This document shows positions 1-64,000 of a DNA stretch of 64,000 nt, piece by piece. The first letter of the stretch is position 1. Every line of letters begins with the position of its first letter. Location of the stretch: the NCBI GenBank assembly GCA_050733935.1, contig JBOHUC010000098.1:11033-75032 (forward strand), read 5' to 3'. The notes beneath the pieces were generated by a model. It searched no databases and was not told where the DNA came from. It worked only from the letters and a program-made list of their open reading frames with translations. The position numbers and the translations under genes are program-made. Source of the stretch: Candidatus Eiseniibacteriota bacterium (GTDB taxonomy: Bacteria > Eisenbacteria > RBG-16-71-46 > DASYSL01).

Positions 1-717
1 GTCGTAGGCGGGAATCTGCACCTTCTGTTCAGCGGCAGCTTCGACCGCTTCTATAGCGAACCGCTCATCCTCCCCAATCAGCTCCAGATCTACCTCGACG
101 TGGGCACAGGAGGGCAGAATCCGCTGCGGCCCGACCTTCCTCACGTCGGCTTCTACGTGAATCTGCAAGAGATGTCGGGCATGGGCTTCGACTCGGAGTT
201 CACACCGGACTACTGGCTCGCGGGCTCCATGGACGGCGGGGGCGGGACGAACTCCTATTTCGCGTACTACGCCGAGCTCCCGGCGACCGGTGGTGGTGCG
301 GGATATTTCCTGGGCTCGACCACGCCCGGTGGACCCGGAAACCTCACCGGACCCGGCAGCAACAACCCCCATGGCATCCTCTCGAGCGTCGACCTGTCGA
401 ACCGCGACGGAGTCACGGGTGGCTGTGAAGCGGCCTCCGGCGAGGGGGTGACGACCGGAATGGAGTGGGCCGTTCCGCTCGCAGCCATCGGCAATCCGTC
501 CGGTCCGATCCGCGTGTGCGCCGTTCTCGTGGGAGTGGGTGCGCCCCAGCTCGTGTCGAATCAGGTGCTCGGTCCGGTCCCGCCGGGCACGTGTGGGCTC
601 GGCGGGGCCGGTACCGTCAACTTCGAGAACATCGCCGGCGCGCAATTCTTCACAGTCACAGTGCCGACGCCTGCGGTCACGACGTCGTGGGGAAAGCTCA
701 AGACAACATATCGATGA
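1..717 (+). CDS. C-terminal fragment of a Gly/Thr/Pro-rich secreted or surface protein; the ORF is open from window position 1 so the 5' end lies upstream
   Basis: Frame 1 is open from nt 1 to the stop at 715-717. Low-complexity GGGxG and PGxPG stretches; no recognisable catalytic motif. Confidence 0.4.
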   Translation, partial: VVGGNLHLLFSGSFDRFYSEPLILPNQLQIYLDVGTGGQNPLRPDLPHVGFYVNLQEMSGMGFDSEFTPDYWLAGSMDGGGGTNSYFAYYAELPATGGGAGYFLGSTTPGGPGNLTGPGSNNPHGILSSVDLSNRDGVTGGCEAASGEGVTTGMEWAVPLAAIGNPSGPIRVCAVLVGVGAPQLVSNQVLGPVPPGTCGLGGAGTVNFENIAGAQFFTVTVPTPAVTTSWGKLKTTYR

Positions 718-732
718 GCTTCCCGCGGACGA

Positions 733-1569
733 TCAGGCCTTGGTCGCCTCGCTCTCGGTCGCCGCATCCGCAGGCGGAAGGAGTCGGTTGAACCACGCCT
801 GCCACACGGGCGTTTCGCGCGCGGCGACGGTTTTCGCCTGTGCGCCGTAGAGATAGAGACGAACCGACGCGCAGACCTGCCCGCCCATCTCCATAGGGAA
901 GAGATGCGCGACGCCCGAGGTCGGCTCCTCGAGGCGAATGAAAAGCTCCTCGTGCTCCTTGTCACGGACGTGCTCGACAATCCCAGCGAGACGCGGCGCG
1001 CCGTGCGCCGTCTCCACACGCTGTCCCTGGACCAGCTTCCCAAGTCCGAGCGAGCCAAGGACCTTGTCCCAGACCGCGGACTTGCTCTCCGGGCTCATGC
1101 CGAGGAGAGCAATGAGATCGGTGGGCTGCCCACGGAAGTGAGACAGGTAGATCTTGAGGATCCGGAAGAACGAGGGCCAGCCCTGCTCGACGCCCTCGAA
1201 CTGATTGTCCCAATCGTCGGTGCTCGCGAACCAGCTGTGCACGACGCGAACTCGACACGTGCCTCCTGACTTGGCCTCGATCGTCCACTCATCCGCGACC
1301 GTCGGTGAGCCGGGGCCCATGGACTCCTTGCTTTCGGCGGCGAACCGACGAGGCGGGTCCCAGGTCGTGACGACGGCCTCCGACAACATGCCCGGACCGA
1401 AATCGAGGGTGACGGCGCCGCCTTCGCGCTCTTCGAGCCTGGTGGGGACGAACCACGCGGAGATCCCGGGTCCGGTCGCGATCGCTTGCCAAACCTCTTC
1501 CGGCGTGCCGGGGACTTCGGTCTCGACTTCGATGTAACGACGTCCGGATGGATCCTTCTTCACGGGCAT
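733..1569 (-). CDS. SRPBCC-fold protein, AHSA1 (activator of Hsp90 ATPase homolog) family
   Basis: 278-aa ORF with diverse composition. Lies immediately downstream of an ArsR-family regulator with a 9-nt gap, the classic arsR-ahsa1 pair. Confidence 0.8.
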   Translation of the reverse strand: MPVKKDPSGRRYIEVETEVPGTPEEVWQAIATGPGISAWFVPTRLEEREGGAVTLDFGPGMLSEAVVTTWDPPRRFAAESKESMGPGSPTVADEWTIEAKSGGTCRVRVVHSWFASTDDWDNQFEGVEQGWPSFFRILKIYLSHFRGQPTDLIALLGMSPESKSAVWDKVLGSLGLGKLVQGQRVETAHGAPRLAGIVEHVRDKEHEELFIRLEEPTSGVAHLFPMEMGGQVCASVRLYLYGAQAKTVAARETPVWQAWFNRLLPPADAATESEATKA

Positions 1570-1577
1570 GATGCCTC

Positions 1578-2168
1578 CTACTTGCGGGCTTTGCCGGGCA
1601 GAGGGTGAGCCACGACCACCAGTCGATGCGCGCGGCCGCCGGGCGCCGACTCATCGTGGTAGTGCGCGACGAGTTTCGTGATGGCGTTGGTGAGTTCGCT
1701 GCTGAACGCGGCTCGCTCCGCGGGAGAGCGGAAACGGACTTCGGCGTCGATCGAGAGCGTCGCCAGATGCTTGGCTTGCTCCTTCGAACGGCGCACGAGC
1801 TCTGCGACTTCGCGCACCACTCGGGCCGCGAGCGCGATCAGGTAGCGTGCAGACAGCCGATCCGACGCGCGGTCGGGGTCGTTTGCGGCCTCTCCGAGCG
1901 CCGCGGGTGAAACGACGAACGACGCCGCGGTGGCGACCAGTCGGCGCTCGACCAGTCCTCCCCATCGTCGTTCCTCGACCGGGCGAATGAGCCCGTGGGC
2001 CTCGAGCGCACGCAGGTGATAGTTCACCTTCTGGCGCGCGAGTCCCATCCGGGGAGCGAGCGATGCGGCCGAGCCCGGCTCGACGAGCTCGGCCAGGAGC
2101 CGGGCCCGCACCGGGTCGAGCGCGACCACTGCCGTGGCCGGATCGTCGATCACTTCGAGGTCGATCAT
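1578..2168 (-). CDS. ArsR family transcriptional regulator with a roughly 90-aa C-terminal extension
   Basis: wHTH region ('LDPVRARLLAEL...LAPRMGLARQKVNYHLRALEAHGLI'). Start chosen at the internal Met (MIDLEVID) because the upstream part of the 323-aa ORF is Arg/Ala-rich low-complexity. Confidence 0.75.
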   Translation of the reverse strand: MIDLEVIDDPATAVVALDPVRARLLAELVEPGSAASLAPRMGLARQKVNYHLRALEAHGLIRPVEERRWGGLVERRLVATAASFVVSPAALGEAANDPDRASDRLSARYLIALAARVVREVAELVRRSKEQAKHLATLSIDAEVRFRSPAERAAFSSELTNAITKLVAHYHDESAPGGRAHRLVVVAHPLPGKARK

Positions 2169-2184
2169 GGCGGGATTGGACCAC

Positions 2185-2202
2185 TGACAAGATTTGTTGT
2201 CA
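2185..2202. promoter_or_regulatory. Candidate ArsR operator: AT-rich inverted repeat TGACAA-N6-TTGTCA, 17-34 nt upstream of the arsR-like start codon
   Basis: Perfect 6-bp inverted arms seen directly in the sequence. It is AT-rich in a 69% GC background and sits in the promoter of an autoregulatory-type repressor. Confidence 0.35.
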
Positions 2203-2424
2203 AGGGGGGTCTTGCCGCCCGCGAGGCAGCCACTGTGGTTGGGTTTGACACGCGGTATTACCGTGGTTCTACTCCAGGCATGAAGACCGACCGCCGCAAG
2301 GAAGGCGTGACAGCTGCCCTTGACCGGCTCTATGGGGACGAGGCCCTCCCCTCGCAGCTGCCGGACGATCTCCGGGGCCTCCAGGGCGCTTCCATCGCCT
2401 CGGAGCGCTGGTAGTTCGGATGTC

Positions 2425-3201
2425 ATGCGAGTAGCTGCACTCTTTGACATCCACAGCAACCTCCCCGCCCTCGACGCGGTCCTCGAGGAGATTCGCCGTG
2501 CCGGCATCGACCAGATCGTCGTTGGTGGCGATGTGCTGCCTGGCCCCATGCCTCGGGAAACGCTCGGCCGGTTACTCGAACTCGACCGCCCGACCCACTA
2601 CATCCACGGCAACGGCGAACTGGCGATCCTGGCCCTGCTGGCTGCCCCGAACGAAGACGCGGTGACTTACTGGGGCACCACCTCAGGCGCGCCAATGCCC
2701 GAACAGTACCGACCGAACTATCGGTGGACGGCGAAGCAGATTGAGCCGGACTACCCACCGGTGTTGGCGCGCTGGCCCAAGACGTTGCGCATGGAGATCG
2801 ATGGGCTGGGCGCCGTGTTCTTTTGCCACGGTACGCCCCGCAGCGAGACGGAGCTCTTCACTCGCTTGACGCTCGACGAGCGCCTCGAGCCCATCTTCGA
2901 CGAGCTCGACGTGTCGGTTGTGATCTGCGGGCACACCCATATGCAGTTCGATCGGCAGGTGGGCCGGACACGCGTCGTCAATGCGGGCAGCATCGGCGAG
3001 CCCTACGGGGAGCCCGGGGCGCACTGGCTCGTCCTTGGCCCCGACGTCGAATTGCGGCGAACGCCTTACGACTTCGAGCGGGCGGCAGAGCGGATTCGGG
3101 CCACGACGTATCCCGACGCAGAGGCGTTCGCCCGGGACATCCTGCACCCTCCGTCGGAGGCCGAAATGCTCGAGGTGTTCACTCCGTGGGAGCTGAAGTG
3201 A
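2425..3201 (+). CDS. Metallophosphoesterase (calcineurin-like phosphoesterase, MPP superfamily)
   Basis: 'MRVAALFDIHSN' (D-x-H), 'GGD', 'GNGE', 'CHGTP' and 'VICGHTH' motifs. Start at the internal Met preceded by a Shine-Dalgarno-like sequence; the upstream ORF part is low-complexity. Confidence 0.8.
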   Translation: MRVAALFDIHSNLPALDAVLEEIRRAGIDQIVVGGDVLPGPMPRETLGRLLELDRPTHYIHGNGELAILALLAAPNEDAVTYWGTTSGAPMPEQYRPNYRWTAKQIEPDYPPVLARWPKTLRMEIDGLGAVFFCHGTPRSETELFTRLTLDERLEPIFDELDVSVVICGHTHMQFDRQVGRTRVVNAGSIGEPYGEPGAHWLVLGPDVELRRTPYDFERAAERIRATTYPDAEAFARDILHPPSEAEMLEVFTPWELK

Positions 3202-3647
3202 AGCACGATTCCGCCGCGACTTCCGAACTTGGGCGCCTGAACCCATTCGTGGGTGTCTGGAACACGGAGGGCGAGATGCGAAACACTCCTTCCGGCTCGT
3301 CCACGAAGTTCAAGGCGACCGACACTTATGAATGGCTCCCCGGCGGGCACTTCCTCCTGCATCGCTTTGATGCCAACATGCCGGACGGCAACGTTTAGGG
3401 CATCGAGGTCATCGGCTACAGTCAGGAAGACGGTTCCTATTCCATGCACTCCTATGACAGCGGCGGTAATGCTGGCGAGATGAAAGCGCGAGCGCAGGGC
3501 GACGAATGGACGTTCACCGGCGAAGACACCCGCTTCACAGGCGGTTTCCGGGAGAAGGGGATGGTTTTCGCAGGTCTCTGGGAGATGCGCGGGGACGACG
3601 GATTCTGGCGGCCCTGGATGGATGTTCGACTGCAGAGGGTCCAATGA
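3198..3647 (+). pseudogene. DUF1579 family gene interrupted by an in-frame TAG at 3396-3398. GTG start overlaps the stop of the upstream gene. The reading frame is otherwise intact over 150 codons.
   Basis: Two ORF-track pieces (2823..3398 tail and 3444..3647) lie in the same frame, separated by a single TAG. The joined protein resembles the intact DUF1579 paralog at 53049..53729. Confidence 0.5.
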
Positions 3648-3719
3648 GTCCTCCGGTCCGGAGGCCAGCGATGAGCGTGGAGCGCTATCGTTAGCGTTTC
3701 GAGGGCCGTAGGGGAGTAC

Positions 3720-3749
3720 TTGCACTGCACACATGGCCCCCGTTATAAT
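3720..3749 (+). promoter_or_regulatory. Sigma70-like promoter TTGCAC-N18-TATAAT directly abutting the higB start, implying a leaderless or near-leaderless transcript
   Basis: The -35 (3720-3725) and -10 (3744-3749) hexamers are read directly. The -10 hexamer lies inside the first codons of the longest higB ORF, so the true start must be downstream (GTG at 3757). Confidence 0.35.
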
Positions 3750-3756
3750 GGGGTCC

Positions 3757-4050
3757 GTGATACGCTCGTTCGCCGATCGCGCGACGGAAGATCTGTTCAA
3801 TGGTGTATCCAGCGGTCGAGCCAGGCGGGCGTTACCGGTTGGGCTCTGGCCCATCGCCAGACGAAAACTGGACCAGCTGAATCGCGTGCGGGAACTCTCC
3901 GACCTGGCAACTCCGCCGGGAAACCGGCTCGAGGCACTGCAGCGAGATCGGAAGGGCCAACACTGTATCCGCATCAACGATCAGTATCGGATCTGCTTTC
4001 GCTGGGAGGACGGCTATGCCGACGAGGTCGAAGTCGCTGACTACCACTAG
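3757..4050 (+). CDS. higB: HigB toxin (RelE/ParE superfamily, 'plasmid maintenance system killer')
   Basis: N-terminus 'VIRSFADRATEDLF' and C-terminus 'GNRLEALQRDRKGQHCIRINDQYRICFRWEDGYADEVEVADYH' match the HigB family. GTG at 3757 is preferred over ATG at 3733 because of the promoter position. Confidence 0.75.
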   Translation: MIRSFADRATEDLFNGVSSGRARRALPVGLWPIARRKLDQLNRVRELSDLATPPGNRLEALQRDRKGQHCIRINDQYRICFRWEDGYADEVEVADYH

Positions 4051-4078
4051 CCATCGTTCCCGCGCGCGCACGCCGCTG

Positions 4079-4393
4079 GTGGAGCGCCGCCTACCGACGC
4101 GTCGTCCCCCGACTCACCCCGGGGAAATGCTGTTGGAGGAGTTTCTGAAGCCGCTTGGGATCTCTCAGTCCGCGTTCGCGATCCGGTTGGGAGTGTCGTT
4201 CCCCCGGCTGAATGAGGTTGTTCGAGGGAAGCGCGGTGTAACGCCCGATACGGCATTGCGTCTAGCCCAGGTTACGGGGATGAGCGCTGATTTTTGGCTC
4301 GGGCTCCAGCAGGACTGGGACCTCTGGCATGCGGCGCGCTCGCGCGCGGCGGAAGAGATCGCGAGTCTCAAGCCAATCCGGAAAGCAGGCTGA
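4079..4393 (+). CDS. higA: HigA antitoxin (XRE-family HTH)
   Basis: 'HPGEMLLEEFLKPLGISQSAFAIRLGVSFPRLNEVVRGKRGVTPDTALRLAQVTGMSADFWLGLQ' is the HigA signature. The start is uncertain: GTG at 4079, or ATG at 4016 overlapping higB by 35 nt. Confidence 0.7.
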   Translation: MERRLPTRRPPTHPGEMLLEEFLKPLGISQSAFAIRLGVSFPRLNEVVRGKRGVTPDTALRLAQVTGMSADFWLGLQQDWDLWHAARSRAAEEIASLKPIRKAG

Positions 4394-4424
4394 CTCACCT
4401 CTACGTGAGGAAATTGGTCCCCGA

Positions 4425-5438
4425 ATGATACTGCTGGCGTTCCTCGCGCTTTCGCTATCCTCGCCCGCCGTTGATGCGGCTGAAACACCAAGGCTTCCCA
4501 ATACGGATCGCATTCGGATAGCCGAGGCGTTCCGGATGGCAGACTCGCTCGGCAACCGCCTCTGGCCGGACTGGGATAGGGCGCCGTTTGCCGTTCTCCT
4601 CATCACTCCCGAGCAGGAGTTTCTGATCCGCCATCCAAGGCCTTCGGACGACTTCACGCTCGCGGGCGAGGACACACTTCTGAAGAGCAAGGTGTGGCAT
4701 CGGCCCCGGAAGTTTCCGACCCACTTCCTCGCCACGTTTCCAGCAGTGGGTGGCGTTCCCACGATCGTCATCGGTCAGGCGGAGAACACCGAGGCGAAGA
4801 CCTCCTCGCGCTGGGTGGTCACGCTGCTCCACGAGCACTTCCACCAGCTCCAGAATTCCCAGCCCGGCTACTATGACGGCGTGAATGCGCTCGGTCTGGC
4901 GCGGGGGGACTCGACGGGCATGTGGATGTTGAACTATCCGTTCCCGTACGCGGCGCCCGAGGTGAAGGAGCAGTTCTCCGTGATGTCCCGCGCGCTCGCC
5001 GCGGCGCTAAAGGCACGGGAGCGGCCGGACTTTAGCGACAAGTTCGCTGCGTACGTCGTTGCGCGGGAGAAATTCCGTGCCCTGCTCCAGCCGGACGACT
5101 CCAAGTACTTCGCGTTCCAGATCTGGCAGGAGGGGATCGCGCGCTACACGGAATACCGCCTCGCCGAATTCGCTGCCGCAGAATTCAAACCGAGCGAGGC
5201 GTTTCGCGGGCTTGCAGATTACAAGCCTTTCGAAGGAGTCGCGCGCGATCTCGTGGACGGCATCGAGAAGGAGCTTGTGTCCGTTGAGCTCGACAAGGCC
5301 GGACGAACCGCCGTCTATAGCTTTGGAGCGGCGGAAGGGTTGGTCCTCGATCGCGTGCGTCCGGAGTGGCGGAAGGGGTACTTCGTGACGAAGTTCACGC
5401 TCGACGAAAATTTCAAGGGGAGGATGGATGGCCGTTGA
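4425..5438 (+). CDS. Secreted hypothetical protein with an HExxH motif; putative zinc metallopeptidase-like
   Basis: Signal peptide 'MILLAFLALSLSSPAVDA', and a 'TLLHEHFHQL' (HExxH) motif in mid-protein. Confidence 0.55.
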   Translation: MILLAFLALSLSSPAVDAAETPRLPNTDRIRIAEAFRMADSLGNRLWPDWDRAPFAVLLITPEQEFLIRHPRPSDDFTLAGEDTLLKSKVWHRPRKFPTHFLATFPAVGGVPTIVIGQAENTEAKTSSRWVVTLLHEHFHQLQNSQPGYYDGVNALGLARGDSTGMWMLNYPFPYAAPEVKEQFSVMSRALAAALKARERPDFSDKFAAYVVAREKFRALLQPDDSKYFAFQIWQEGIARYTEYRLAEFAAAEFKPSEAFRGLADYKPFEGVARDLVDGIEKELVSVELDKAGRTAVYSFGAAEGLVLDRVRPEWRKGYFVTKFTLDENFKGRMDGR

Positions 5439-5841
5439 TCTGGCGACAAGCGACCGAGCTGTCATTGAGAACATCGTGGGTCGGCTCGAGGCGGCCTGGA
5501 ACGCGATGGATGGCGTGGCTTTCGGGACGCCGTTCGCGAGCGACGCCGATTTCGTAAATGTCCGGGGCGATCATTTTCAGGGGCGAGAAGCAATTGTGGC
5601 CGGACATGTCGGGATCTTCCGGACGATCTACGCAGGGAGCTCGAACCGCTACACGGTCGAGACTGTTCGTCCGATCCGGCCGGACGTTGCGGTGGCGCAC
5701 GTTCGCGCTGTGCTCGATGTACCGCAGGGACCGCTGGCCGGGCGACACACGGCTCGCTTCTCAGCCGTACTGACGAAGGAGCCCGGCGGCTGGGAGATCG
5801 CCTCTTTCCACAACACGCTCGAGGCTCCGCCGCGGCCATGA
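5428..5841 (+). CDS. SgcJ/EcaC family, NTF2-like fold (DUF4440)
   Basis: 137-aa ORF with 'IENIVGRLEAAWNAMDG...FVNVRG' and '...WEIASFHNT' patterns typical of SnoaL/NTF2-like proteins. Confidence 0.7.
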   Translation: MAVDLATSDRAVIENIVGRLEAAWNAMDGVAFGTPFASDADFVNVRGDHFQGREAIVAGHVGIFRTIYAGSSNRYTVETVRPIRPDVAVAHVRAVLDVPQGPLAGRHTARFSAVLTKEPGGWEIASFHNTLEAPPRP

Positions 5842-6221
5842 CCGAGTCCGCTCCGACCGGACGTCAAACTCTCACCGTGCGCATTGTCGTGGAGGATCCG
5901 GCCAGTTTGATCGGATTCCTCAAGCGCGTGTTCGCGGCCACGGGCGAGGTCTATACTGACATCCCTTCGCAGATCGTGATCGGCAACTCCGTCCTCATGG
6001 TCAGCAAGGCCGGTCCTCGAGACGTGTTCCCGGCGTTTCTCTACGCATACGTCGAGGACGCGGACGCCACTTGCGCTCGTGCCATCGAGGCAGGAGCCCT
6101 TCTCCTCGAGCCGGCCTGGGATACGCCCTACGGAGACCGCCGCGGGATGGTGCGCGATCCGTGGGGAAACGTCTGGCAGATCGCTTCGTCTTTGTCACGG
6201 CAGGGTTCCGGCCGTGCGTAG
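5838..6221 (+). CDS. VOC (glyoxalase/bleomycin-resistance fold) family protein
   Basis: 127-aa ORF of PhnB-like VOC pattern. ATGA overlap with the upstream gene. Confidence 0.7.
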   Translation: MTESAPTGRQTLTVRIVVEDPASLIGFLKRVFAATGEVYTDIPSQIVIGNSVLMVSKAGPRDVFPAFLYAYVEDADATCARAIEAGALLLEPAWDTPYGDRRGMVRDPWGNVWQIASSLSRQGSGRA

Positions 6222-7764
6222 AAAGCGCCGAAACTCTCACGCCAGTCTCGCGCTTCTCGTCACCTGCGTCGTGGCTTTCTGCTCGTCTGCACATGCGGAT
6301 TCGACCAAAGATGCGGCGGTCTCCGCCGCGCGCAAGTGGCGCATCGCGAACGAGCGACAGATCCTGAACGAGCACGTCGAGCTCGTGAGAATTCAGAACG
6401 TCTCGAAAGACACGCTCAACATCCGGCGGAATGCGGAGTATCTGCTGACGGTACTCGAGAAGCGCGGAGTGAAGGCCCGTCTCCTCGAAGTTCCCGGGGC
6501 ACCGCCTCTCGTTTACGGCGAGCTGCTCACTCCGGGTGCGACGTCGACCTACGTGTTCTACGCGCACTACGACGGGCAGCCCGTCGACCCGAAGGAATGG
6601 GCGTCGCTCCCGTTCGAACCGACGTTGCGAACAGCGCGTCTCGACAAGGGAGGCACAGTTCTGCCGCTCGCATCCACAGGGCCGCTCGACCCGGAGTGGC
6701 GGCTCTACGCGCGCGCGGTCTCTGACGACAAGGGTCCGATCACGGCCATGATGGCCGCACTCGATGCGCTCAGGTCCGCAGGGATCAAGCCACGGGCGAA
6801 CCTCAAATTCGTGTTCGACGGAGAAGAGGAGGTTGGATCTCCCAATCTCGATCGCCTGTTGAAGGCGCATCGGGATCTCCTGCGAGGCGATTTGTGGATC
6901 ATCGGCGACGGCCCGGAGCATCCGAGCGGGCGACCGACGGTGTCCTTCGGCGTTCGCGGTGTGCAGGGAGTCGAGATCACCGTCTACGGGGCGAGCCGGG
7001 AGCTTCACAGCGGCCACTACGGGAACTGGGCACCGAATCCGGCCATGATGCTCTCCCGGCTCCTGGCCTCGATGAAAGACGCGGACGGTCGCGTTCTCAT
7101 CGCGGGCTTCTACGACGACGTGACGCCGCTCACGAAGTCCGAACGTGCGGCAATCGACGCGATTCCGAACGATGACGCCGAACGAAAGCACGACCTATCG
7201 CTGTCGCGTACCGACGGTGGAGGAAAGCGGCTCGCGGAGATGATCACAGTTCCGGCTCTCAACGTACGCGGCCTCTCGAGCGGAAAGGTGGGCGAGGAGG
7301 CGGCGAACGCGATCCCCACGACCGCGACCGCCTCGATCGACATCCGGCTCGTCAAGGCAATGGACGGCGCGCGGACCGTGTCGGCCCTGATCCGCCACGT
7401 CGAGAAGGAAGGCTATTTCGTCAAGCCGGACGAGCCCGGGCCGGACGTCCTCCGCGCGCACCCGAAGGTGGCTCGAATCACCGTCGAGACCGGCGGGTAC
7501 AATGCCGTCCGCACTCCGATGGAACTGCCGGTGGCGCAGAGGCTGGTCCGCGCGCTCGAAGGGATCCGGGGGCCGCTCGTGCTGCAACCGACGATGGGTG
7601 GGAGCCTGCCCCTGGCCGTGATCGAGGAGATCGTTGGCGCGCCTACCATCACCGTTCCGACCGTGAACTCCGACAACAACCAGCACGCGAAGAACGAGAA
7701 TCTCCGCCTGGGCAATCTGTGGACCGGCATCGAGACGATGGCCGCGTTGTTCGTGATGGAATAA
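6214..7764 (+). CDS. M20-family dipeptidase/peptidase, secreted
   Basis: GTG start giving 'VRRKRRNSHASLALLVTCVVAFCSSAHA' as a signal peptide. M20 metal-binding hallmarks: 'HYDGQPV', 'DDKGPI', 'FDGEEEVGSPN'. Confidence 0.85.
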   Translation: MRRKRRNSHASLALLVTCVVAFCSSAHADSTKDAAVSAARKWRIANERQILNEHVELVRIQNVSKDTLNIRRNAEYLLTVLEKRGVKARLLEVPGAPPLVYGELLTPGATSTYVFYAHYDGQPVDPKEWASLPFEPTLRTARLDKGGTVLPLASTGPLDPEWRLYARAVSDDKGPITAMMAALDALRSAGIKPRANLKFVFDGEEEVGSPNLDRLLKAHRDLLRGDLWIIGDGPEHPSGRPTVSFGVRGVQGVEITVYGASRELHSGHYGNWAPNPAMMLSRLLASMKDADGRVLIAGFYDDVTPLTKSERAAIDAIPNDDAERKHDLSLSRTDGGGKRLAEMITVPALNVRGLSSGKVGEEAANAIPTTATASIDIRLVKAMDGARTVSALIRHVEKEGYFVKPDEPGPDVLRAHPKVARITVETGGYNAVRTPMELPVAQRLVRALEGIRGPLVLQPTMGGSLPLAVIEEIVGAPTITVPTVNSDNNQHAKNENLRLGNLWTGIETMAALFVME

Positions 7765-7773
7765 GAGGTTTGC

Positions 7774-8169
7774 ATGAGCGCGGAAGTCCGATCGGGAATC
7801 CTGACGGAGGAGAATCTACGAGGCGAGGTGGATCACATCCGGGACTACCTGCTCGCCCGTGGATTCGAGGACATCGTCGTCATGTACGGACTGGCTTGCA
7901 ACCTCGAGATGGACGACCTCTATCAGGAGCGTCCTCTCAAGACCGACGCACTTCCGGAGTTCGTACGTGCAAGTCAGCAGAAGGGTGTCTTCATCCTCGG
8001 CGAGTGTGACCTGCACGTGGACTCGACGGACATGACGGTGCGTTTCACCCTGTACCACGAGTCGGATGTTCACTTCGAAGGGAGCCCCGAGGAGGCCGGC
8101 ACGCTCAGGGACCGCTGGCAGGCCCTGGGGTACGCGCCCCATTTCGTCCAGGACGGGAGCGAAGCGTGA
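7774..8169 (+). CDS. Hypothetical protein
   Basis: 131-aa ORF with diverse composition. A Shine-Dalgarno-like 'GAGG' lies upstream. No family recognised. Confidence 0.5.
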   Translation: MSAEVRSGILTEENLRGEVDHIRDYLLARGFEDIVVMYGLACNLEMDDLYQERPLKTDALPEFVRASQQKGVFILGECDLHVDSTDMTVRFTLYHESDVHFEGSPEEAGTLRDRWQALGYAPHFVQDGSEA

Positions 8170-8176
8170 CGATCAC

Positions 8177-9055
8177 ATGGACTGCGTCGATTCGCCCATG
8201 AAGGATTTGTCGGAAGGCGCAGGCCCCGCCCTTCCCTACGTACTCGGTCACTCGGATCGGGAGCTCGAGCGCTTGAGCGCACAAGCCCGCCTCGTGGAAC
8301 CGGCCACGCGCGCTTTCTTCCTCGAAGCGGGGATCGTTCCCGGAATGCGAATCCTGGACGTGGGCAGCGGTGCCGGTGACGTCGCGTTTCTGGCTACGAA
8401 TCTGACGGGCCTCGACGGGTCGGTCGTGGGCGTCGATCGGGTTCCGGCCGCCGTCGCAACGGCCCGACGGCGAGCCCAGGAACGCTCGCTCGGGAACGTC
8501 TCGTTCGTCGACGGGGATCCGGCCGAGATGACGTTTGACGAACCGTTCGATGCCGTCGTGGGTCGGTACGTGCTTCTCTTTCAGAACGACGCCGCAAGGA
8601 TGTTGCGCCGGCTCGCGAGGCACCTTCGGCCCGGCGGCCTTCTCGTGTTTCACGAGCCGGACTGGACCTTTGTGCGATCCGTTCCGCGCGCGCCGACGTA
8701 CGAGCAGTGCTGCCGATGGATCGTCGAGGCGGGGATCCGGGGAGGCTCCAACTGGAACATGGGGGAAAAGCTGCGTCCGACCTTCGTCGACGCGGGATTC
8801 CCGGACCCCACGATGCGGATGAGGACGTTCTTCGGAGGGGGAGAAGCGGCTCGCGAGGTCCTGCATGCGATTGCCGAAATCGCCATCACCCTTTTGCCGG
8901 CCATGGAGAAGTTCGGCGTGGCGACCGCTGCCGAGGTCGACGTGGCGACCCTGGCCGACCGCATGTGGCAGGAGGTCGCCCGGAGCAACGGCGTCATCAT
9001 CTGGCGATCGGAAATCGCCGCATGGTCGCGGGTTCGCGACGGGAGGGACGCGTGA
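8177..9055 (+). CDS. Class I SAM-dependent methyltransferase
   Basis: Motif I 'ILDVGSGAGDVAFLA', followed by post-I and II-like elements. Confidence 0.75.
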   Translation: MDCVDSPMKDLSEGAGPALPYVLGHSDRELERLSAQARLVEPATRAFFLEAGIVPGMRILDVGSGAGDVAFLATNLTGLDGSVVGVDRVPAAVATARRRAQERSLGNVSFVDGDPAEMTFDEPFDAVVGRYVLLFQNDAARMLRRLARHLRPGGLLVFHEPDWTFVRSVPRAPTYEQCCRWIVEAGIRGGSNWNMGEKLRPTFVDAGFPDPTMRMRTFFGGGEAAREVLHAIAEIAITLLPAMEKFGVATAAEVDVATLADRMWQEVARSNGVIIWRSEIAAWSRVRDGRDA

Positions 9056-9432
9056 ACCTGGAATTCATCGAGGACGGACCGAGTGGTGAGGCGCTCCTTC
9101 TTCTGTACGGGGGCGGCCCGGGGGAGGTGGCTTCGCTTCGGAGCGCTTTGCACGGCCTGTCTCAGGACGTCGGGCTCGAGCTCGCGGTGCACGACCTGCC
9201 GTTCGTGCTCACGGTCGGCAACTGTCGTCTTCGGGCAATCTCTGCGGCAAAGGATGTGGGAGTGCGGACCCGATCGCCGGCCGACTTCGAGTGGACCCTC
9301 GACCAAGAGTCGTGGCTTCAAGTCGACGATCTACTCGAGCCGTTCTGCCGGGAAACGAAAGAGGTCCGCTTTCAGTTCCTGAATCCAGGCCGGGGAACGA
9401 GGATCATCTATTCGACCACGCGCGCGTGGTAG
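9052..9432 (+). CDS. Hypothetical protein
   Basis: GTG start overlapping the stop of the methyltransferase. Diverse composition. Confidence 0.4.
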   Translation: MNLEFIEDGPSGEALLLLYGGGPGEVASLRSALHGLSQDVGLELAVHDLPFVLTVGNCRLRAISAAKDVGVRTRSPADFEWTLDQESWLQVDDLLEPFCRETKEVRFQFLNPGRGTRIIYSTTRAW

Positions 9433-9442
9433 AAACGAACGA

Positions 9443-10126
9443 ATGACTCGCACGGATCAGCGGCTCGGAATGTGGTCGGCGCGCCTCGTGGTGATCCTCG
9501 CCGTTGCATACATTCTCACCGGTTGCGCCTGGCTCCTCTTCGGGCGATCGCCAAATCCGCAAGAGCTGCAGCCAAGCGAACCCTATCTGGCGATTCTCGA
9601 AGCCCTCATCGTTCTCCTGTCACCGGTCATGATCGTCCTCATGGCGAGCATCCACGCGCATGCCGATCCCGATCGCAAGACGATGGCTCTGGTCGCTCTC
9701 GCGCACATGACGGCGTGCGCAACGCTCACGTGCGCCGTTCACTTCCTCCAACTGACAGTCGTGCGCCGGCTGCCCGTCGAGGATCCCCGCTTCTCAATTC
9801 TCCAGCTCTATCCGTGGCCCGGGCTCTCGCTCGGGCTCGACCTCATTGCCTGGGATCTCTTCTTCGGCCTCGCCATGCTGTTCGGTGCTCCGGTGTTTCG
9901 AGGAAACGGGCGGGACGCGGCCATCCGGCGCGGGATGAAACTGAGCGGGGTCCTGTGCCTGACGGGAGTGATTGCTCAGGCGACGGGCAACTTCTGGTTC
10001 CAGTATCCTGCGATCGTGGGCTATGCGTTCGTGTTTCCGGCGGTCTGTGTCCTCTTGAGCCAGTACTTCCGGCCCACGAGCAATGCGATCGCATCCGCCT
10101 CGTCGTCCCAACGCCCGCCTCAGTAG
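9443..10126 (+). CDS. Hypothetical integral membrane protein
   Basis: At least five hydrophobic segments of 20-25 aa. Confidence 0.6.
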   Translation: MTRTDQRLGMWSARLVVILAVAYILTGCAWLLFGRSPNPQELQPSEPYLAILEALIVLLSPVMIVLMASIHAHADPDRKTMALVALAHMTACATLTCAVHFLQLTVVRRLPVEDPRFSILQLYPWPGLSLGLDLIAWDLFFGLAMLFGAPVFRGNGRDAAIRRGMKLSGVLCLTGVIAQATGNFWFQYPAIVGYAFVFPAVCVLLSQYFRPTSNAIASASSSQRPPQ

Positions 10127-10150
10127 ATCAACTGGCTCAAGGAGGATTCA

Positions 10151-10519
10151 GTGGATGCATTGCGTGCCCTTTCGCTCCTGCCGTTCGTTCCGAGTGGAAC
10201 GGACTATGAGGCCAGTCGCCGACTCTTCAAGGATCTCGGTTTCGAGGAAGTGTGGGAAAACTCGGGTTATGCCGGATTCCGCAATGGTGACGCCCAGTTC
10301 ATCCTTCAGAAATACGAAGACCAGCACTTTGCCGAGAACTTCATGGTGCGCCTGAACGTGAACGATCTCGATGCCTGGTGGCACGTCGTTTCCGAGAAAC
10401 GTCTGGACGAGAAGTACCCGAAGGTCAAGATTCGCCCGCCGGAAGTCTTTCCGTGGGGACGCGAGGTCAACTTCACGGACCTCGCGGGCGTCTGCTGGCA
10501 TATCGGAGTCCAGAAGTGA
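10151..10519 (+). CDS. VOC family protein (glyoxalase/bleomycin-resistance-like)
   Basis: 122-aa ORF; 'FILQKYEDQHFAENFMVRLNVNDLDAWW' is typical of bleomycin-resistance-like VOC proteins. Confidence 0.7.
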   Translation: MDALRALSLLPFVPSGTDYEASRRLFKDLGFEEVWENSGYAGFRNGDAQFILQKYEDQHFAENFMVRLNVNDLDAWWHVVSEKRLDEKYPKVKIRPPEVFPWGREVNFTDLAGVCWHIGVQK

Positions 10520-11046
10520 AAGCCTCGGTCTTCGTTGGCACGAGTGTCGACGGATTCATCGCGCGGCTCGATGACACCCTCGACTTTCTGCCCGCGGACG
10601 GCGGTGAACCTCACGGCTTCGACGAATTCATGGCAACTGTCGATGCGCTCGTCATGGGCCGGAACACGTACGACGTCGTACTCGGGCTCGGGCCGTGGCC
10701 GTTCAACGACAAGCCGGTTTTCGTCCTGAGTTCGCGGGAGATTCCACCGCCACCGGACGCATCCGCCGGAGCCACGATCGAGTGCATGTCGGGCACTCCG
10801 GTCGAGATCGTGGCACAGCTCGAACGTCGCGGCATTCAAAGCATCTACGTGGACGGAGGACGGACCATCCAGCAGTTCCTCGAAGCTGGCCTGATCCAGC
10901 GGCTCATCGTCACACGGGTTCCCGTCCTGATCGGCACGGGGATCCCGCTCTTCGGACCCGTGCCGAAGGACGTCAAGTTGCGACACGTAAGCACTCGATC
11001 GTTCGTGAGCGGCCTGGTTCAGAGCGAATACGAGGTGATTGGTTGA
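10516..11046 (+). CDS. Dihydrofolate reductase family protein (RibD C-terminal domain, YwjB-like)
   Basis: 'KASVFVGTSVDGFIA...LVMGRNTY...FVLS...IYVDGGRTIQQFLEAGLIQRLIVTRVPVLIGTGIPLF'. GTG start overlaps the upstream stop. Confidence 0.8.
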   Translation: MKASVFVGTSVDGFIARLDDTLDFLPADGGEPHGFDEFMATVDALVMGRNTYDVVLGLGPWPFNDKPVFVLSSREIPPPPDASAGATIECMSGTPVEIVAQLERRGIQSIYVDGGRTIQQFLEAGLIQRLIVTRVPVLIGTGIPLFGPVPKDVKLRHVSTRSFVSGLVQSEYEVIG

Positions 11047-11134
11047 TCGCTCGGGAGTTGACGGCGTCCTGCCCGAGGGGCACTCTGGGTGCCCCGTCCC
11101 TGGTCAACCGCGTCTCACTACGGAGAAAAAACCA

Positions 11135-11620
11135 ATGCGCAACCTGATCGTCACGCACGCCGTTGTCGCGTTCCTTGCAGTCGGGATCACTTGCCCGCCG
11201 GGCGCCCAGGCTACCGACATGAGTCCGGAGCAGACGGCGGTCATGGCGACCATCAATCGGTTCGTCGCCGCCTTCAACAAGGGCGATGCGAAAGCCGCCA
11301 CGGCCGAGTGCGTCGACGACATGTCCATCATCGACGAGTTCCCTCCGTACGAATGGCACGGTCCCGGCACGCTCCTCAAGTGGATGGAGGATTACGGGAC
11401 GGACGCGACGAAAAACGCGATCACCGAAGGAGGCGTCACGATCGCGAAGCCGAAACACGTCGAGGTGATCGCGGATCGAGCCTACGTCGTGGTCCCCGCG
11501 AACTATGCGTACAAGAGGGCGGGCAAGCAGGTGAACCAGAACGGCTCGATGATGGCGCTAACCCTGCACAAGATCGACGCGGGCTGGCGCATCACCGGAT
11601 GGTCGTGGGCCAGGAAGTAG
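11135..11620 (+). CDS. Secreted NTF2-like (DUF4440/SnoaL-like) protein
   Basis: Signal peptide 'MRNLIVTHAVVAFLAVGITCPPGAQA', then 'INRFVAAFNKGDAKAA'. Confidence 0.7.
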   Translation: MRNLIVTHAVVAFLAVGITCPPGAQATDMSPEQTAVMATINRFVAAFNKGDAKAATAECVDDMSIIDEFPPYEWHGPGTLLKWMEDYGTDATKNAITEGGVTIAKPKHVEVIADRAYVVVPANYAYKRAGKQVNQNGSMMALTLHKIDAGWRITGWSWARK

Positions 11621-11626
11621 CGACGA

Positions 11627-12268
11627 ATGATCCCGGCGATCGAGGCGCTCGAGCGCCTCCGTGACGGCAACCGACGCTTCGTCGCGAACCAGTCGACGGC
11701 CGCCGAAACCTCGAGCCATGCGCACCGCGTGTCTCTCGTCGGCGGCCAGGAGCCGTTCGCGATCGTTCTCGGCTGCTCGGACTCCCGGGTGCCGGCCGAG
11801 CTCGTGTTCGACCAGGGCTTCGGGGACCTCTTCGTCATTCGAGTCGCGGGCAACGTCGTGGCACCTTCACAGATTGGAAGTGTCGAGTTCGCGGCGTCGC
11901 GCTTCGACACCCGTCTCGTGGTCGTCGTGGGTCACACGCAGTGTGGCGCGGTTGCGGCGACGCTCGAGGAGCTTCAGGGGCGTTCGACCACGCAATCGCG
12001 GAATCTCCGCTCGATCGTGGACCTCGTTCGCCCGCCGGTCGAAGCGCTGCTCGGCACGCATCCGGTCGGGGATCCGGAGGCGCTCATGCACGAGGCCGTT
12101 CGGGCCAACGTCCGTGCCGGTGTCGATCATCTGCGGCATGGCTCGGAGCTCCTCGAGCAGTTGATTCGCGATGACGGGTTTCTCGTCGTCGGTGCGGAGT
12201 ACTCGCTCGAATCGGGCGTCGTGACGTTCTTCGAAGGAGCTGCGGAGCCCAATCGGGCAGTGACGTGA
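11627..12268 (+). CDS. Beta-class carbonic anhydrase
   Basis: Zinc-ligand motifs 'LGCSDSRV' and 'GHTQCGAV', plus 'FVIRVAGN'. Confidence 0.85.
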   Translation: MIPAIEALERLRDGNRRFVANQSTAAETSSHAHRVSLVGGQEPFAIVLGCSDSRVPAELVFDQGFGDLFVIRVAGNVVAPSQIGSVEFAASRFDTRLVVVVGHTQCGAVAATLEELQGRSTTQSRNLRSIVDLVRPPVEALLGTHPVGDPEALMHEAVRANVRAGVDHLRHGSELLEQLIRDDGFLVVGAEYSLESGVVTFFEGAAEPNRAVT

Positions 12269-12612
12269 GGATCGGTTCGATCGTGATCCGCTGTCATGAA
12301 TTCGATCGGATGCTCGCGTTCTGGCAGGACGCACTCCACTACGTGCCCCGGGAGCCCGCGGAGGCCGGCTGGGCCGTGCTGCGCGATCCCGAGGGGCGCG
12401 GTCCGAACTTGTCTCTGGATCGGGCCCCAGCGCGCCGCTTGCAAGGCAGGAGCTGGATCCACCTCGACCTCTATGCGAATGATCAGGAGGCCGAGGTGGA
12501 GCGACTCGTCGGGCTCGGAGCAAGACGCTATCCGTGGCGGTATCCTTCCGACGCCGACTACGTCGTCCTCGAAGACCCCGACGGGAATCTCTTCTGCGTC
12601 GTTCAAACGTAG
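12265..12612 (+). CDS. VOC family protein
   Basis: GTG start overlaps the stop of the carbonic anhydrase. 115 aa with glyoxalase-fold pattern 'IVIRCHEFDRMLAFWQDALHY'. Confidence 0.65.
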   Translation: MRIGSIVIRCHEFDRMLAFWQDALHYVPREPAEAGWAVLRDPEGRGPNLSLDRAPARRLQGRSWIHLDLYANDQEAEVERLVGLGARRYPWRYPSDADYVVLEDPDGNLFCVVQT

Positions 12613-12621
12613 GCCTTTCAG

Positions 12622-13425
12622 ATGCCAGACCGCGTCGATCTCTTCTACAACACGTACGGCCACTTCACCGAGAAGGTGCTCGACACGATCCGGAAGGAGA
12701 CGTACGGCACGGACATCGGTCAGAACAGCTGGCTCACCGTCGACGAATACGAACGGTGGCTGCCCGAGCTCGACCTGGGTCCGGGCCGTCATCTCCTCGA
12801 GGTTGCAAGCGGGTCCGGCGGACCCGCGGTCTACGTGGCGCGTACGACGCGATGCCACATCACCGGCATCGATGCGAACGAAAACGGTGTCGCTACGGCG
12901 GCCCGCACGGCGGACGTGGCCGGCCAGACGCACAGCGTAAGCTTTCGCGTGGCCGACGCGACTGCGCCGCTTCCGTTCGAGGACGACTCGTTCGATGCGT
13001 TGCTCTGCATTGACTCGATGAACCACTTCCCGGACCGGCTCGCCGTGCTCCGGGAATGGCGTCGCGTTCTTCGCAAGGGGCGGCGGGCCCGCTTCACGGA
13101 CCCGGTCGTCATCACGGGCCCGATCACGAACGACGAGATCGCACTCCGAAGTTCGATCGGCCACTTTCTCTTCGTGCCGGCGGGCGTGAACGATCAGCTC
13201 ATCGAACAGGCCGGGTTTAGACTCGTCCGGCAGGAGGATGTCTCGGAGAACGCGGCCCGCGTCGCCGGCCGGTGGCACCGCTCGCGACAGGCGCACCGAA
13301 GAGAGCTGCTCGAGATCGAGGGCGACGAGCGTTTTGAGGGCGTGCAGCGGTTCCTCGAGGCGGTGGAAACTCTCACGAGCCGGAGACAACTCTCGCGCAT
13401 CGCGTACCTGGTCGAGAAGCCCTGA
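12622..13425 (+). CDS. Class I SAM-dependent methyltransferase
   Basis: 'LLEVASGSGGPAVYVA' motif I, 'LLCIDSMNHF', 'RVLRKGRR'. Confidence 0.75.
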   Translation: MPDRVDLFYNTYGHFTEKVLDTIRKETYGTDIGQNSWLTVDEYERWLPELDLGPGRHLLEVASGSGGPAVYVARTTRCHITGIDANENGVATAARTADVAGQTHSVSFRVADATAPLPFEDDSFDALLCIDSMNHFPDRLAVLREWRRVLRKGRRARFTDPVVITGPITNDEIALRSSIGHFLFVPAGVNDQLIEQAGFRLVRQEDVSENAARVAGRWHRSRQAHRRELLEIEGDERFEGVQRFLEAVETLTSRRQLSRIAYLVEKP

Positions 13426-13438
13426 AGGGGGAAGCCTC

Positions 13439-13924
13439 ATGGCGGAATACAAAGCGGTCGTCACGTGGAAGCGCGACGGCGCACGATTCATCGACAACCG
13501 TTACAGCCGCGGGCATCGCTGGCAGTTCGACGGCGGCATCGAGGTCCCGGCATCCGCGTCCCCGCACGTCGTGCCGCTCCCGATGTCCGTCGCGGCGGCC
13601 GTCGATCCCGAGGAGGCGTTTGTCGCAAGCCTCTCGAGCTGTCACATGCTGTTCTTCCTTTCGATCGCGGCGAAGCGTGGCTTCGTCGTCGAGGCGTATC
13701 GTGACGAGGCTGTGGGCGTGCTCGAGAGGGATGCCTCCGGCAAGATGTGGATGGCGCGCGTGACGCTCCGTCCGGAGGTTAAGTTCGACGCCGACAGCCG
13801 GCCCAGCGAGGACGTTCAGACGGCGATCCACCACGAGTCCCACGACGAGTGCTTCATCGCGCGGTCGGTCAAGACCGACGTCCGATGTGAGCCGATCTGG
13901 GATCGTCCCCTCGCGCAGGCTTGA
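13439..13924 (+). CDS. OsmC family peroxiredoxin-like protein
   Basis: 'EEAFVASLSSCHMLFFLSIAAKRG' and '...ESHDECFIARSV' carry the conserved Cys pair of OsmC/Ohr. Strong Shine-Dalgarno-like sequence. Confidence 0.8.
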   Translation: MAEYKAVVTWKRDGARFIDNRYSRGHRWQFDGGIEVPASASPHVVPLPMSVAAAVDPEEAFVASLSSCHMLFFLSIAAKRGFVVEAYRDEAVGVLERDASGKMWMARVTLRPEVKFDADSRPSEDVQTAIHHESHDECFIARSVKTDVRCEPIWDRPLAQA

Positions 13925-13958
13925 GCGATCGCCGTTCGCGCACCGTGGAGGAGCTTCA

Positions 13959-14348
13959 ATGAAGGACCTGGCGATTGAGCTTCCGAACCGACCGGGCGCA
14001 CTCGCCGAAATGGGAGAAGCGCTGGGACGCGCCGGCGTGAGCATCGAAGGCGGAGGCGCCTGGGTCGTCGAGGATCGCGGCATTGCGCACTTTCTCTTCG
14101 AAGATGGCGTCGCCGCGCGCAAGGCGCTCGAAGCGTCCGGAATCCGCGTGCTCGACGAGCGCGAGGTGATCGTGCAGCGGCTCAAGCAGGCGGTGCCCGG
14201 ACAGCTCGGCCTGCTCACCCGCCGCATGGCCGACGCCGGCGTGAACATCGAGGTGCTCTACAGCGATCACGACCATCAATTGATTCTCGTGGTCGACGAT
14301 CCCGCGAAGGCGCGCAAGGTGTCCGAGGAGTGGGCATGCTCTACATGA
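13959..14348 (+). CDS. ACT domain-containing protein
   Basis: 'MKDLAIELPNRPGALAEMGEALGRAGVSIEG' is a typical ACT beta-alpha-beta start. GGAGGAG Shine-Dalgarno-like sequence upstream. Confidence 0.65.
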   Translation: MKDLAIELPNRPGALAEMGEALGRAGVSIEGGGAWVVEDRGIAHFLFEDGVAARKALEASGIRVLDEREVIVQRLKQAVPGQLGLLTRRMADAGVNIEVLYSDHDHQLILVVDDPAKARKVSEEWACST

Positions 14349-14605
14349 TTCTCGAGCACTTCAAGGGCGACCGCGTGCCCGTGTATCGAAGGTTTCGGGA
14401 CCAGGGGCGCCTGGCTCCTGACGGGCTGCGCTACGTCCAGAGTTGGGTCACCGCGGACCTCCAGCGCTGCTATCAGGTGATGGAGTGCGACGATCCGGCG
14501 CTTCTCGAGGAGTGGATGGCCCGATGGCGGGATCTGGTCGATTTCGAGGTGATTCCCGTCGTGTCCTCATCCGAAGCCTCCGCGGCCCTGGCCCCTCGAC
14601 TATGA
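14336..14605 (+). CDS. DUF3303 family protein
   Basis: 'MLYMILEHFKGDRVPVYRRFRDQGRLAPDGLRYVQSWVTADLQRCYQVME' pattern. ATG overlaps the upstream stop with a well-spaced Shine-Dalgarno-like sequence. Confidence 0.55.
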   Translation: MLYMILEHFKGDRVPVYRRFRDQGRLAPDGLRYVQSWVTADLQRCYQVMECDDPALLEEWMARWRDLVDFEVIPVVSSSEASAALAPRL

Positions 14606-14641
14606 TGGGGGAAGCCCCACATTCGAATCGGAGGTGTTCCC

Positions 14642-15148
14642 ATGGCGAAGAAGGCAAGGAAGTCGGTGAAATCGGCAAGGAAGTCCGCAACGCGGCCCGC
14701 ACGGCCGGCGCGGAGCCAGCGCAAAGTTCTCGCCCGGTCGTCCGCGCCACGCGCACGACGCGCGAGCGAAACGAAATCTGTGTCGAGGAAGGAGCTCAAC
14801 GGCTGGATCACGCACACCGATCTCGCGAGTGACGATCCCGTTGCCACGAAAGCGTGGTGTGCCAAGGTTCTCGGCTGGACGTTCAAGCCGAGCATGATGA
14901 TGCCCGAGGGCGAGTACCACCTGTTCATGTACTCCAATAAGGGCGGAGGCGGCATTCATCAGACCGGGCCCTCCGAATCGCCCGGCACTCTCCCGTACGT
15001 TTCCGTGCCGGATACAACCCGTGTGTTCGACAAGGCGATTCGCGAAGGCGCCGAGGAGATCATGGCGCCCAATCGCATGGGGAACGGGATCACGCTTGCG
15101 ATCGTTCGCGCTCCGGGCGGCGTCGCGATTGGAATTGCAGGGCCCTAG
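14642..15148 (+). CDS. VOC family protein with a 50-aa Lys/Arg-rich N-terminal tail
   Basis: C-terminal 115 aa are a PhnB-like VOC domain. The N-terminus 'MAKKARKSVKSARKSATRPARPARSQRKVLARSSAPRARRASETKSVSRK' is histone-tail-like. GGAGG Shine-Dalgarno-like sequence. Confidence 0.65.
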   Translation: MAKKARKSVKSARKSATRPARPARSQRKVLARSSAPRARRASETKSVSRKELNGWITHTDLASDDPVATKAWCAKVLGWTFKPSMMMPEGEYHLFMYSNKGGGGIHQTGPSESPGTLPYVSVPDTTRVFDKAIREGAEEIMAPNRMGNGITLAIVRAPGGVAIGIAGP

Positions 15149-15194
15149 TCTTCCGGACTGCCCGCGGCCGTCCAGGAACCGAAGGAGTCGATCA

Positions 15195-15482
15195 ATGGAG
15201 CGCACGAGTCCGACCACGCCGATCATGTGGGTTCCTAGTATGGACGTCTTCTTGAGCCACTGGTTCCCGCAATACGACGAGGCGCGCAGGTTCTTGGACG
15301 CCGAGGGCGGGTATCTCTTCCCGTACCAGCATCAGTACTACGTGACGACGGCCGAGGCCGTGCGCAAACTCGGGTTGGATCCGTCCGATCCCGACTGGGA
15401 GCGGATCGGGTTCGACTGGGTGCGCCCGGCCGACGCAGGGGCCTGGGAGCGGCTGCGTCTCGCACGCGAAATCGCGTTCTGA
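15195..15482 (+). CDS. Hypothetical protein
   Basis: GAAGGAG Shine-Dalgarno-like sequence 6 nt upstream of ATG. 95 aa, Trp/Tyr-rich with diverse composition. Confidence 0.45.
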
Positions 15483-15499
15483 TTGCCGGCGAGTCGACG

Positions 15500-15928
15500 A
15501 TGAAGAAGACCGTGACCGCATCCGCTGCATCCACCGCATCACAGCTTCGCGCGTATTTCGCCGCATTGCCGCCCGATGCGCGCAAGCGCCTCCGATTGAT
15601 GCGTGAGGAGATTCGCGCGATGGCTCCGGACGCAGTCGAAGTGATCAGCTACAAGATTCCGGCGTTTCGACTCGATGGGAAGATGCTCGTCTGGTACGCG
15701 GCCTGGAAACACCACACGAGCCTCTACGCGATCACGACGGCCATCAAGCACGTCCACGCGACCGAGCTCGAGGGCTACGAAACGTCCAAAGGAACGGTTC
15801 GGTTTCCTCTCGCCGAGCCGTTGCCCACGACGCTCCTCAAGCGTCTCGTGAAGGCGCGCATCGACGAAGTGCGCGTGGAAGCCCCAAAGCGACTCGTCCG
15901 GCGCTCCGTTCGAAAGAAGGCGAAATAG
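15500..15928 (+). CDS. DUF1801 domain protein (YdhG-like)
   Basis: '...[30 protein letters not shown]...' matches the YdhG/DUF1801 pattern. Confidence 0.7.
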
Positions 15929-16027
15929 TCGTAGAGCCGGAGTCGGGAAACCGGGGTACAATCGCAAAGTGCACCGGCGCACTATGGACGCCGGAGAACG
16001 TGACGACCCTCGACACGGATCCTACTG

Positions 16028-17107
16028 ATGCGTATTCCCACCGAGCCCATTGGCAGCATTCCAAGACCTCACAAACTGATCGAGGCGTTCATGCACGCCG
16101 ACGGAACGAGCCCGTCGCTCGATCCGCTCTACGACCAGGCCATTCGGGAGACGATTCAGCAATTCGAAGCCACGGGCTCGCCGGTGATCACCGACGGGGA
16201 GCAGAAGAAGTACCACAACTTTTGGACGTACTGCGTGCAGGGCCTCGCGAACACCGTGCCCGACGGCTTCAGGCTTCCATTTGCGAACGGCCACGTGCGC
16301 CGGATGCCGCGACTGACCGGCGGGCCGTTCAAATTCCGCAGATACGCCGGCGGCTATCTGGACGTGGCCCAGAAGTACGCGAAGGTCGCCATCAAGCAGG
16401 CGGTCATCTCGCCTTCGGCCCTGAGCCTTCTGTATCCCGAGAAGGAGATCGCAGGCTACAGCCGCGAGGCGTTCCTCGACGACCTCCTGAGCGAGCACGA
16501 AAAGGAAGTTCGGACGTGTCTAAGGAAGGGTGCTCACAGCGTGCAGATCGACTTCACGGAAGGGCGCCTGGCCGTCAAGCTCGATCCCACGGGCCATCTC
16601 CTGCACAGCTTCATTGACCTCAACAACCTCGCGCTCGACCGATTCAGTGCGGAGGAACGGAAGAAGATCGGCGTGCACACGTGCCCGGGCGCGGATTGCG
16701 ATTCGACCCACAGCGCCGACGTCGACTACGCAGAGCTCCTGCCGAGCCTGTTCGATCTCAAGGTGGGGAACTTCTACATCGCGCTCGCGGGCGAGCCGGA
16801 TCGGGAGCGCGTCCTCAAGATCATCGGAGACCACTTGAAGCCCAACCAGCGCGTGTTCATCGGCGTCGTCGCGCCGATCGACCCGCGCATCGAAACACCG
16901 GAGGAAGTGCGCGATCGCACGCTCGAGGCGGCCCGCTACATTCCGGTCGCACAGCTCGGGACCACGGACGACTGCGGCTTCGCTCCATTCTCCGACGACA
17001 CATCAACGAGCCGTGCCACCGCGTTCGCCAAGATCCGGGCCCGCGTGCTGGGCACGGCGCTCGCCGCCGAGATCCTGGAGAAGGCGGAGATTCTGGAGAA
17101 GGGCTGA
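16028..17107 (+). CDS. Cobalamin-independent methionine synthase (MetE) C-terminal-domain-like protein
   Basis: 'MRIPTEPIGSIPRP', 'ITDGEQ', 'IQIDF', 'HTCPG...C' (zinc ligands), 'DCGFAPF'. Confidence 0.75.
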   Translation: MRIPTEPIGSIPRPHKLIEAFMHADGTSPSLDPLYDQAIRETIQQFEATGSPVITDGEQKKYHNFWTYCVQGLANTVPDGFRLPFANGHVRRMPRLTGGPFKFRRYAGGYLDVAQKYAKVAIKQAVISPSALSLLYPEKEIAGYSREAFLDDLLSEHEKEVRTCLRKGAHSVQIDFTEGRLAVKLDPTGHLLHSFIDLNNLALDRFSAEERKKIGVHTCPGADCDSTHSADVDYAELLPSLFDLKVGNFYIALAGEPDRERVLKIIGDHLKPNQRVFIGVVAPIDPRIETPEEVRDRTLEAARYIPVAQLGTTDDCGFAPFSDDTSTSRATAFAKIRARVLGTALAAEILEKAEILEKG

Positions 17108-18699
17108 TGGTCGATCGCGAAGACGACGACGAAGACGAAGACGCTCTCCTTCGCTCCGTCGCATTGCAGAACGCCCAGAGCGTGCGTCGCGCGCGCCAGC
17201 GCGCGGACGATGCGCTCCGCGATAGCGAACGCAGACTCCAGTTCGTTCTCGATTCCGTCCCGCAGAAGATCTTCACCGCCCGGCCGAACGGCGACCTGGA
17301 CTATGCGAATCCGCAGTGGACCGAGTTCATCGGGGTTCCGTTCGAGCGGCTTCAGGACCGCGGCTGGATGCAGTTCGTTCACCCGGAGGATGCCTCCGCA
17401 ACCATCCGGGCCTGGCGGCGATCCATCGATACGGGCGAACCCTTCCAGTTCGAGCTGCGCTTTCAGGATGCGGAGGGCCGGTATCGCTGGCACCTGAGCC
17501 GGGCCGTGCCGCTACGGGATGACGAGGGCGCGATCGTCATGTGGGTCGGCTCGAACACGGACGTGCACGAGGTGAAGGAAGCGGATCGTCGCAAGAACGA
17601 GTTCATAGCGATGCTCGCCCACGAGCTGCGCAATCCTCTCGCGCCCATCGGAAATGCGCTCAAGGTCCTGCGCAAGGCCCAGGGGAACCGCGAGGCGGTC
17701 GAATCCGCGACCGAGATGATGGAGCGCCAGGTCGCCCAGATGGTCCGCCTGGTGGACGATCTGCTCGATGCGAGCCGCGTGAGCCGGGGCAGGATCGAGC
17801 TTCGCCGGAGCCGGATCGATCTCCTCTCCGCGGTGAACGACGCCGTGGAAGCCTCGCGCGAGCTGTGCCGGAGCCTGAACCACGAGCTCGAGGTTTTGCT
17901 GCCCGACGGGCCGCTTCACCTCGAGGCCGACCCCCTTAGGCTCACGCAGGTGGTCGGCAATCTCCTCAACAATGCCTGCAAGTTCACGAACCAGGGCGGG
18001 CACATCCGGCTCACGGTCGCGCGCGAAGGGAACGAAGCGGTGATCCGGGTGCGGGACAACGGCATCGGCATTGCCGCCGATCAGAGGACCTGCATCTTCG
18101 ACATGTTCATGCAGGTCGACACGTCGCTCGAGCGCACGGTGAGCGGGCTCGGGATCGGGCTCACGCTCGTGAAAAACCTGGTCGAGCTGCACGGCGGAAC
18201 GGTGGAAGTGGAGAGCGGCGGCCCGGGACAGGGCAGCGAGTTCATCGTGCGGCTGCCCATTTCAGTGGACGCGGCGAAAGCGCCGGAATCGCCGGAAGCC
18301 GCGACGCCGGCTCCCAGGCCCGCGGTCGTGAAGGGCTGCAGAATTCTGGTCGTGGAGGACAACCAGGACTCGGCGGCGTCGCTCGCGATGTTCCTCAAGC
18401 TCTCGGGCAACGAGACGCTCATTGCCTGCGACGGCCTCGAGGCCGTCGAGTCGACGGAGGCGTTCAGGCCCGACGTCGTGCTGCTCGATCTCGGTCTGCC
18501 CCGGCTCAACGGCTACGAGGTGGCGCGCAAGATTCGCGAGCAGCCGTGGGGAAGGGACATCGTGCTCGTGGCCCTGACGGGCTGGGGACAGGACGCGGAC
18601 CGGGCCAAGTCTCAGGAAGCCGGATTCGACGCGCACCTCGTGAAGCCCGTGGACTTCGGCGCTCTCACAAAACTCCTCGCTTCGCGCACGCGCCCCTAG
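17107..18699 (+). CDS. Hybrid sensor histidine kinase / response regulator (PAS-HisKA-HATPase_c-REC)
   Basis: PAS 'PEDASATIRAWRRSIDTGEPFQFELRFQDAEGRYRW'; H-box 'MLAHELRNPLAPI'; N/G boxes 'LLNNACKFT' and 'DNGIGI'; receiver 'ILVVEDNQDSA...DVVLLDLGLP...LVKP'. Confidence 0.85.
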   Translation: MVDREDDDEDEDALLRSVALQNAQSVRRARQRADDALRDSERRLQFVLDSVPQKIFTARPNGDLDYANPQWTEFIGVPFERLQDRGWMQFVHPEDASATIRAWRRSIDTGEPFQFELRFQDAEGRYRWHLSRAVPLRDDEGAIVMWVGSNTDVHEVKEADRRKNEFIAMLAHELRNPLAPIGNALKVLRKAQGNREAVESATEMMERQVAQMVRLVDDLLDASRVSRGRIELRRSRIDLLSAVNDAVEASRELCRSLNHELEVLLPDGPLHLEADPLRLTQVVGNLLNNACKFTNQGGHIRLTVAREGNEAVIRVRDNGIGIAADQRTCIFDMFMQVDTSLERTVSGLGIGLTLVKNLVELHGGTVEVESGGPGQGSEFIVRLPISVDAAKAPESPEAATPAPRPAVVKGCRILVVEDNQDSAASLAMFLKLSGNETLIACDGLEAVESTEAFRPDVVLLDLGLPRLNGYEVARKIREQPWGRDIVLVALTGWGQDADRAKSQEAGFDAHLVKPVDFGALTKLLASRTRP

Positions 18700-18717
18700 A
18701 CGAATCCGAAGCTGTAA

Positions 18718-21700
18718 CTACCTCCACTCGCCTGCGCCGATGAACGCTCCCCAGATCGCGGGGTCGGGCTCGGCGCCGCGCCGGCGCAATCGCTCGAGCA
18801 GCGCGAGGCTTGCGGCCCGCACCGATTCGGCGGTCGACAGGCCGCGTGCGAACCGCGCCTCGTAGAGCGCCGCCATCCACTGGCGCGCGGCCGCATCTTC
18901 GACCGGCCAGAGGCTCATGACGAGGCTCCGGGCGCCCGCGATCGAGAACGCGCGGCGCAATCCGAACACGCCTTCGCCGGGCCTGACGTCTCCGACGCCG
19001 GTGTCGCACGCCGAGAGCACGACCCAGTCGACCGCGCGCAAATCAACCATCGAGATTTCTTCCGAGGTGAGGATGCCGTCGTCCTCGCCCGGCGCGGGCA
19101 GCGCGTGCCGGTTTGCGCCGGCGAACGCGAGCCCCGAGATCCGGAGCGGACTCTCCTCGCACTGATCACCCACGAAGAAGCCGTGCGTCGCGAGATGGAG
19201 GACGCGATGTCCCGGAGCGAGCGTCTTGAACTCTTCCTCGCCGGCCTGCGCTCCCAGGAGCAGGGTCGTCTTCGAGCCGTCGGTCGACGTCCGCCAGTGT
19301 TTCGCGATTTCGCGTCCTTCGAGCTCGGCGGCTTGCAAGGGCTCGAAGCGAGTTTCCGAGAGTCGCATGCACGTCGGTGGCGGGCCGCGGTACACGTGCG
19401 CGGACGCCCCGCCTGAACCCGGAGAGAGCGGCGAAGCGGTTGCGGCCGCGAGCAGCACGGCCTCCGCCGTGGCATCGAAGTCGGGTGCGGCCACGACGAA
19501 GAGGCCCGTTCCCGGCGAGCCGGCGTCCTTCCGCGGGACGAGGTCGCGCTCGGTCGACAACACGTGGAACAGCGGACCGCGCTCGATGAGGAAGGCGTCG
19601 GCGTCCGCGGGGAGCGCGGCGAAGTTCAAGAGGGCGAGCGCGCCGTCCGGGACCAGAAACACCATGTCCGCGCCCGCGACTCTGGAAGCGATCGGATCCC
19701 ACACAGCTTCACGCAGGCGATCGCCCGGCGATCCGGCGCGCACGCTTGCGCCCGCTTCGCGGTCGGCCGGTGTGCGGACGATCGCATTGCGCCACGCGCT
19801 GATCAACGAATCAATCGTGCTGCACGCGCCGAGCGGGACGATCTCCGGGGTTGCTTCTCCCGATGCGAGCACGAGGGCGGTATAGCGCAACTCCGATTCC
19901 CGCGGTTCGAGGCCGGATCGCTCGGGAACGTGGTGGTACACGGAGAACGCGACCAGGGCAGATCCCTGAGGCAACGCGGCGCGGACCTCCGAGAGTCCGA
20001 GGCGGCTCCGTTCCTGATCGCGGCGAAACGCGAGGCTTCGTTGAGCGAGCTCGCCCTCCAGGCGCTCGATCTCCTGCCGTGATGCGGCGATTGCGCTGTC
20101 GGACTTCACGTCTCCCGGCGTGGCTCTCAGGATCTGGGAGCCGAGCCGGCCGCGCGCGCGCGCGATGCGGCCGAGGAGTTCGCGCGTTTCGGAATCGGAC
20201 GCCGCCGCGATGACCCGCTGCCGTGTTGCCATCTCCTCGAGGATCTCGCCCCGATGGCGCAACACCGCGTCCCACAGGCGATCGCGCACTGTGGTCGGAA
20301 TGCGGGACGGAGGCAACGAGAGCGCGAGGTCGATCGCGAGCGGACGGCTGTCGGCGTAATCGAGCATGGGACGTTCCGCGAGCGTACGGGCGGTGAGCGC
20401 GAGATGTTCGCGCTCGCTCTCCGCAGCGTTGAGGGCAAGGTTGAGCGCCGCGGTTTCGTCACCCTGCGCGTGGCGCAATCGGGCTTCGCGAAACGTGGCC
20501 TCGATCCGGCCGGGATGGTCCGGTCGCGAGATCGCGGATCGAATGTGCTGTTCCTGCGCGAGGCTCGAATCGGCGCCGACGAGATTTCCGCGGCTCAATC
20601 GAATCTCGGTCAGGAATCCGAAGGCCGATGCCGCCGCGGGCATCGACGGGCCTTTCCGGTTCCAGTCGAGGCCGTGGGTGACGAGCGACTCCGCGCGGGC
20701 GAGCTCCCCGGTTCGCCACGCGAGGAGCCCCAGGTTTCCGGTGCTTTCGGCGACGCCGCCCGCATCGCCGATGCGCGTTCGGATCGCGAGCGCGCTGTCA
20801 TGGTAGGCACGCGCTTCGCCGTAGTTCCCCATGAAGTATTCGCTCAACCCAACGTTGTTCATGTAGCGGGCGACGTCGAGGTGATAGAGCCCGTAGGAGC
20901 GCTCCGCCAGGCGCACGCAGCGGCGGAAGACCTGGTTGCACCGGGGCGTGTCGTTGAGCAGTCCGAGCAGAGCGCCCTGCGTGTTGTAGATCCCGAGCAG
21001 ACGCGGATCATCGACGGGCAGGGACTCCTCGGCGATCGCGACCGCGCGCTCGATCTCACGAAGCCCCTCGGCATAGTCCCCGAGGCCACGCGAGATGTTC
21101 GCGATGCTCACGCGCGTCTTCGCCACCGGATAGGAGATGGGCCCGAAGGCCTGCTCGCGCAGGGCGAGACACTCCATGAGCAGAGTCCGGCACGAGTCGA
21201 CCTCCGACAGCACACCGAAGATGATGGCGGCGTTCTCGAGACAATCGGCGCGATCCGCGAGACTCATGGACGGACTTCGGCGCGCGATCGCGAGCGCGCG
21301 CGAAGCGTCTGCCGACGCGCCGAGCGGGTCTCCGAGGCTCAAACGAAGCATCGAATGTCGCGTCAGGACGCGGGCCATGTCGGGAGTGTCGGAGCCGAGC
21401 TCCACTTCCGCGACGGGCAGGAGGCGATCGCTGTACTTGCGAGCGAGCGTGGGGAAGGTCCGGCCGGCGAAGTTCGCGACTAGGCTGTCGAGGAGCACGA
21501 ACCTCTCGTGGCGTGCACGCGCCGAGTTGCCCTTGATCGTGCCCACGAGCGAGTCGGCGAGCCCGCCCGCCGCATCGGCCTGACCCTCGGTGAGGAGCCG
21601 ATCGATGCGCGCGAGCGCCGTGTCGCGGCCGGGATTGCCGGCGGTGGCCGAGGCTGCGATCGCGCTCGACGCCGGCACCATGCAGGCCAGCAGGAGAGCG

Positions 21701-21774
21701 AAGCCGATCGAACTACGGCGGCGGCTAACGAAGTTCGAAGACGTAGAGGGATTCCTCGATCGGCGAGCCGGCAT
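18718..21774 (-). CDS. Secreted TPR-repeat protein with a C-terminal CHAT (caspase-like) protease domain
   Basis: Signal peptide 'IGFALLLACMVPASSAIAASA'; multiple TPR-like repeats; CHAT His/Cys dyad regions 'HLATHGFF' and 'VVLSACDTGVGD'. No canonical start codon lies between the anti-sigma stop and the signal peptide, so the ATG at 21774, overlapping the anti-sigma gene by about 50 nt, is taken as the start. Confidence 0.75.
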   Translation of the reverse strand: MPARRSRNPSTSSNFVSRRRSSIGFALLLACMVPASSAIAASATAGNPGRDTALARIDRLLTEGQADAAGGLADSLVGTIKGNSARARHERFVLLDSLVANFAGRTFPTLARKYSDRLLPVAEVELGSDTPDMARVLTRHSMLRLSLGDPLGASADASRALAIARRSPSMSLADRADCLENAAIIFGVLSEVDSCRTLLMECLALREQAFGPISYPVAKTRVSIANISRGLGDYAEGLREIERAVAIAEESLPVDDPRLLGIYNTQGALLGLLNDTPRCNQVFRRCVRLAERSYGLYHLDVARYMNNVGLSEYFMGNYGEARAYHDSALAIRTRIGDAGGVAESTGNLGLLAWRTGELARAESLVTHGLDWNRKGPSMPAAASAFGFLTEIRLSRGNLVGADSSLAQEQHIRSAISRPDHPGRIEATFREARLRHAQGDETAALNLALNAAESEREHLALTARTLAERPMLDYADSRPLAIDLALSLPPSRIPTTVRDRLWDAVLRHRGEILEEMATRQRVIAAASDSETRELLGRIARARGRLGSQILRATPGDVKSDSAIAASRQEIERLEGELAQRSLAFRRDQERSRLGLSEVRAALPQGSALVAFSVYHHVPERSGLEPRESELRYTALVLASGEATPEIVPLGACSTIDSLISAWRNAIVRTPADREAGASVRAGSPGDRLREAVWDPIASRVAGADMVFLVPDGALALLNFAALPADADAFLIERGPLFHVLSTERDLVPRKDAGSPGTGLFVVAAPDFDATAEAVLLAAATASPLSPGSGGASAHVYRGPPPTCMRLSETRFEPLQAAELEGREIAKHWRTSTDGSKTTLLLGAQAGEEEFKTLAPGHRVLHLATHGFFVGDQCEESPLRISGLAFAGANRHALPAPGEDDGILTSEEISMVDLRAVDWVVLSACDTGVGDVRPGEGVFGLRRAFSIAGARSLVMSLWPVEDAAARQWMAALYEARFARGLSTAESVRAASLALLERLRRRGAEPDPAIWGAFIGAGEWR

Positions 21775-22711
21775 CCGCGGGACGCCGGATGCGGAGCGTG
21801 TAACGTCCCGGCGTAAGAGGAGCGTCGCCACGGTTCAGGACGATGGCACGGCGGACTCCGGCGGGGAACAGCGACTCGACCGACGTGCGAAGAGTGAACC
21901 GGTTGTTTCCTGCATCATCGAGAAGCGAAATCTCGAGCGGGCCTTCTTCTGCCACCGCGAGTGCGCGCGGAGGATCGAACGCGATCGACTGCGCGTCGCC
22001 TGTGAACGCATACGTTGGAGTCGGCGCCGCGGAGCTGCCGCGATAGCTCTCCGGCAACGCGAACGCGTCGGACGGCCGCGGGCCGAGCGCGAGAGAAAGC
22101 CCGCGCGCCGGATCTGACGACGAGGCGGGATGCGATGGATCGGGATGCGACGGGGCCGGAGGCGACGGAGCGGGTGTCGTCGTCCCGCCCGAAGGTCCCG
22201 CTGGGACCTGCACCGTAGGATTCGTCGGCGAGGGCGGGCGCGTTCGCAAGCCCTCGGAGTTGACGAGGATCAGGATGCCGGCCGCGGCCGCAAGCGCTCC
22301 CGCCGAGACGCCGTAAATCCAGTTCCACGCCGGACGTTTCATGGCAGCCGGGGGCGCCGCGTCGCCAACGAGCTCGAGTGCGGGCGGAAGCACCGCGCGC
22401 TGGCCGAGCGCCGTGAGCTCCTCGCGACACGACTCGCAGCGCTCGAGATGCCCCTGCACGAGCTCGCGCATGCCTCCGCGCAAGGTCGGAGCGGTGCGAT
22501 CCCAGGTCGCGATCAGCGTGCTCGGAAGATGATCGCCTCGCGAGCTCGCCTCGTCGTCCGGGCGCAGAGCTTCCGCCGCGGCTCCACAGGTCGGGCACTC
22601 CTCAATGTGCCGATCCATCACATCCTGCATCTCCGGATCGAGGATCCCGGCCGCCCAGGCACCGAGGAGCGCGCGAGCCCGCTCGTGCGGGAGCGTTGCG
22701 CCGCCGCTCAT
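21725..22711 (-). CDS. Anti-sigma factor (zf-HC2 type) with one transmembrane segment and a periplasmic domain
   Basis: 'HIEECPTCG...HLERCESC' zinc-finger, TM 'WNWIYGVSAGALAAAAGILILV', Pro/Ser-rich linker. ATGA overlap with the sigma-factor stop. Confidence 0.7.
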   Translation of the reverse strand: MSGGATLPHERARALLGAWAAGILDPEMQDVMDRHIEECPTCGAAAEALRPDDEASSRGDHLPSTLIATWDRTAPTLRGGMRELVQGHLERCESCREELTALGQRAVLPPALELVGDAAPPAAMKRPAWNWIYGVSAGALAAAAGILILVNSEGLRTRPPSPTNPTVQVPAGPSGGTTTPAPSPPAPSHPDPSHPASSSDPARGLSLALGPRPSDAFALPESYRGSSAAPTPTYAFTGDAQSIAFDPPRALAVAEEGPLEISLLDDAGNNRFTLRTSVESLFPAGVRRAIVLNRGDAPLTPGRYTLRIRRPADAGSPIEESLYVFELR

Positions 22712-23304
22712 GTCGCAAGGCCTTCGAAGTAATCGAGCAGATCGCGGAGCTCTCCGCGGTCGGCCCGCACGTAACTCAGGAACTGCTCGCGGCATCGCTG
22801 CCAGCGTTTCGCGAGCGAGTTCGGCCTTTCCTTGAGACATTCCGCCGCCTCCGCCCAGGATCGGCCGTCGAACACGAACTTCGCGGGATCGAGACAGCGC
22901 GGACTGTGGCGCGCGAACCACTCGCACACCGCGAAACGCCACAGCGCGAGCGCATGCGGATCCACGGTCGAGTCGGGCGGGCTCTCGAGCTCGACATCGT
23001 CCACGTCCACCGCCGTGCCCAGCGCTCCGGTCTCCGCCTTCCGGTGCCGGCAGAAGTCCACCCACGCCCGCCAAGCGATTCGCGACATGAGCGCTTCCAG
23101 GTTGTCTGCGGGGCCACGTCTCAGAGCCCGATCGAGCCGAATCCACGCGTCGGAGGCGATGTCCTCCAGGTCGTCTGCGTACCGACCGCGGGCGAGCGCA
23201 CGAATGCGTGAGCGCAGGAACTGCAACTCGGTGGACGAGTCGCGTGAAGCGCTGGGCGCGTTTGGCGCGTCGGCGGTCGGCAGGGAACCTGCTTCCGTCT
23301 CCAT
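22708..23304 (-). CDS. ECF (sigma-70 family group IV) RNA polymerase sigma factor
   Basis: Region 2-like 'DLEDIASDAWIRLDRAL' and region 4-like 'RSWAEAAECLKERPNSLAKRWQRCREQF'. Start at the internal Met (METEAG). Confidence 0.75.
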   Translation of the reverse strand: METEAGSLPTADAPNAPSASRDSSTELQFLRSRIRALARGRYADDLEDIASDAWIRLDRALRRGPADNLEALMSRIAWRAWVDFCRHRKAETGALGTAVDVDDVELESPPDSTVDPHALALWRFAVCEWFARHSPRCLDPAKFVFDGRSWAEAAECLKERPNSLAKRWQRCREQFLSYVRADRGELRDLLDYFEGLAT

Positions 23305-23475
23305 TTGTCGGCTCCGGAGGGCCTGTGTGACGGAGGAAAGAGCGCGGCAGGGAGCCGCGCCTTCCCGGTTCGGATACGCGTAAGCGACGACAGGGTAAGG
23401 GATTCTACAGCGTGCCCGGGGACGGGCCAAGCTCGATTTGAGGGAAGCACCCTCGTAACGTAGGCTTCGGAGCCT

Positions 23476-25605
23476 ATGTCCGCGCCCCTGGGTCTGGCCC
23501 GTAGAACCGTTCGACTGGTCGCGTACGACGAACGCTGGCCGGAACTGTTCGAGTCCGAGCGTCGTCTGCTGCAAGCGCACCTCGGCGATCACATCGTCGA
23601 GATGGCCCACATCGGAAGCACGGCGATCCCGGGACTCGACGCGAAACCGGTGCTCGATCTCATGGTCGCCGTGCCCTCACTGCGGATCCCGGCGCCCGTC
23701 TACTCGACGCTCGAAGGACTCGGCTACGAGCACCGTCCGCACGACGATGTGCCCGATCGTCTCTTCTTCGCCAAAGGCGGGGCGGAACAGCGAACGCATC
23801 ACCTGTCACTCTGTGAACGGGATTCGCACTTCTGGCGTGCGCACCTCTCGTTTCGGGAGCACCTGCGCCGCCATCCCTCCGTGGCCCACGACTACCTCGA
23901 GCTCAAGCGTGGTCTGGCCGCGCGATTCGCGTCTGATCGTCCCGCGTACACGACGGGGAAGGAGAGCTTCGTCAAGCGTGTGCTCGGGAGCCTTGGCGTA
24001 TTCGTTCTCGGGCTGATCGCTCCTGCGATCCTATCGCTGGCGCTCCTGGTTTTCGGCACGGCCCGGGCTCAAGGTCCCGGCCCACGCGTCGAGATCGAAT
24101 CCGGAATGCTCGAGGGCGCGGCCGCCGACAGCGTCGTCTCGTTCAAGGGAATCCCGTACGCCGCACAACCCGTGGGCGGCCTGCGCTGGCGGCCTCCACA
24201 GCCGATTCAGCCCTGGGCCGGCGTGCGCCAGGCGGGAGCGTTCGGACACGATTGCGTTCAGTTTCCAATTCCGGGCGATGCCGGTGCGAGCGGGGCGGAG
24301 CGCGGCGAAGATTGTCTCATGCTCAACGTGTGGCGGCCCGCTGCGATTCCCGAGGGAGAGAAACTCCCCGTCATGGTCTGGATCCATGGCGGGGGATTTC
24401 TGAACGGCGCCGCCTCGGTGCCGTTCTTCGACGGCAGCCGGTTCGCGCGCGAGGGAATCGTCTTCGTCAGCTTCAACTACCGCCTCGGCCGCCTGGGCTT
24501 CTTCGCGCATCCGGCACTCAGTGCGCGCTCCGAGAGGCCGCTTGCGAACTACGCGTTCATGGACCAGCTCGCTGCCCTGCAGTGGGTGCAACGCAACGTT
24601 CACGCATTTGGCGGTGATCCGCGTCAGGTCACGATCGTCGGCGAGTCGGCCGGCGGTATCTCGGTCGTGCATCTGCTCATGTGGGACAAAGCGCAGGGGC
24701 TCTTTCAGCGTGCGGCCGTCCTCTCGGGCTCCGGACGCAGGTACATGCCCCAGTTCCGGAAGCTCAAGGAAGCGACCGGCCCACTGCCCTCGGCCGAGGC
24801 CGCCGGTGTGGCCTTTGCCGAGAGCGTCGGCGTCCTCGCCACGGGCGAAGCAGGCCTCGAGGCCTTGCGCAAGTTGCCGGCCGAGCGCGTGAACGGGGAC
24901 ATGAGCATGCTCGCGCTCCTTCAGATGTCGCCGACCTACGTCGGCGGACCCGTGAACGACGGCGAGATCGTCACCGCCAAACCCGAAGAGAACATCCGCA
25001 AGAATGAATTCGCAAAGGTGCCGCTTCTGATCGGCACGACCGGCGCCGATCTCCCGGCCGACTTTCCTCCCGACCGAACGCGACCGCTCGACTTCTTCGG
25101 TCCTGATTCCGCGCGTGCGTCCAAGCTCTACGATCCCGACGGAACGATGCCTCCCGACCAGCTCTCCGTCCTCATCGCAGCCGACATGACGATGCACGAG
25201 CCGGCGCGGTTCCTGGCGGAGCGGATGGCTGCTACAGGAGAGCCCACCTGGATCTATCGCTTCGATTACGTTCCCGAATTTCTGCGCGGAAAGATGACCC
25301 ATGCTCCGCACGCCGGAGAGCTCGGCTTCCTGTTCGATCAGCTCGGTGCCCGTTACGGAAAAGGCGCCACCGCGCGCGACCGGGAGATGGCGAAGACCTT
25401 CCACGGATACTTCGTCCGCTTCGTGAAGCACGGCGATCCGAGCGGGCGGGGACTTCCCGCATGGCCGAAGGTCGATCCGTCGCGCGATGATCTCATGATG
25501 TTCGGCGCCGACGGGAAGGCGCGCCTCGACCAGGACCCGTGGGGCGAGCGCCTCCGGCTGGTCACGCGTGCGCAGGAGCGCCGGGGGGCCCCAGCAACGC
25601 GGTAG
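23476..25605 (+). CDS. In-frame fusion of a GrpB/UPF0157 domain (aa 1-175) and a type-B carboxylesterase (para-nitrobenzyl-esterase-like), with an internal signal-peptide-like segment
   Basis: N-terminus matches the GrpB family up to 'KESFVKRVLG'. A hydrophobic 'VFVLGLIAPAILSLALLVFGTARAQG' follows, then esterase motifs 'EDCLMLNVW', 'WIHGGGF', 'GESAGG'. No stop separates the two. An internal GTG at 23980 is an alternative esterase start. Confidence 0.7.
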   Translation: MSAPLGLARRTVRLVAYDERWPELFESERRLLQAHLGDHIVEMAHIGSTAIPGLDAKPVLDLMVAVPSLRIPAPVYSTLEGLGYEHRPHDDVPDRLFFAKGGAEQRTHHLSLCERDSHFWRAHLSFREHLRRHPSVAHDYLELKRGLAARFASDRPAYTTGKESFVKRVLGSLGVFVLGLIAPAILSLALLVFGTARAQGPGPRVEIESGMLEGAAADSVVSFKGIPYAAQPVGGLRWRPPQPIQPWAGVRQAGAFGHDCVQFPIPGDAGASGAERGEDCLMLNVWRPAAIPEGEKLPVMVWIHGGGFLNGAASVPFFDGSRFAREGIVFVSFNYRLGRLGFFAHPALSARSERPLANYAFMDQLAALQWVQRNVHAFGGDPRQVTIVGESAGGISVVHLLMWDKAQGLFQRAAVLSGSGRRYMPQFRKLKEATGPLPSAEAAGVAFAESVGVLATGEAGLEALRKLPAERVNGDMSMLALLQMSPTYVGGPVNDGEIVTAKPEENIRKNEFAKVPLLIGTTGADLPADFPPDRTRPLDFFGPDSARASKLYDPDGTMPPDQLSVLIAADMTMHEPARFLAERMAATGEPTWIYRFDYVPEFLRGKMTHAPHAGELGFLFDQLGARYGKGATARDREMAKTFHGYFVRFVKHGDPSGRGLPAWPKVDPSRDDLMMFGADGKARLDQDPWGERLRLVTRAQERRGAPATR

Positions 25606-25671
25606 ATTCCCGGCTCCCGGTCGCGGTAGGCTCTCCTTGCCTCGTATTGCCCACCCGGGGAGCCAACGTCC

Positions 25672-27960
25672 ATGCGGGATCGTAAGCCTTTGACCGAACG
25701 GCGGCGGGCGGAGAACACCCTCCAGCGCAGCGAGCGCGATCTTTTCGAACTTTTTGAACACGCAAACGTGGGCCTGCATTGGGCGGCCCCGGACGGAACG
25801 ATTCTCCGCGCGAACGAAACCGAGCTCGCGCTCCTCGGTTGTGCGCGCGACGAATACGTCGGGCGGAACATCGCGGAATTCCACGTCGATCCACTCGTAA
25901 TCCAGGAAATTCTCGAGCGACTGGAACGCGGGGAGACGCTGCGTGAGCACCCGGCGCAGATGTGCCGCAAGGACGGATCGATCCGCGACGTCCTGATCAG
26001 CGCGAACATGCTGTTCGAGGGCGGGAAGCTCATCCACATCCGGCGCTTGACGCGGGACGTGACCGACGCCAGGAAAGCGCACGAGACCCGCGAGCTCTTG
26101 AGCTCGATCGTCCAGTCGTCGGACGATGCGATCGTCAGCAAGACGCTCGAGGGAATCGTCCTCACGTGGAATTCGGGCGCCCAGCGGCTGTTCGGATACA
26201 AGCCGGAGGAGATCGTCGGCCGGCCGATCACCCTCATCATTCCGGAAGAGCTGCACGAGGAGGAGCGCTCGATCCTTGCGCGGCTCAGGCGGGGCGAGCG
26301 CATCGACCACTACGAAACCGTCCGCGTGTCGAAGGCGGGCCGGCGAATCGATGTTTCGCTCACGGTCTCGCCCATTCGGGATCCTTCGGGTCGGATCATC
26401 GGCGCGTCCAAGGTGGCGCGCGACATCAGCTGTCGAAAGGCGGCGGCGGAGCAGATTCGCGAGAGCGAAACGCGCTTTCGCGCGTTCGCCGATAGCGCGC
26501 CGGTCCTCATCTGGCTCAACGATCCCACGGGTTGCATCTTCGTGAATCGGGCGTATCTCGACTTCGTGGGCGTTCCGCACCTCGTGGACGTCCGGGGCTA
26601 CAACTGGGCCGAGTTCATTCATCCCGAAGATCGCGACGCCTACGTGGCGCTGTACCTCGATTGTCAGGAGCGGCGCGTCCCGTTCACGGCCGAGTTCCGG
26701 TTTCGACGCCATGACGGTCAGTACCGTTGGATGCACTCGTCCGGCGTGGCGCGGATCTCGAGCTCGGGAGCCTATCTCGGGTACACCGGGTGCACGATGG
26801 ACATCCATGAGGTTCGCATGGCCTCCGAGGCTCTGCACGAGGCCGACCGCCTCAAGAACGAATTCCTGGCGACGCTCGCGCACGAGCTTCGCAATCCGCT
26901 CGCTCCGCTTGCGAACATGCTCGAGGTCATGAAGCGCGCCGATCACGACTCGGAATTGCTGGTCCAGGCCCGGGGGACGATGGAGAGGCAGCTCGCAAGC
27001 CTGGTGCGGCTCGTCGACGACCTGATCGATCTGAGTCGGATCACGCGCAACAAGCTCGAGCTGCGGAGGGAGCGGGTCGATCTCGCGGACGTGATCCGGC
27101 AGGCCGTCGAGACGTGCACCCCGCTCCTCGAGGGATTCCATCACGAGCTCACCGTGACTCTCCCTCCGGAGACGATCTTCGTGCATGCCGACCGCGAACG
27201 CCTGGCGCAGGTGTTCACGAATCTCCTCAACAATGCGTGCAAGTACACCGAGCCCGAGGGCCGATTGAGCCTCTCGGCGACACGACGGGGAATGGAAGTC
27301 GTCGTGAGCGTGAAGGACAACGGCATCGGGATCCCGAAGGAGAAGCTCGCGGGCGTCTTCGACATGTTCACGCAGGTGGACCAGACGTTCGAGCGCACGC
27401 AGGGGGGTCTCGGCGTCGGTCTCTCGCTCGTCCGGCGGCTCGTGGAAATGCACGACGGGACCGTGTCGGCCACGAGCGAGGGTTCGGGACGCGGGAGTGA
27501 GTTCGTCGTGCGGCTTCCTCTCGAGATCCCGGCCCTGCCGGCGGCAGAGGCGCCCCGTGTCCTCGTTGAGAAGCGGGCGGCTCCCCGGCGAATTCTGGTC
27601 GTCGACGACAATCAGGATTCGGCCGCTTCGCTGGCCCTGTTGCTGAGCGTCACCGGCGAGGAGACGCTCATGGCGCATGACGGCATGGCGGCCGTCGAGG
27701 CCGCCGAGCAGTTTCGTCCCGGAGTCGTGCTGCTGGATCTGGGACTCCCCAGGCTCAATGGATTCGACGCCGCGCGCAGCATTCGCGAACAGCCATGGGG
27801 GAAGGACATGATCCTGATCGCACTCACCGGATGGGGCCAGGAGGAGGATCGCCGGAAGTCGCAGGCCGCGGGATTCGACGCTCATCTCGTGAAACCCGTC
27901 GACTACGATGCGCTCATGAAGCTCCTCGCCTCATTGCCCGCGGCGACTCAGGCGACCTGA
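25672..27960 (+). CDS. Hybrid sensor histidine kinase / response regulator (3xPAS-HisKA-HATPase_c-REC)
   Basis: Three PAS-like segments; H-box 'LAHELRNPLAPL'; 'LLNNACKYT', 'DNGIGI'; receiver 'ILVVDDNQDSA...LVKPVDYDALMKLLAS'. Its C-terminal 200 aa are a close paralog of those in 17107..18699. Confidence 0.85.
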   Translation: MRDRKPLTERRRAENTLQRSERDLFELFEHANVGLHWAAPDGTILRANETELALLGCARDEYVGRNIAEFHVDPLVIQEILERLERGETLREHPAQMCRKDGSIRDVLISANMLFEGGKLIHIRRLTRDVTDARKAHETRELLSSIVQSSDDAIVSKTLEGIVLTWNSGAQRLFGYKPEEIVGRPITLIIPEELHEEERSILARLRRGERIDHYETVRVSKAGRRIDVSLTVSPIRDPSGRIIGASKVARDISCRKAAAEQIRESETRFRAFADSAPVLIWLNDPTGCIFVNRAYLDFVGVPHLVDVRGYNWAEFIHPEDRDAYVALYLDCQERRVPFTAEFRFRRHDGQYRWMHSSGVARISSSGAYLGYTGCTMDIHEVRMASEALHEADRLKNEFLATLAHELRNPLAPLANMLEVMKRADHDSELLVQARGTMERQLASLVRLVDDLIDLSRITRNKLELRRERVDLADVIRQAVETCTPLLEGFHHELTVTLPPETIFVHADRERLAQVFTNLLNNACKYTEPEGRLSLSATRRGMEVVVSVKDNGIGIPKEKLAGVFDMFTQVDQTFERTQGGLGVGLSLVRRLVEMHDGTVSATSEGSGRGSEFVVRLPLEIPALPAAEAPRVLVEKRAAPRRILVVDDNQDSAASLALLLSVTGEETLMAHDGMAAVEAAEQFRPGVVLLDLGLPRLNGFDAARSIREQPWGKDMILIALTGWGQEEDRRKSQAAGFDAHLVKPVDYDALMKLLASLPAATQAT

Positions 27961-27974
27961 CCGGGTGACTCCGA

Positions 27975-29033
27975 GTGTCCGATAGCCTCGACGTTCTGAG
28001 GGAGCGCATCCGGCAGCTCGACCAGGAGCTGCTCACCCGCGCCGCACAGCGCGTGGAGCTCGCGCGGCAGCTCGGCGAGCTCAAGCGCCGCCAGAAGCTC
28101 GCGACCGTCGACTATGCGCAAGAACGCATCGTCCTCGACCGCGCGCGCGCGATCGCCGAGGAATCCGGGTTGAGTCCGGACGTGGCGGAAGAGCTGTTCG
28201 ATCGTTTGATCCGGGCCTCGGTCACCGCGCAGGACGAGGACAATCTCCGCGTTGCCGGGACCGGCCTCGGGAAGAGCGCGATCGTCGTCGGGGGCGCGGG
28301 CCGCATGGGCCGGTGGCTCGGGCGATTCCTCTCGGCGCAGGGCTACGAGACGAACGCGCTCGATCCTGCCGCCTCCGCAGAGGAGAACGATCGGGCGCGC
28401 GCTGCGATGGCGACGGCCGAGCTCATCGTCTGCTCCACGCCGCCGGCCGCCACCGCGGAGCTGTACGCCGCCTGGGCCGCGAAGAAGCCGCCGGTGGGGG
28501 TCGTGGTCGACATCGCGAGCATCAAGACGCCGCTTCTCGACGCGATCCGCGCGCTTCAGAGGAGTGGCGGGCGCGTCGCGTCGATCCACCCCATGTTCGG
28601 GCCGTCCGCCGTGCTGCTGCGCGATGCGGACGTCGTGATCTGCGACACGGGCGACGCCGCGGCGACGGCGATCGTCGAGAAGCTCTTCGAGCCGACGACC
28701 GCCCGGATCGTGCACTTGCCGCTCGCCGACCACGACCGGATCATGGCGGACCTTCTGAGCCTCGCGCACGCGACCGCAATTGCGTTCGCCCTGGCTCTTC
28801 CGACGGACGAGCACCCCGTGCGCAGCACGACGTTCAAAGCGCTCGAACGGCTCGCGGGAGCTGTCGTGCGCGAGAGCCCCGACGTCTACTACGAGATCCA
28901 GGCGCTCAACCCGCATTCGGGCGTCGCGCTCGATCGTTTGCGGGTTGCGCTGGAGCGGATCGTGGCAGCTGTCACAGCGCGGGACGCGGAAGGATTCCGC
29001 TCGCTGCTCGATGAGGGCAAAGGACGCACGTAG
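27975..29033 (+). CDS. tyrA: Bifunctional chorismate mutase / prephenate dehydrogenase
   Basis: N-terminal CM_2-like 'LDVLRERIRQLDQELLTRAAQRVELARQLGELKRRQKL' and Rossmann 'IVVGGAGRMGRWLG', with a PDH domain following. GTG start. Confidence 0.8.
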   Translation: MSDSLDVLRERIRQLDQELLTRAAQRVELARQLGELKRRQKLATVDYAQERIVLDRARAIAEESGLSPDVAEELFDRLIRASVTAQDEDNLRVAGTGLGKSAIVVGGAGRMGRWLGRFLSAQGYETNALDPAASAEENDRARAAMATAELIVCSTPPAATAELYAAWAAKKPPVGVVVDIASIKTPLLDAIRALQRSGGRVASIHPMFGPSAVLLRDADVVICDTGDAAATAIVEKLFEPTTARIVHLPLADHDRIMADLLSLAHATAIAFALALPTDEHPVRSTTFKALERLAGAVVRESPDVYYEIQALNPHSGVALDRLRVALERIVAAVTARDAEGFRSLLDEGKGRT

Positions 29034-29119
29034 AGCCTTCTCGGCGGCGCATTGACAGCGCCCGCTCACGGCAGTACGAATGATGTTCCACCTTCTCCCC
29101 CCCACCTGCGGGGGTTCTC

Positions 29120-31105
29120 ATGCGAACTTTCCCTCTTTCTACACGTCCATCGTCGTTCCCGTGGGCACTCCTCGGGATCCTCGTGGTCCTCGCGCAGACC
29201 GGACCGTCCCGAGCGGACGCTCCGGGGAACACTTACCTCTCGGAGCCGCACTTCGGATCTCCACCGGGATCGAGTGCTGTGCTTGCCGCGGGGAACGTCC
29301 GTCTGCGGGCGACCAACCAGGGATACATCGGCAAGCTGTCGACGGATCCGGCTTCACCTCCGGCGGCGCAATGGCCGGGTCTTTCGGGCGTGGAGTTTCT
29401 GGGGGCGATTCACCTTGCCGTTGCTGCAAATGATCCCTTCCAGGTTGACCCGGCGCTTCTCAGGCGAACGAGCTACTCGACAGAGTGGCAGCCTCCGACT
29501 CTGAGCGCCGAGGACTCGATTCGTTCCGCGCTTGCCGGCGCGCCGGGCAGCGAACGTTTCTTCGACGACGATGGCGACACGCGCGTCGATGAAGAATTTC
29601 TGGACGGCCGGGACAACGATTTCGACGGCATGATCGACGAAGACTATGCCGCGATCGGTGATCAGATGCTCGCGTGGACCATGCGCGACGACACGGCCCC
29701 GCCCGGGCCTCTTCACATACCGCTCAATCTCGAATGCACACAGCGCGTATGGGCGTTCAACCGTCCGGGTTTCTCGGACTTCGCAGTCATCGAATACACG
29801 ATTCGCAACGTCTCGGGTCATACGCTGGACAGCCTGGCGATCGGATGGATGGTGGATTTGAGTTGCGGGCCCAAGAATCAGCCTGGCGGATACGCGAACG
29901 ACGATGTCACGCTCCCCGTGTTTCCTTCGGGCTCGTTCCTGCTCGTGCCCGACCCTTCGGACCCACGGCGGCAGCACCCGCACGATCCGGCTCTCAACTC
30001 GTTCGTGCCGGCGGAGTCAGTCCTGTGCCCGAGATTCCCGGTTCGCGCGCGCGGGTTCTCGGTGGCCGATGTCGACGGGGACAACGGCTCGACGCCCGCG
30101 ATCGCAACCTTCCTGGTCGTCGATCACACCATTGACGCAACGGGCCTAAGGGCCCCCCAAAAGGTCGGACTTCGAGCGTTTCGACACAGCGTCATGGGCA
30201 CCCCGCCCGGGATGGGCGGCCTGCCCACCACTGATGGTTCCCAGTACCTGCTCATGACCGGGACGCAGGGGGTCGACCCGTTCACCGGCATGCCGAACGC
30301 CGCGCTCACGGGCGTTGTCGGTGATCAGGTCGCCATGTGTTCCGTGGGGCCTTTCCTCCAAGTGGAGGATGGGAGGAGCATCCAGGCCACGATTGCCGTG
30401 GCCGTTCAGACGGGCAACTATCCGACGGCACTGCAGTACCAGACGGATCGCTTCTTCTACGAGAACGGATTCATCCATCGCGGGGAACTGTTCCAGAAGT
30501 ATCCCTCTGCCGAAGTCGTGTTCAACGTGGGGACAGCGCTCGAAGGGGACAACGTGCCTGCACCCTCCGGATTTCCTGTTCCCGACCTGCACGGCCGTGA
30601 GGTAAGCCTCATTGCCCCGATTGGTGAGGAGTTCGAGGCGTCCGATTGTAGAGACCTTGCGAACGAGTCGACCCGCACCGTTCACGATGACAGGTACACG
30701 TGGTTCGATTTCGACTGCGATTTCTGTACAGGCGTCTACGACTATCCATCGCGCACGGGGCTGCTTCATCGCTCTTGGACACTTCCGCCGTCGCTGTTGA
30801 TCGGCGCCGAGCCTGCCCCCTCAGGCATGCCGATCCGGGTCGGTCAGGTCATGCCCAACCCGGCCCGCGGAAATTCCCGCGTGGATCTCGACTTGCCCCG
30901 GGCCCACGCCGTGACAGCAGCGATCTACGACGTCTCGGGACGACAGGTAAGGGAAGTCGTGAATGCCATGCGGCCGGCAGGGGGGAGCCAAATCGTGTGG
31001 GACGGCCGTGACGGCGGTGGAAGGGAAGTCCCTCCGGGCCTGTACTATCTGTACGTCCGGATCGGAGAGGAATCCGTCGTTCGCAAGGTGATCCGGGTCC
31101 ACTGA
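29120..31105 (+). CDS. Secreted protein with an acidic Ca-binding-like D-rich motif and a C-terminal T9SS/FlgD-Ig-like sorting domain
   Basis: Signal peptide 'FPWALLGILVVLAQTGPSRADA'; 'DDDGDTRVDEEFLDGRDNDFDGMIDEDY'; C-terminus 'MPNPARGNSRVDLDLP...AAIYDVSGRQVREVV...WDGRDGGGREVPPGLYYLYVRIGEESVVRKVIRV'. Confidence 0.7.
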   Translation: MRTFPLSTRPSSFPWALLGILVVLAQTGPSRADAPGNTYLSEPHFGSPPGSSAVLAAGNVRLRATNQGYIGKLSTDPASPPAAQWPGLSGVEFLGAIHLAVAANDPFQVDPALLRRTSYSTEWQPPTLSAEDSIRSALAGAPGSERFFDDDGDTRVDEEFLDGRDNDFDGMIDEDYAAIGDQMLAWTMRDDTAPPGPLHIPLNLECTQRVWAFNRPGFSDFAVIEYTIRNVSGHTLDSLAIGWMVDLSCGPKNQPGGYANDDVTLPVFPSGSFLLVPDPSDPRRQHPHDPALNSFVPAESVLCPRFPVRARGFSVADVDGDNGSTPAIATFLVVDHTIDATGLRAPQKVGLRAFRHSVMGTPPGMGGLPTTDGSQYLLMTGTQGVDPFTGMPNAALTGVVGDQVAMCSVGPFLQVEDGRSIQATIAVAVQTGNYPTALQYQTDRFFYENGFIHRGELFQKYPSAEVVFNVGTALEGDNVPAPSGFPVPDLHGREVSLIAPIGEEFEASDCRDLANESTRTVHDDRYTWFDFDCDFCTGVYDYPSRTGLLHRSWTLPPSLLIGAEPAPSGMPIRVGQVMPNPARGNSRVDLDLPRAHAVTAAIYDVSGRQVREVVNAMRPAGGSQIVWDGRDGGGREVPPGLYYLYVRIGEESVVRKVIRVH

Positions 31106-31143
31106 TCTGCAGCGTCAATTCCCCTCACCGGAGTCGGATTCAG

Positions 31144-31446
31144 ATGCGACGACCTTTCATCGTGATCAGAACACGCGGAGCCGTGTGGGACGACACGCAA
31201 TCGCTCGAGGGCCAGCGCGACTGGGCCGCTCACGCGGCGTTCATGGACGCGATGGTCGACGAGGGATTCATCGTGCTGGGTGGACCGCTCGAAGGGACGC
31301 GCGATGTCGTGCTCGTCTTTCAGGCCGAGGATCGGGCGGAGATCGAGCGCCGCCTCGCTGTCGATCCGTGGACCCGAAGCGGGCAGCTCGTGACCAAAGA
31401 GTGCCGGCCCTGGCGCATTCGGCTTGGATCGCTCGCACCGCGATGA
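31144..31446 (+). CDS. YciI family protein
   Basis: 100-aa ORF with 'WAAHAAFMDAMVDEGFIVLGGPL', the YCII-related domain pattern. Confidence 0.65.
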   Translation: MRRPFIVIRTRGAVWDDTQSLEGQRDWAAHAAFMDAMVDEGFIVLGGPLEGTRDVVLVFQAEDRAEIERRLAVDPWTRSGQLVTKECRPWRIRLGSLAPR

Positions 31447-31709
31447 CGGGACGCCTGGCGCTTGCGGGCGCGATCCTGAGCTGGGGTCTGCTCCTCGCCA
31501 CGCTCCTCTTCGGTGGACTCGATCCGACGCCGAGGGAGGCGACGATCCTGCGGGTCCTGAGCGTAAGCGCGCTCGCTCTGTCCGCCGCTGCAATGCTCGT
31601 AGGCCTCGTCGCGCTCGTGCGGCGGCGCAGGCGCATTTCAGCCGCTCTTGGCATTGCCGTTGCTTTCGCGCTACTCCTCTACTTCACGGGACTGGGTCAT
31701 GTCCTCTAG
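31443..31709 (+). CDS. Small hypothetical membrane protein (3 TM)
   Basis: ATG overlapping the yciI-like stop (ATGA). Hydrophobic segments. Confidence 0.4.
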   Translation: MTGRLALAGAILSWGLLLATLLFGGLDPTPREATILRVLSVSALALSAAAMLVGLVALVRRRRRISAALGIAVAFALLLYFTGLGHVL

Positions 31710-31935
31710 CGATGGGCGCAAGTACTGGTTTCCCGCCAAGCGTTTCGGCTGGGGATGGGGGCCGCCCTCGACCTGGCAAGGTTGGATCGTTCTCCTCGTC
31801 TACGTGGTGCTTCTCGTCTCTGGTGCGCTTTTCTTCGCTTTGCGCGGGAGCGAGCTGCTGGTCGTGCCGTTCGCCATTGTGCTTAGCCTGGTCCTGATCG
31901 CCATCTGTTCCGCGAAGGGCGAGCCGCAACGCTGA
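31699..31935 (+). CDS. Small hypothetical membrane protein (2 TM), Trp-rich N-terminus
   Basis: 'MSSSDGRKYWFPAKRFGWGWGPPSTWQGWIVLLVYVVLLVSG'. Overlaps the previous gene's stop. Confidence 0.4.
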   Translation: MSSSDGRKYWFPAKRFGWGWGPPSTWQGWIVLLVYVVLLVSGALFFALRGSELLVVPFAIVLSLVLIAICSAKGEPQR

Positions 31936-31956
31936 CGCCTTGACAATGGGGGACGA

Positions 31957-32598
31957 ATGAAGCTTCGCCTGAAGATCTCGATCTCGCTCGACGGCTTCGT
32001 CGCAGGACCCGAGCAGAGCGTCGAGAACCCGCTCGGCATCGGCGGTGAGCGCCTTCACGAGTGGGTGGTTCCGCTCGTCGCCTGGCGCGCGTCGCACGGC
32101 CTCGAAGGCGGCGAGGTGAACGAGAGCTCGCGCGTGGTCGAGGAGGAGGTCGCGAACATCGGAGCGACGATCATGGGGCGGAACATGTTTGGCGGCCATC
32201 AGGGTCCCTGGGATCCCGCGAAGCCCTGGACCGGCTGGTGGGGGGAGAAACCGCCGTTTCACCACTCGGTGTTCGTGCTCACGCACCACGCGCGCGCGCC
32301 GCTCGATCTCGAGGGCGGGACGACGTTCACGTTCGTCACCGATGGCATCGAATCGGCGCTCGCGCAGGCGCGGAAGTCGGCCGGCGGAAAGGACGTGTCG
32401 CTCGCGGGTGGAGCGCACGCGGCGCGCCAGTACCTCGCGGCCGGCCTGGTGGACGAGATGGAACTCCACCAGATGCCGATCCTCCTCGGGCGCGGCGAGC
32501 GGTTGTTCCACGACGTGGGCGACGATCTGCGCGGGCTTGCGCTCGTGCGGACCGTCGCCACTCCCGTCGTCACACACCTCAAGTTCGCGAGGCGCTGA
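31957..32598 (+). CDS. Dihydrofolate reductase family protein (RibD C-terminal domain-like); paralog of 10516..11046
   Basis: 'MKLRLKISISLDGFVAGP...MGRNMF...VFVLTHH...LAGGAHAARQYLAAGLVDEMELHQMPILLGRGERLF'. Confidence 0.8.
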   Translation: MKLRLKISISLDGFVAGPEQSVENPLGIGGERLHEWVVPLVAWRASHGLEGGEVNESSRVVEEEVANIGATIMGRNMFGGHQGPWDPAKPWTGWWGEKPPFHHSVFVLTHHARAPLDLEGGTTFTFVTDGIESALAQARKSAGGKDVSLAGGAHAARQYLAAGLVDEMELHQMPILLGRGERLFHDVGDDLRGLALVRTVATPVVTHLKFARR

Positions 32599-32601
32599 GC
32601 T

Positions 32602-33387
32602 TCAGGACCAGGACTGCGACTCCAGGTACCGAAGCGATCCCGGCGTCGTGAGGAGCTCGCCGGTTTCGAGCAGCGTCTTGAGCCCCGACAGCACCATCGG
32701 CCAGCCGCCGTAGATCTCGGAGTTCGCCCCTTCGCGCATCTTGTCGTGCGTGACGGTCAAGCGACAGGAATCGCCGATCGGCTCGATCTCCCACGTCACG
32801 CGCGACGTGCCTTCCTTCTTCACGTCGTCGCTCCAGAGCGCGCGAAAGGTCTGCACGAGCCTTCGCGGAGGATCGACCTCGACGTTCTCTCCCTCGACGA
32901 TGGGCGTTTCCGGCGCGGTGGTTCCATCCCCGGCCACCCCGCGGTAAGACGAGCCGGGCTTCCAGTCGGAGTAGACGCCGACGCCGAACGTGTACTTGCG
33001 ACGCATTTCGGGATCGGTGATCGCCTGCCACAGACGCTCCGGCGTCGTCTTGATGTAGATCTCGTAGACGCGTTCCATTTCTCCCTCCTCGATTCCCTTC
33101 TTGAGCCCGGTCAGCATGGCGGCCCAGGGCTCGGTGTACTTGTCGATCCACCGGTCATGGATCTGGCGAATGGGCACCCGGTTCAGGAAGTGCAGCTTCT
33201 CGCGACCACGCCGCTTGGTGACGACGAGCCCGGCCTCCTCGAGCACCTTGAGGTGCTTCATGACGCCGAATCGAGTCATGGTCAGTCGCCGCTCGAGCGC
33301 GCTCAGGGTCTGGCCGTCCTGCTTGTAGAGCTTGTCGAGCAGGCGGCGGCGCGTGGGATCGGCGAGAGCCTTGAACACTGCATCCAT
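32602..33387 (-). CDS. ArsR-family HTH regulator fused to an SRPBCC/AHSA1 domain
   Basis: N-terminus 'MDAVFKALADPTRRRLLDKLYKQDGQTLSALERRLTMTRFGVMKHLKVLEEAGLV' (ArsR), followed by a roughly 160-aa AHSA1-like domain. An alternative start at 33423 is possible. Confidence 0.8.
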   Translation of the reverse strand: MDAVFKALADPTRRRLLDKLYKQDGQTLSALERRLTMTRFGVMKHLKVLEEAGLVVTKRRGREKLHFLNRVPIRQIHDRWIDKYTEPWAAMLTGLKKGIEEGEMERVYEIYIKTTPERLWQAITDPEMRRKYTFGVGVYSDWKPGSSYRGVAGDGTTAPETPIVEGENVEVDPPRRLVQTFRALWSDDVKKEGTSRVTWEIEPIGDSCRLTVTHDKMREGANSEIYGGWPMVLSGLKTLLETGELLTTPGSLRYLESQSWS

Positions 33388-33515
33388 GGCTAGATCATAT
33401 GTGACTATATGGTCACCTGTCAATCGGATTGACCCTGGGGCCGGGGGTATACTCCGGCGCGCGTAACGACCGGTGGCGGATGCGGCCCGCGCCCCCCGGT
33501 GTCGGGAGGAATGCG

Positions 33516-33950
33516 ATGCAATCCGTGCTCAGGACCCTGCGCGAAAAACTCGAAGTCGGGCTCGTCTGGGGAGCTCTGTGGACCGCTCTCATGTTCCTCG
33601 TGGGAACGATCCTCGGGGCCGTGCGCCCGGAGAGCATCGATCGTGGAGAGGAGCCCCACGTCCTTGCGCCCATGGTCGGGCTCGTCGGTCTCCTCTGCGG
33701 AGTCGTCTTTGCCGCGATTGTTTCGGGAGCCGAAGATCGGAAGCCGCTCCACGAGATTCCGCTCGCGCGTGCCGCGATGTGGGGCGCACTCGTGGCCGGG
33801 CCGCTCCCGCTCTTGACGGGCGCGGACACTTCGATGGTGTTCATCACGGGACCGCTCGGCGCCGTTTCCGCTCTCGCTTCGGTCGCCCTCCTTAGGGCCC
33901 GGGCCCGCCGTCCACAGGCCCGCCCAAGCGCGGACGCCTCATCTTCATGA
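33516..33950 (+). CDS. Hypothetical membrane protein (4 TM)
   Basis: GGGAGGA Shine-Dalgarno-like sequence 5 nt upstream of ATG at 33516. Hydrophobic helices. Confidence 0.45.
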   Translation: MQSVLRTLREKLEVGLVWGALWTALMFLVGTILGAVRPESIDRGEEPHVLAPMVGLVGLLCGVVFAAIVSGAEDRKPLHEIPLARAAMWGALVAGPLPLLTGADTSMVFITGPLGAVSALASVALLRARARRPQARPSADASSS

Positions 33951-34999
33951 CGCACTGGCGGCCGCGCGCCGCGTACAGGCTCGTCCTCATCCTCACGATC
34001 GCGCTGCTCGTGCCCGCTCTTGCGGGCGCGGCTCCCGCACGTCCGCCGAGCCCCTTCTTCACCGAACGCGCAGTGACGTTCGTGAACGGCACGGTCGAGC
34101 TCAAAGGCACGCTCCTCGTTCCGACGAGTCCGGGTCCGCATCCGGTCGTCGTCTTTCTGCACGGGTCCGGGCCGCATCCGCGCACCGGTGCAAAGCCCTA
34201 CGCCGAAGAGTTCGCAAAGCTCGGAGTCGCCGGGCTCGTGTTCGACAAGCGCGGCTCGGGGGAGTCCGGAGGATCGTGGACCGAGTCCTCGCTCGACGAT
34301 CTCGCGGGCGATGCTCTGGCCGCCGTCGCGTTCGTGAAGAGTCAGCCGAACGTGGACGGATCGAAGATCGGGTTCTGGGGCGTGAGCCAGGCCGGATGGG
34401 TTACGCCTCTTGCCGCTTCGCGGTCCGCGGACGTCGGCTTCATGATCCTGATCTCGGGAGGCGGCGCGAGCCCGCGCGATTCGGAGCAGTTTTCGTACGA
34501 GAACGCGTTCAAGGAGGCGGGTCTTTCGGCGAGCGAAACAGCCGAAGCCGATTCCGTGATGGATGCCTACTTCCGCTACCTCGCGACCGGGGAAGGTCGG
34601 GCCGGGCTCGCTTCACGACTCGAGAGTGCGAAGTCGAGCCGCTGGTATCCGGCGATGCCGCTCGATCGAATTCTTCCTTCGGAGGGAAACCGGTCGAACT
34701 GGAGCTGGGTCGCCACCTGGGATCCCGCGGCGAGCCTCGAGCGGATCAAGTGTCCGGTGCTCCTCATGTTCGGAGACCGGGACACGAGCCATCCCACGCC
34801 GCTTTCGGTCACGAAGTGGAAGGAAGGCCTCAAGAAAGCCGGGAACAACGACGCAACCGTGATGGTGTTTCCGGGGGCGGGTCACGGAATCCGAATGCGC
34901 GAAGGCTACTCGGGCAGCGGCCGCGCGCCATTCGCCAACGGCTATGCTGAGGCCATGGTCGGCTGGCTCATGCTCCACGTCGTCGCGCGCGCGAACTGA
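33947..34999 (+). CDS. Secreted alpha/beta-hydrolase (S9/dienelactone-hydrolase-like)
   Basis: Signal peptide 'LVLILTIALLVPALAGAAPA'. Nucleophile elbow 'GVSQAG'. 'HPVVVFLHGSG'. Late 'GAGHG'. Confidence 0.75.
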   Translation: MTHWRPRAAYRLVLILTIALLVPALAGAAPARPPSPFFTERAVTFVNGTVELKGTLLVPTSPGPHPVVVFLHGSGPHPRTGAKPYAEEFAKLGVAGLVFDKRGSGESGGSWTESSLDDLAGDALAAVAFVKSQPNVDGSKIGFWGVSQAGWVTPLAASRSADVGFMILISGGGASPRDSEQFSYENAFKEAGLSASETAEADSVMDAYFRYLATGEGRAGLASRLESAKSSRWYPAMPLDRILPSEGNRSNWSWVATWDPAASLERIKCPVLLMFGDRDTSHPTPLSVTKWKEGLKKAGNNDATVMVFPGAGHGIRMREGYSGSGRAPFANGYAEAMVGWLMLHVVARAN

Positions 35000-35002
35000 C
35001 GC

Positions 35003-35596
35003 TCAACCGCCCCAGAGGGCCATCTGCTTTCCGGCGCTCCGGCCTTCCGGTGTCGCCAGGTGTTCGTGCTCGAGCAGCCACTTCTTGCGCGCGATCCCGC
35101 CGCCGAAGCCGGTCAGCGATCCATTCGCTCCGATGATGCGATGGCAGGGGACGACGATCGCGAGCGGGTTGCTTCCCACCGCTCCGCCGACCGCGCGAGC
35201 GGATCCCGGATGGCCCACGCGCTCGGCGAGCTCGCCGTACGTGCGCGTCCGGCCGGGCGGGATCTCGAGCAGAGCGTTCCAGACGTCGAGCTCGAACGGA
35301 GTGCCGTGCATGTCGAGCGCGAGACCCGACGGCGAGGGAAACTTGCCCGCGAAGTAGCGCGCGAGCCAGTTCCGGATCTCGCCGAGCGGATCACGCCGAA
35401 CGCCCGCGGGCGCTTCCGCGATTTCCGCCTCGGGGAAGAAGCGCTCGAAACGGCGCGCGAGCGAGGCGCGGCGCTTCGGGCCGTCGAACTCGAGCGCACA
35501 CAGCCCGGCCGGGGACTGGACGGCGAGCATGGGATCGAACGGGGCGTCCACGAAACCCCAGTAGAGTTTTTCGGGCGCTTCGCTGCGGCGGGACAT
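35003..35596 (-). CDS. ogt: Methylated-DNA--protein-cysteine methyltransferase
   Basis: Active site 'VPCHRIIGANGSLTGFGGG' and HTH 'RTYGELAERVGHPGSARAVGGA'. AGGAGG Shine-Dalgarno-like sequence upstream of the internal Met start. Confidence 0.85.
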   Translation of the reverse strand: MSRRSEAPEKLYWGFVDAPFDPMLAVQSPAGLCALEFDGPKRRASLARRFERFFPEAEIAEAPAGVRRDPLGEIRNWLARYFAGKFPSPSGLALDMHGTPFELDVWNALLEIPPGRTRTYGELAERVGHPGSARAVGGAVGSNPLAIVVPCHRIIGANGSLTGFGGGIARKKWLLEHEHLATPEGRSAGKQMALWGG

Positions 35597-35705
35597 CCTC
35601 TGCCTCCTGCGGAGTAAGGGAAGCGGGGTCGGAATCGGTACTCGGACCCTACGGTAACGCTCGCCGGGGACCGTGTCTCGCGCGAAACGCGGTTTGCCGG
35701 GTTCC

Positions 35706-35745
35706 GCGTCCGATCGCGTCCGATCGCGTCCGATCGCGTCCGATT
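35706..35745. repeat. Four tandem copies of a 10-bp unit GCGTCCGATC (last copy GCGTCCGATT) in the divergent ogt/tatD promoter region
   Basis: Read directly from the sequence. Confidence 0.9.
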
Positions 35746-35783
35746 GCATGGAACGGGCCCCCCGACGCCTGTACGATGCGTCC

Positions 35784-36560
35784 ATGATCGACACGCACTG
35801 CCACCTCGGTTCCTCGCGCTTCAAGAAGGACCGGGCCGAGGTGATGGAGCGGGCGCGTCAGGCCGGCGTGACGCGCTTCATCGAGGTCGGGTACGATCTG
35901 GCCACGGCGGAGCGCGCGATCGCCCTTGCGGCGAACGAGCCCGATGTCTGGGCGACCGTGGGCCTCCACCCCCACGAGGTCGAGCGCGTGGCGGGAACGG
36001 AGGTGCTCGCGAAGCGCGCGGAGGAGCGACTGCGCGAGCTCGCCCGGAGCCCGCGGGTGGTGGCGATCGGGGAGTGCGGGCTCGACTTCTATCGCAATCT
36101 TTCCCCGGCCGATCTCCAGCGCGAATGGTTCGAGCGACAGCTCGTCATGGCGCGCGACCTCGATCTACCGCTCGTCGTTCACGTGCGGGATGCGATGGAT
36201 GAAGCGCTCGACCGGCTCGAGCGGGCGCGTCCGCCGCGAAGGGGCGTCCTGCACTGTTATTCGGGGAACGCGGCGCAGGCGGCGCGCGCGACCGCACTCG
36301 GGATGAAGCTCGGCTTCGGCGGTTCGCTTACGTACGGAAACGAAGAGTTGGAAGCGGCCGCTCGTAGCGCGCCGGACGACGCGATCGTCCTCGAAACCGA
36401 TGCGCCGTATCTCGTGCCGGAGCCGAAGGACACGAAGCGCAACGAGCCCGCTCTCATGGCGCGCGTACGCGCGAAGCTCGCCTCCTTAAGGGGCGTCAGT
36501 GAGGCCAGAATCGATGCACTCACCACGGAGAACGCCGCGCGGCTTTTTGCGCTTGGGTAG
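35784..36560 (+). CDS. TatD family hydrolase (metal-dependent DNase)
   Basis: 'MIDTHCHL', 'GLHPH', 'AIGECGLDFYR', 'PLVVHVRDA', 'LHCYSG', 'ETDAPYL'. Confidence 0.85.
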   Translation: MIDTHCHLGSSRFKKDRAEVMERARQAGVTRFIEVGYDLATAERAIALAANEPDVWATVGLHPHEVERVAGTEVLAKRAEERLRELARSPRVVAIGECGLDFYRNLSPADLQREWFERQLVMARDLDLPLVVHVRDAMDEALDRLERARPPRRGVLHCYSGNAAQAARATALGMKLGFGGSLTYGNEELEAAARSAPDDAIVLETDAPYLVPEPKDTKRNEPALMARVRAKLASLRGVSEARIDALTTENAARLFALG

Positions 36561-36597
36561 GCCGGAGGAGCGCACTCCGTTCGCCGATACCGCGAAT

Positions 36598-37467
36598 GTG
36601 CGCGAACGCCTGCTCGTGCGCGGCATCAAGCCGCGGAAGAAGTGGGGACAGAGCTTCCTCACGCGGCCCGAGATCGCGCGCAACATCGTCGAGGCCGTTC
36701 CGCTCACCGGCGACGAGCTCGTGGTCGAGATCGGTCCCGGCGCGGGCGCGCTGACCGGGCTCCTCGCGCAGCGGGCGGCGCGCGTCGTGGCGATCGAGTT
36801 CGACGAGGGCCTGGCCGAGCTCCTGACCGAGGATCTCGCCGAAGTCTCGCGCATCGAGATCGTGCGCTCGGACATCCGCGACATCCGGCTCGCCGACATC
36901 TGCGCGCGCACGGGCTACGAGCGGGCGACCGTGGTCGGCAACATCCCGTACTCGATCACGACTCCGATCCTCGAGTGGCTCATCGAAGAGCGCTCGCGCA
37001 TCGCGGGCGCCGTCGTGCTCGTCCAGAAAGAATACGCGGACCGGCTCGCCGCCGCCCCCGACACCGAGGACTACAGCTCGCTCACGATCTTTGCGCGCTA
37101 CTACATGAGGCTCGAGCCGCTGTTCCACGTTCCGCCCGGTGCGTTCTGGCCGCGGCCGGCGGTGGATTCGACGCTCATTCGCCTCCGCTTCCGTTCCGAG
37201 CCTCCGGTCGAGGTGCCGGACGAGACGCGCTTGTTCGAGATCGTGCGCGCGGCGTTCGGGCAGCGGAGAAAGACGCTTGCGAATGCGCTTCTGCCGCTCT
37301 ACGAACACGATCGCGGCAGGGTCGAGCGGCTCCTGCGCTCGGCGCACGTCGCAGGGAACCGAAGGGGCGAGACGCTCGACCTCGAGGAGTACGCGCGCAT
37401 CGCCCGGCACGAAGCGCCGTATCGGCCGGGCGTCGATCAAGCGAGCCCCGCGGAGGACTCCGCGTGA
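36598..37467 (+). CDS. rsmA: 16S rRNA (adenine1518-N6/adenine1519-N6)-dimethyltransferase
   Basis: 'KKWGQSFL', 'VVEIGPGAGALT' (SAM motif), 'VGNIPYSITTPIL', 'GQRRKTL'. GTG at 36598 is chosen; the ATG at 36514 would overlap tatD by 47 nt. Confidence 0.8.
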   Translation: MRERLLVRGIKPRKKWGQSFLTRPEIARNIVEAVPLTGDELVVEIGPGAGALTGLLAQRAARVVAIEFDEGLAELLTEDLAEVSRIEIVRSDIRDIRLADICARTGYERATVVGNIPYSITTPILEWLIEERSRIAGAVVLVQKEYADRLAAAPDTEDYSSLTIFARYYMRLEPLFHVPPGAFWPRPAVDSTLIRLRFRSEPPVEVPDETRLFEIVRAAFGQRRKTLANALLPLYEHDRGRVERLLRSAHVAGNRRGETLDLEEYARIARHEAPYRPGVDQASPAEDSA

Positions 37468-38333
37468 GCCTGTTCGGCACTTCGGGATCCGGGCCCCTCG
37501 GACCGGATCCACCGGATCCTCCGGAACTCCCGGGACCTCTGGGACCGGAGGGCGCAGAAGGCGAGCGGGAGAGGAAGCCCTGGTACTCACCCTCGCGCCT
37601 CAAGACGTTCCTCGAATGCGCGAAGAAATACGAATTCCAGAACATCCTGAAGCGTCCCACCCGACCGCAGCCGCATTTCGATCTGGGCACGAACGTCCAC
37701 GCAGCCCTACGCGAATGGTTGCGCCAGCCGCCGGTGATTCGGACGTGGGATGGATTGCTCGAGCTGTATCGCACCGAGTGGCGCAAGAACCAGCCCGCGT
37801 TCGCGACTCGCCCGCGCGAAGAGCTCCAGAAGTGGGGCGAACAGGGGAAGGCGATGCTGCGCCGCTTCGCGGACACGCTGCCCGACCAGCTCGAGCCGCT
37901 TGCGACCGAAAAGATGGTGCGAGTGGACTTCGGGGATGTGGTCGTGGGCGGTCGCGTGGATCGCGTGGACGAGCTGCCGGACAAGACACTCCGCGTGATC
38001 GATTACAAGACCGGCAAGTTTCCTAAGAACCCCGCGCGCACTCGCGAGGAAGACCTGGCTGCGGCGGTGTACGCGCGCGGCACGAGCGAAGCGTTCGTCG
38101 GCTTGCCCGTGAGCGAAGTCGAGTACCTGTACCTCGAACCGATGGAGCGGCTCGTCTTTCCCGTGGATGCGGCCTGGCAGGCGCACAAGGAGACGGTCGT
38201 GTCCGAGCTCGCGCGCCGGGCCATGGCGGCCGAAGCCGCAAAGAGCTTTCCGGCGCAGCCCTCGAATCTCTGCCAGTGGTGCGATTTCCTCGATGCGTGC
38301 GCGGAGGGGCGCGCGTTCCTCGATCGCGGATGA
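37464..38333 (+). CDS. PD-(D/E)XK nuclease superfamily protein (Cas4/RecB-like C-terminal Cys cluster)
   Basis: GTG overlapping the rsmA stop. 'DRVDEL...RVIDYKTGK' (D...D/E-x-K) and terminal 'CQWCDFLDAC' Fe-S-type cysteine cluster. Confidence 0.65.
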   Translation: MSLFGTSGSGPLGPDPPDPPELPGPLGPEGAEGERERKPWYSPSRLKTFLECAKKYEFQNILKRPTRPQPHFDLGTNVHAALREWLRQPPVIRTWDGLLELYRTEWRKNQPAFATRPREELQKWGEQGKAMLRRFADTLPDQLEPLATEKMVRVDFGDVVVGGRVDRVDELPDKTLRVIDYKTGKFPKNPARTREEDLAAAVYARGTSEAFVGLPVSEVEYLYLEPMERLVFPVDAAWQAHKETVVSELARRAMAAEAAKSFPAQPSNLCQWCDFLDACAEGRAFLDRG

Positions 38334-38384
38334 TGCGTCGGGTTTCGATCTCCGGATTCGTCCTCTACAGCCTCCAGTAATCCG

Positions 38385-38960
38385 ATGGACGTGCCGCTCG
38401 ATTCCTTCATCCCGCATCCGTACGTGCGCGAGCGCTTCGAGACGACGATCCGAGCGCCTGCGGCGCTCGTGCTGGGCGTCGCCCGAAGCTTCGACATGCA
38501 ATCGCCCCCGCTCGTCCGCGCGATCATTCGGCTTCGGGAGAGATTCATGGGCGCGCAGGGGACTCCACGCACCCCTCGGGGACTCGTGGACGAGATGCTC
38601 GGGCTGGGGTGGGGCCTTCTCGTGGATCGCCCAGGCGAATTGGTCATCATGGGGGCGAGCTGTCAGCCGTGGTTACCCGACGTGGTGTTCACGGCCGTTC
38701 CTTCGGCTCACTTCCGGTCCTACGCGGAACCCGATCGCGTGAAGATCGCGTGGACGCTGGAAGCGAGAGAGCTCGACCTTGCCGTGACTCGCTTCGGTCA
38801 GGAGACGCGGGTGGTGGCGACGGATGGCGGAGCACGGATCAAGTTCCGAAACTACTGGCGCTGGGCGCGCTTCGGGATCGTGGCCATCCGGCTCGTGCTC
38901 CTGCCTGAGATCCGAAAGGCCGCAGAACGTGAGTGGCGGCGAGGGGGTGGCGCTCGATGA
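38385..38960 (+). CDS. Hypothetical protein
   Basis: 191-aa ORF with diverse composition. No family recognised. Confidence 0.45.
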   Translation: MDVPLDSFIPHPYVRERFETTIRAPAALVLGVARSFDMQSPPLVRAIIRLRERFMGAQGTPRTPRGLVDEMLGLGWGLLVDRPGELVIMGASCQPWLPDVVFTAVPSAHFRSYAEPDRVKIAWTLEARELDLAVTRFGQETRVVATDGGARIKFRNYWRWARFGIVAIRLVLLPEIRKAAEREWRRGGGAR

Positions 38961-39421
38961 AGCGAGTGTTCCGACAATGGGTCCTTCGGCTGGCCCTGGG
39001 GCTGGTCCTGATTGGAGCGTGCCACGGTCAGCTGCACGCCTGTTCGTGTATCAGGACCGACTACGGATTCCTTTACCGGGACCATGTCGAGTTGCCTCGC
39101 AACGCTGTGGGCGTCCCGTGGTGGGGCTCCCTGGATTGGGCCAACGATCGGTTCTGGTTGCCCGATTCCGCCGCGTTTCTCATCGAAGTGCGGAAGGGCG
39201 ACGCATGGAAGCCCGTACCGACACGTCTCAGCTTCGTACAGCACGAGCTGACGAACCGTAGTCCCAAGTGGCGGCAACCGCCACTCGTGATGGTCGCTCC
39301 CGAAGGTCCTCATCGTGATGGAGCTGCCGAAAAGGCAGCAAGCTTGGGCGGATGCCCTGTTGTACACGGTGTTCGTCGACGACCAGGGCATGTGGCGCCC
39401 GGACAAGAGTCTCTGCAGTGA
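38957..39421 (+). CDS. Hypothetical secreted protein; possibly the 5' part of a frameshifted gene
   Basis: Signal peptide 'MKRVFRQWVLRLALGLVLIGACHG'. The last 40 aa are Arg/Gly-rich and look out-of-frame. Overlaps the next ORF by 107 nt. Confidence 0.35.
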   Translation: MKRVFRQWVLRLALGLVLIGACHGQLHACSCIRTDYGFLYRDHVELPRNAVGVPWWGSLDWANDRFWLPDSAAFLIEVRKGDAWKPVPTRLSFVQHELTNRSPKWRQPPLVMVAPEGPHRDGAAEKAASLGGCPVVHGVRRRPGHVAPGQESLQ

Positions 39422-39632
39422 GACTCCACCTGGGATGAGCCACACAGGCTGGGGCAAGGAAGTGCTCTTCTCGTTTTGCGCGAACATCCCGGGAGACTAC
39501 GGGCCGCCGGTGCCGCACGCAGAGAGTCTCCTCCCGGAGGGGCGGCACACCGTTCGGATGGTGGCATGGCTCCCCGGGACTTCCGAACAGATGAAGAGCA
39601 CGACGAGCGTCGTCCTTTCATGCCAGGAGTAG
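39315..39632 (+). CDS. Hypothetical protein; possibly the 3' part of the same frameshifted gene
   Basis: Good compositional complexity. Its frame opens only 27 nt upstream, after a TGA at 39288. Confidence 0.35.
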   Translation: MMELPKRQQAWADALLYTVFVDDQGMWRPDKSLCSETPPGMSHTGWGKEVLFSFCANIPGDYGPPVPHAESLLPEGRHTVRMVAWLPGTSEQMKSTTSVVLSCQE

Positions 39633-39636
39633 CCTG

Positions 39637-40005
39637 ATGAAGGAACTCGTCACACTCCGGCGGTTCGACACGCCGGACGAAGTTCGCGAAATGCCGTTCG
39701 GGCGCTTCGAGATCGTGCGCGCGGGTGGGCTCACGATCGGCCGCGCCACGTATCAGCCCGGATGGAAGTGGTCGGAGCACGTGGGACCGCAGGTCGGAGC
39801 CCGCCGATGCGACGTCGAGCACGTCGGGCTCGTCGTGAGCGGGACCGCCGCCGTGGCGTTCGAAGACGGGACCGTGGTCGAGCTTCGGGCGGGAGAAGTG
39901 TTCCACGTGCCTGCCACGCCGCATGACAGCTGGGTGGTCGGGAACGAGCCCTACGTGTCCCTCCACCTCATGGGGGCCGCCGCTTACGCGAAGGACCCGG
40001 GTTGA
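39637..40005 (+). CDS. Cupin domain protein
   Basis: 'GWKWSEHVG...HVGLVVSGTAAVAFEDGTVVELRAGEVFHVP' matches the cupin two-motif pattern. Confidence 0.7.
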   Translation: MKELVTLRRFDTPDEVREMPFGRFEIVRAGGLTIGRATYQPGWKWSEHVGPQVGARRCDVEHVGLVVSGTAAVAFEDGTVVELRAGEVFHVPATPHDSWVVGNEPYVSLHLMGAAAYAKDPG

Positions 40006-40072
40006 TGCCGCAGCCGCATTCCTGAGATGCGCGCGCGTTGACGCACGGCGCCCGGCCCGATAGGTTGCCGAC

Positions 40073-41386
40073 ATGGCGCGCACCCTGAGACGAAGCCGCG
40101 GACGGAACTCGACCGCGCTCGTCCTTTTCCTCGCCGTCGTCGCGATCCTCACGTTCGCCGGTGGAGTCGCCGTGCTGCACGGGCGCTCCGAGGAGGGTCT
40201 GATCCTGCGCGCGCGCGTGGGACTTCCCGTCGATCGCGTCGCGCTGACCCGCACGATCGGAAAGATCGCCCACCGCACGTTCAGCGAATTCGGTGTTCCG
40301 CTCGGGGCCCAGGTGGCGAAGGATCGCCGGGGCAAACAGGTGGACGCGCTCGACCCGCCGCGCTCTCTCTATGCAGGGACGACCGCGAATGCCTCGGGTC
40401 GCGGGGAGAAGCGCGAGGCCGGCTGGGTCGTGGACGGTAAGGGGTCGCGCGGTCCTGCACGACCGCCGATCGTCTGGACCGCCTACCTCCCCGGCCGGGC
40501 CTCGACTCTTCAGCTCAACGCCCGAATGAGCGAGAACCTGCGAGCGAAAGGGGCGGCAGTGCTCGACGCGTGGGAGGACACGCTCGCGACCGCAGGCTCC
40601 CAGGTGCACCTCGTGCTCGGCGCAGGAAACATCGCGACCCACGAGATCCGGCTCGAGCGGCGCACCGATGCGGTGGGGGCACGTGGCTACGAATCCGCGC
40701 GGCTAATGCTGGTCGTGGATGCGTTCGCGTCTCCCGGGGCGGACACCCTCGGCGCGTCGTTCCTGAACCTCGACGTGCCGCTCACGGTCGCCGTCCTCCC
40801 GCAGTCGAAGTCGACCAAGGCCTGGGGCGAGCGCTTGAAGCGCGCCGGACACGAAGTGCTGCTCCAGATCCCGATGGAGCCGCTCAATTATCCGCAGCGC
40901 GATCCGGGGCCCGGTGCGGTACTCGTCGACATGCCTTCGGGACAGATTCAGCGCCTCGTCAAACGGCACCTGTCCGAGGTGTCGCCCGCTACGGGGGCCA
41001 CGAGCTACATGGGGGCGATGGCGCTCTCCGACGTGGCCGCGATGACGGCCGTCATGAACGAGCTCAAGCGGGCAGAAGTCTATTACCTGGATGCGCGCAC
41101 GATTCCCGGCTCGATCGCGGCCGAGCGCGCGGCGCAGGAAGGCGTGACGTGCTTCCGGGTGGACCAGCGACTCGAAACTCCAGGGAAATACGAAACGCAG
41201 GTGAAGATGCTCGGGAAGCAACTCGAGGCGGCCGTGGACCTCGCGCGGCGGCGCGGTTACGCGATCGTTCTCGTCCACCCCGACAAACCGTCGCTCGCGG
41301 TCCTCAGGCGCGACGTGCCGAAGCTCCTTCGCTCCGGCGTGCGCTTCGAGAGGCTTTCGAGCCTACTCAAGCCGCAGGCCCTTTGA
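40073..41386 (+). CDS. Divergent polysaccharide deacetylase family protein (YibQ-like)
   Basis: N-terminal TM, then 'LMLVVDAFASPG...LDVPLTVAVLP...AGHEVLLQIPMEP...YMGAMALSDVAAM...YLDART'. Confidence 0.75.
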   Translation: MARTLRRSRGRNSTALVLFLAVVAILTFAGGVAVLHGRSEEGLILRARVGLPVDRVALTRTIGKIAHRTFSEFGVPLGAQVAKDRRGKQVDALDPPRSLYAGTTANASGRGEKREAGWVVDGKGSRGPARPPIVWTAYLPGRASTLQLNARMSENLRAKGAAVLDAWEDTLATAGSQVHLVLGAGNIATHEIRLERRTDAVGARGYESARLMLVVDAFASPGADTLGASFLNLDVPLTVAVLPQSKSTKAWGERLKRAGHEVLLQIPMEPLNYPQRDPGPGAVLVDMPSGQIQRLVKRHLSEVSPATGATSYMGAMALSDVAAMTAVMNELKRAEVYYLDARTIPGSIAAERAAQEGVTCFRVDQRLETPGKYETQVKMLGKQLEAAVDLARRRGYAIVLVHPDKPSLAVLRRDVPKLLRSGVRFERLSSLLKPQAL

Positions 41387-41403
41387 GCGGGGGACGCGCG
41401 ACC

Positions 41404-41766
41404 GTGTACGAACAACTCGCTGGACCGCTCCTCTCGACCCGCGCCTTCCTGCGTCGGGTCGGCCGGCACTGGAGTGTTGCGATCGGCGTCCTCGCCGTCT
41501 CCGAGCTCGCCGGCGTTCTCGGCTTTCACTTCCTGGGCGGAGAGTCGTGGATCGACGGGTTCCTCGACTCGTCCATGCTCCTCGGCGGCATGGGTCTCGT
41601 CGGAGACATCCGATCGCCGAGTGGCAAACTCTTCGCGTCCTTCTTTGCGCTCTATGCGGGAATCGTGTTCCTCGGCGCCGGAGCCCTCTTCATCGCACCG
41701 TTCATCCATCGCGTGCTCCACATCCTCCATCTGGACGAGGAGCGTCGCGGGCGTTCGAGCCGCTAG
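41404..41766 (+). CDS. Small hypothetical membrane protein
   Basis: GTG start. Three hydrophobic helices. Confidence 0.35.
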   Translation: MYEQLAGPLLSTRAFLRRVGRHWSVAIGVLAVSELAGVLGFHFLGGESWIDGFLDSSMLLGGMGLVGDIRSPSGKLFASFFALYAGIVFLGAGALFIAPFIHRVLHILHLDEERRGRSSR

Positions 41767-42254
41767 GTTCGGGATGCGATCCAGCCCGCGAGAACGAGAA
41801 TCGTGCCCATGAGGAGCGTCCCTCCGACCAGGATCCAGCCCGCACGCGGGTGATCCGGCGAGCACACGCCGCGCCCCGCCGCGGGACCAAGCCCGAACAC
41901 AAGAAGCGACCACGGCATCATCCAGGCGGTCGACATTCCGGATTCGGACCATGCGCCCGGAGCGGAGAGACCGGCCCACGCGAGCAGGAGTCCTGCGAGG
42001 AGCGCGCCCGAGGTGTACACGCTCCAGCGCGGATAACGCGTCCGCGGGGCGAGCCACCACGCCATCGCGAGCGTGCCGAGCCCGAAAGCTGCGGCCGCCA
42101 GGAGCGCACCTTCGCGTGTCGTCTTTCCAGTTGCATGACCAGCGATCGCCGCGGCCATCGTGGCTGCGAGCAGGATGAGGGCGCCGAGCGCGGCGCCGCG
42201 CGCAGTTCGCGGCGAACGTGGATGCCGTTCGATTCCCGGGTTTCCGGCGTTCAT
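41763..42254 (-). CDS. Hypothetical integral membrane protein
   Basis: 163 aa, 4-5 TM segments. Last gene of a three-gene minus-strand operon. Confidence 0.5.
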   Translation of the reverse strand: MNAGNPGIERHPRSPRTARGAALGALILLAATMAAAIAGHATGKTTREGALLAAAAFGLGTLAMAWWLAPRTRYPRWSVYTSGALLAGLLLAWAGLSAPGAWSESGMSTAWMMPWSLLVFGLGPAAGRGVCSPDHPRAGWILVGGTLLMGTILVLAGWIASRT

Positions 42255-42272
42255 GGAATCCTCCTTTCGACC

Positions 42273-42473
42273 TCAGCGCTCTGCATCTTCTTCGAACACT
42301 TCCTCGATTCGCTTCCCGAACAGCCGCGCGATCCGAAACGCGAGCGGCAAGCTCGGGTCGTACTTTTCGGTCTCGATCGCGTTCACGGTCTGGCGTGACA
42401 CGCGGAGCCGGCTGGCCAAGTCTCCTTGAGACCACTCGCGCGCGGCCCGCAGCGAGCGAAGGTGGTTCCTCAT
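42273..42473 (-). CDS. XRE-family HTH transcriptional regulator (YozG-like)
   Basis: 'LRAAREWSQGDLASRLRVSRQTVNAIETEKYDPSLPLAFRIARLFGKRIEEVF'. Confidence 0.75.
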   Translation of the reverse strand: MRNHLRSLRAAREWSQGDLASRLRVSRQTVNAIETEKYDPSLPLAFRIARLFGKRIEEVFEEDAER

Positions 42474-42483
42474 CGCCGCCGCG

Positions 42484-42879
42484 TCACCGGTAACGTCGGT
42501 GGCTGATCAGGAGCCCGATCGCCCACAGCCCGCACATCACCGGCCACACGATCGTGCCCCACTCGATGTCCGGAAGCCCCGCGCCGACCAGGAACCCGTA
42601 GCCGGTCGCGAGAATCCCCGTGCCGCCGAAGCTGAACGCGAGCGCCTCGAGATGCATGCGCTGCTGGAGCTCGTCGAGGCGCCGGATGGAGCTGAACATT
42701 CCGAGGATCAAGGCGGCCGAAGCGGCGCCTTGAACGAGGGCGACCGCAATCCGTCCCGGTGATTCCTTGGGCATCGTCTTTCCGAGAAAGGCGCCGCCGA
42801 GGATGATCGCGGCGATGACGAGCGCGAACGCCAGGAACCGCGGGTCTTCGCAGGACCAGATACTGCGCTTTTCGTTCAT
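42484..42879 (-). CDS. Hypothetical membrane protein (partner of the YozG-like regulator)
   Basis: 131 aa, 4 TM. Sits 10 nt upstream of the XRE gene. Confidence 0.5.
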   Translation of the reverse strand: MNEKRSIWSCEDPRFLAFALVIAAIILGGAFLGKTMPKESPGRIAVALVQGAASAALILGMFSSIRRLDELQQRMHLEALAFSFGGTGILATGYGFLVGAGLPDIEWGTIVWPVMCGLWAIGLLISHRRYR

Positions 42880-42946
42880 GCCCGGGACTGTAAAGGATCC
42901 TTGTCAGGCTGTCAAGCGTGCTTTACATGGTCGGCGGGCTCGGCGC

Positions 42947-43090
42947 AACTTGCCCCGGGGCAACCTGCTGCGCAGCAACCTGGGGGTCCGCCAACTTGCC
43001 GCAGGGCAACCTGCTGCGCAAGCAACCTGGGGGTCCCCCAACTTGCCCCGGGGCAACCTGCCGTGCGGCAACCTGCCCGTGGAGCAACCC
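42947..43090. repeat. Three imperfect tandem copies of a roughly 46-bp unit, with 'GCAACCTG' occurring six times, in the divergent intergenic region upstream of lepB
   Basis: Units start at 42947, 42992 and 43039 (CAACTTGCC...GGCAACCTGCTGCGCA(A)GCAACCTGGGGGTCC). Read directly from the sequence. Confidence 0.85.
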
Positions 43091-43106
43091 TGCTATCCTG
43101 CTTTCC

Positions 43107-43715
43107 GTGAACCCCACCGCGAGCCGCGCCCGGAAGCGAATACTCGAACTCCTCGTGATCGGAGCCGCCGTGCTCCTTCAGTTCGCGGCGCGCTCGTCGC
43201 TCGCGGATCACTACATCGTTCCCACGGGCTCGATGGAGCAGACGATCCACCCTGGCGACCGCATCCTGGTCGACAAGAGGGCCTACGGCCTGCGGGTGCC
43301 CTTCACGCGACTCGAGCTCGTTCCGGGCGCCCGTCCTGCGCGGGGCGAGATCGCGGTGTTCGATTCCCCGGAGAATGGTATCCGGCTCATCAAGCGCGTG
43401 GTCGCGATCTCCGGCGACGTGGTCGAAGTGCGAAAGGGCCGGGTGATCGTGAACGGCAAGCCGCTCGCGCTCCCTCCCGACGGACAGCACGAGCGCTTCG
43501 GCGCGCGCACCTCGGACCTCGAGCTCTGCTTCGGCGGTGGACCCGACATCGGACCGGTGCGGGTGCCCGACGGCTCGGTGCTCCTCCTCGGAGATGCGCG
43601 TGGGAACAGCCGCGATGGCCGCACGTTCGGCTTCGTCCGGGAGGACCGGCTCTACGCGCGTGCGATCTCGGTCTTCTTCCGAACTGACCGGGGATTCGTC
43701 TGGCAGACGCTGTGA
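43107..43715 (+). CDS. lepB: Signal peptidase I
   Basis: TM 'ILELLVIGAAVLLQFAA', catalytic Ser box 'PTGSME', Lys box 'LIKRVVA', 'GDARGNSRDGR'. Start GTG at 43107, downstream of the repeats. Confidence 0.8.
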   Translation: MNPTASRARKRILELLVIGAAVLLQFAARSSLADHYIVPTGSMEQTIHPGDRILVDKRAYGLRVPFTRLELVPGARPARGEIAVFDSPENGIRLIKRVVAISGDVVEVRKGRVIVNGKPLALPPDGQHERFGARTSDLELCFGGGPDIGPVRVPDGSVLLLGDARGNSRDGRTFGFVREDRLYARAISVFFRTDRGFVWQTL

Positions 43716-44443
43716 CCGCCGACCGCGCCGACCGCGCCGACCGCGCGCGTCGCGTGGCCGGCATCATCGGCGGCATCGGCCCCGAATCGACGCTCGACTA
43801 CTACCGCCAGATCATCGACCGCTACCGCGCTCGCGCGGGGAACGGCCGATACCCCCACGTCCTCATCAACAGCATCGACGCCGAGACCGTCGTCCCGCTC
43901 GTCCTGGCCGGGGAGCTGCCGCGGCTTGCCGAAATCCTGTCGGCCGAGGTCGAGCGGCTCGCGTCCGCCGGGGCGACGTTCGCCCTCCTCGCCGCGAACA
44001 CGCCGCATATCGTGTTCGATGACCTGAAGGCGCGCTCGCGGATCCCGCTCTTGAGCATCGTCGAGGCAACCGCGGACGCCGCGCGGGCGCGCGGACTCAC
44101 GAGGCCCGCGCTCCTCGGCACGCGCCCGACGATGCAGGGGCGCTTCTTCCCGGAAGTGTTCCGGAAGGCGAGCCTCGATCTCGTGGTTCCGCGCCCCGAC
44201 GAGCAGGAGGTGGTGCACGAGATCTACATGGTGGAGCTGTTCCGCGGCGTGTTCCGGCCAGAGTCGCGCGAGCGGATTTGTAACGTGATGGATCGGCTCG
44301 CAGCCGAAGAGAGAGCCGACAGCGTCATTCTGGGCGGCACCGAGCTTCCGCTCCTCATGCGTGAAGTCGAACACCGGACGCCGCCGTTCCTCGACACGAC
44401 GAAAATCCACGTCGAGCGGATCGTGGACGAGCTTTTGTCCTGA
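43712..44443 (+). CDS. Aspartate/glutamate racemase family protein
   Basis: 'IIGGIGPESTLDYY', 'LLAANTPH', 'ILGGTELPLL'. The 5' end contains a 9-bp x3 repeat encoding 'ADRADRADRA'. Confidence 0.8.
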   Translation: MTADRADRADRARRVAGIIGGIGPESTLDYYRQIIDRYRARAGNGRYPHVLINSIDAETVVPLVLAGELPRLAEILSAEVERLASAGATFALLAANTPHIVFDDLKARSRIPLLSIVEATADAARARGLTRPALLGTRPTMQGRFFPEVFRKASLDLVVPRPDEQEVVHEIYMVELFRGVFRPESRERICNVMDRLAAEERADSVILGGTELPLLMREVEHRTPPFLDTTKIHVERIVDELLS

Positions 44444-44476
44444 TCCGAAGCGCTCCTGGCCTGACGAGCGGGTAGA

Positions 44477-44929
44477 GTGTCCTCCATGGAACCCCGGTTG
44501 AGCTTTCTCACGCTCGGCGTACGCGACATGACGCGCGCGACGCGCTTTTATGCGGACGTTCTCAAGCTTCCGCCCGTTCGGATCGGAGAGGACATCGCGT
44601 TCTTCGAGCTCGGGAAGACGTGGCTTGCGCTCTATCCGCGCGAGCTCCTTGCGGCCGATGCGGGCGTCCCGGCCGACGCGGGCATTTCGGCGGTCGCGGC
44701 TGAAGGCCCGGGCTTGGGCTCGGTCTCAGGCTTCCCGGGGTTCACGCTCGCGCACAACGTGCGCTCCGAGGCCGAAGTGGATGCGCTCCTCGCGGAGGCG
44801 GTCGCGGGCGGCGCTCGGCTCGTGAAGGCCGGCAAGAGAGCGGAATGGGGCGGATACAGCGGCTACTTCGCCGATCCCGATGGATTCCTGTGGGAGATTG
44901 CGTGGAATCCGAAGTTCCCGCACGTATAA
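44477..44929 (+). CDS. VOC family protein
   Basis: 'LSFLTLGVRDMTRATRFYADVL...GYSGYFADPDGFLWEIAWNP'. Confidence 0.7.
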   Translation: MSSMEPRLSFLTLGVRDMTRATRFYADVLKLPPVRIGEDIAFFELGKTWLALYPRELLAADAGVPADAGISAVAAEGPGLGSVSGFPGFTLAHNVRSEAEVDALLAEAVAGGARLVKAGKRAEWGGYSGYFADPDGFLWEIAWNPKFPHV

Positions 44930-45106
44930 AGCACGAGTCACGCTCGTGTCCGCATATGCATCGTCCGGAGGCACAGCTTCCGTCCTTGCCTTGACCGTCC
45001 GGGTTCCATAGAATCGTCGTCGCTCGACATCCCCCGGATTCAACCCCCCCCCGAAGACAGTTCGTCCCCCCCTTGATCTCGCCGGCCGACTGCGGGGGGA
45101 AAGCTC

Positions 45107-48100
45107 TTGCTGCGACGTTTCGTGCTTCTCCTGTTCGCGCTCGTCGTGCCGGCCGCAGTCGCAAGCGCCGTCACGCTCCCGCCTGATTTCTTGGTCGAGA
45201 ACGCCACGCCCGGCATCGGGTGGACGCTTCCGGTTGAAGTCGCATTCCTGCCCGACGGACGTTGGCTCGTGGCCGAGAAGCGCGGCCGCGTCTGGGTGGT
45301 GCGAAACGGCGTGCGTCACCCGGTTCCGATGTGGGAGGGGGAGAGCGAGGTCCTGAACCATCACGATCGCGGGCTCCTCGGGCTCGCCGTCGATCCCCAC
45401 TTCGACACGAACCGTTTCATCTACCTCCTCTACACGGTCGATCCCGACTCGAACGGCGACGACTCGTTCGGGCCCGCGTTCGGGCGCCTGACGCGCTACC
45501 AGGTGAGCGCGAGCGATTCGAACGTGGTCGACCCCGCAACGCGCACGGTTCTCCTCGGGCAAACGTGGGCCGAAGGTCCGCTCGCCGCCTCCCCCTCGCA
45601 CACGATCGGCTGTCTGCGCTTTGGTACCGACGGGTCGCTCCTCGTCGGCACGGGCGACGGCGCGAACTACTCCGATGCCCCCGACGACGGAGGCGACTAT
45701 CCGGACGCGTTCCTGCCGGGCCGCACCGATCCGGTCGAAGACATCGGCGGGCTTCGATCGCAGTACCTGGGGAGCCTGGCCGGGAAGATCCTCCGCATCG
45801 ATCCTGCGACCGGGCACGGTTACCCGAGCAATCCGTTCTTCGACGGCGATCCGATGTCGGTGCGGTCGCGCGTGTGGCTCTACGGCGTGCGCAATCCGTT
45901 CCGCTTCGCGGTGGAGCCCGGCTCGGGCAGCACGAATCCCGCCGACGGTGCTCCGGGGGTGATCCACTTAGGCGACGTCGGATGGGCGCTGTGGGAGGAG
46001 CTCGACATCGCGACCACCGGGGGGAAGAACTTCGGGTGGCCGTGCTATGAGGGTCCGATCCGGCAGAACAAGTACTGGGCGCCTCTCTCCACGCCGGCGC
46101 ACTGTCCGTGCGACTCGATCGCACTTTCGTTCCATGATCCGGCGGACACGACCCGTCCGGTGTCGACCTGGTACCACTACGAACCGGAGCCGGGGATTCC
46201 CGGCGGATTCGAGGGGCAGACCGCGCTCGGCGGGACGTTCTACACCGGACGCCGTTATCCGCCGCAGTACCGGAATCGCCTCTTCATGGGGGACTTCGGA
46301 TCGAGCTGGATCAAGGTGCTGGTCACCGATTCGCTCTATCGCCTGAACGCCGTTCTCCCGTTCGCCGATCAGGCGGACTTCCCGGTCGAGATCGCGGCCG
46401 AGCCGATCTCCGGCGACATCCTCTACATATCGATCAGCCACAACGAGATTCGCCGTATCCGCTACGTGGGGCCGGTGGACAACGTGTCGCCGGTCGCCGT
46501 CGCGGGCGGCGCGCCGTCGTTCGGAGGTGCTCCGGTCGCGGTCGAGTTCTCGAGCGCGGGGACGAGTGACGCGGAGAACGACAGCCTGAGCTTCGCGTGG
46601 CTGTTCGGGGACGGCGACGGATCGAGCGATCCCCATCCGACCCACGTCTACGAGTCGCCCGGCGTCTTTGCGGCCGTGCTCACGGTGACGGATGCGTTCG
46701 GCGGACTCGACCGCGACACGGTGATCGTGACCGTCGTCTCCGGGGAGGGTTTCCCGACGAAGGTCGTGCTCGACAGCTTCGATCGCGCGGACGAGCCGCT
46801 CGGACCGCCGTGGACGGACGACCTTACTGCGCTCGCGACTGTCGCAAACCGCCTTTCGGTCGGCGCCGCCTCGGGCGGAAACGCGAGTGCCCTCTGGGAC
46901 GACTCGATGTTCGGTCCCGTGCAGGAGGCGTTCGTCACCCTGCACGAGCTTCCCGGCGGAACGGGTGCGATCGAGCTCGTGCTGCAGGCGCAGGGAGTCG
47001 AGAGCGGTGACGGATACCTGGGCGTCCGCTACGAGCCGTCGAACGATGCGATCCAGATCCGAACGAGCGAACCGGGGTTCGACCCGGTCGTGCGCGCGAC
47101 GTTCGAGGCCGTGGGCCTGGTCGCAGGCGACCGGCTCGGTGCGCGCACCGGGACTGACGGCCTCGTGGGGGTCTACCGGAACGACGAGCTCCTTGGCGCT
47201 GCGTCCGTCGAGGGCTTCTGGCCGCACGCCGACGAACCGGGACGCATCGGACTCCGCTTCGAGAAAGCGACCGGAGCCGTGGTCGATGATTTCGGCGGAG
47301 GCGGCTCGCTCTTCGTTCCGAACACGCCGCCCGTGGCCGCGATTCTCACGCCGCCCGACAGCTCGTTCTTCGCGGAAGGGGACACCGTGCGCTTGATCGG
47401 CTCCGGTGTCGATGCGTTGACGTCTGCCGACAGCCTCGACTTCATCTGGGAAGTCGACACTCATCACAACGAGCACACGCATCCTTCGTCCTTCACGCTC
47501 GAAGGCGACAGTGCGTTCTTCCTCGGGGAGTCGCACGACGATGGGAGCGGCGTGTACCTCCACGTCCGGTTCATCGTGGCCGACTCGGCGGGACTCGCCG
47601 ACACGGCGTCGGTCGATCTCTTTCCGGAGGCGGACCTCCGGCCGACGATCGTCTCGGCCCTGCCGGAGTCGGTCGCGGCGGGGGACTCGCTGTTCGTCAC
47701 GCTCCGGCTTGCGAACGACGGCCGTATGCTCGCGCATCGCTCGCGCTGGCGGCTCGATCTCGGCGGCGTGCTGCTCGCCGAGGGCGACACGACCGTGAGC
47801 GGCGGGGACAGCGTCTCGATCGCGCTTGCGATCGGAAACCTGCCTGCGATCGCTCCCGGCGCGCGGGCCCTTCGACTGGTGGCCGATGCGCTCGGAGTCG
47901 TCGTCGAAACCGACGAGACCGACAACGAGAGCGCGCTCTTTCTCTATGTTCGGACGCCGCCGGATGCGGAGCCGCCGAATCTCACGCTCCTCTTCCCGAA
48001 CGGGGGCGAGGCGTGGCCGCTCGGAGCCGTGCACAGCGTCCTGTGGAGCGCCTCGGACAACACGGGGGTCACGGCCGTCACGGTCGAGCTCTCGCGCGAC

Positions 48101-49165
48101 GGGGGAAACACGTACGCGCTCCTCGACTCGGGCCTTGCTCATACCGGCGAGCTCGAGCTCGTCGTCACCGGCCCGGCCAGCGATTCGGTCCTCGTGCGCG
48201 TCACGGCGCGCGATGCCGCGGGCAACACGAGCATCGACGTGAGCGACGTGTACTTCGCGATCGTGGTCGACGAGAAGACCCCTGCGGTCTTTCTGCTCTC
48301 GCCGAACGGCGGTGAAGCGTGGCCCGTGGGATTCGCGCGGACGATTCGCTGGACCGCCGAGGACCACGTGGGCGTCACGGCGATCGATCTCTTCGTCTCC
48401 TATGACGACGGCGAGTCCTATGCCGAGATCGCCGAGGGGTTGCCCGATACGGGCGAGCACGATTGGGTCGTGGCCGGGCCGCTCACGGCCTCTGCCCGGA
48501 TCCAGATCATTGCCCGCGACGCAGTCGGGAATGCGGCGGCGGACGCGAGCGACGCGGCGTTCTCGCTCGTCGACGGAACCCCGCCTGCGTTCACGCTCGG
48601 GCCGACCGCCACGCCGAACGAGGCCGACGCGGCGATCGCGTGGCAAACCGATGAATTGGCCACGGGTTGCGTGCGCTGGGGACTCACCGGCTCGTTCGGC
48701 GACTCGACCGAGACGGCCTCCCCGAGCCTCGGCCAGGCCGTGAATCTGACCGGGCTCACCCCCGAAATGACGTATCATTATTGCGTCGTTGTCCGCGATA
48801 CGGCCGGCAACGTGGCCGTCGCCGCCCCGGACTCATTTACAACCCTCGCGAGCACCGTCGCCGCCGACCCGGCGCCGCATACGCTCGCGCTTTCGAACCC
48901 CTATCCGATCCCGGCCCATGGACACGTCTCGCTGGTTCTCGACCTCCCGCAGCGTTCGACCGTGGACTTCGCCGTCTACGACGTGCGGGGCCGTCGTGTC
49001 TGGTCGAGCGCGCGTTACTCCCGCGAGCCCGGGCGCTGGTTGCTGGAATGGCAGGGCCTCGACGACCGTGGCGCCCGCGTTCCGGCCGGTGTCTATCTCG
49101 CGTGCGTGACCGCAAACGGGCGGCTCTTGAGCCGGCGGATCACGCTCCTTTCCGGGGAGCGTTAG
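45107..49165 (+). CDS. Giant secreted protein: glucose/sorbosone-dehydrogenase-like beta-propeller, PKD domain, CARDB/FN3-like Ig repeats, and T9SS/FlgD-Ig C-terminal domain
   Basis: TTG start and signal peptide 'MLRRFVLLLFALVVPAAVASA'. GSDH-like 'AFLPDGRWLVAEKRGRVWVV...HHDRGLLGLAVDP'. PKD 'FGDGDGSSDPHPTHVYESPGVFAAVLTVTD'. C-terminal domain 'LSNPYPIPAHGHVSLVLDLP...FAVYDVRGRRVW...GVYLACVTANGRLLSRRITLL'. Confidence 0.8.
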   Translation: MLRRFVLLLFALVVPAAVASAVTLPPDFLVENATPGIGWTLPVEVAFLPDGRWLVAEKRGRVWVVRNGVRHPVPMWEGESEVLNHHDRGLLGLAVDPHFDTNRFIYLLYTVDPDSNGDDSFGPAFGRLTRYQVSASDSNVVDPATRTVLLGQTWAEGPLAASPSHTIGCLRFGTDGSLLVGTGDGANYSDAPDDGGDYPDAFLPGRTDPVEDIGGLRSQYLGSLAGKILRIDPATGHGYPSNPFFDGDPMSVRSRVWLYGVRNPFRFAVEPGSGSTNPADGAPGVIHLGDVGWALWEELDIATTGGKNFGWPCYEGPIRQNKYWAPLSTPAHCPCDSIALSFHDPADTTRPVSTWYHYEPEPGIPGGFEGQTALGGTFYTGRRYPPQYRNRLFMGDFGSSWIKVLVTDSLYRLNAVLPFADQADFPVEIAAEPISGDILYISISHNEIRRIRYVGPVDNVSPVAVAGGAPSFGGAPVAVEFSSAGTSDAENDSLSFAWLFGDGDGSSDPHPTHVYESPGVFAAVLTVTDAFGGLDRDTVIVTVVSGEGFPTKVVLDSFDRADEPLGPPWTDDLTALATVANRLSVGAASGGNASALWDDSMFGPVQEAFVTLHELPGGTGAIELVLQAQGVESGDGYLGVRYEPSNDAIQIRTSEPGFDPVVRATFEAVGLVAGDRLGARTGTDGLVGVYRNDELLGAASVEGFWPHADEPGRIGLRFEKATGAVVDDFGGGGSLFVPNTPPVAAILTPPDSSFFAEGDTVRLIGSGVDALTSADSLDFIWEVDTHHNEHTHPSSFTLEGDSAFFLGESHDDGSGVYLHVRFIVADSAGLADTASVDLFPEADLRPTIVSALPESVAAGDSLFVTLRLANDGRMLAHRSRWRLDLGGVLLAEGDTTVSGGDSVSIALAIGNLPAIAPGARALRLVADALGVVVETDETDNESALFLYVRTPPDAEPPNLTLLFPNGGEAWPLGAVHSVLWSASDNTGVTAVTVELSRDGGNTYALLDSGLAHTGELELVVTGPASDSVLVRVTARDAAGNTSIDVSDVYFAIVVDEKTPAVFLLSPNGGEAWPVGFARTIRWTAEDHVGVTAIDLFVSYDDGESYAEIAEGLPDTGEHDWVVAGPLTASARIQIIARDAVGNAAADASDAAFSLVDGTPPAFTLGPTATPNEADAAIAWQTDELATGCVRWGLTGSFGDSTETASPSLGQAVNLTGLTPEMTYHYCVVVRDTAGNVAVAAPDSFTTLASTVAADPAPHTLALSNPYPIPAHGHVSLVLDLPQRSTVDFAVYDVRGRRVWSSARYSREPGRWLLEWQGLDDRGARVPAGVYLACVTANGRLLSRRITLLSGER

Positions 49166-52100
49166 GGCTCGTTATCGCGCTGACCGCCCTACCCGTTCTC
49201 CTCCTCACGCGCGACAGCACCGGGCAGAGCTTCCCGCCGAACTTCACGCACGAGAACGCGACGCCGGGCCTCACCTGGGTCCTTCCGACGACGCTCGACT
49301 TCCTGCCCGATGGCCGCTGGCTCGTGGCCGAGAAGCGCGGACGCGTGTGGGTCGTGAAGAACGGCGTGAAGCACCCGACTCCGTTCTGGGACGGTGCCTT
49401 CGAAGTGCTCGATCAGCACGACCGCGGGCTCCTCGGACTCGCCGTCGATCCGAACTTCGCGACCAACCGCTACGTGTACTTCCTCTACACAGTGGACCCG
49501 GACTCGAATCAGATCGACGACTCGGCGCCGGGATTCGGCCGTCTGACGCGCTATCAGATGAGCGCGACGGACTCGAACGCGGTCGATCCCGCGTCGCGTA
49601 CGGTCCTGATGGGGGCGACGTGGCGGGAGGGCCCGGTGTCCGCGTCCGAGTCCCACACGGTCGGAAGCGTGCACTTCGGCGCCGACGGCTCGCTCCTCGT
49701 GAGCTGCGGGGACGGCGCGAACTTCGGCTTCACGCCCGACATCGGCGGCGAGCACCCGTTCGCGTTCCTGCCCGGGCGTGCGGACTCCTCGGAGGACATC
49801 GGCGCGCTGCGATCGCAGTACCTGGGAAGCCTGTGCGGGAAGATCCTCCGCATCGATCCCATGACCGGTCACGGTTATCCCACGAATCCATTCTGGGACG
49901 GGAACCCGATGTCCGTGCGCTCCCGCGTCTGGCAGTACGGCTTGCGCAATCCGTTCCGCTTCACGGTCGAGCCGGGCACCGGCAACAGCGATCCTGCGTT
50001 CGGAGATCCGGGGATCCTCCACATCGGAGACGTCGGCTGGCGCCAGTGGGAGGAGCTCGACATCGCCGCCGAAGGCGGAAAGAACTTCGGCTGGCCGTGT
50101 CGCGAGGGTCCGCGGCGGCTCGACGAGTACTGGCCGCCGAATCCGCAGCCCTCGCACTGCGGGTGCGATTCGCTCGGGCTCACGTACCACAATCTGGCGG
50201 ACACGACCGGGCCGGTGTCGACGTGGCACCACGATTTCCAGAGCTTGAGCATCCCCACCGGGATCACGGGAATCACCGCCGTGGGCGGGACGTTCTACAA
50301 GGGGCGTCGTTATCCGGCGCAGTACCGCGACCGGCTCTTCATGGCCGACTACGGGTACAACTGGATCAAGGTGCTCGAGACGGATTCGCTGCATCATCTG
50401 ACCGGAGTGCTGCCGTTCATGTCGGGGATCGACGGGCCCGTCGACATCGTCCGCGAGCCGGGAAGCGCGGGCGATCTCCTCTACGTGGCCATCGTCGACA
50501 GCGAGATCCGCCGCATTCGATACACGGGCCCGGTCGACAACCTTCCGCCGAATGTGTTCGCGAGCGTGAATCCAACGTTCGGAGTCTCGCCGCTCACGGT
50601 CAACTTCTCGTCGGCGGGCACGAACGATCCCGAGGGGGACAGCCTGAGCTACGTGTGGCTGTTCGGGGACGGGGAGGGCTCGACGGAACCGAATCCCGTG
50701 CACGTCTACCAGAATCCCGGGCTCTACCTCGCGCTGGTCACCGTGACCGATACGTTCGGGGGTCTCAACCGGGCCGTGGTCTTCGTTCCGGTCTCGAATC
50801 CGGCCCCCTTCCCTTCGACGGGGATCCTCGACGCGTTCAACCGTCCGGACCAATCGCTCGGGCCTCCGTGGACGGACGATCTCGCGGCTCTTCGGGTCGC
50901 GGGCAACCGGCTCACCGTGACTTCGGGAGGCGGTGGCGGAGGCGGCAACGCGAGCGCTCTGTGGGACGCGACGATCTTCGCGTCCCGGCAGGAGGTGTTC
51001 ACGAGGCTCGTGACGCTGCCGCCCGCCCCCGGAAAGTTCGAGCTCATGGTCCAGGGTCTGGGAAGCGAGAGCGCGGACGGGTACGTCGGCGTGCGCTACG
51101 ACGTCGGACCGCAGAAGCTCGAGATTCGAACGATCGCGCCCTCGGGAACGGTGACCGTGCACCGCGTGTTCGCGCCAATCGTGTTCGCTCCCGGAGACCG
51201 GATCGGTGTTCGCACCTCCGGGGACGGCATCGTGGCCGTCTACCGGAACGCCGAGCTCGTCGCGGCCACGACGCTCATCGACTGGCCGTACTCGCAGCTC
51301 ACCGGGCGGATCGGCGTGCGCTTCGAGAACGCCTCCGGAGCCGTGCTCGATGACTTCGGGGGTGGGTCCGTGCCGCTCGTTCCGAACTTTCCTCCCTCCG
51401 CGACGATTCTCGCTCCGCCCGACAGCTCGTTTTTCGTCGCGGCGGACACGGTCCACCTTTCGGGAACGGGCACGGATCCGAACACGCCGTCCGACAGTCT
51501 TTCGTACCTGTGGGAGGCGGATCTCCACCACAACGTGCACGTCCATCCCAACGTGTTCCACCTCACCGGGAGAGACACCTCCTTCGTGGGCGAGAACCAC
51601 GACGACGGAACGGGCGTCTACCTGCACGTGCGCTTCATCGTGTCCGATCCGGCCGGGCTCGCCGACACCACCGCGATCGACCTGTTCCCGGAGGCGGATC
51701 TCAAGCCTTCGATTGCGATCGTCGTCCCCGAGACGCTCCACGTCGGGGATCCGCTCGGGGCCGTGTTCCGCATTGCGAACCCGGGGCGGATGCTCGCGCG
51801 GCGCTCCCACTGGCGGCTTACGTTCGGGGACTCGCTGCTCGCCGAGGGAGACGTCATCGTGCCGCCGCGGGATTCCGTGTCGTTCTTCCGCGGGTTCCCG
51901 TCGACGCCCTTGATCGCACCCGGCCCGCGTGAGCTGCGGCTGGTCGTGGATGCGAACGGCGAGGTCGTCGAGACCGACGAGACCAACAACCACGCCGTCG
52001 ATTCGCTCTTCGTCCGTCCGGTCCTCGATCCCGTGCCGCCCATCGTGGTCCTCCTCGCGCCGGGAGGGGGCGACGGGTGGCCGATCGGCTCCATGCAGTC

Positions 52101-52953
52101 CGTGCGCTGGAGCGCCACGGACAACATCGGAGTCACTGCGATCGCGATCGAGCTCTCCCGCGACGCGGGTGCGTCGTTCGCCGTCCTCGATTCGGGGCTC
52201 GCGCACTCGGGTCATCACGAGTTCCTCGTCGAGGGTCCTCCGTGTGACTCGGCGGTCGTTCGAATCACGGCCCGCGACGCGCAGGGGAACCTCGCGTCCG
52301 ACACGAGCGACGGGATGTTCCAGATCATGTTCGACGAGAAGTCGCCGTCGGTCTTTCTGGTCACGCCGAACGGGGGCGAGGCGTGGCACAAGGGAAGCGT
52401 GCACCCGCTCCAGTGGATTGCGCAGGACAACGTGGGCGTGACTCGCGTCGATCTTGCGGTGAGCTACGACAACGGAGGCTCGTTCGTGCCGATCGCGACC
52501 GGCCTCCCGAACACCGGTGCGTACGGCTGGTACGTGGAGGGCGCGCTCACGAGCCTCGCGCGCATTCAGGTGGTCACATACGACGCCGTCGGCAACGCCG
52601 CCGCCGATCAGAGTGACGGGCCGTTCACGATTCTCGAAGGCATCGTAGGAACGGAGCCCGTCCCGTTCGTGCCGACGGTGCTCGCGCTCTCGAATCCGTA
52701 CCCGAGTCCTTCGCGGGGGCGCGTGTCGCTCGTGCTCGATCTTCCCGCCCCCGCGAACGTGAGCCTCGACGTGTACGACCTGCGTGGCCGCCGCGTGTGG
52801 TCGGGACCGTCGGGGATGCGGGAGGCGGGCCGGTGGACGCTCGACTGGCCCGGTCGCACCGAGGCGGGCGCACGCATGGCTCCGGGCGTCTATCTTGCGC
52901 TCGTGACCGCAGATGGCCGGGCGATGAGCCGCCGGATCGTAGTCCTCGACTGA
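49048..52953 (+). CDS. Tandem paralog of the preceding giant secreted GSDH-PKD-T9SS-CTD protein
   Basis: Same domain order, with roughly 60-70% identity by eye. The start is uncertain: ATG at 49048 overlaps the previous gene by 118 nt, with GTG at 49102 as an alternative. Signal-like 'LGLVIALTALPVLLLT'. Confidence 0.75.
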   Translation: MAGPRRPWRPRSGRCLSRVRDRKRAALEPADHAPFRGALGLVIALTALPVLLLTRDSTGQSFPPNFTHENATPGLTWVLPTTLDFLPDGRWLVAEKRGRVWVVKNGVKHPTPFWDGAFEVLDQHDRGLLGLAVDPNFATNRYVYFLYTVDPDSNQIDDSAPGFGRLTRYQMSATDSNAVDPASRTVLMGATWREGPVSASESHTVGSVHFGADGSLLVSCGDGANFGFTPDIGGEHPFAFLPGRADSSEDIGALRSQYLGSLCGKILRIDPMTGHGYPTNPFWDGNPMSVRSRVWQYGLRNPFRFTVEPGTGNSDPAFGDPGILHIGDVGWRQWEELDIAAEGGKNFGWPCREGPRRLDEYWPPNPQPSHCGCDSLGLTYHNLADTTGPVSTWHHDFQSLSIPTGITGITAVGGTFYKGRRYPAQYRDRLFMADYGYNWIKVLETDSLHHLTGVLPFMSGIDGPVDIVREPGSAGDLLYVAIVDSEIRRIRYTGPVDNLPPNVFASVNPTFGVSPLTVNFSSAGTNDPEGDSLSYVWLFGDGEGSTEPNPVHVYQNPGLYLALVTVTDTFGGLNRAVVFVPVSNPAPFPSTGILDAFNRPDQSLGPPWTDDLAALRVAGNRLTVTSGGGGGGGNASALWDATIFASRQEVFTRLVTLPPAPGKFELMVQGLGSESADGYVGVRYDVGPQKLEIRTIAPSGTVTVHRVFAPIVFAPGDRIGVRTSGDGIVAVYRNAELVAATTLIDWPYSQLTGRIGVRFENASGAVLDDFGGGSVPLVPNFPPSATILAPPDSSFFVAADTVHLSGTGTDPNTPSDSLSYLWEADLHHNVHVHPNVFHLTGRDTSFVGENHDDGTGVYLHVRFIVSDPAGLADTTAIDLFPEADLKPSIAIVVPETLHVGDPLGAVFRIANPGRMLARRSHWRLTFGDSLLAEGDVIVPPRDSVSFFRGFPSTPLIAPGPRELRLVVDANGEVVETDETNNHAVDSLFVRPVLDPVPPIVVLLAPGGGDGWPIGSMQSVRWSATDNIGVTAIAIELSRDAGASFAVLDSGLAHSGHHEFLVEGPPCDSAVVRITARDAQGNLASDTSDGMFQIMFDEKSPSVFLVTPNGGEAWHKGSVHPLQWIAQDNVGVTRVDLAVSYDNGGSFVPIATGLPNTGAYGWYVEGALTSLARIQVVTYDAVGNAAADQSDGPFTILEGIVGTEPVPFVPTVLALSNPYPSPSRGRVSLVLDLPAPANVSLDVYDLRGRRVWSGPSGMREAGRWTLDWPGRTEAGARMAPGVYLALVTADGRAMSRRIVVLD

Positions 52954-53048
52954 TCCGGACGGAGCCCGGTGGTATAGTCCGGATTGCTCCGCAAAGACCC
53001 CCCGCGCGGACCCCACCCGAGCGAACCCAATCCCTGGGAGGCTTTTCC

Positions 53049-53729
53049 ATGAACGGAAGCTCGAAGTCGTTCGTGCGCGTTTTCGTGTTCGGCGTGCTCT
53101 GTCTGGCCCTGACGGCCGGCGGCGCGCTCGCGGATACGCAATCGGACAAGGACAAAGCGGCGGCGGCCGCCAAGCAGACCGCGCAGACCCCGCCCGCGAT
53201 GGACGCCGCCATGCAGGCCCAGATGGCGGAGATGGTGAAGCTCGGGACACCGGGCAAGCCCCACGAGCAGCTCAAGGCGATGGAAGGCACGTGGAACGCG
53301 GACGTGAAGTCGTGGATGGGTCCGGGCGAGCCCACGGTGTCCAAGGGAACGATGGTCAACAAGATGATCCTGGGAGGCCGGTTTCTCGAGTCCCGGTATT
53401 CCGGGAAGTTCCTCGACCAGACGTTCGACGGCGTCGGCCTGACGGGCTACGACAACAAGAAGAACGAGATCATCACGCTGTGGCTCGACAGCATGGGCAC
53501 GTCGTGGATGATGCAGAACGGCAAGTGGTCGGCCGACGGCAAGGAGATTCAGGTCAGCGGCACGGCCGATGGGTTCGACGGCAAGCCCACGACGTTCACA
53601 TCGACGACCAAGGTCGTGGACAACAACAAGCACGTGTACACGATGAGCACCATGATGGGCGGCAAGGACACGCCGGTCATGGAGATCACGTACACGCGGG
53701 CGTCGGGAACCACCGCCGCCGGTCAGTAG
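53049..53729 (+). CDS. Secreted DUF1579 family protein; intact paralog of the amber-interrupted gene at 3198..3647
   Basis: Signal peptide 'FVRVFVFGVLCLALTAGGALA'. 'LKAMEGTWNADVKSW...' matches the DUF1579 pattern. Confidence 0.7.
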   Translation: MNGSSKSFVRVFVFGVLCLALTAGGALADTQSDKDKAAAAAKQTAQTPPAMDAAMQAQMAEMVKLGTPGKPHEQLKAMEGTWNADVKSWMGPGEPTVSKGTMVNKMILGGRFLESRYSGKFLDQTFDGVGLTGYDNKKNEIITLWLDSMGTSWMMQNGKWSADGKEIQVSGTADGFDGKPTTFTSTTKVVDNNKHVYTMSTMMGGKDTPVMEITYTRASGTTAAGQ

Positions 53730-53819
53730 TCGGGCAGTCGTGCGCAATCTTGCGATGGGGGTGGGCGCGGACTATTCTCACGCAGTCCGTTCCACCCCAA
53801 CGCAGGAGCGCGCAATTCC

Positions 53820-54581
53820 ATGAGCCACGCGACACAGCCTTCGTCCCATCCGTCCGCCAAGCCTTCCGCACAGCCTTCCACGCCTAAATCGGCCGATCTC
53901 CGGCGCCAGTTCGTCTCGTTCTACGGGCTCAAGCTCTCGCCCGCCTGGCGGGGGCTCTCCGCCGAGGCGAAAGCGCAGGCCAAGCGCGAGTTCGTGGCGG
54001 CCTGCGAGAGCTTCAAGGCCGAGGGCGGGATCCTCGTTCCGTACTCGTGTGTGGGCATCCGCGGGGACGTGGACGTCATGCTGTGGCGCATCCATCACGA
54101 GCTCGAGCCGCTCCAAAGGCACGGCGCGGCCCTCATGCGCACGTCGCTTGGGCCCTATCTGGCCACGCCGTACGCGCTCCTCGGGATGACCAAGCGCTCG
54201 ACCTACGTGGATCACATTCATCCCGACCACGAGGACGACCGGCTCAAGATCGTGCCCGGGCTCCTCAAGTACATCTTCATCTACCCGTTCGTGAAGACCC
54301 GGGAGTGGTACGGGCTCGACGCGGAAACGCGCCAGAAGATGATGCGCGAGCACATCCACATTGGAACGACCTACCCGTCGGTCAAGCTGAACACGACCTA
54401 TTCGTTCGGTCTCGACGACCAGGAGTTCGTGGTCGCGTTCGAGAGCGACCGGCCCGACGACTTCCTCGATCTCGTCCAGGACCTGCGCGAAACCGCCGCG
54501 AGCCGGTACACGTTGCGCGACACTCCGACATTCACGTGCGTGCGGCACGAGCTCGCGACCGTGCTCGATACTGTCGGCTGA
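53820..54581 (+). CDS. Chlorite dismutase family protein (HemQ/coproheme decarboxylase-like)
   Basis: 'FVSFYGLKLSPAWRGLSAEAKAQAKREF...', 'HIHIGTTYPSVKLNTTYSFGLDDQEFVVAFESDRPDDFLDLVQDLR'. Confidence 0.75.
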   Translation: MSHATQPSSHPSAKPSAQPSTPKSADLRRQFVSFYGLKLSPAWRGLSAEAKAQAKREFVAACESFKAEGGILVPYSCVGIRGDVDVMLWRIHHELEPLQRHGAALMRTSLGPYLATPYALLGMTKRSTYVDHIHPDHEDDRLKIVPGLLKYIFIYPFVKTREWYGLDAETRQKMMREHIHIGTTYPSVKLNTTYSFGLDDQEFVVAFESDRPDDFLDLVQDLRETAASRYTLRDTPTFTCVRHELATVLDTVG

Positions 54582-54594
54582 TCGCCCGGCGGGG

Positions 54595-55272
54595 TTGCAT
54601 GCCATGAGTGGTGTTCAGGATCGACTGCTGAACTTTCTGCTTGGTTGGGCCCTCCTGACGGCAGCCCTGCCGACCCTGATTGTCTATCGCGCAGCCATGC
54701 AACCGCGATACCAGTGGGGTCTGTTCGGTATCGTCGGAGAAGGAGTGACGCCTGGCCTCCTGGTCATCGCCGCTGCGGCCATTCTGGCGTGGTCCGCGGT
54801 CGTGCTCGGTAGCGTGAGAACCCACGCAGGCGGACTTCTTCTGATCGGGCTCAACGCGCTGTGGTTTACTTCTATCCTGGTTGCGGCGCTTCGATTGGGA
54901 TCGCAGATGACGTTGCGTGGCGATGCCTACGGCATACGAATCAATTTGGCGATTCTGGGGCCTCTCGTATTCGGGGCGCTGCTGCTCTTGAGCATTCGCT
55001 GGTGGTGGACACGACGACAAAACCTGGTCGGCTTCGAGGCCTTGTCCACATTGAAGGTGACCCTGACGTCAGGAGCGCGTCGCGTCCTCTGCGTGGCAGC
55101 GGTCGCCCTGTTGCCTGTCATCCTTGTTCTCTTCGCGATCGGCGATGGTGCTCGTCACACCTGGGCTGACCGAGTGGCAGTCGGTTGTGTCATTGTGCAG
55201 TGTCTGTGTGTCCTTGCTGCGTTGCGTGACGCCACGGTGGACACGGTCCGCTCGCCTGTGGTGGCGGCCTAA
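54595..55272 (+). CDS. Hypothetical integral membrane protein (6 TM)
   Basis: Hydrophobic helices with diverse composition. Confidence 0.5.
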   Translation: MHAMSGVQDRLLNFLLGWALLTAALPTLIVYRAAMQPRYQWGLFGIVGEGVTPGLLVIAAAAILAWSAVVLGSVRTHAGGLLLIGLNALWFTSILVAALRLGSQMTLRGDAYGIRINLAILGPLVFGALLLLSIRWWWTRRQNLVGFEALSTLKVTLTSGARRVLCVAAVALLPVILVLFAIGDGARHTWADRVAVGCVIVQCLCVLAALRDATVDTVRSPVVAA

Positions 55273-55309
55273 CAACTCGGCCGCTCGCACCTGAGCAGGA
55301 GACGTTAAG

Positions 55310-55435
55310 CCCGGGGGACGAGTCGTCTCTCTCAGGGGTCCGTACAATTTGTACAAGCTTGTACGCGCGTACGCTCACGTACGGTCGCGTACAAATTGTA
55401 CAAGCCCGTGGGAGAGACCCCTTCACCCCCGGGCT
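55310..55435. repeat. About 125-bp nested imperfect palindrome rich in GTAC-containing sub-palindromes, lying between convergent genes
   Basis: Outer arms GCCCGGGGG / CCCCCGGGC. Inner 13-bp arms GTACAATTTGTAC / GTACAAATTGTAC are exact reverse complements. Central perfect palindrome GTACGCGCGTAC. GTAC occurs eight times. AT-rich core in a 69% GC genome. Confidence 0.8.
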
Positions 55436-55464
55436 TTACATTGGGTCCAGCCGGGCCCAGCCGG

Positions 55465-56175
55465 CTACTTCAACGTCTGTCCGGGCTCGAGCGCGACGAT
55501 CTCGGTCTTCGTGCCGGCCGTGAGGTGTCGCCGGAGCTCGTCGGGCGTGCCGGTGAGCGGCGGAAACGTGCCGTAGTGCATCGGGACCACCCAGCGCGGC
55601 CCGAGGAGCTCGATTGCCTTCGCCGCTTCGCGCGGTCCCATCGTGAAGAGCCCCCCGATCGGCAGGCAGGCCACGTCGGGCGCGTAGAGCTCGCCGATCA
55701 GCCGCATGTCCCCGAACACGTTCGTGTCGCCCGCGTGATAGATGCGGAAGCCGTTTTCGAGCGTGACCACGAAGCCGCAGGCCTCGCCGCCGACCAGGAC
55801 CCCCTTCGAGCCGTTGATTCCCGAGGAGTGATCCGCGTGCACCATCTGCACCTCGAGCCCGGCCACGGTCTGCGATCCGCCTTTGTTCATCGGCCGGATG
55901 TTCTTCGCGCCCTCGTTCTCGAGCCAGAGACAGATCTCGAACATGCCCGGGATCTCGGGCTGATGCTTCCGGACGAGGTCGGGGGCGCTCCCTGCATGGT
56001 CGGCATGACCGTGGGTGAGGAGCAGCATGTCCACGCGCTCGAACGACTTCCAGCGATCGGGACATTTCGGATTGTCGATCCAGGGGTCGAACAGGACGTG
56101 CTTGCCGCCGGGGGTCTTGAGGTGGAACGCCGCGTGGCCGAGCCAGGTGAGCTCGAAATCCTTTCCGATCGTCAT
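55465..56175 (-). CDS. Metal-dependent hydrolase, MBL fold (UPF0173 family)
   Basis: 'LTHGHADH' (HxHxDH) and 'IYHAGDT'. Confidence 0.8.
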   Translation of the reverse strand: MTIGKDFELTWLGHAAFHLKTPGGKHVLFDPWIDNPKCPDRWKSFERVDMLLLTHGHADHAGSAPDLVRKHQPEIPGMFEICLWLENEGAKNIRPMNKGGSQTVAGLEVQMVHADHSSGINGSKGVLVGGEACGFVVTLENGFRIYHAGDTNVFGDMRLIGELYAPDVACLPIGGLFTMGPREAAKAIELLGPRWVVPMHYGTFPPLTGTPDELRRHLTAGTKTEIVALEPGQTLK

Positions 56176-56232
56176 GAACGCCTCCGGGACAGGGGGCCGT
56201 CACCCTAACCCGTGAGCGGAAAAACGACCACA

Positions 56233-56267
56233 AAACCGAAGGCCTCCTCGAAAGGAGGCCTCGGTTT
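56233..56267 (-). terminator. Rho-independent terminator of the repeat-protein gene
   Basis: Perfect 15-bp stem AAACCGAAGGCCTCCT/AGGAGGCCTCGGTTT with a 4-nt loop. On the minus strand it is followed by UUUUGUGGUCGUUUUU. Confidence 0.65.
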
Positions 56268-56307
56268 CGGGCTCAAAGAGGTGCTGTCGAAGGTGCGGCC
56301 CTGAATC

Positions 56308-56775
56308 TTACTCGTCCGCCGTCATCTTGCGGGTCGTGGCAACCGAACCGCGAGCGGTGGCGACTGAACCGCGCGCCGTGGCGACCGAGCCGCGAGCGGT
56401 GGCAACCGAACCGCGCGCCGTGGCAACCGAACCGCGCGCCGTAGCAACGGAACCGCGGGCGGTAGCGACGGAACCGCGCGAGGTCGCGAGCGTGCCGCGG
56501 GGGCTGGTCAGCGTTCCGCGAGGCGTGGCAGCCGAACCGCGGGGGCTGGTCAGCGTTCCGCGAGGGGTTGCGGCCGAACCGCGAGGGCTGGTCAGCGTGC
56601 CGCGAGGCGTAGCCGCCGAACCGCGAGGGCTGGTCAGCGTACCGCGAGGCGTGGCAGCCGAACCGCGCGGGGTGGCAACCGAACCGCGAGCGGTGGAGAC
56701 GTTCGACTTGGACTCTGTCTTCTTCGCCGGAGCCTCGATTCTCGAGGCGACTTTGGGTGTCAGCTTCTTCGACAT
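56308..56775 (-). CDS. Intrinsically disordered repeat protein: Lys-rich N-terminus, then 4x 14-aa 'GSAATPRGTLTSPR' and 7x 7-aa 'GSVATAR' repeats
   Basis: Strong Shine-Dalgarno-like AAGAGGAGG 8 nt upstream of ATG on the minus strand, and its own terminator. The mirror plus-strand ORF lacks a Shine-Dalgarno-like sequence. Composition is R/S/T/A/G/P only after residue 30. Confidence 0.65.
   Translation of the reverse strand: MSKKLTPKVASRIEAPAKKTESKSNVSTARGSVATPRGSAATPRGTLTSPRGSAATPRGTLTSPRGSAATPRGTLTSPRGSAATPRGTLTSPRGTLATSRGSVATARGSVATARGSVATARGSVATARGSVATARGSVATARGSVATTRKMTADE
56327..56706. repeat. About 18 tandem copies of a 21-bp unit (consensus GTGGCAACCGAACCGCGAGCG, alternating with CTGGTCAGCGTTCCGCGAGGC) inside the repeat-protein gene
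   Basis: Read directly from the sequence. Not CRISPR-like: there are no unique spacers and the unit is in-frame coding. Confidence 0.85.
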
Positions 56776-57043
56776 TTTGACTACCTCCTCTTTGAGTGAC
56801 CGGTGAATCCTCCGGAGCTGGCTGGGGGGTGAGCTTCCGGATTCGACCGAGATTTAACGCATCGGCTGTGCCACATCTGCCCTTGCCGACGTGCCCACCC
56901 CGCAACCACCAACCAAACCTTGGTTTAGGAGATTCGCTGGGATTGTTCCGCGGCCCTGAGACCCACCGGCCCGGCGGGGATTTCCCGAGAAGACGAGGAA
57001 AACCGTTGGGGAAATCCCCAGCTCACCTTCGGGCCCAACGAAT

Positions 57044-59068
57044 CTACAACCAGAACCCCATCCGCAGCCAGCGCCAAACACCCCGGAGCCAGCGGACGAT
57101 GAGCGTTTCTGGTGAAACGTCCACCCGGGCCCGGCCGGTCATACCGCTCCGAAGGGTCGGCCCGGGGTTCGCCACGAACCCGAGGACCTTGAACACGGTC
57201 GGGCGTCCCGGCCGGCTCGGCTCGCCCTGCCAGGAGACCTCGGTGACGCGGCCACGGAACTGCCGATCCGGGTAGCCCAGCACCTTGAGCCTAAGCGTCT
57301 GCCCCGGCCGGATGCGGGCCACATCGGTCTCCGAAACGCCGATCTCGACCCGCAGCGTGTCGAGCGGGGAGACCTGGCAGAAGACCTCCCCGGCCTCGAG
57401 ATACGTCCCCGCCCGTTCGGCCAGGTTCGGGGTCAGCACATAGCCGGTCACCGGGGCGGTGAGCTGCGACCGCGCGTTGTCCCGCTCGAGAGCCGCCAGG
57501 CGGGCCATGGCTCCCTCGCGGTCGAGCTCGGCCATCCGGCGGGCGAACGGATCGGCACCCCGTTCGGCCTGCCCGCCCGCGGCTTGCGCGTGGTCGGCTT
57601 CCGCCCGAAGGGTCGAAAGCCGGGCCGCGAGTCCCTCGGGCTCGAGGACCGCGAGCCGCTGCCCGGCGAGAACCCGCTGACCGGAACGGGCCTCCACCGA
57701 GCGGACGATCCCGGTCGACGCCGCCCGGACGGAAACTTCGTTTGCAGGGAGCGTGCGGCCGTCCCCGCCCACGGCCGCGGGCCAGGGAATCGCTCCGACG
57801 AGGAGCAGGCCCACACCGATCGCAATCAGGATTCCCCGTCGGCGGGCCGGGCTCATGCGCTGCCAGCGTCGGCGGCGCTCGGCGAGCGGGGTGAGCGCGC
57901 TCACCATCGGAAGCTGCCGGTAGAGCTCCGCATTCCGGATCGCGACCGAGAGCTGGCCGACCAGGACCCCGAGGGCCTCGCGGTCGCTCTCGCTGTCGAA
58001 CTGGCCCTCGGCGTACGACTCGAGGAGCAGCACACCGACCGGGCCCTGGTCGTCCCGGAGCCCGAGCACGAGCGCGCCTCGCATCTCGCCCTTGAAATAG
58101 TCGAGCCAGACGTCGCGTCCTGGGTGGTCCTCGTTCTGCTCCACCTCCGAGAGCCCGACGACCAGGCTGTCAGGCTTCTTGAAGCCGATCCACTCGAGCA
58201 ACTTCTCGAGCCCGAGCCGCTCGGCCGTGTTCGCATCGACGCGCGGGAAATCGCTCACCGCACGGATCTTCAGGCGCTGGCCCTCGAACAGGGCGAGCAC
58301 AGCGCGCTGCCGCTCGACGATCGCACCGGAGAGGTTCACGGCGGTCTGGAGCACGTGGTCCACGTCGAGCGTCGAGGAGAGCTCGCGGCTGATGCGCAGG
58401 AGCGCGTCCAGGTCCTGCAGGCGGTTCTGGTTCTGCTCGAACAGCAGGGCGCGATCGATCGCGAGCGCCGCCTGATCGGCGACGTGATCGAGGAACAGGC
58501 GGGCGTCCTCGGGATAGGGCTCGCCGCCCGGCGCCGGTCCCATGGCCATGACCGCGATCGTCCTGTTCTCGAGCAGGAGGGGGACGAAGAGATCGAGCAG
58601 CGGTGTGAGGTTCGCTTCCGGATCCGCCTCGAGCGCTTCGGCCTTCCACTCCGCGAACGCCTCGCTCTCCTCGGCCTGCGCGACGTCAAACGTGCTCGCT
58701 TCGTTCTCGGCCAGATTGCAGAGCGCGAGGTCGGGGAGGCTCACACCGAGATGCTCGCGGGTCTCCTCGTCGAACCCGATCGACGCGAGCAGCTCGAAGC
58801 TCCCTTCGCCGTGAGAAAGGAAGAGCGCTCCGCTCCGCGCCATCACGGAGCGGGTGGCGACGTCGAGCGCCGCCGCCGCGGCGGACGTCGCGTCGTGCGT
58901 CTCGACGAGACTGTTGGAGGCTTCGCTCATCGCGAGCACGCGACTCGTGATCTCCGAGAGCTGGGCGTAGGAAAGATCGAGCTGCGCCTGCAGCCGGTCG
59001 CGCTCCTCGGCCAGGCGCGCACGCTCCTGCTCGAGGGCTTCTATGCGGTCGTCTTTGGGCTCGCTCAC
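57044..59068 (-). CDS. Coiled-coil + tandem GAF domains + single TM + HlyD/membrane-fusion-like periplasmic domain
   Basis: N-terminal 'IEALEQERARLAEERDRLQAQL'. GAF-like blocks, the second ending '...LGVLVGQLSVAIRNAELYRQL'. TM 'ILIAIGVGLLLVGAIPW'. HlyD-like 'LAVLEPEGLAARLSTLRAE...LTAPVTGYV...' beta-barrel. 4-nt overlap with the upstream gene. Confidence 0.7.
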   Translation of the reverse strand: MSEPKDDRIEALEQERARLAEERDRLQAQLDLSYAQLSEITSRVLAMSEASNSLVETHDATSAAAAALDVATRSVMARSGALFLSHGEGSFELLASIGFDEETREHLGVSLPDLALCNLAENEASTFDVAQAEESEAFAEWKAEALEADPEANLTPLLDLFVPLLLENRTIAVMAMGPAPGGEPYPEDARLFLDHVADQAALAIDRALLFEQNQNRLQDLDALLRISRELSSTLDVDHVLQTAVNLSGAIVERQRAVLALFEGQRLKIRAVSDFPRVDANTAERLGLEKLLEWIGFKKPDSLVVGLSEVEQNEDHPGRDVWLDYFKGEMRGALVLGLRDDQGPVGVLLLESYAEGQFDSESDREALGVLVGQLSVAIRNAELYRQLPMVSALTPLAERRRRWQRMSPARRRGILIAIGVGLLLVGAIPWPAAVGGDGRTLPANEVSVRAASTGIVRSVEARSGQRVLAGQRLAVLEPEGLAARLSTLRAEADHAQAAGGQAERGADPFARRMAELDREGAMARLAALERDNARSQLTAPVTGYVLTPNLAERAGTYLEAGEVFCQVSPLDTLRVEIGVSETDVARIRPGQTLRLKVLGYPDRQFRGRVTEVSWQGEPSRPGRPTVFKVLGFVANPGPTLRSGMTGRARVDVSPETLIVRWLRGVWRWLRMGFWL

Positions 59069-61179
59069 AGCCAGAAATCCGCTCGAACGACGCGCGCGTA
59101 GAAACGCGTGACACGCTGGACGAGACTCAAGGGTGGGGCCGCCACGCGCGCGACGCCGGACATGCCGGGGCGCAACGCGCCGTCTGGGTTCGGAATGCGG
59201 GCGCGCACGAGGTAGGTCTGCGCCGGACGATCCGGATCCACGAGCCGTGCGGCCGGGAGGCCCAGCACCGCGTCGCTCGCGGGTCCGAAGTCGAGGCTCT
59301 CGATGCGGAAATGGATCCTGCGCCCGGGATCGCTGCGCAGGCGCAGGTCCGCGCGCTGGCCGAGCCCGAGATCGCCGATCGCGCGTTCACTCGCGAGCAG
59401 AACCACGGAAAGCGTATCCAGGCGGCCGATCGTCAGGATCGAATCCCCGACCTCGACGTGCTGTCCGCGCAGCGATTGCGGGTAGGGCGCGAGCACGTAT
59501 CCAGGGGTCACGGCCGTGATCCAGCCCGCCGCGTTCTGGGCCCGCGCTTCCTCCCATCGGGCACGCGCCACCGGGAGAGCCGTGAGCCCGCCCGCCGTCG
59601 CATCCGCGCGCGACCACGGCTCGCTCAGGGCGCGGCGCAGCTCGGCTTCGCGCCGCCCGGCGTTCGACGCCTGGGTGGCACTCCGGGCGTCGCTTTCCTC
59701 CGACCGGACGACTGCGAGCACGGCACCCGGGGCCACGAAGGACCCGTCGCGTACCAGGACCTCCTCGATCGTCCCTTCGACCGGGCTCGCGACGACGCGC
59801 TGCTCGACCGGGATGAGGCGCGCTTCGACCTTGACGCGATGGGGAAGCGGAAGCAGCACGACTCCGACGAGGAGCACGGCCAGGCCGATCGCCAGGGCGA
59901 GATGGCGGCGCACGAAACCCGCCTTCTCGATCGCCAGGTAGCGCGCCCCGTTCCAGAGCTTCGCCCACTGCTTGCGTGTCATGTAGAGGAAGAACACGGC
60001 GAACACGACGAAGCCCGCCTCGCGGAAGTTGCCGACCAGGATTCCGCGCAGGAAGAGGAGAACGACGACCGCATAGAAGATCGAATAGGCCATCGCGCAC
60101 AGCCCGTAGATGAGGAGCGCCTTCCGCTCGTGCCGGGTGAGACCCGGATCCGGCACGCTCATGCGAAGGACATGCTTCTTGAAGAAATCGCCGACGTACG
60201 TGAACGCGCGCTCGCGCAGGTCCGGGATGTCGAGCCAGCTCATAAGCACGTAGTAGCCGTCGAGCTTGATGAGCGGGTTGTAGTTGAAGACGAGGCCCGT
60301 CATGCCGGAGAACAGCATGACGCGGAACGCGATGTCGTGCACGAGGAGGTCCGAGGGTGTGATCGCCCAGATGTAGGTTCCGAGCGTGAAGCACAGGATT
60401 TCGACGTAGCCGCCCGCAAGCGCGACCGCGGCGCGGTGCCAGCGCTTCTCGAAGAAGTAGATGTCCGAGACGTCGCAGAACATGCCGGGCATGAGGTAGA
60501 ACAGCATGAAGCCGAGCCGCCGGGGCTGGCCGCCGAAGTGCATGCACGTGAGCCCGTGTCCGAACTCGTGGGCGATCACGATCAGGAACAGGATCACCCA
60601 CAGCATGAGAAGGCCCAGCCAGTTCGAGTTCTCGAGGGTGAAGATCGTGGCGAGCCCGCCGACGAGCGCGTCCCGCCGGTCCCACAGGATTCCGCAGGCG
60701 CCCAGGAACGCGATCACCGCTCCGATGACGAACCAGCGCGCGAACAGGATCCGGAGCATCGGGTAGACGACCTTGAAGACCGGTGTGGGGTCGATCACGC
60801 CGAACTGGATGTTGAAGATGTTCTTGAGCGACTCGGGCGCGAACTTCCGGCGGGCCTCGCGGGCGCGGGCGCGCTGGATCTCGTTCATCTTGAACGTCTC
60901 TTCGAGGAACCCGCCGCGCTGGAGGTCGCCCGCGACCTCGGTCACGTACTCGACCGGAAAGGTGTACTGGGGATAGCGGGCCTCCATCTCCGCGCTGACC
61001 TCGGCCGCACCCCGCTGGCCGTCGAGCAGATCGCAGATGTCGTGCGTGATCGGATCGTGCCGGTAATAGCTGTTCCGCACCGGGTCGTGCACGGTGTACG
61101 AGGCGTCGCCCGATTCGACGATCCGGCGCACCACGAGATCGCGCCGGAATCGCGGGATGGGATCGTTAGAGCCGCGCAC
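59065..61179 (-). CDS. M50 (site-2 protease) family intramembrane metalloprotease fused to a C-terminal HlyD/membrane-fusion-like domain
   Basis: GTG start. TM-embedded 'IAHEFGHGL' (HExxH) and 'FNYNPLIKLDGYY' (the N-x2-P-x3-LDG S2P motif). C-terminal 300 aa with HlyD-like lipoyl, coiled-coil and beta-barrel pattern. Confidence 0.7.
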   Translation of the reverse strand: MRGSNDPIPRFRRDLVVRRIVESGDASYTVHDPVRNSYYRHDPITHDICDLLDGQRGAAEVSAEMEARYPQYTFPVEYVTEVAGDLQRGGFLEETFKMNEIQRARAREARRKFAPESLKNIFNIQFGVIDPTPVFKVVYPMLRILFARWFVIGAVIAFLGACGILWDRRDALVGGLATIFTLENSNWLGLLMLWVILFLIVIAHEFGHGLTCMHFGGQPRRLGFMLFYLMPGMFCDVSDIYFFEKRWHRAAVALAGGYVEILCFTLGTYIWAITPSDLLVHDIAFRVMLFSGMTGLVFNYNPLIKLDGYYVLMSWLDIPDLRERAFTYVGDFFKKHVLRMSVPDPGLTRHERKALLIYGLCAMAYSIFYAVVVLLFLRGILVGNFREAGFVVFAVFFLYMTRKQWAKLWNGARYLAIEKAGFVRRHLALAIGLAVLLVGVVLLPLPHRVKVEARLIPVEQRVVASPVEGTIEEVLVRDGSFVAPGAVLAVVRSEESDARSATQASNAGRREAELRRALSEPWSRADATAGGLTALPVARARWEEARAQNAAGWITAVTPGYVLAPYPQSLRGQHVEVGDSILTIGRLDTLSVVLLASERAIGDLGLGQRADLRLRSDPGRRIHFRIESLDFGPASDAVLGLPAARLVDPDRPAQTYLVRARIPNPDGALRPGMSGVARVAAPPLSLVQRVTRFYARVVRADFWL

Positions 61180-62320
61180 TGTCCACCAGTCGCGGAACGA
61201 CAGGCCCGCTCGCCTCCGGCGGAGGGCCCTTGCCGGCGGCGAAGACGAGGTCGCCCGGCGCGAGACCGGAGAGCACTTCGTACCCGTCCGGCCGAAGCGC
61301 GCCGAGCTCGACCTCGGTGCGGACGATCTTCCCGTCCCTGACGCGGCGCACGAACAATCGGCTGCCGTCGCGCTCGAGATAGGCAGCCCGCGGAAGAACG
61401 GCTCCGCCTCCGAGGCCGGTGGACGGGGCGGCCGCGCCCGCGTTCCCGGACGCGCTTCCGTCGCCGTTCGCGAACGCCACGCGCACCGTCGACCCGGCGA
61501 GCCCCGGGGAGGTGCCGACGGCCTCGATCTGAACGCGGAACCGGCCGGTGGTGGGATCCACGATCGGGCTCACGTTCGCGACGCGGCCCGCGGCGGCCGA
61601 GCTGGTCGAGCCCGCCTCGCCTTCGGGCACGAGCGAGACCCTTTCTCCGACGGCGACCCGGCCGCGGAACGACGCCGGCAGGTAGAGATCGGCTTTGAGA
61701 CGCGAAGGATCGGTGACGCGGAACAAGACCTCCTGCGCCTTGACCGGCTGGAAGCGCTCCGCGCGCACGTTCCAGACGATTCCCGAGACCGGCGCGCGCA
61801 GCGTGCGGCGCTCGAGCGCGAGCTTGGCGAGCTTCAAGTCCGCTTCGGTGGCCTGCGCCTTGGCGCGCGCGGCGTCCAGGGTCTGGCGCGAGATCCACGC
61901 CCCCTCGGCGCCCTTCTGGGCCCGCTCGAACTCGGCCTTCGCCTGGGCCGCGAGCGCCCCGATGTACTCGACCTCGAGCACGTGCTCCTCGGAATTGAGC
62001 CGCGCGAGCGCCATTCCCGCGCTCACGCGCTGCCCTTCCTTGACCAGGACCTCGCGCACGATTCCGTCGGCGCGGGCGATCACGGGCGCATCCACGGCCG
62101 GCTCGCAGAACGCGCGCACGACCTCGCTCGCGTCGAGTCCCGGCCGAACGCTCACGACGTCGACCGGCGTCCCCTCGACCCCGGCCGCCGACGACGTGGC
62201 CGCGCGCGAAGGAGAATCGGCGGGGCCGCCACAGCCGGCGGAAGCCAGGGAAAGAGAGGAAAACGCGAGGGCAACAGCCGTCCAGCGGGCATGCCGACGA
62301 GTGGAGTACAGACTCCACAT
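61166..62320 (-). CDS. Membrane-fusion protein (HlyD/RND-adaptor family) lipoprotein
   Basis: Lipobox 'LSLASAGCGG'. 'VDVVSVRPG', coiled-coil 'LDAARAKAQATEADLKLAKLALERRTLRAPVSGIV', beta-barrel. Overlaps the M50-HlyD gene start by 14 nt. Confidence 0.75.
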   Translation of the reverse strand: MWSLYSTRRHARWTAVALAFSSLSLASAGCGGPADSPSRAATSSAAGVEGTPVDVVSVRPGLDASEVVRAFCEPAVDAPVIARADGIVREVLVKEGQRVSAGMALARLNSEEHVLEVEYIGALAAQAKAEFERAQKGAEGAWISRQTLDAARAKAQATEADLKLAKLALERRTLRAPVSGIVWNVRAERFQPVKAQEVLFRVTDPSRLKADLYLPASFRGRVAVGERVSLVPEGEAGSTSSAAAGRVANVSPIVDPTTGRFRVQIEAVGTSPGLAGSTVRVAFANGDGSASGNAGAAAPSTGLGGGAVLPRAAYLERDGSRLFVRRVRDGKIVRTEVELGALRPDGYEVLSGLAPGDLVFAAGKGPPPEASGPVVPRLVDSARL

Positions 62321-62488
62321 GGGTGGACCTCGGGGGAGACCTGGGAAAGGACTGGCGATCTGGTCCGGGCTGAACCAGAGGGGAGCGTCCGAATCGAGCA
62401 ACGATCCTGCCTTGTGCGCGCCGGACTGTCAACCGCGCGACGCACGCGACACGCGCGACGGGTTCGACTGGCGCGACCGGCGCGACCC

Positions 62489-62525
62489 AAAAAACTGCGA
62501 CCCGGAGCCACGCGCTCCGGGTCGC
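62489..62525 (-). terminator. Orphan rho-independent terminator on the minus strand, upstream of the MFP operon promoter
   Basis: Stem CTGCGACCCGGAGC/GCTCCGGGTCGC with a 5-nt loop. On the minus strand it is followed by AGUUUUUUGGG. No convincing minus-strand gene ends there. Confidence 0.45.
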
Positions 62526-62882
62526 CGGTCGGTTCGGGGGTGGGGAACTGCGGGTGCTGCCTGAGGAGTAGGAGCGGGCAGGGGCGCCGGGGTCACGGGT
62601 GTCACGCGCTGAAGTAGCGCACCCTGCGCCGCTCACTGGATTGACGGCGATCCCTCGCCGTCCGTCTTTCCCTTTGAGCAGGGGATGTGCCAGACTGGGG
62701 ACCGGACGGAAGGCAACTTCGAAATCGTTCTGAACAGGGGCCTTAGGCGTCCCGGTGGAGCCGTTGGGGGAACCCGGAGGAGCCCCCGGACGCGCTCGAA
62801 GGCTGCAAGCCGCAAGGTACTTTCGCCGCAAGTTGCAGAATCCCTGCGACGCTCAAAACCCGGAGGAGGGAACCCCCCACCC

Positions 62883-63311
62883 ATGGATCTGAACACCTAC
62901 TTCACACAGACGATGCGGGACGAGCTCACCCGGATCGGTTTCGAAGAGCTCACGACACCCGAAGCGGTGGACACCGCACTCGCCGCGCGCAAGGGAACGG
63001 CCCTCGTGTTCGTGAACTCGGTCTGCGGATGCGCCGCCGGCATGGCCCGCCCCGGGATGGCGCTCGCGCTCGAGAAGACGTCCGCGCGCCCGGATCGCCT
63101 GGTGACCGTGTTCGCCGGACAGGATCGCGAGGCGACCCAGCACGCGCGCACGTACTTTGCGGAGGTTCCTCCGTCGTCGCCTTCGATTGCGCTCCTCAAG
63201 GACGGCGCGCTCGTCGGGTTCGTGCCGCGCCATCAGATCGAAGGGCGTCCCGCGGAGGACGTGGGCGCTCGGATCGCGGAGATGCTCGAGTCGCATTGCA
63301 CTGCGGCGTAG
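62883..63311 (+). CDS. BrxA/BrxB (YphP/YqiW, DUF1094) bacilliredoxin family protein
   Basis: 'MDLNTYFTQTMRDELTRIGFEELTTPEAVD...LVFVNSVCGCAAG' with the CGC redox motif. GGAGGAGGG Shine-Dalgarno-like sequence upstream. Confidence 0.75.
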   Translation: MDLNTYFTQTMRDELTRIGFEELTTPEAVDTALAARKGTALVFVNSVCGCAAGMARPGMALALEKTSARPDRLVTVFAGQDREATQHARTYFAEVPPSSPSIALLKDGALVGFVPRHQIEGRPAEDVGARIAEMLESHCTAA

Positions 63312-63403
63312 CGAGGGACGGCGCAAGGCACGGTGTCCGCGCACGGCGCAACGCGCTCCTCGCAACGCGGCGCAGAAAATCTTGCAGAAAAGCGCGATGG
63401 CGG

Positions 63404-63439
63404 ACGGCGGCCCGGAAAACGGGCCGCCTTTTCGTTTCG
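63404..63439 (+). terminator. Rho-independent terminator downstream of the bacilliredoxin gene
   Basis: GGCGGCCCG-GAAAAC-GGGCCGCC followed by TTTTCGTTTCG. Confidence 0.6.
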
Positions 63440-63527
63440 AAACCTTTGCAGGTGCACGCGTTCAGACGCCGGCCTTGCCCGCCGATAACCTGCGTGGAGG
63501 GAGCCCGCACCTTCCCTGGAGGAGAAA

Positions 63528-64000
63528 TGACCGACCTCAAGATCCGCACGTTCCCGCGTTCGCTGCCGAAAGCGCTCGAGTCCGTCGCGCGTCTCGTGCC
63601 CGGCTATCGCGGGTATTCGTCGAAGGACGACCGCCGGGAAGAGGACAAGCGCCTGCGCACGCAGATCGCGCGCTGCCTGCGCGAAGCTTCGCAGGACCTG
63701 CACCGTGCCGTGCGCACGCTGCCGTTCGACGGCGTTCCTCCGGGATTGAACCGGCTCGGTCAGGTCGCGAAGCGGATCGATCGCCTGGTCGAGGACGTCG
63801 TGCACTCGGCGTACGGCTATCCCGGGTTCTTCGAGCCCGTGCGCGTGGACGAACGCCGGCTCGAGCTTCTCTACCGCGCGGACATTGCGGTCGCCGAGTC
63901 CGTGCAGGGCGTCACGTCCGAAGTCGAGGCGTGGATCCTCAATCCCGATCTCGAAGCGCGCGGCGGCGAATCACTCGCGAACGTCGAGGTCGCGCTCGAT
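63528..64000 (+). CDS. Hypothetical protein, 5' partial view; the ORF runs off the window end
   Basis: GGAGGAGAA ATG; 157 codons open to nt 64000; diverse composition. Confidence 0.5.

What the first reader, a model, noticed from the sequence alone, without database searches (positions are those of the whole stretch)
55310..55435. GTAC-rich nested palindromic element with AT-rich core between convergent genes
A roughly 125-bp element with perfect outer GC clamps (GCCCGGGGG...CCCCCGGGC), a pair of exactly reverse-complementary 13-mers (GTACAATTTGTAC / GTACAAATTGTAC), a central perfect palindrome GTACGCGCGTAC, and eight GTAC tetranucleotides. The low-GC core is conspicuous in a 69% GC genome. 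It lies where two genes converge but lacks U-tracts, so it is not a canonical intrinsic terminator. Candidates include a bidirectional hairpin terminator or RNA stabiliser, a binding array for a dimeric regulator recognising GTAC-N5-GTAC, a MITE-like repeat, or a restriction/modification-related hotspot (GTAC is the RsaI/Csp6I-type site).
Basis: seen in the sequence. Interest (0 to 1): 0.6.

Follow-up and report, generated by a model that had tools for sequence, protein, structure and literature searches.

The report
GTAC-box hairpin between convergent genes
A single-copy, about 136-base DNA/RNA hairpin with regularly spaced GTAC motifs sits where two genes of an uncultured Eiseniibacteriota bacterium end tail to tail; a sister species keeps both its shape and its GTAC motifs, so it is probably an unusual two-way transcription stop that also binds a protein, though its function is untested.

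Summary
Window 55304-55439 is the longest local inverted repeat in the 64 kb (RNA MFE about -84 kcal/mol, z = -8.8 on both strands) and its only dense GTAC cluster.

A sister Eiseniibacteriota MAG carries an orthologous element at the same junction, 3' of the same MBL-fold hydrolase gene. The two copies are only 55% identical, but three things are kept:
- arm lengths;
- hairpin energy (0 of 1000 neutral simulations fold as well);
- five of seven GTAC boxes (permutation p = 0.0008).

Six more distant relatives lack the element, and four of them have a canonical bidirectional intrinsic terminator at the equivalent junction. I found no further copy in 146 kb of related DNA or in the viral, plasmid, phage or JGI metagenome searches. 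It matches no Rfam family.

GTAC boxes 9-10 bp apart resemble Phd/YefM antitoxin operators, but no such gene lies within 64 kb.

Best reading (confidence 0.4): a lineage-specific hairpin that terminates or insulates transcripts from both directions, with an embedded GTAC-box protein-binding array. Rivals are an orphan operator array, a MITE-like repeat and a recombination site. Moderately interesting; function unproven.

The parts
55304..55439 (.). Whole imperfect-palindrome element: 62-nt arms and a 12-nt centre
   Evidence: the repeat finder I1. Folds at z = -8.8 on both strands. CM R1 scores 156.7 bits here.
55307..55317 (+). Left outer GC clamp, AAGCCCGGGGG. The AAGCCCG part is conserved in the sister species.
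55426..55436 (+). Right outer GC clamp, CCCCCGGGCTT. Followed by TACATTGG, and GGCTTTACA.TGG is conserved in the sister species.
55325..55338 (+). Second stem, left arm: GTCTCTCTCA GGGG. The sequence differs in L005 but pairing is kept.
   Evidence: compensatory pairs
55404..55418 (+). Second stem, right arm: GCCC G TGGGAGAGAC
55342..55401 (.). A/T-enriched core (48% GC) carrying seven GTAC boxes spaced 9, 10, 8, 10, 10 and 9 bp. Boxes 1, 3, 5, 6 and 7 are conserved in L005.
55341..55358 (+). Unit 1, CGTACAATTTGTACAAGC: the 13-mer palindrome plus flanks
55388..55405 (+). Unit 2, CGTACAAATTGTACAAGC: a direct repeat of unit 1 (17 of 18 identical) that also contains its reverse complement
55361..55372 (.). 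Perfect palindrome GTACGCGCGTAC near the apex. Only its first GTAC is conserved in L005.
54604..55272 (+). Upstream convergent gene: a 222-aa multi-pass membrane protein. GC3 is 0.67 against 0.88-0.90 in its neighbours. Absent in L005.
55465..56175 (-). Convergent MBL-fold metal-dependent hydrolase gene. Its stop codon lies 25 nt from the hairpin base.
56239..56262 (-). Canonical bidirectional intrinsic terminator upstream of the hydrolase gene. It is the orthologue of the terminator that directly follows the chlorite-dismutase-like gene in relatives that lack the element.

Best explanation
The element is a lineage-specific hairpin under selection. It serves as the shared 3'-end structure of the two convergent transcription units.

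Proposed mechanism: when transcribed from either side it folds into a stem-loop with arms of about 60 nt and a GC-clamped base. That structure stops or insulates read-through into the opposing gene and protects the 3' ends of the transcripts. It does the job that a canonical A-tract/hairpin/U-tract bidirectional terminator does at the equivalent junction in related genomes.

Embedded in the stem is a sequence-constrained array of GTAC boxes on a 9-10 bp repeat. This array is most likely a binding site for a GTAC-box DNA-binding protein of the Phd/YefM kind, encoded elsewhere in the genome.

Shown here:
- the structure, its statistical strength and its position;
- orthology with the sister species, and retention of the fold with compensatory changes;
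- excess conservation of the GTAC boxes;
- replacement of the canonical terminator.

Inferred, not shown:
- that the element is transcribed;
- that it terminates or stabilises transcripts;
- that any protein binds the boxes.
For: 1. Position. The element fills the spacer between two stop codons, 32 nt after 55272 and 25 nt before 55465. In L005 it sits the same distance, about 27 nt, from the hydrolase stop.

2. Replacement of a terminator. Four relatives (L245, L248, L250, L251) have a canonical bidirectional terminator, AAAACCGAAGGCCTCC..GGAGGCCTTCGGTTT, directly after the chlorite-dismutase-like gene. In the window that same terminator now lies at 56239-56262, on the far side of the hydrolase gene. 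The new convergent junction therefore has no other terminator.

3. Structure under selection. The window and L005 elements align almost without gaps but are only 55% identical. L005 still folds at -65.4 kcal/mol, against -38.2 +/- 6.7 for the window sequence carrying 63 random substitutions (0 of 1000 as low). The reverse test gives the same result. Six pairs show compensatory double changes, and both arm spacers are exactly 28 nt in both species.

4. Strand. The consensus fold is better on the + strand (-34.6 against -23.65 kcal/mol). L005 folds at -77.5 on the + strand against -62.9 on the other. This points to a transcribed strand that uses G-U pairs.

5. Terminator-like base. The stem base is GC-rich and is followed by TTTACATT on the + strand.

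6. GTAC boxes. Identity is 86% inside the boxes and 47% outside. Five of seven boxes are fully conserved (permutation p = 0.0008). In L005 the two GTAC-N5-GTRC units are direct repeats (both GTACGTTTTGTRC) whose spacers cannot pair with each other. The constraint there is on sequence, not pairing.

7. Precedent for GTAC-box binding. YefM dimers read a 'core GTAC box' with T/A flanks (PMC7544224; PMC1802561). Arrays of TGTACA boxes at 9-10 bp spacing lie directly upstream of PhdYeFM_antitox + PIN gene pairs in five loci from two phyla.
Against: - There is no expression or 3'-end data.
- The U-tract is short and interrupted: 5 of 8 T in the window, 4 of 8 in L005, and weaker on the - strand.
- A 60-nt-arm hairpin is far longer than termination needs.
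- Only two independent sequences exist, so the covariation rests on n = 2.
- The strand asymmetry is absent in the window copy (-83.8 against -81.5 kcal/mol).
- No Phd/YefM-like ORF lies in the 64 kb.
- The box spacing (N5-N6) differs from the characterised YefM (N8) and Phd (N9) operators.
- Arm complementarity could in principle be maintained by DNA-level palindrome homogenisation rather than by selection on RNA.
Confidence: 0.4

Rival explanations
1. The primary function is at the double-stranded DNA level. The core would be an orphan operator-like array of GTAC boxes, bound cooperatively by a Phd/YefM-type antitoxin or another GTAC-box protein encoded elsewhere. It could act as a roadblock, a decoy or titration site, or a nucleoprotein landmark. 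The hairpin potential would be secondary.
For: - The GTAC boxes are the best-conserved part of the element.
- Spacers are direct repeats and non-complementary in L005.
- The 9-10 bp phasing puts all boxes on one face of B-DNA.
- YefM recognises TTGTACA boxes.
- Near-identical arrays precede phd-vapC pairs in Nitrospirales and Acidobacteriota.
- An orphan array lies between convergent genes in Nitrospirales locus L041.
Against: - It does not explain the GC-rich outer arms (28 nt each), which change sequence between species yet stay complementary.
- There is no promoter or gene to regulate at a tail-to-tail junction.
- No antitoxin gene lies within 64 kb.
- Several boxes lack the T/A flanks that S. 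aureus YefM requires.
Confidence: 0.2
2. The element is a non-autonomous mobile or selfish palindromic repeat (MITE-, REP/BIME- or ERIC-like). It inserted in the ancestor of the two species and has no host function.
For: - Size (about 130 bp) and imperfect-palindrome form are typical of such repeats.
- Presence and absence among relatives looks like an insertion.
- The window copy is flanked by TTA...TTA.
- The region has seen further insertion: the low-GC3 membrane gene.
Against: - Only one copy was found in the 64-kb window and about 82 kb of related loci with a covariance model.
- No copy was found in viral contigs, JGI metagenomes (strict pattern), plasmids or phages.
- A neutral orthologous copy should have lost its fold at 45% divergence, and this one has not.
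- In L005 the flanks are inverted (TAA/TTA), so they are part of the stem and not a target-site duplication.
Confidence: 0.12
3. The element is a hairpin recombination site that marks a gene-insertion hotspot, attC-like in logic. The hydrolase gene arrived with it, and a second gene later inserted against its other flank.
For: - The hydrolase gene plus hairpin were inserted between the chlorite-dismutase-like gene and its old terminator.
- The membrane gene, of foreign composition, lies against the other side in the window only.
- Both genes end 25-32 nt from the hairpin.
- The size falls within the attC range.
Against: - The attC core sites are not met: GTTRRRY-like sequence lies at the 5' end and RYYYAAC-like at the 3' end on both strands, the reverse of attC.
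- No integrase, transposase or cassette array lies nearby.
- It rests on only two events.
Confidence: 0.06
4. The element is a cluster of GTAC methylation or restriction sites, acting as an epigenetic switch or R-M hotspot.
For: Seven GTAC sites in 60 bp, phased by one helical turn.
Against: - GTAC is over-represented, not avoided, in the window (143 against 65.6 +/- 6.8).
- No methyltransferase or endonuclease was among the 27 ORFs run against Pfam (about 31.1-44.9 kb and 52.8-63.3 kb); the first 31 kb of the window was not annotated.
- There is no promoter to switch.
- It does not explain the covarying outer arms.
Confidence: 0.03

Closest known systems
Bidirectional intrinsic (Rho-independent) terminators at convergent genes
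   Same: It sits between two stop codons, has a GC-rich stem base, and occupies the slot where relatives have a canonical A-tract/hairpin/U-tract terminator.
   Different: The arms are about 60 nt rather than 5-15 bp, with internal loops and an A/T-rich core. The U-tract is short and interrupted. Conserved GTAC sequence boxes sit inside the stem.
Phd/YefM antitoxin operators (GTAC-box palindromes; PMC1802561, PMC7544224)
   Same: It has TTGTACAA-type palindromic boxes repeated about one helical turn apart. The GTACGTTTTGTACAA string in L005 also occurs in Nitrospirales arrays upstream of phd-vapC pairs.
   Different: It is not in a promoter, and no antitoxin or toxin gene is adjacent or within 64 kb. 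Box spacing is N5-N6 rather than N8-N9. The array is enclosed by GC-rich inverted repeats.
BIME/RIP elements of enterobacteria: inverted REP hairpins flanking an IHF site (from my own knowledge)
   Same: It is a composite design, with palindromic arms enclosing a protein-binding segment. It lies in 3' intergenic regions, often between convergent genes, and has been linked to mRNA 3'-end stabilisation.
   Different: BIMEs are multi-copy dispersed families with a GTAG/REP consensus. This element is single-copy in all the sequence examined and has no sequence similarity to them.
ERIC, Correia and other MITE-like intergenic palindromes (from my own knowledge)
   Same: It is an imperfect palindrome of about 125-135 bp in a transcribed intergenic spacer.
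   Different: No additional copies were found, there is no consistent target-site duplication, and the fold is kept across species by compensatory change.
Integron attC sites (from my own knowledge of the R''/R' consensus)
   Same: It is an imperfect hairpin in the 57-141 bp size range, immediately 3' of a single inserted ORF, with structure more conserved than sequence.
   Different: The core-site polarity is reversed, and there is no integrase, attI or cassette array.

Membership tests
Canonical intrinsic terminator | Short GC-rich hairpin (stem about 5-15 bp, loop 3-8 nt) | tested here: not met
   The arms are 62 nt with internal loops. The consensus scan did not call the element.
Canonical intrinsic terminator | U-tract immediately 3' of the stem | tested here: inconclusive
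   On the + strand the tail is TTTACATT (5 of 8 T) in the window and TTTACAAT (4 of 8) in L005. On the - strand it is TTAACGTC (3 of 8).
Canonical intrinsic terminator | Located at the 3' end of a transcription unit | tested here: met
   25-32 nt from both stop codons.
Canonical intrinsic terminator | Causes transcript release | not testable with these tools
   Needs Term-seq or in vitro transcription.
Phd/YefM operator | Palindromic GTAC core boxes with T/A flanks | tested here: met
   TTGTACAA at 55349-55356 and 55396-55403. Other boxes are half-flanked; compare PMC7544224.
Phd/YefM operator | Boxes separated by 8-9 bp (GTAC-N8/9-GTAC) | tested here: not met
   Spacing here is N5-N6. Uncharacterised arrays upstream of phd-vapC pairs in Nitrospirales also use N5.
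Phd/YefM operator | Overlaps the promoter of an adjacent antitoxin-toxin operon | tested here: not met
   The flanks are convergent 3' ends and no promoter-like site was found. No Phd/YefM-like ORF in the 64 kb.
Phd/YefM operator | Bound by the antitoxin dimer | not testable with these tools
   Needs EMSA or DAP-seq with host antitoxins.
MITE / REP / ERIC-type dispersed repeat | Multiple copies at unrelated loci in one genome | tested here: inconclusive
   One copy in 64 kb and none in about 82 kb of related loci. The genome-wide scan was saturated by unrelated matches.
MITE / REP / ERIC-type dispersed repeat | Terminal inverted repeats | tested here: met
   AAGCCCGGGGG / CCCCCGGGCTT.
MITE / REP / ERIC-type dispersed repeat | Target-site duplication | tested here: not met
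   TTA/TTA flanks occur in the window only. In L005 the flanks TAA/TTA are inverted and form part of the stem.
Integron attC | R'' (RYYYAAC) at the 5' end and R' (GTTRRRY) at the 3' end | tested here: not met
   GTTAAGC lies at the 5' end and GCTTTAC at the 3' end on the + strand, and the - strand is equally reversed.
Integron attC | Integron integrase, attI or cassette array nearby | tested here: not met
   The neighbours are housekeeping genes.
Any Rfam RNA family | Covariance-model match | tested here: not met
   No hit overlaps the element even at E <= 10. Only two chance matches appeared elsewhere in the 1.2 kb scanned.

The most novel reading that the evidence does not exclude
The element is a new kind of composite regulatory site: a protein-gated bidirectional terminator. 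An array of GTAC boxes is bound by a Phd/YefM-type antitoxin or another GTAC-box protein encoded elsewhere. That array sits inside a hairpin shared by two convergent genes. Protein occupancy of the duplex form and extrusion or folding of the hairpin form would then compete. This would couple toxin-antitoxin or stress status to read-through and antisense transcription across the junction.

A related unexcluded variant is that the hairpin is a recombination hotspot next to which single genes are inserted tail-first. Two such events are visible here.
Probability: 0.1. Interest if true: 0.7.

Novelty: new variant of a known kind. Interest (0 to 1): 0.4.

Why it matters
If the best reading holds, a high-GC candidate phylum with almost no experimental biology replaced a textbook terminator with a much longer hairpin. 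That hairpin carries an operator-like array conserved in sequence.

This would be an example of antitoxin-type GTAC-box arrays acting away from their own promoters. Orphan arrays also appear in Nitrospirales, where one lies between convergent genes.

It would also be a natural case in which RNA or DNA structure and protein binding are superimposed at a 3' junction.

Practically, the element is small and has clear, separable features: outer arms, GTAC boxes and spacers. These can be mutated independently in a reporter.

If it turns out to be only a fancy terminator or a low-copy selfish palindrome, it is of local interest only.

Tried and rejected
- **Rfam**: a permissive search found nothing on the element.
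- **Genome-collection scan**: All 113 loci were unrelated: coding GTNGTN repeats, other operators, Nitrospirales arrays. None had the outer architecture. This used the only genome scan, so the source genomes could not be scanned whole.
- **Tighter pattern**: GTACNNNTTGTRCAA-N20-36-GGCTTTACA gave 0 viral hits and 5 chance hits in JGI metagenomes.
- **Left-half pattern**: on viral contigs it returned only unspecific hits.
- **blastn** against plasmids and phages found nothing.
- **Synteny walk**: I followed hydrolase homologues (65-83% identity) and chlorite-dismutase-like homologues (73-89%). Only L005 carries the element.
- **Phd/YefM gene**: phmmer over all ORFs of 40 aa or more in the window found none.
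- **Promoter scan**: none in 54400-56400.
- **attC reading**: rejected on core-site polarity.
- **Small conserved ORF inside the element**: rejected. The two copies are 55% identical with conserved blocks that are palindromic, and no coding pattern is visible.
- **Membrane ORF as an artefact**: considered because its GC3 is 0.67, then rejected because it has 13 homologues. The 235-aa ORF next to the hydrolase gene in L007 is not its homologue.

Full report
**1. What is there**

Window 55304-55439 is an imperfect palindrome with 62-nt arms that are 74% complementary, separated by 12 nt. It is the longest inverted repeat in the 64-kb window and the only local one among the 25 longest.

As RNA it folds at -83.8 kcal/mol on the + strand and -81.5 on the - strand. 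Dinucleotide shuffles give about -46.5 +/- 4, so z is about -8.8, and 0 of 200 shuffles fold as well.

From outside to inside the anatomy is as follows:
- an 11-bp GC clamp, AAGCCCGGGGG (55307-55317) / CCCCCGGGCTT (55426-55436);
- a second stem, GTCTCTCTCA-GGGG (55325-55338) / GCCC-G-TGGGAGAGAC (55404-55418);
- a 60-bp core (55342-55401) of only 48% GC, in a window of 66.3% GC.

The core holds seven GTACs at 55342, 55351, 55361, 55369, 55379, 55389 and 55398, spaced 9, 10, 8, 10, 10 and 9 bp.

The two 13-mers, GTACAATTTGTAC and GTACAAATTGTAC, are exact reverse complements. Each is also a palindrome about its central base. With their flanks they form an 18-nt direct repeat, CGTACAAWTTGTACAAGC, 47 bp apart.

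A cluster of seven GTACs in 60 bp was never approached in simulation. The maximum was 4 in 300 Markov simulations and 5 in 5000 random placements.

GTAC as such is not avoided in the window: there are 143 sites against 65.6 +/- 6.8 expected.

**2. Context**

The window comes from a Candidatus Eiseniibacteriota MAG. Identical proteins and an identical element occur in GCA_975254425.1 and in a Logan assembly of SRR27067778.

On the + strand the order is a DUF1579 gene, a chlorite-dismutase-like gene (53820-54581) and a 222-aa membrane-protein gene (54604-55272).

On the - strand the order is a GAF/HlyD-like gene (57044-59068), a small ORF with 21-nt repeats, and an MBL-fold hydrolase gene (55465-56175).

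The element fills the tail-to-tail spacer. It starts 32 nt after one stop codon and ends 25 nt before the other.

Pfam searches of 27 ORFs (about 31.1-44.9 kb and 52.8-63.3 kb) found no transposase, integrase or restriction-modification gene, and a phmmer scan of every ORF in the window found no Phd/YefM-type antitoxin. The first 31 kb of the window was not annotated.

The element matches no Rfam family, even at E <= 10.

**3. Comparative evidence**

*The sister species.* Its hydrolase is 83% identical and its chlorite-dismutase-like protein 89% identical (GCA_973526205.1, locus L005). It carries a related element at the same place, 3' of the hydrolase gene. There the element lies directly between that gene and the chlorite-dismutase-like gene, because the membrane gene is absent.

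*What differs and what is kept.* The two elements align with a single 2-nt gap at the apex and are only 55% identical. Conserved are:
- the blocks AAGCCCG, GTAC..TTTGTRC, TGTAC, GTAC, CGTAC...TTGTACAA and GGCTTTACA.TGG;
- the exact 28-nt length of both outer spacers.

The outer stems have different sequences in the two species but still pair. Six pairs show double compensatory changes.

*A neutral-divergence test.* I put 63 random substitutions into the window copy. That gave -38.2 +/- 6.7 kcal/mol, and none of 1000 trials reached the real L005 value of -65.4. The reverse test gave the same result. The fold is therefore maintained.

*The GTAC boxes.* Identity is 86% inside the boxes and 47% outside. 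Five of the seven boxes are fully conserved (permutation p = 0.0008).

In L005 the two GTAC-N5-GTRC units are direct repeats with the same spacer, GTTTT. Those spacers cannot pair with each other. At least that part is constrained in sequence and not only in pairing.

*Strand.* The + strand is favoured as the folded strand in the consensus (-34.6 against -23.65 kcal/mol) and in L005 (-77.5 against -62.9). It is not favoured in the window copy.

**4. Distribution**

More distant relatives lack the element:
- hydrolase loci L007-L012 (65-70% identity) have no spacer or no similar sequence;
- an 81%-identical hydrolase on a short JGI contig has a convergent gene 5 nt after its stop;
- chlorite-dismutase-like loci L245-L251 have no GTAC cluster.

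A covariance model built from the two copies finds only those two copies in about 146 kb of Eiseniibacteriota sequence.

In loci fished out by the core pattern it matches only the core, model positions about 40-107.

Pattern scans of viral contigs found nothing. JGI metagenome contigs gave five chance hits. blastn against plasmids and phages found nothing.

Whether the two source genomes hold further copies is therefore not settled.

**5. How the junction arose**

In L245, L248, L250 and L251 the chlorite-dismutase-like gene is followed directly by a canonical bidirectional terminator, AAAACCGAAGGCCTCC-loop-GGAGGCCTTCGGTTT. After that comes a convergent small ORF.

The window still has that terminator, at 56239-56262. 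It now lies between the small ORF and the start of the hydrolase gene. L005 has an equivalent hairpin at 5838-5887.

So in the common ancestor of the two species, the hydrolase gene and the GTAC hairpin were inserted between the chlorite-dismutase-like gene and its terminator. The new tail-to-tail junction has no other terminator.

Convincing canonical terminators are rare in this window. Counts are at or below the shuffle expectation, and only the 56239-56262 site is clear.

In the window lineage a further gene was later inserted between the chlorite-dismutase-like gene and the hairpin. This is the membrane protein, with GC3 of 0.67 against 0.88-0.90 in its neighbours. It is a real gene, with 13 homologues including one in Acidobacteriota.

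**6. The GTAC boxes and what is known**

The literature held here shows the following.
- YefM binds paired TGTACA palindromes in its own promoter (PMC1802561).
- In the crystal structure, each YefM dimer reads a 'core GTAC box' with flanking thymines. Spacing is GTAC-N8-GTAC for YefM and N9 for Phd (PMC7544224).

Among the loci returned by my pattern scan, Nitrospirales and Acidobacteriota MAGs carry arrays of five to nine TGTACA boxes at 9-10 bp spacing. These lie directly upstream of gene pairs that Pfam identifies as PhdYeFM_antitox plus PIN.

The same Nitrospirales genomes also hold arrays with no adjacent antitoxin gene. One of them (L041) lies between convergent helicase and GBBH-like genes.

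The core of the element therefore looks like an antitoxin-type operator array. But it is not in a promoter, has no cognate gene nearby, has N5-N6 spacing, and is wrapped in GC-rich inverted repeats.

**7. Interpretation**

Two constraints are superimposed: one on structure (outer arms, overall fold) and one on sequence (GTAC boxes).

The structural constraint, the position and the replacement of a canonical terminator are best explained by a transcript-level hairpin. It would terminate or insulate convergent transcription and protect 3' ends.

The sequence constraint is best explained by a GTAC-box binding protein.

I commit to the composite reading at confidence 0.4. The rivals and their confidences are:
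- DNA-level orphan operator array as the main function: 0.2;
- low-copy MITE/REP-like selfish palindrome: 0.12;
- recombination or insertion hotspot: 0.06;
- methylation or R-M cluster: 0.03;
- the remainder is unassigned.

Transcription, termination and protein binding are all inferred. None could be tested here.

**8. Novelty and score**

The element is not a member of any family I tested: canonical intrinsic terminator, Phd/YefM operator, MITE/REP, attC or Rfam.

It works most like a bidirectional terminator. In design it is most like BIME/RIP-type composites, where palindromic arms enclose a protein site. That last comparison rests on my own knowledge.

I rate it a new variant of a known kind, with interest 0.4. 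There is real evidence of selection and an unusual combination of features. Against that, there are only two sequences, a narrow clade and no functional data.

Noticed in passing
window 56266-56720: Fifteen tandem copies of a 21-nt unit (7-aa repeats) lie inside a small ORF, 56308-56775 (-), 155 aa, with only a weak DUF7856 match. Relatives carry small ORFs of variable length at the same position (L245 3364-3576, L248 3556-3732, L250 1506-1847, L251 7106-7576).
   Followed up: partly
window 56239-56262: A textbook bidirectional intrinsic terminator, AAACCGAGGCCTCC-TTTCG-AGGAGGCCTTCGGTTTT. It is conserved across at least five related genomes and is the only convincing canonical terminator in 60 kb.
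   Followed up: yes
window 54604-55272: A membrane-protein gene with GC3 of 0.67 against 0.88-0.90 in its neighbours. It is absent from the sister genome and has a rare family of 13 homologues, including one in an Acidobacteriota MAG. It is probably a recent horizontal insertion abutting the hairpin.
   Followed up: partly
window 45077-49165 and 48667-52953: Two tandem paralogous giant genes (about 1350-1430 aa, GSDH + PKD domains), 70-79% identical at the DNA level with a register of about 4055-4064 bp.
   Followed up: no
window 42928-43089: Three to four copies of a 46-nt repeat (CAACTTGCC.C.GGGCAACCTGC...) at the 5' end of the signal peptidase S26 ORF (42918-43715).
   Followed up: no
window 18092-18640 and 27353-27889: Two stretches 70-80% identical, 9249-9261 bp apart, lying within ORFs 16681-18699 and 25672-27960. 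They look like paralogous genes.
   Followed up: no
whole window: GTAC occurs 143 times against 65.6 +/- 6.8 expected from dinucleotide shuffles. It is over-represented, which argues against a GTAC-specific restriction system in the host.
   Followed up: partly
L013 6473-6531, L033 7316-7374, L059 6468-6526, L073 5958-6007, L092 5188-5235; orphan arrays L041 1406-1455, L019 2544-2602, L076 333-382, L042 7388-7456: Nitrospirales MAGs and one Acidobacteriota MAG carry dispersed arrays of 5-9 TGTACA boxes at 9-10 bp spacing. Five arrays sit directly upstream of PhdYeFM_antitox + PIN pairs. Others have no adjacent antitoxin gene: one lies between convergent genes and one lies next to an IS481-like transposase.
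   Followed up: partly
L021 6830-6898, L030 2953-3021, L085 1237-1305, L088 4552-4620: Dehalococcoidia and Chloroflexota MAGs share a repeated unit, GGGTACATCG..GTAGCTGG.AAGTACATTTTGTACCCCTG, in tandem pairs. Its nature is unknown.
   Followed up: no
window 31042-31054: GTACTATCTGTAC is the only other near match (2 mismatches) to the 13-mer in the window. It lies inside ORF 29120-31105 and is probably chance.
   Followed up: no
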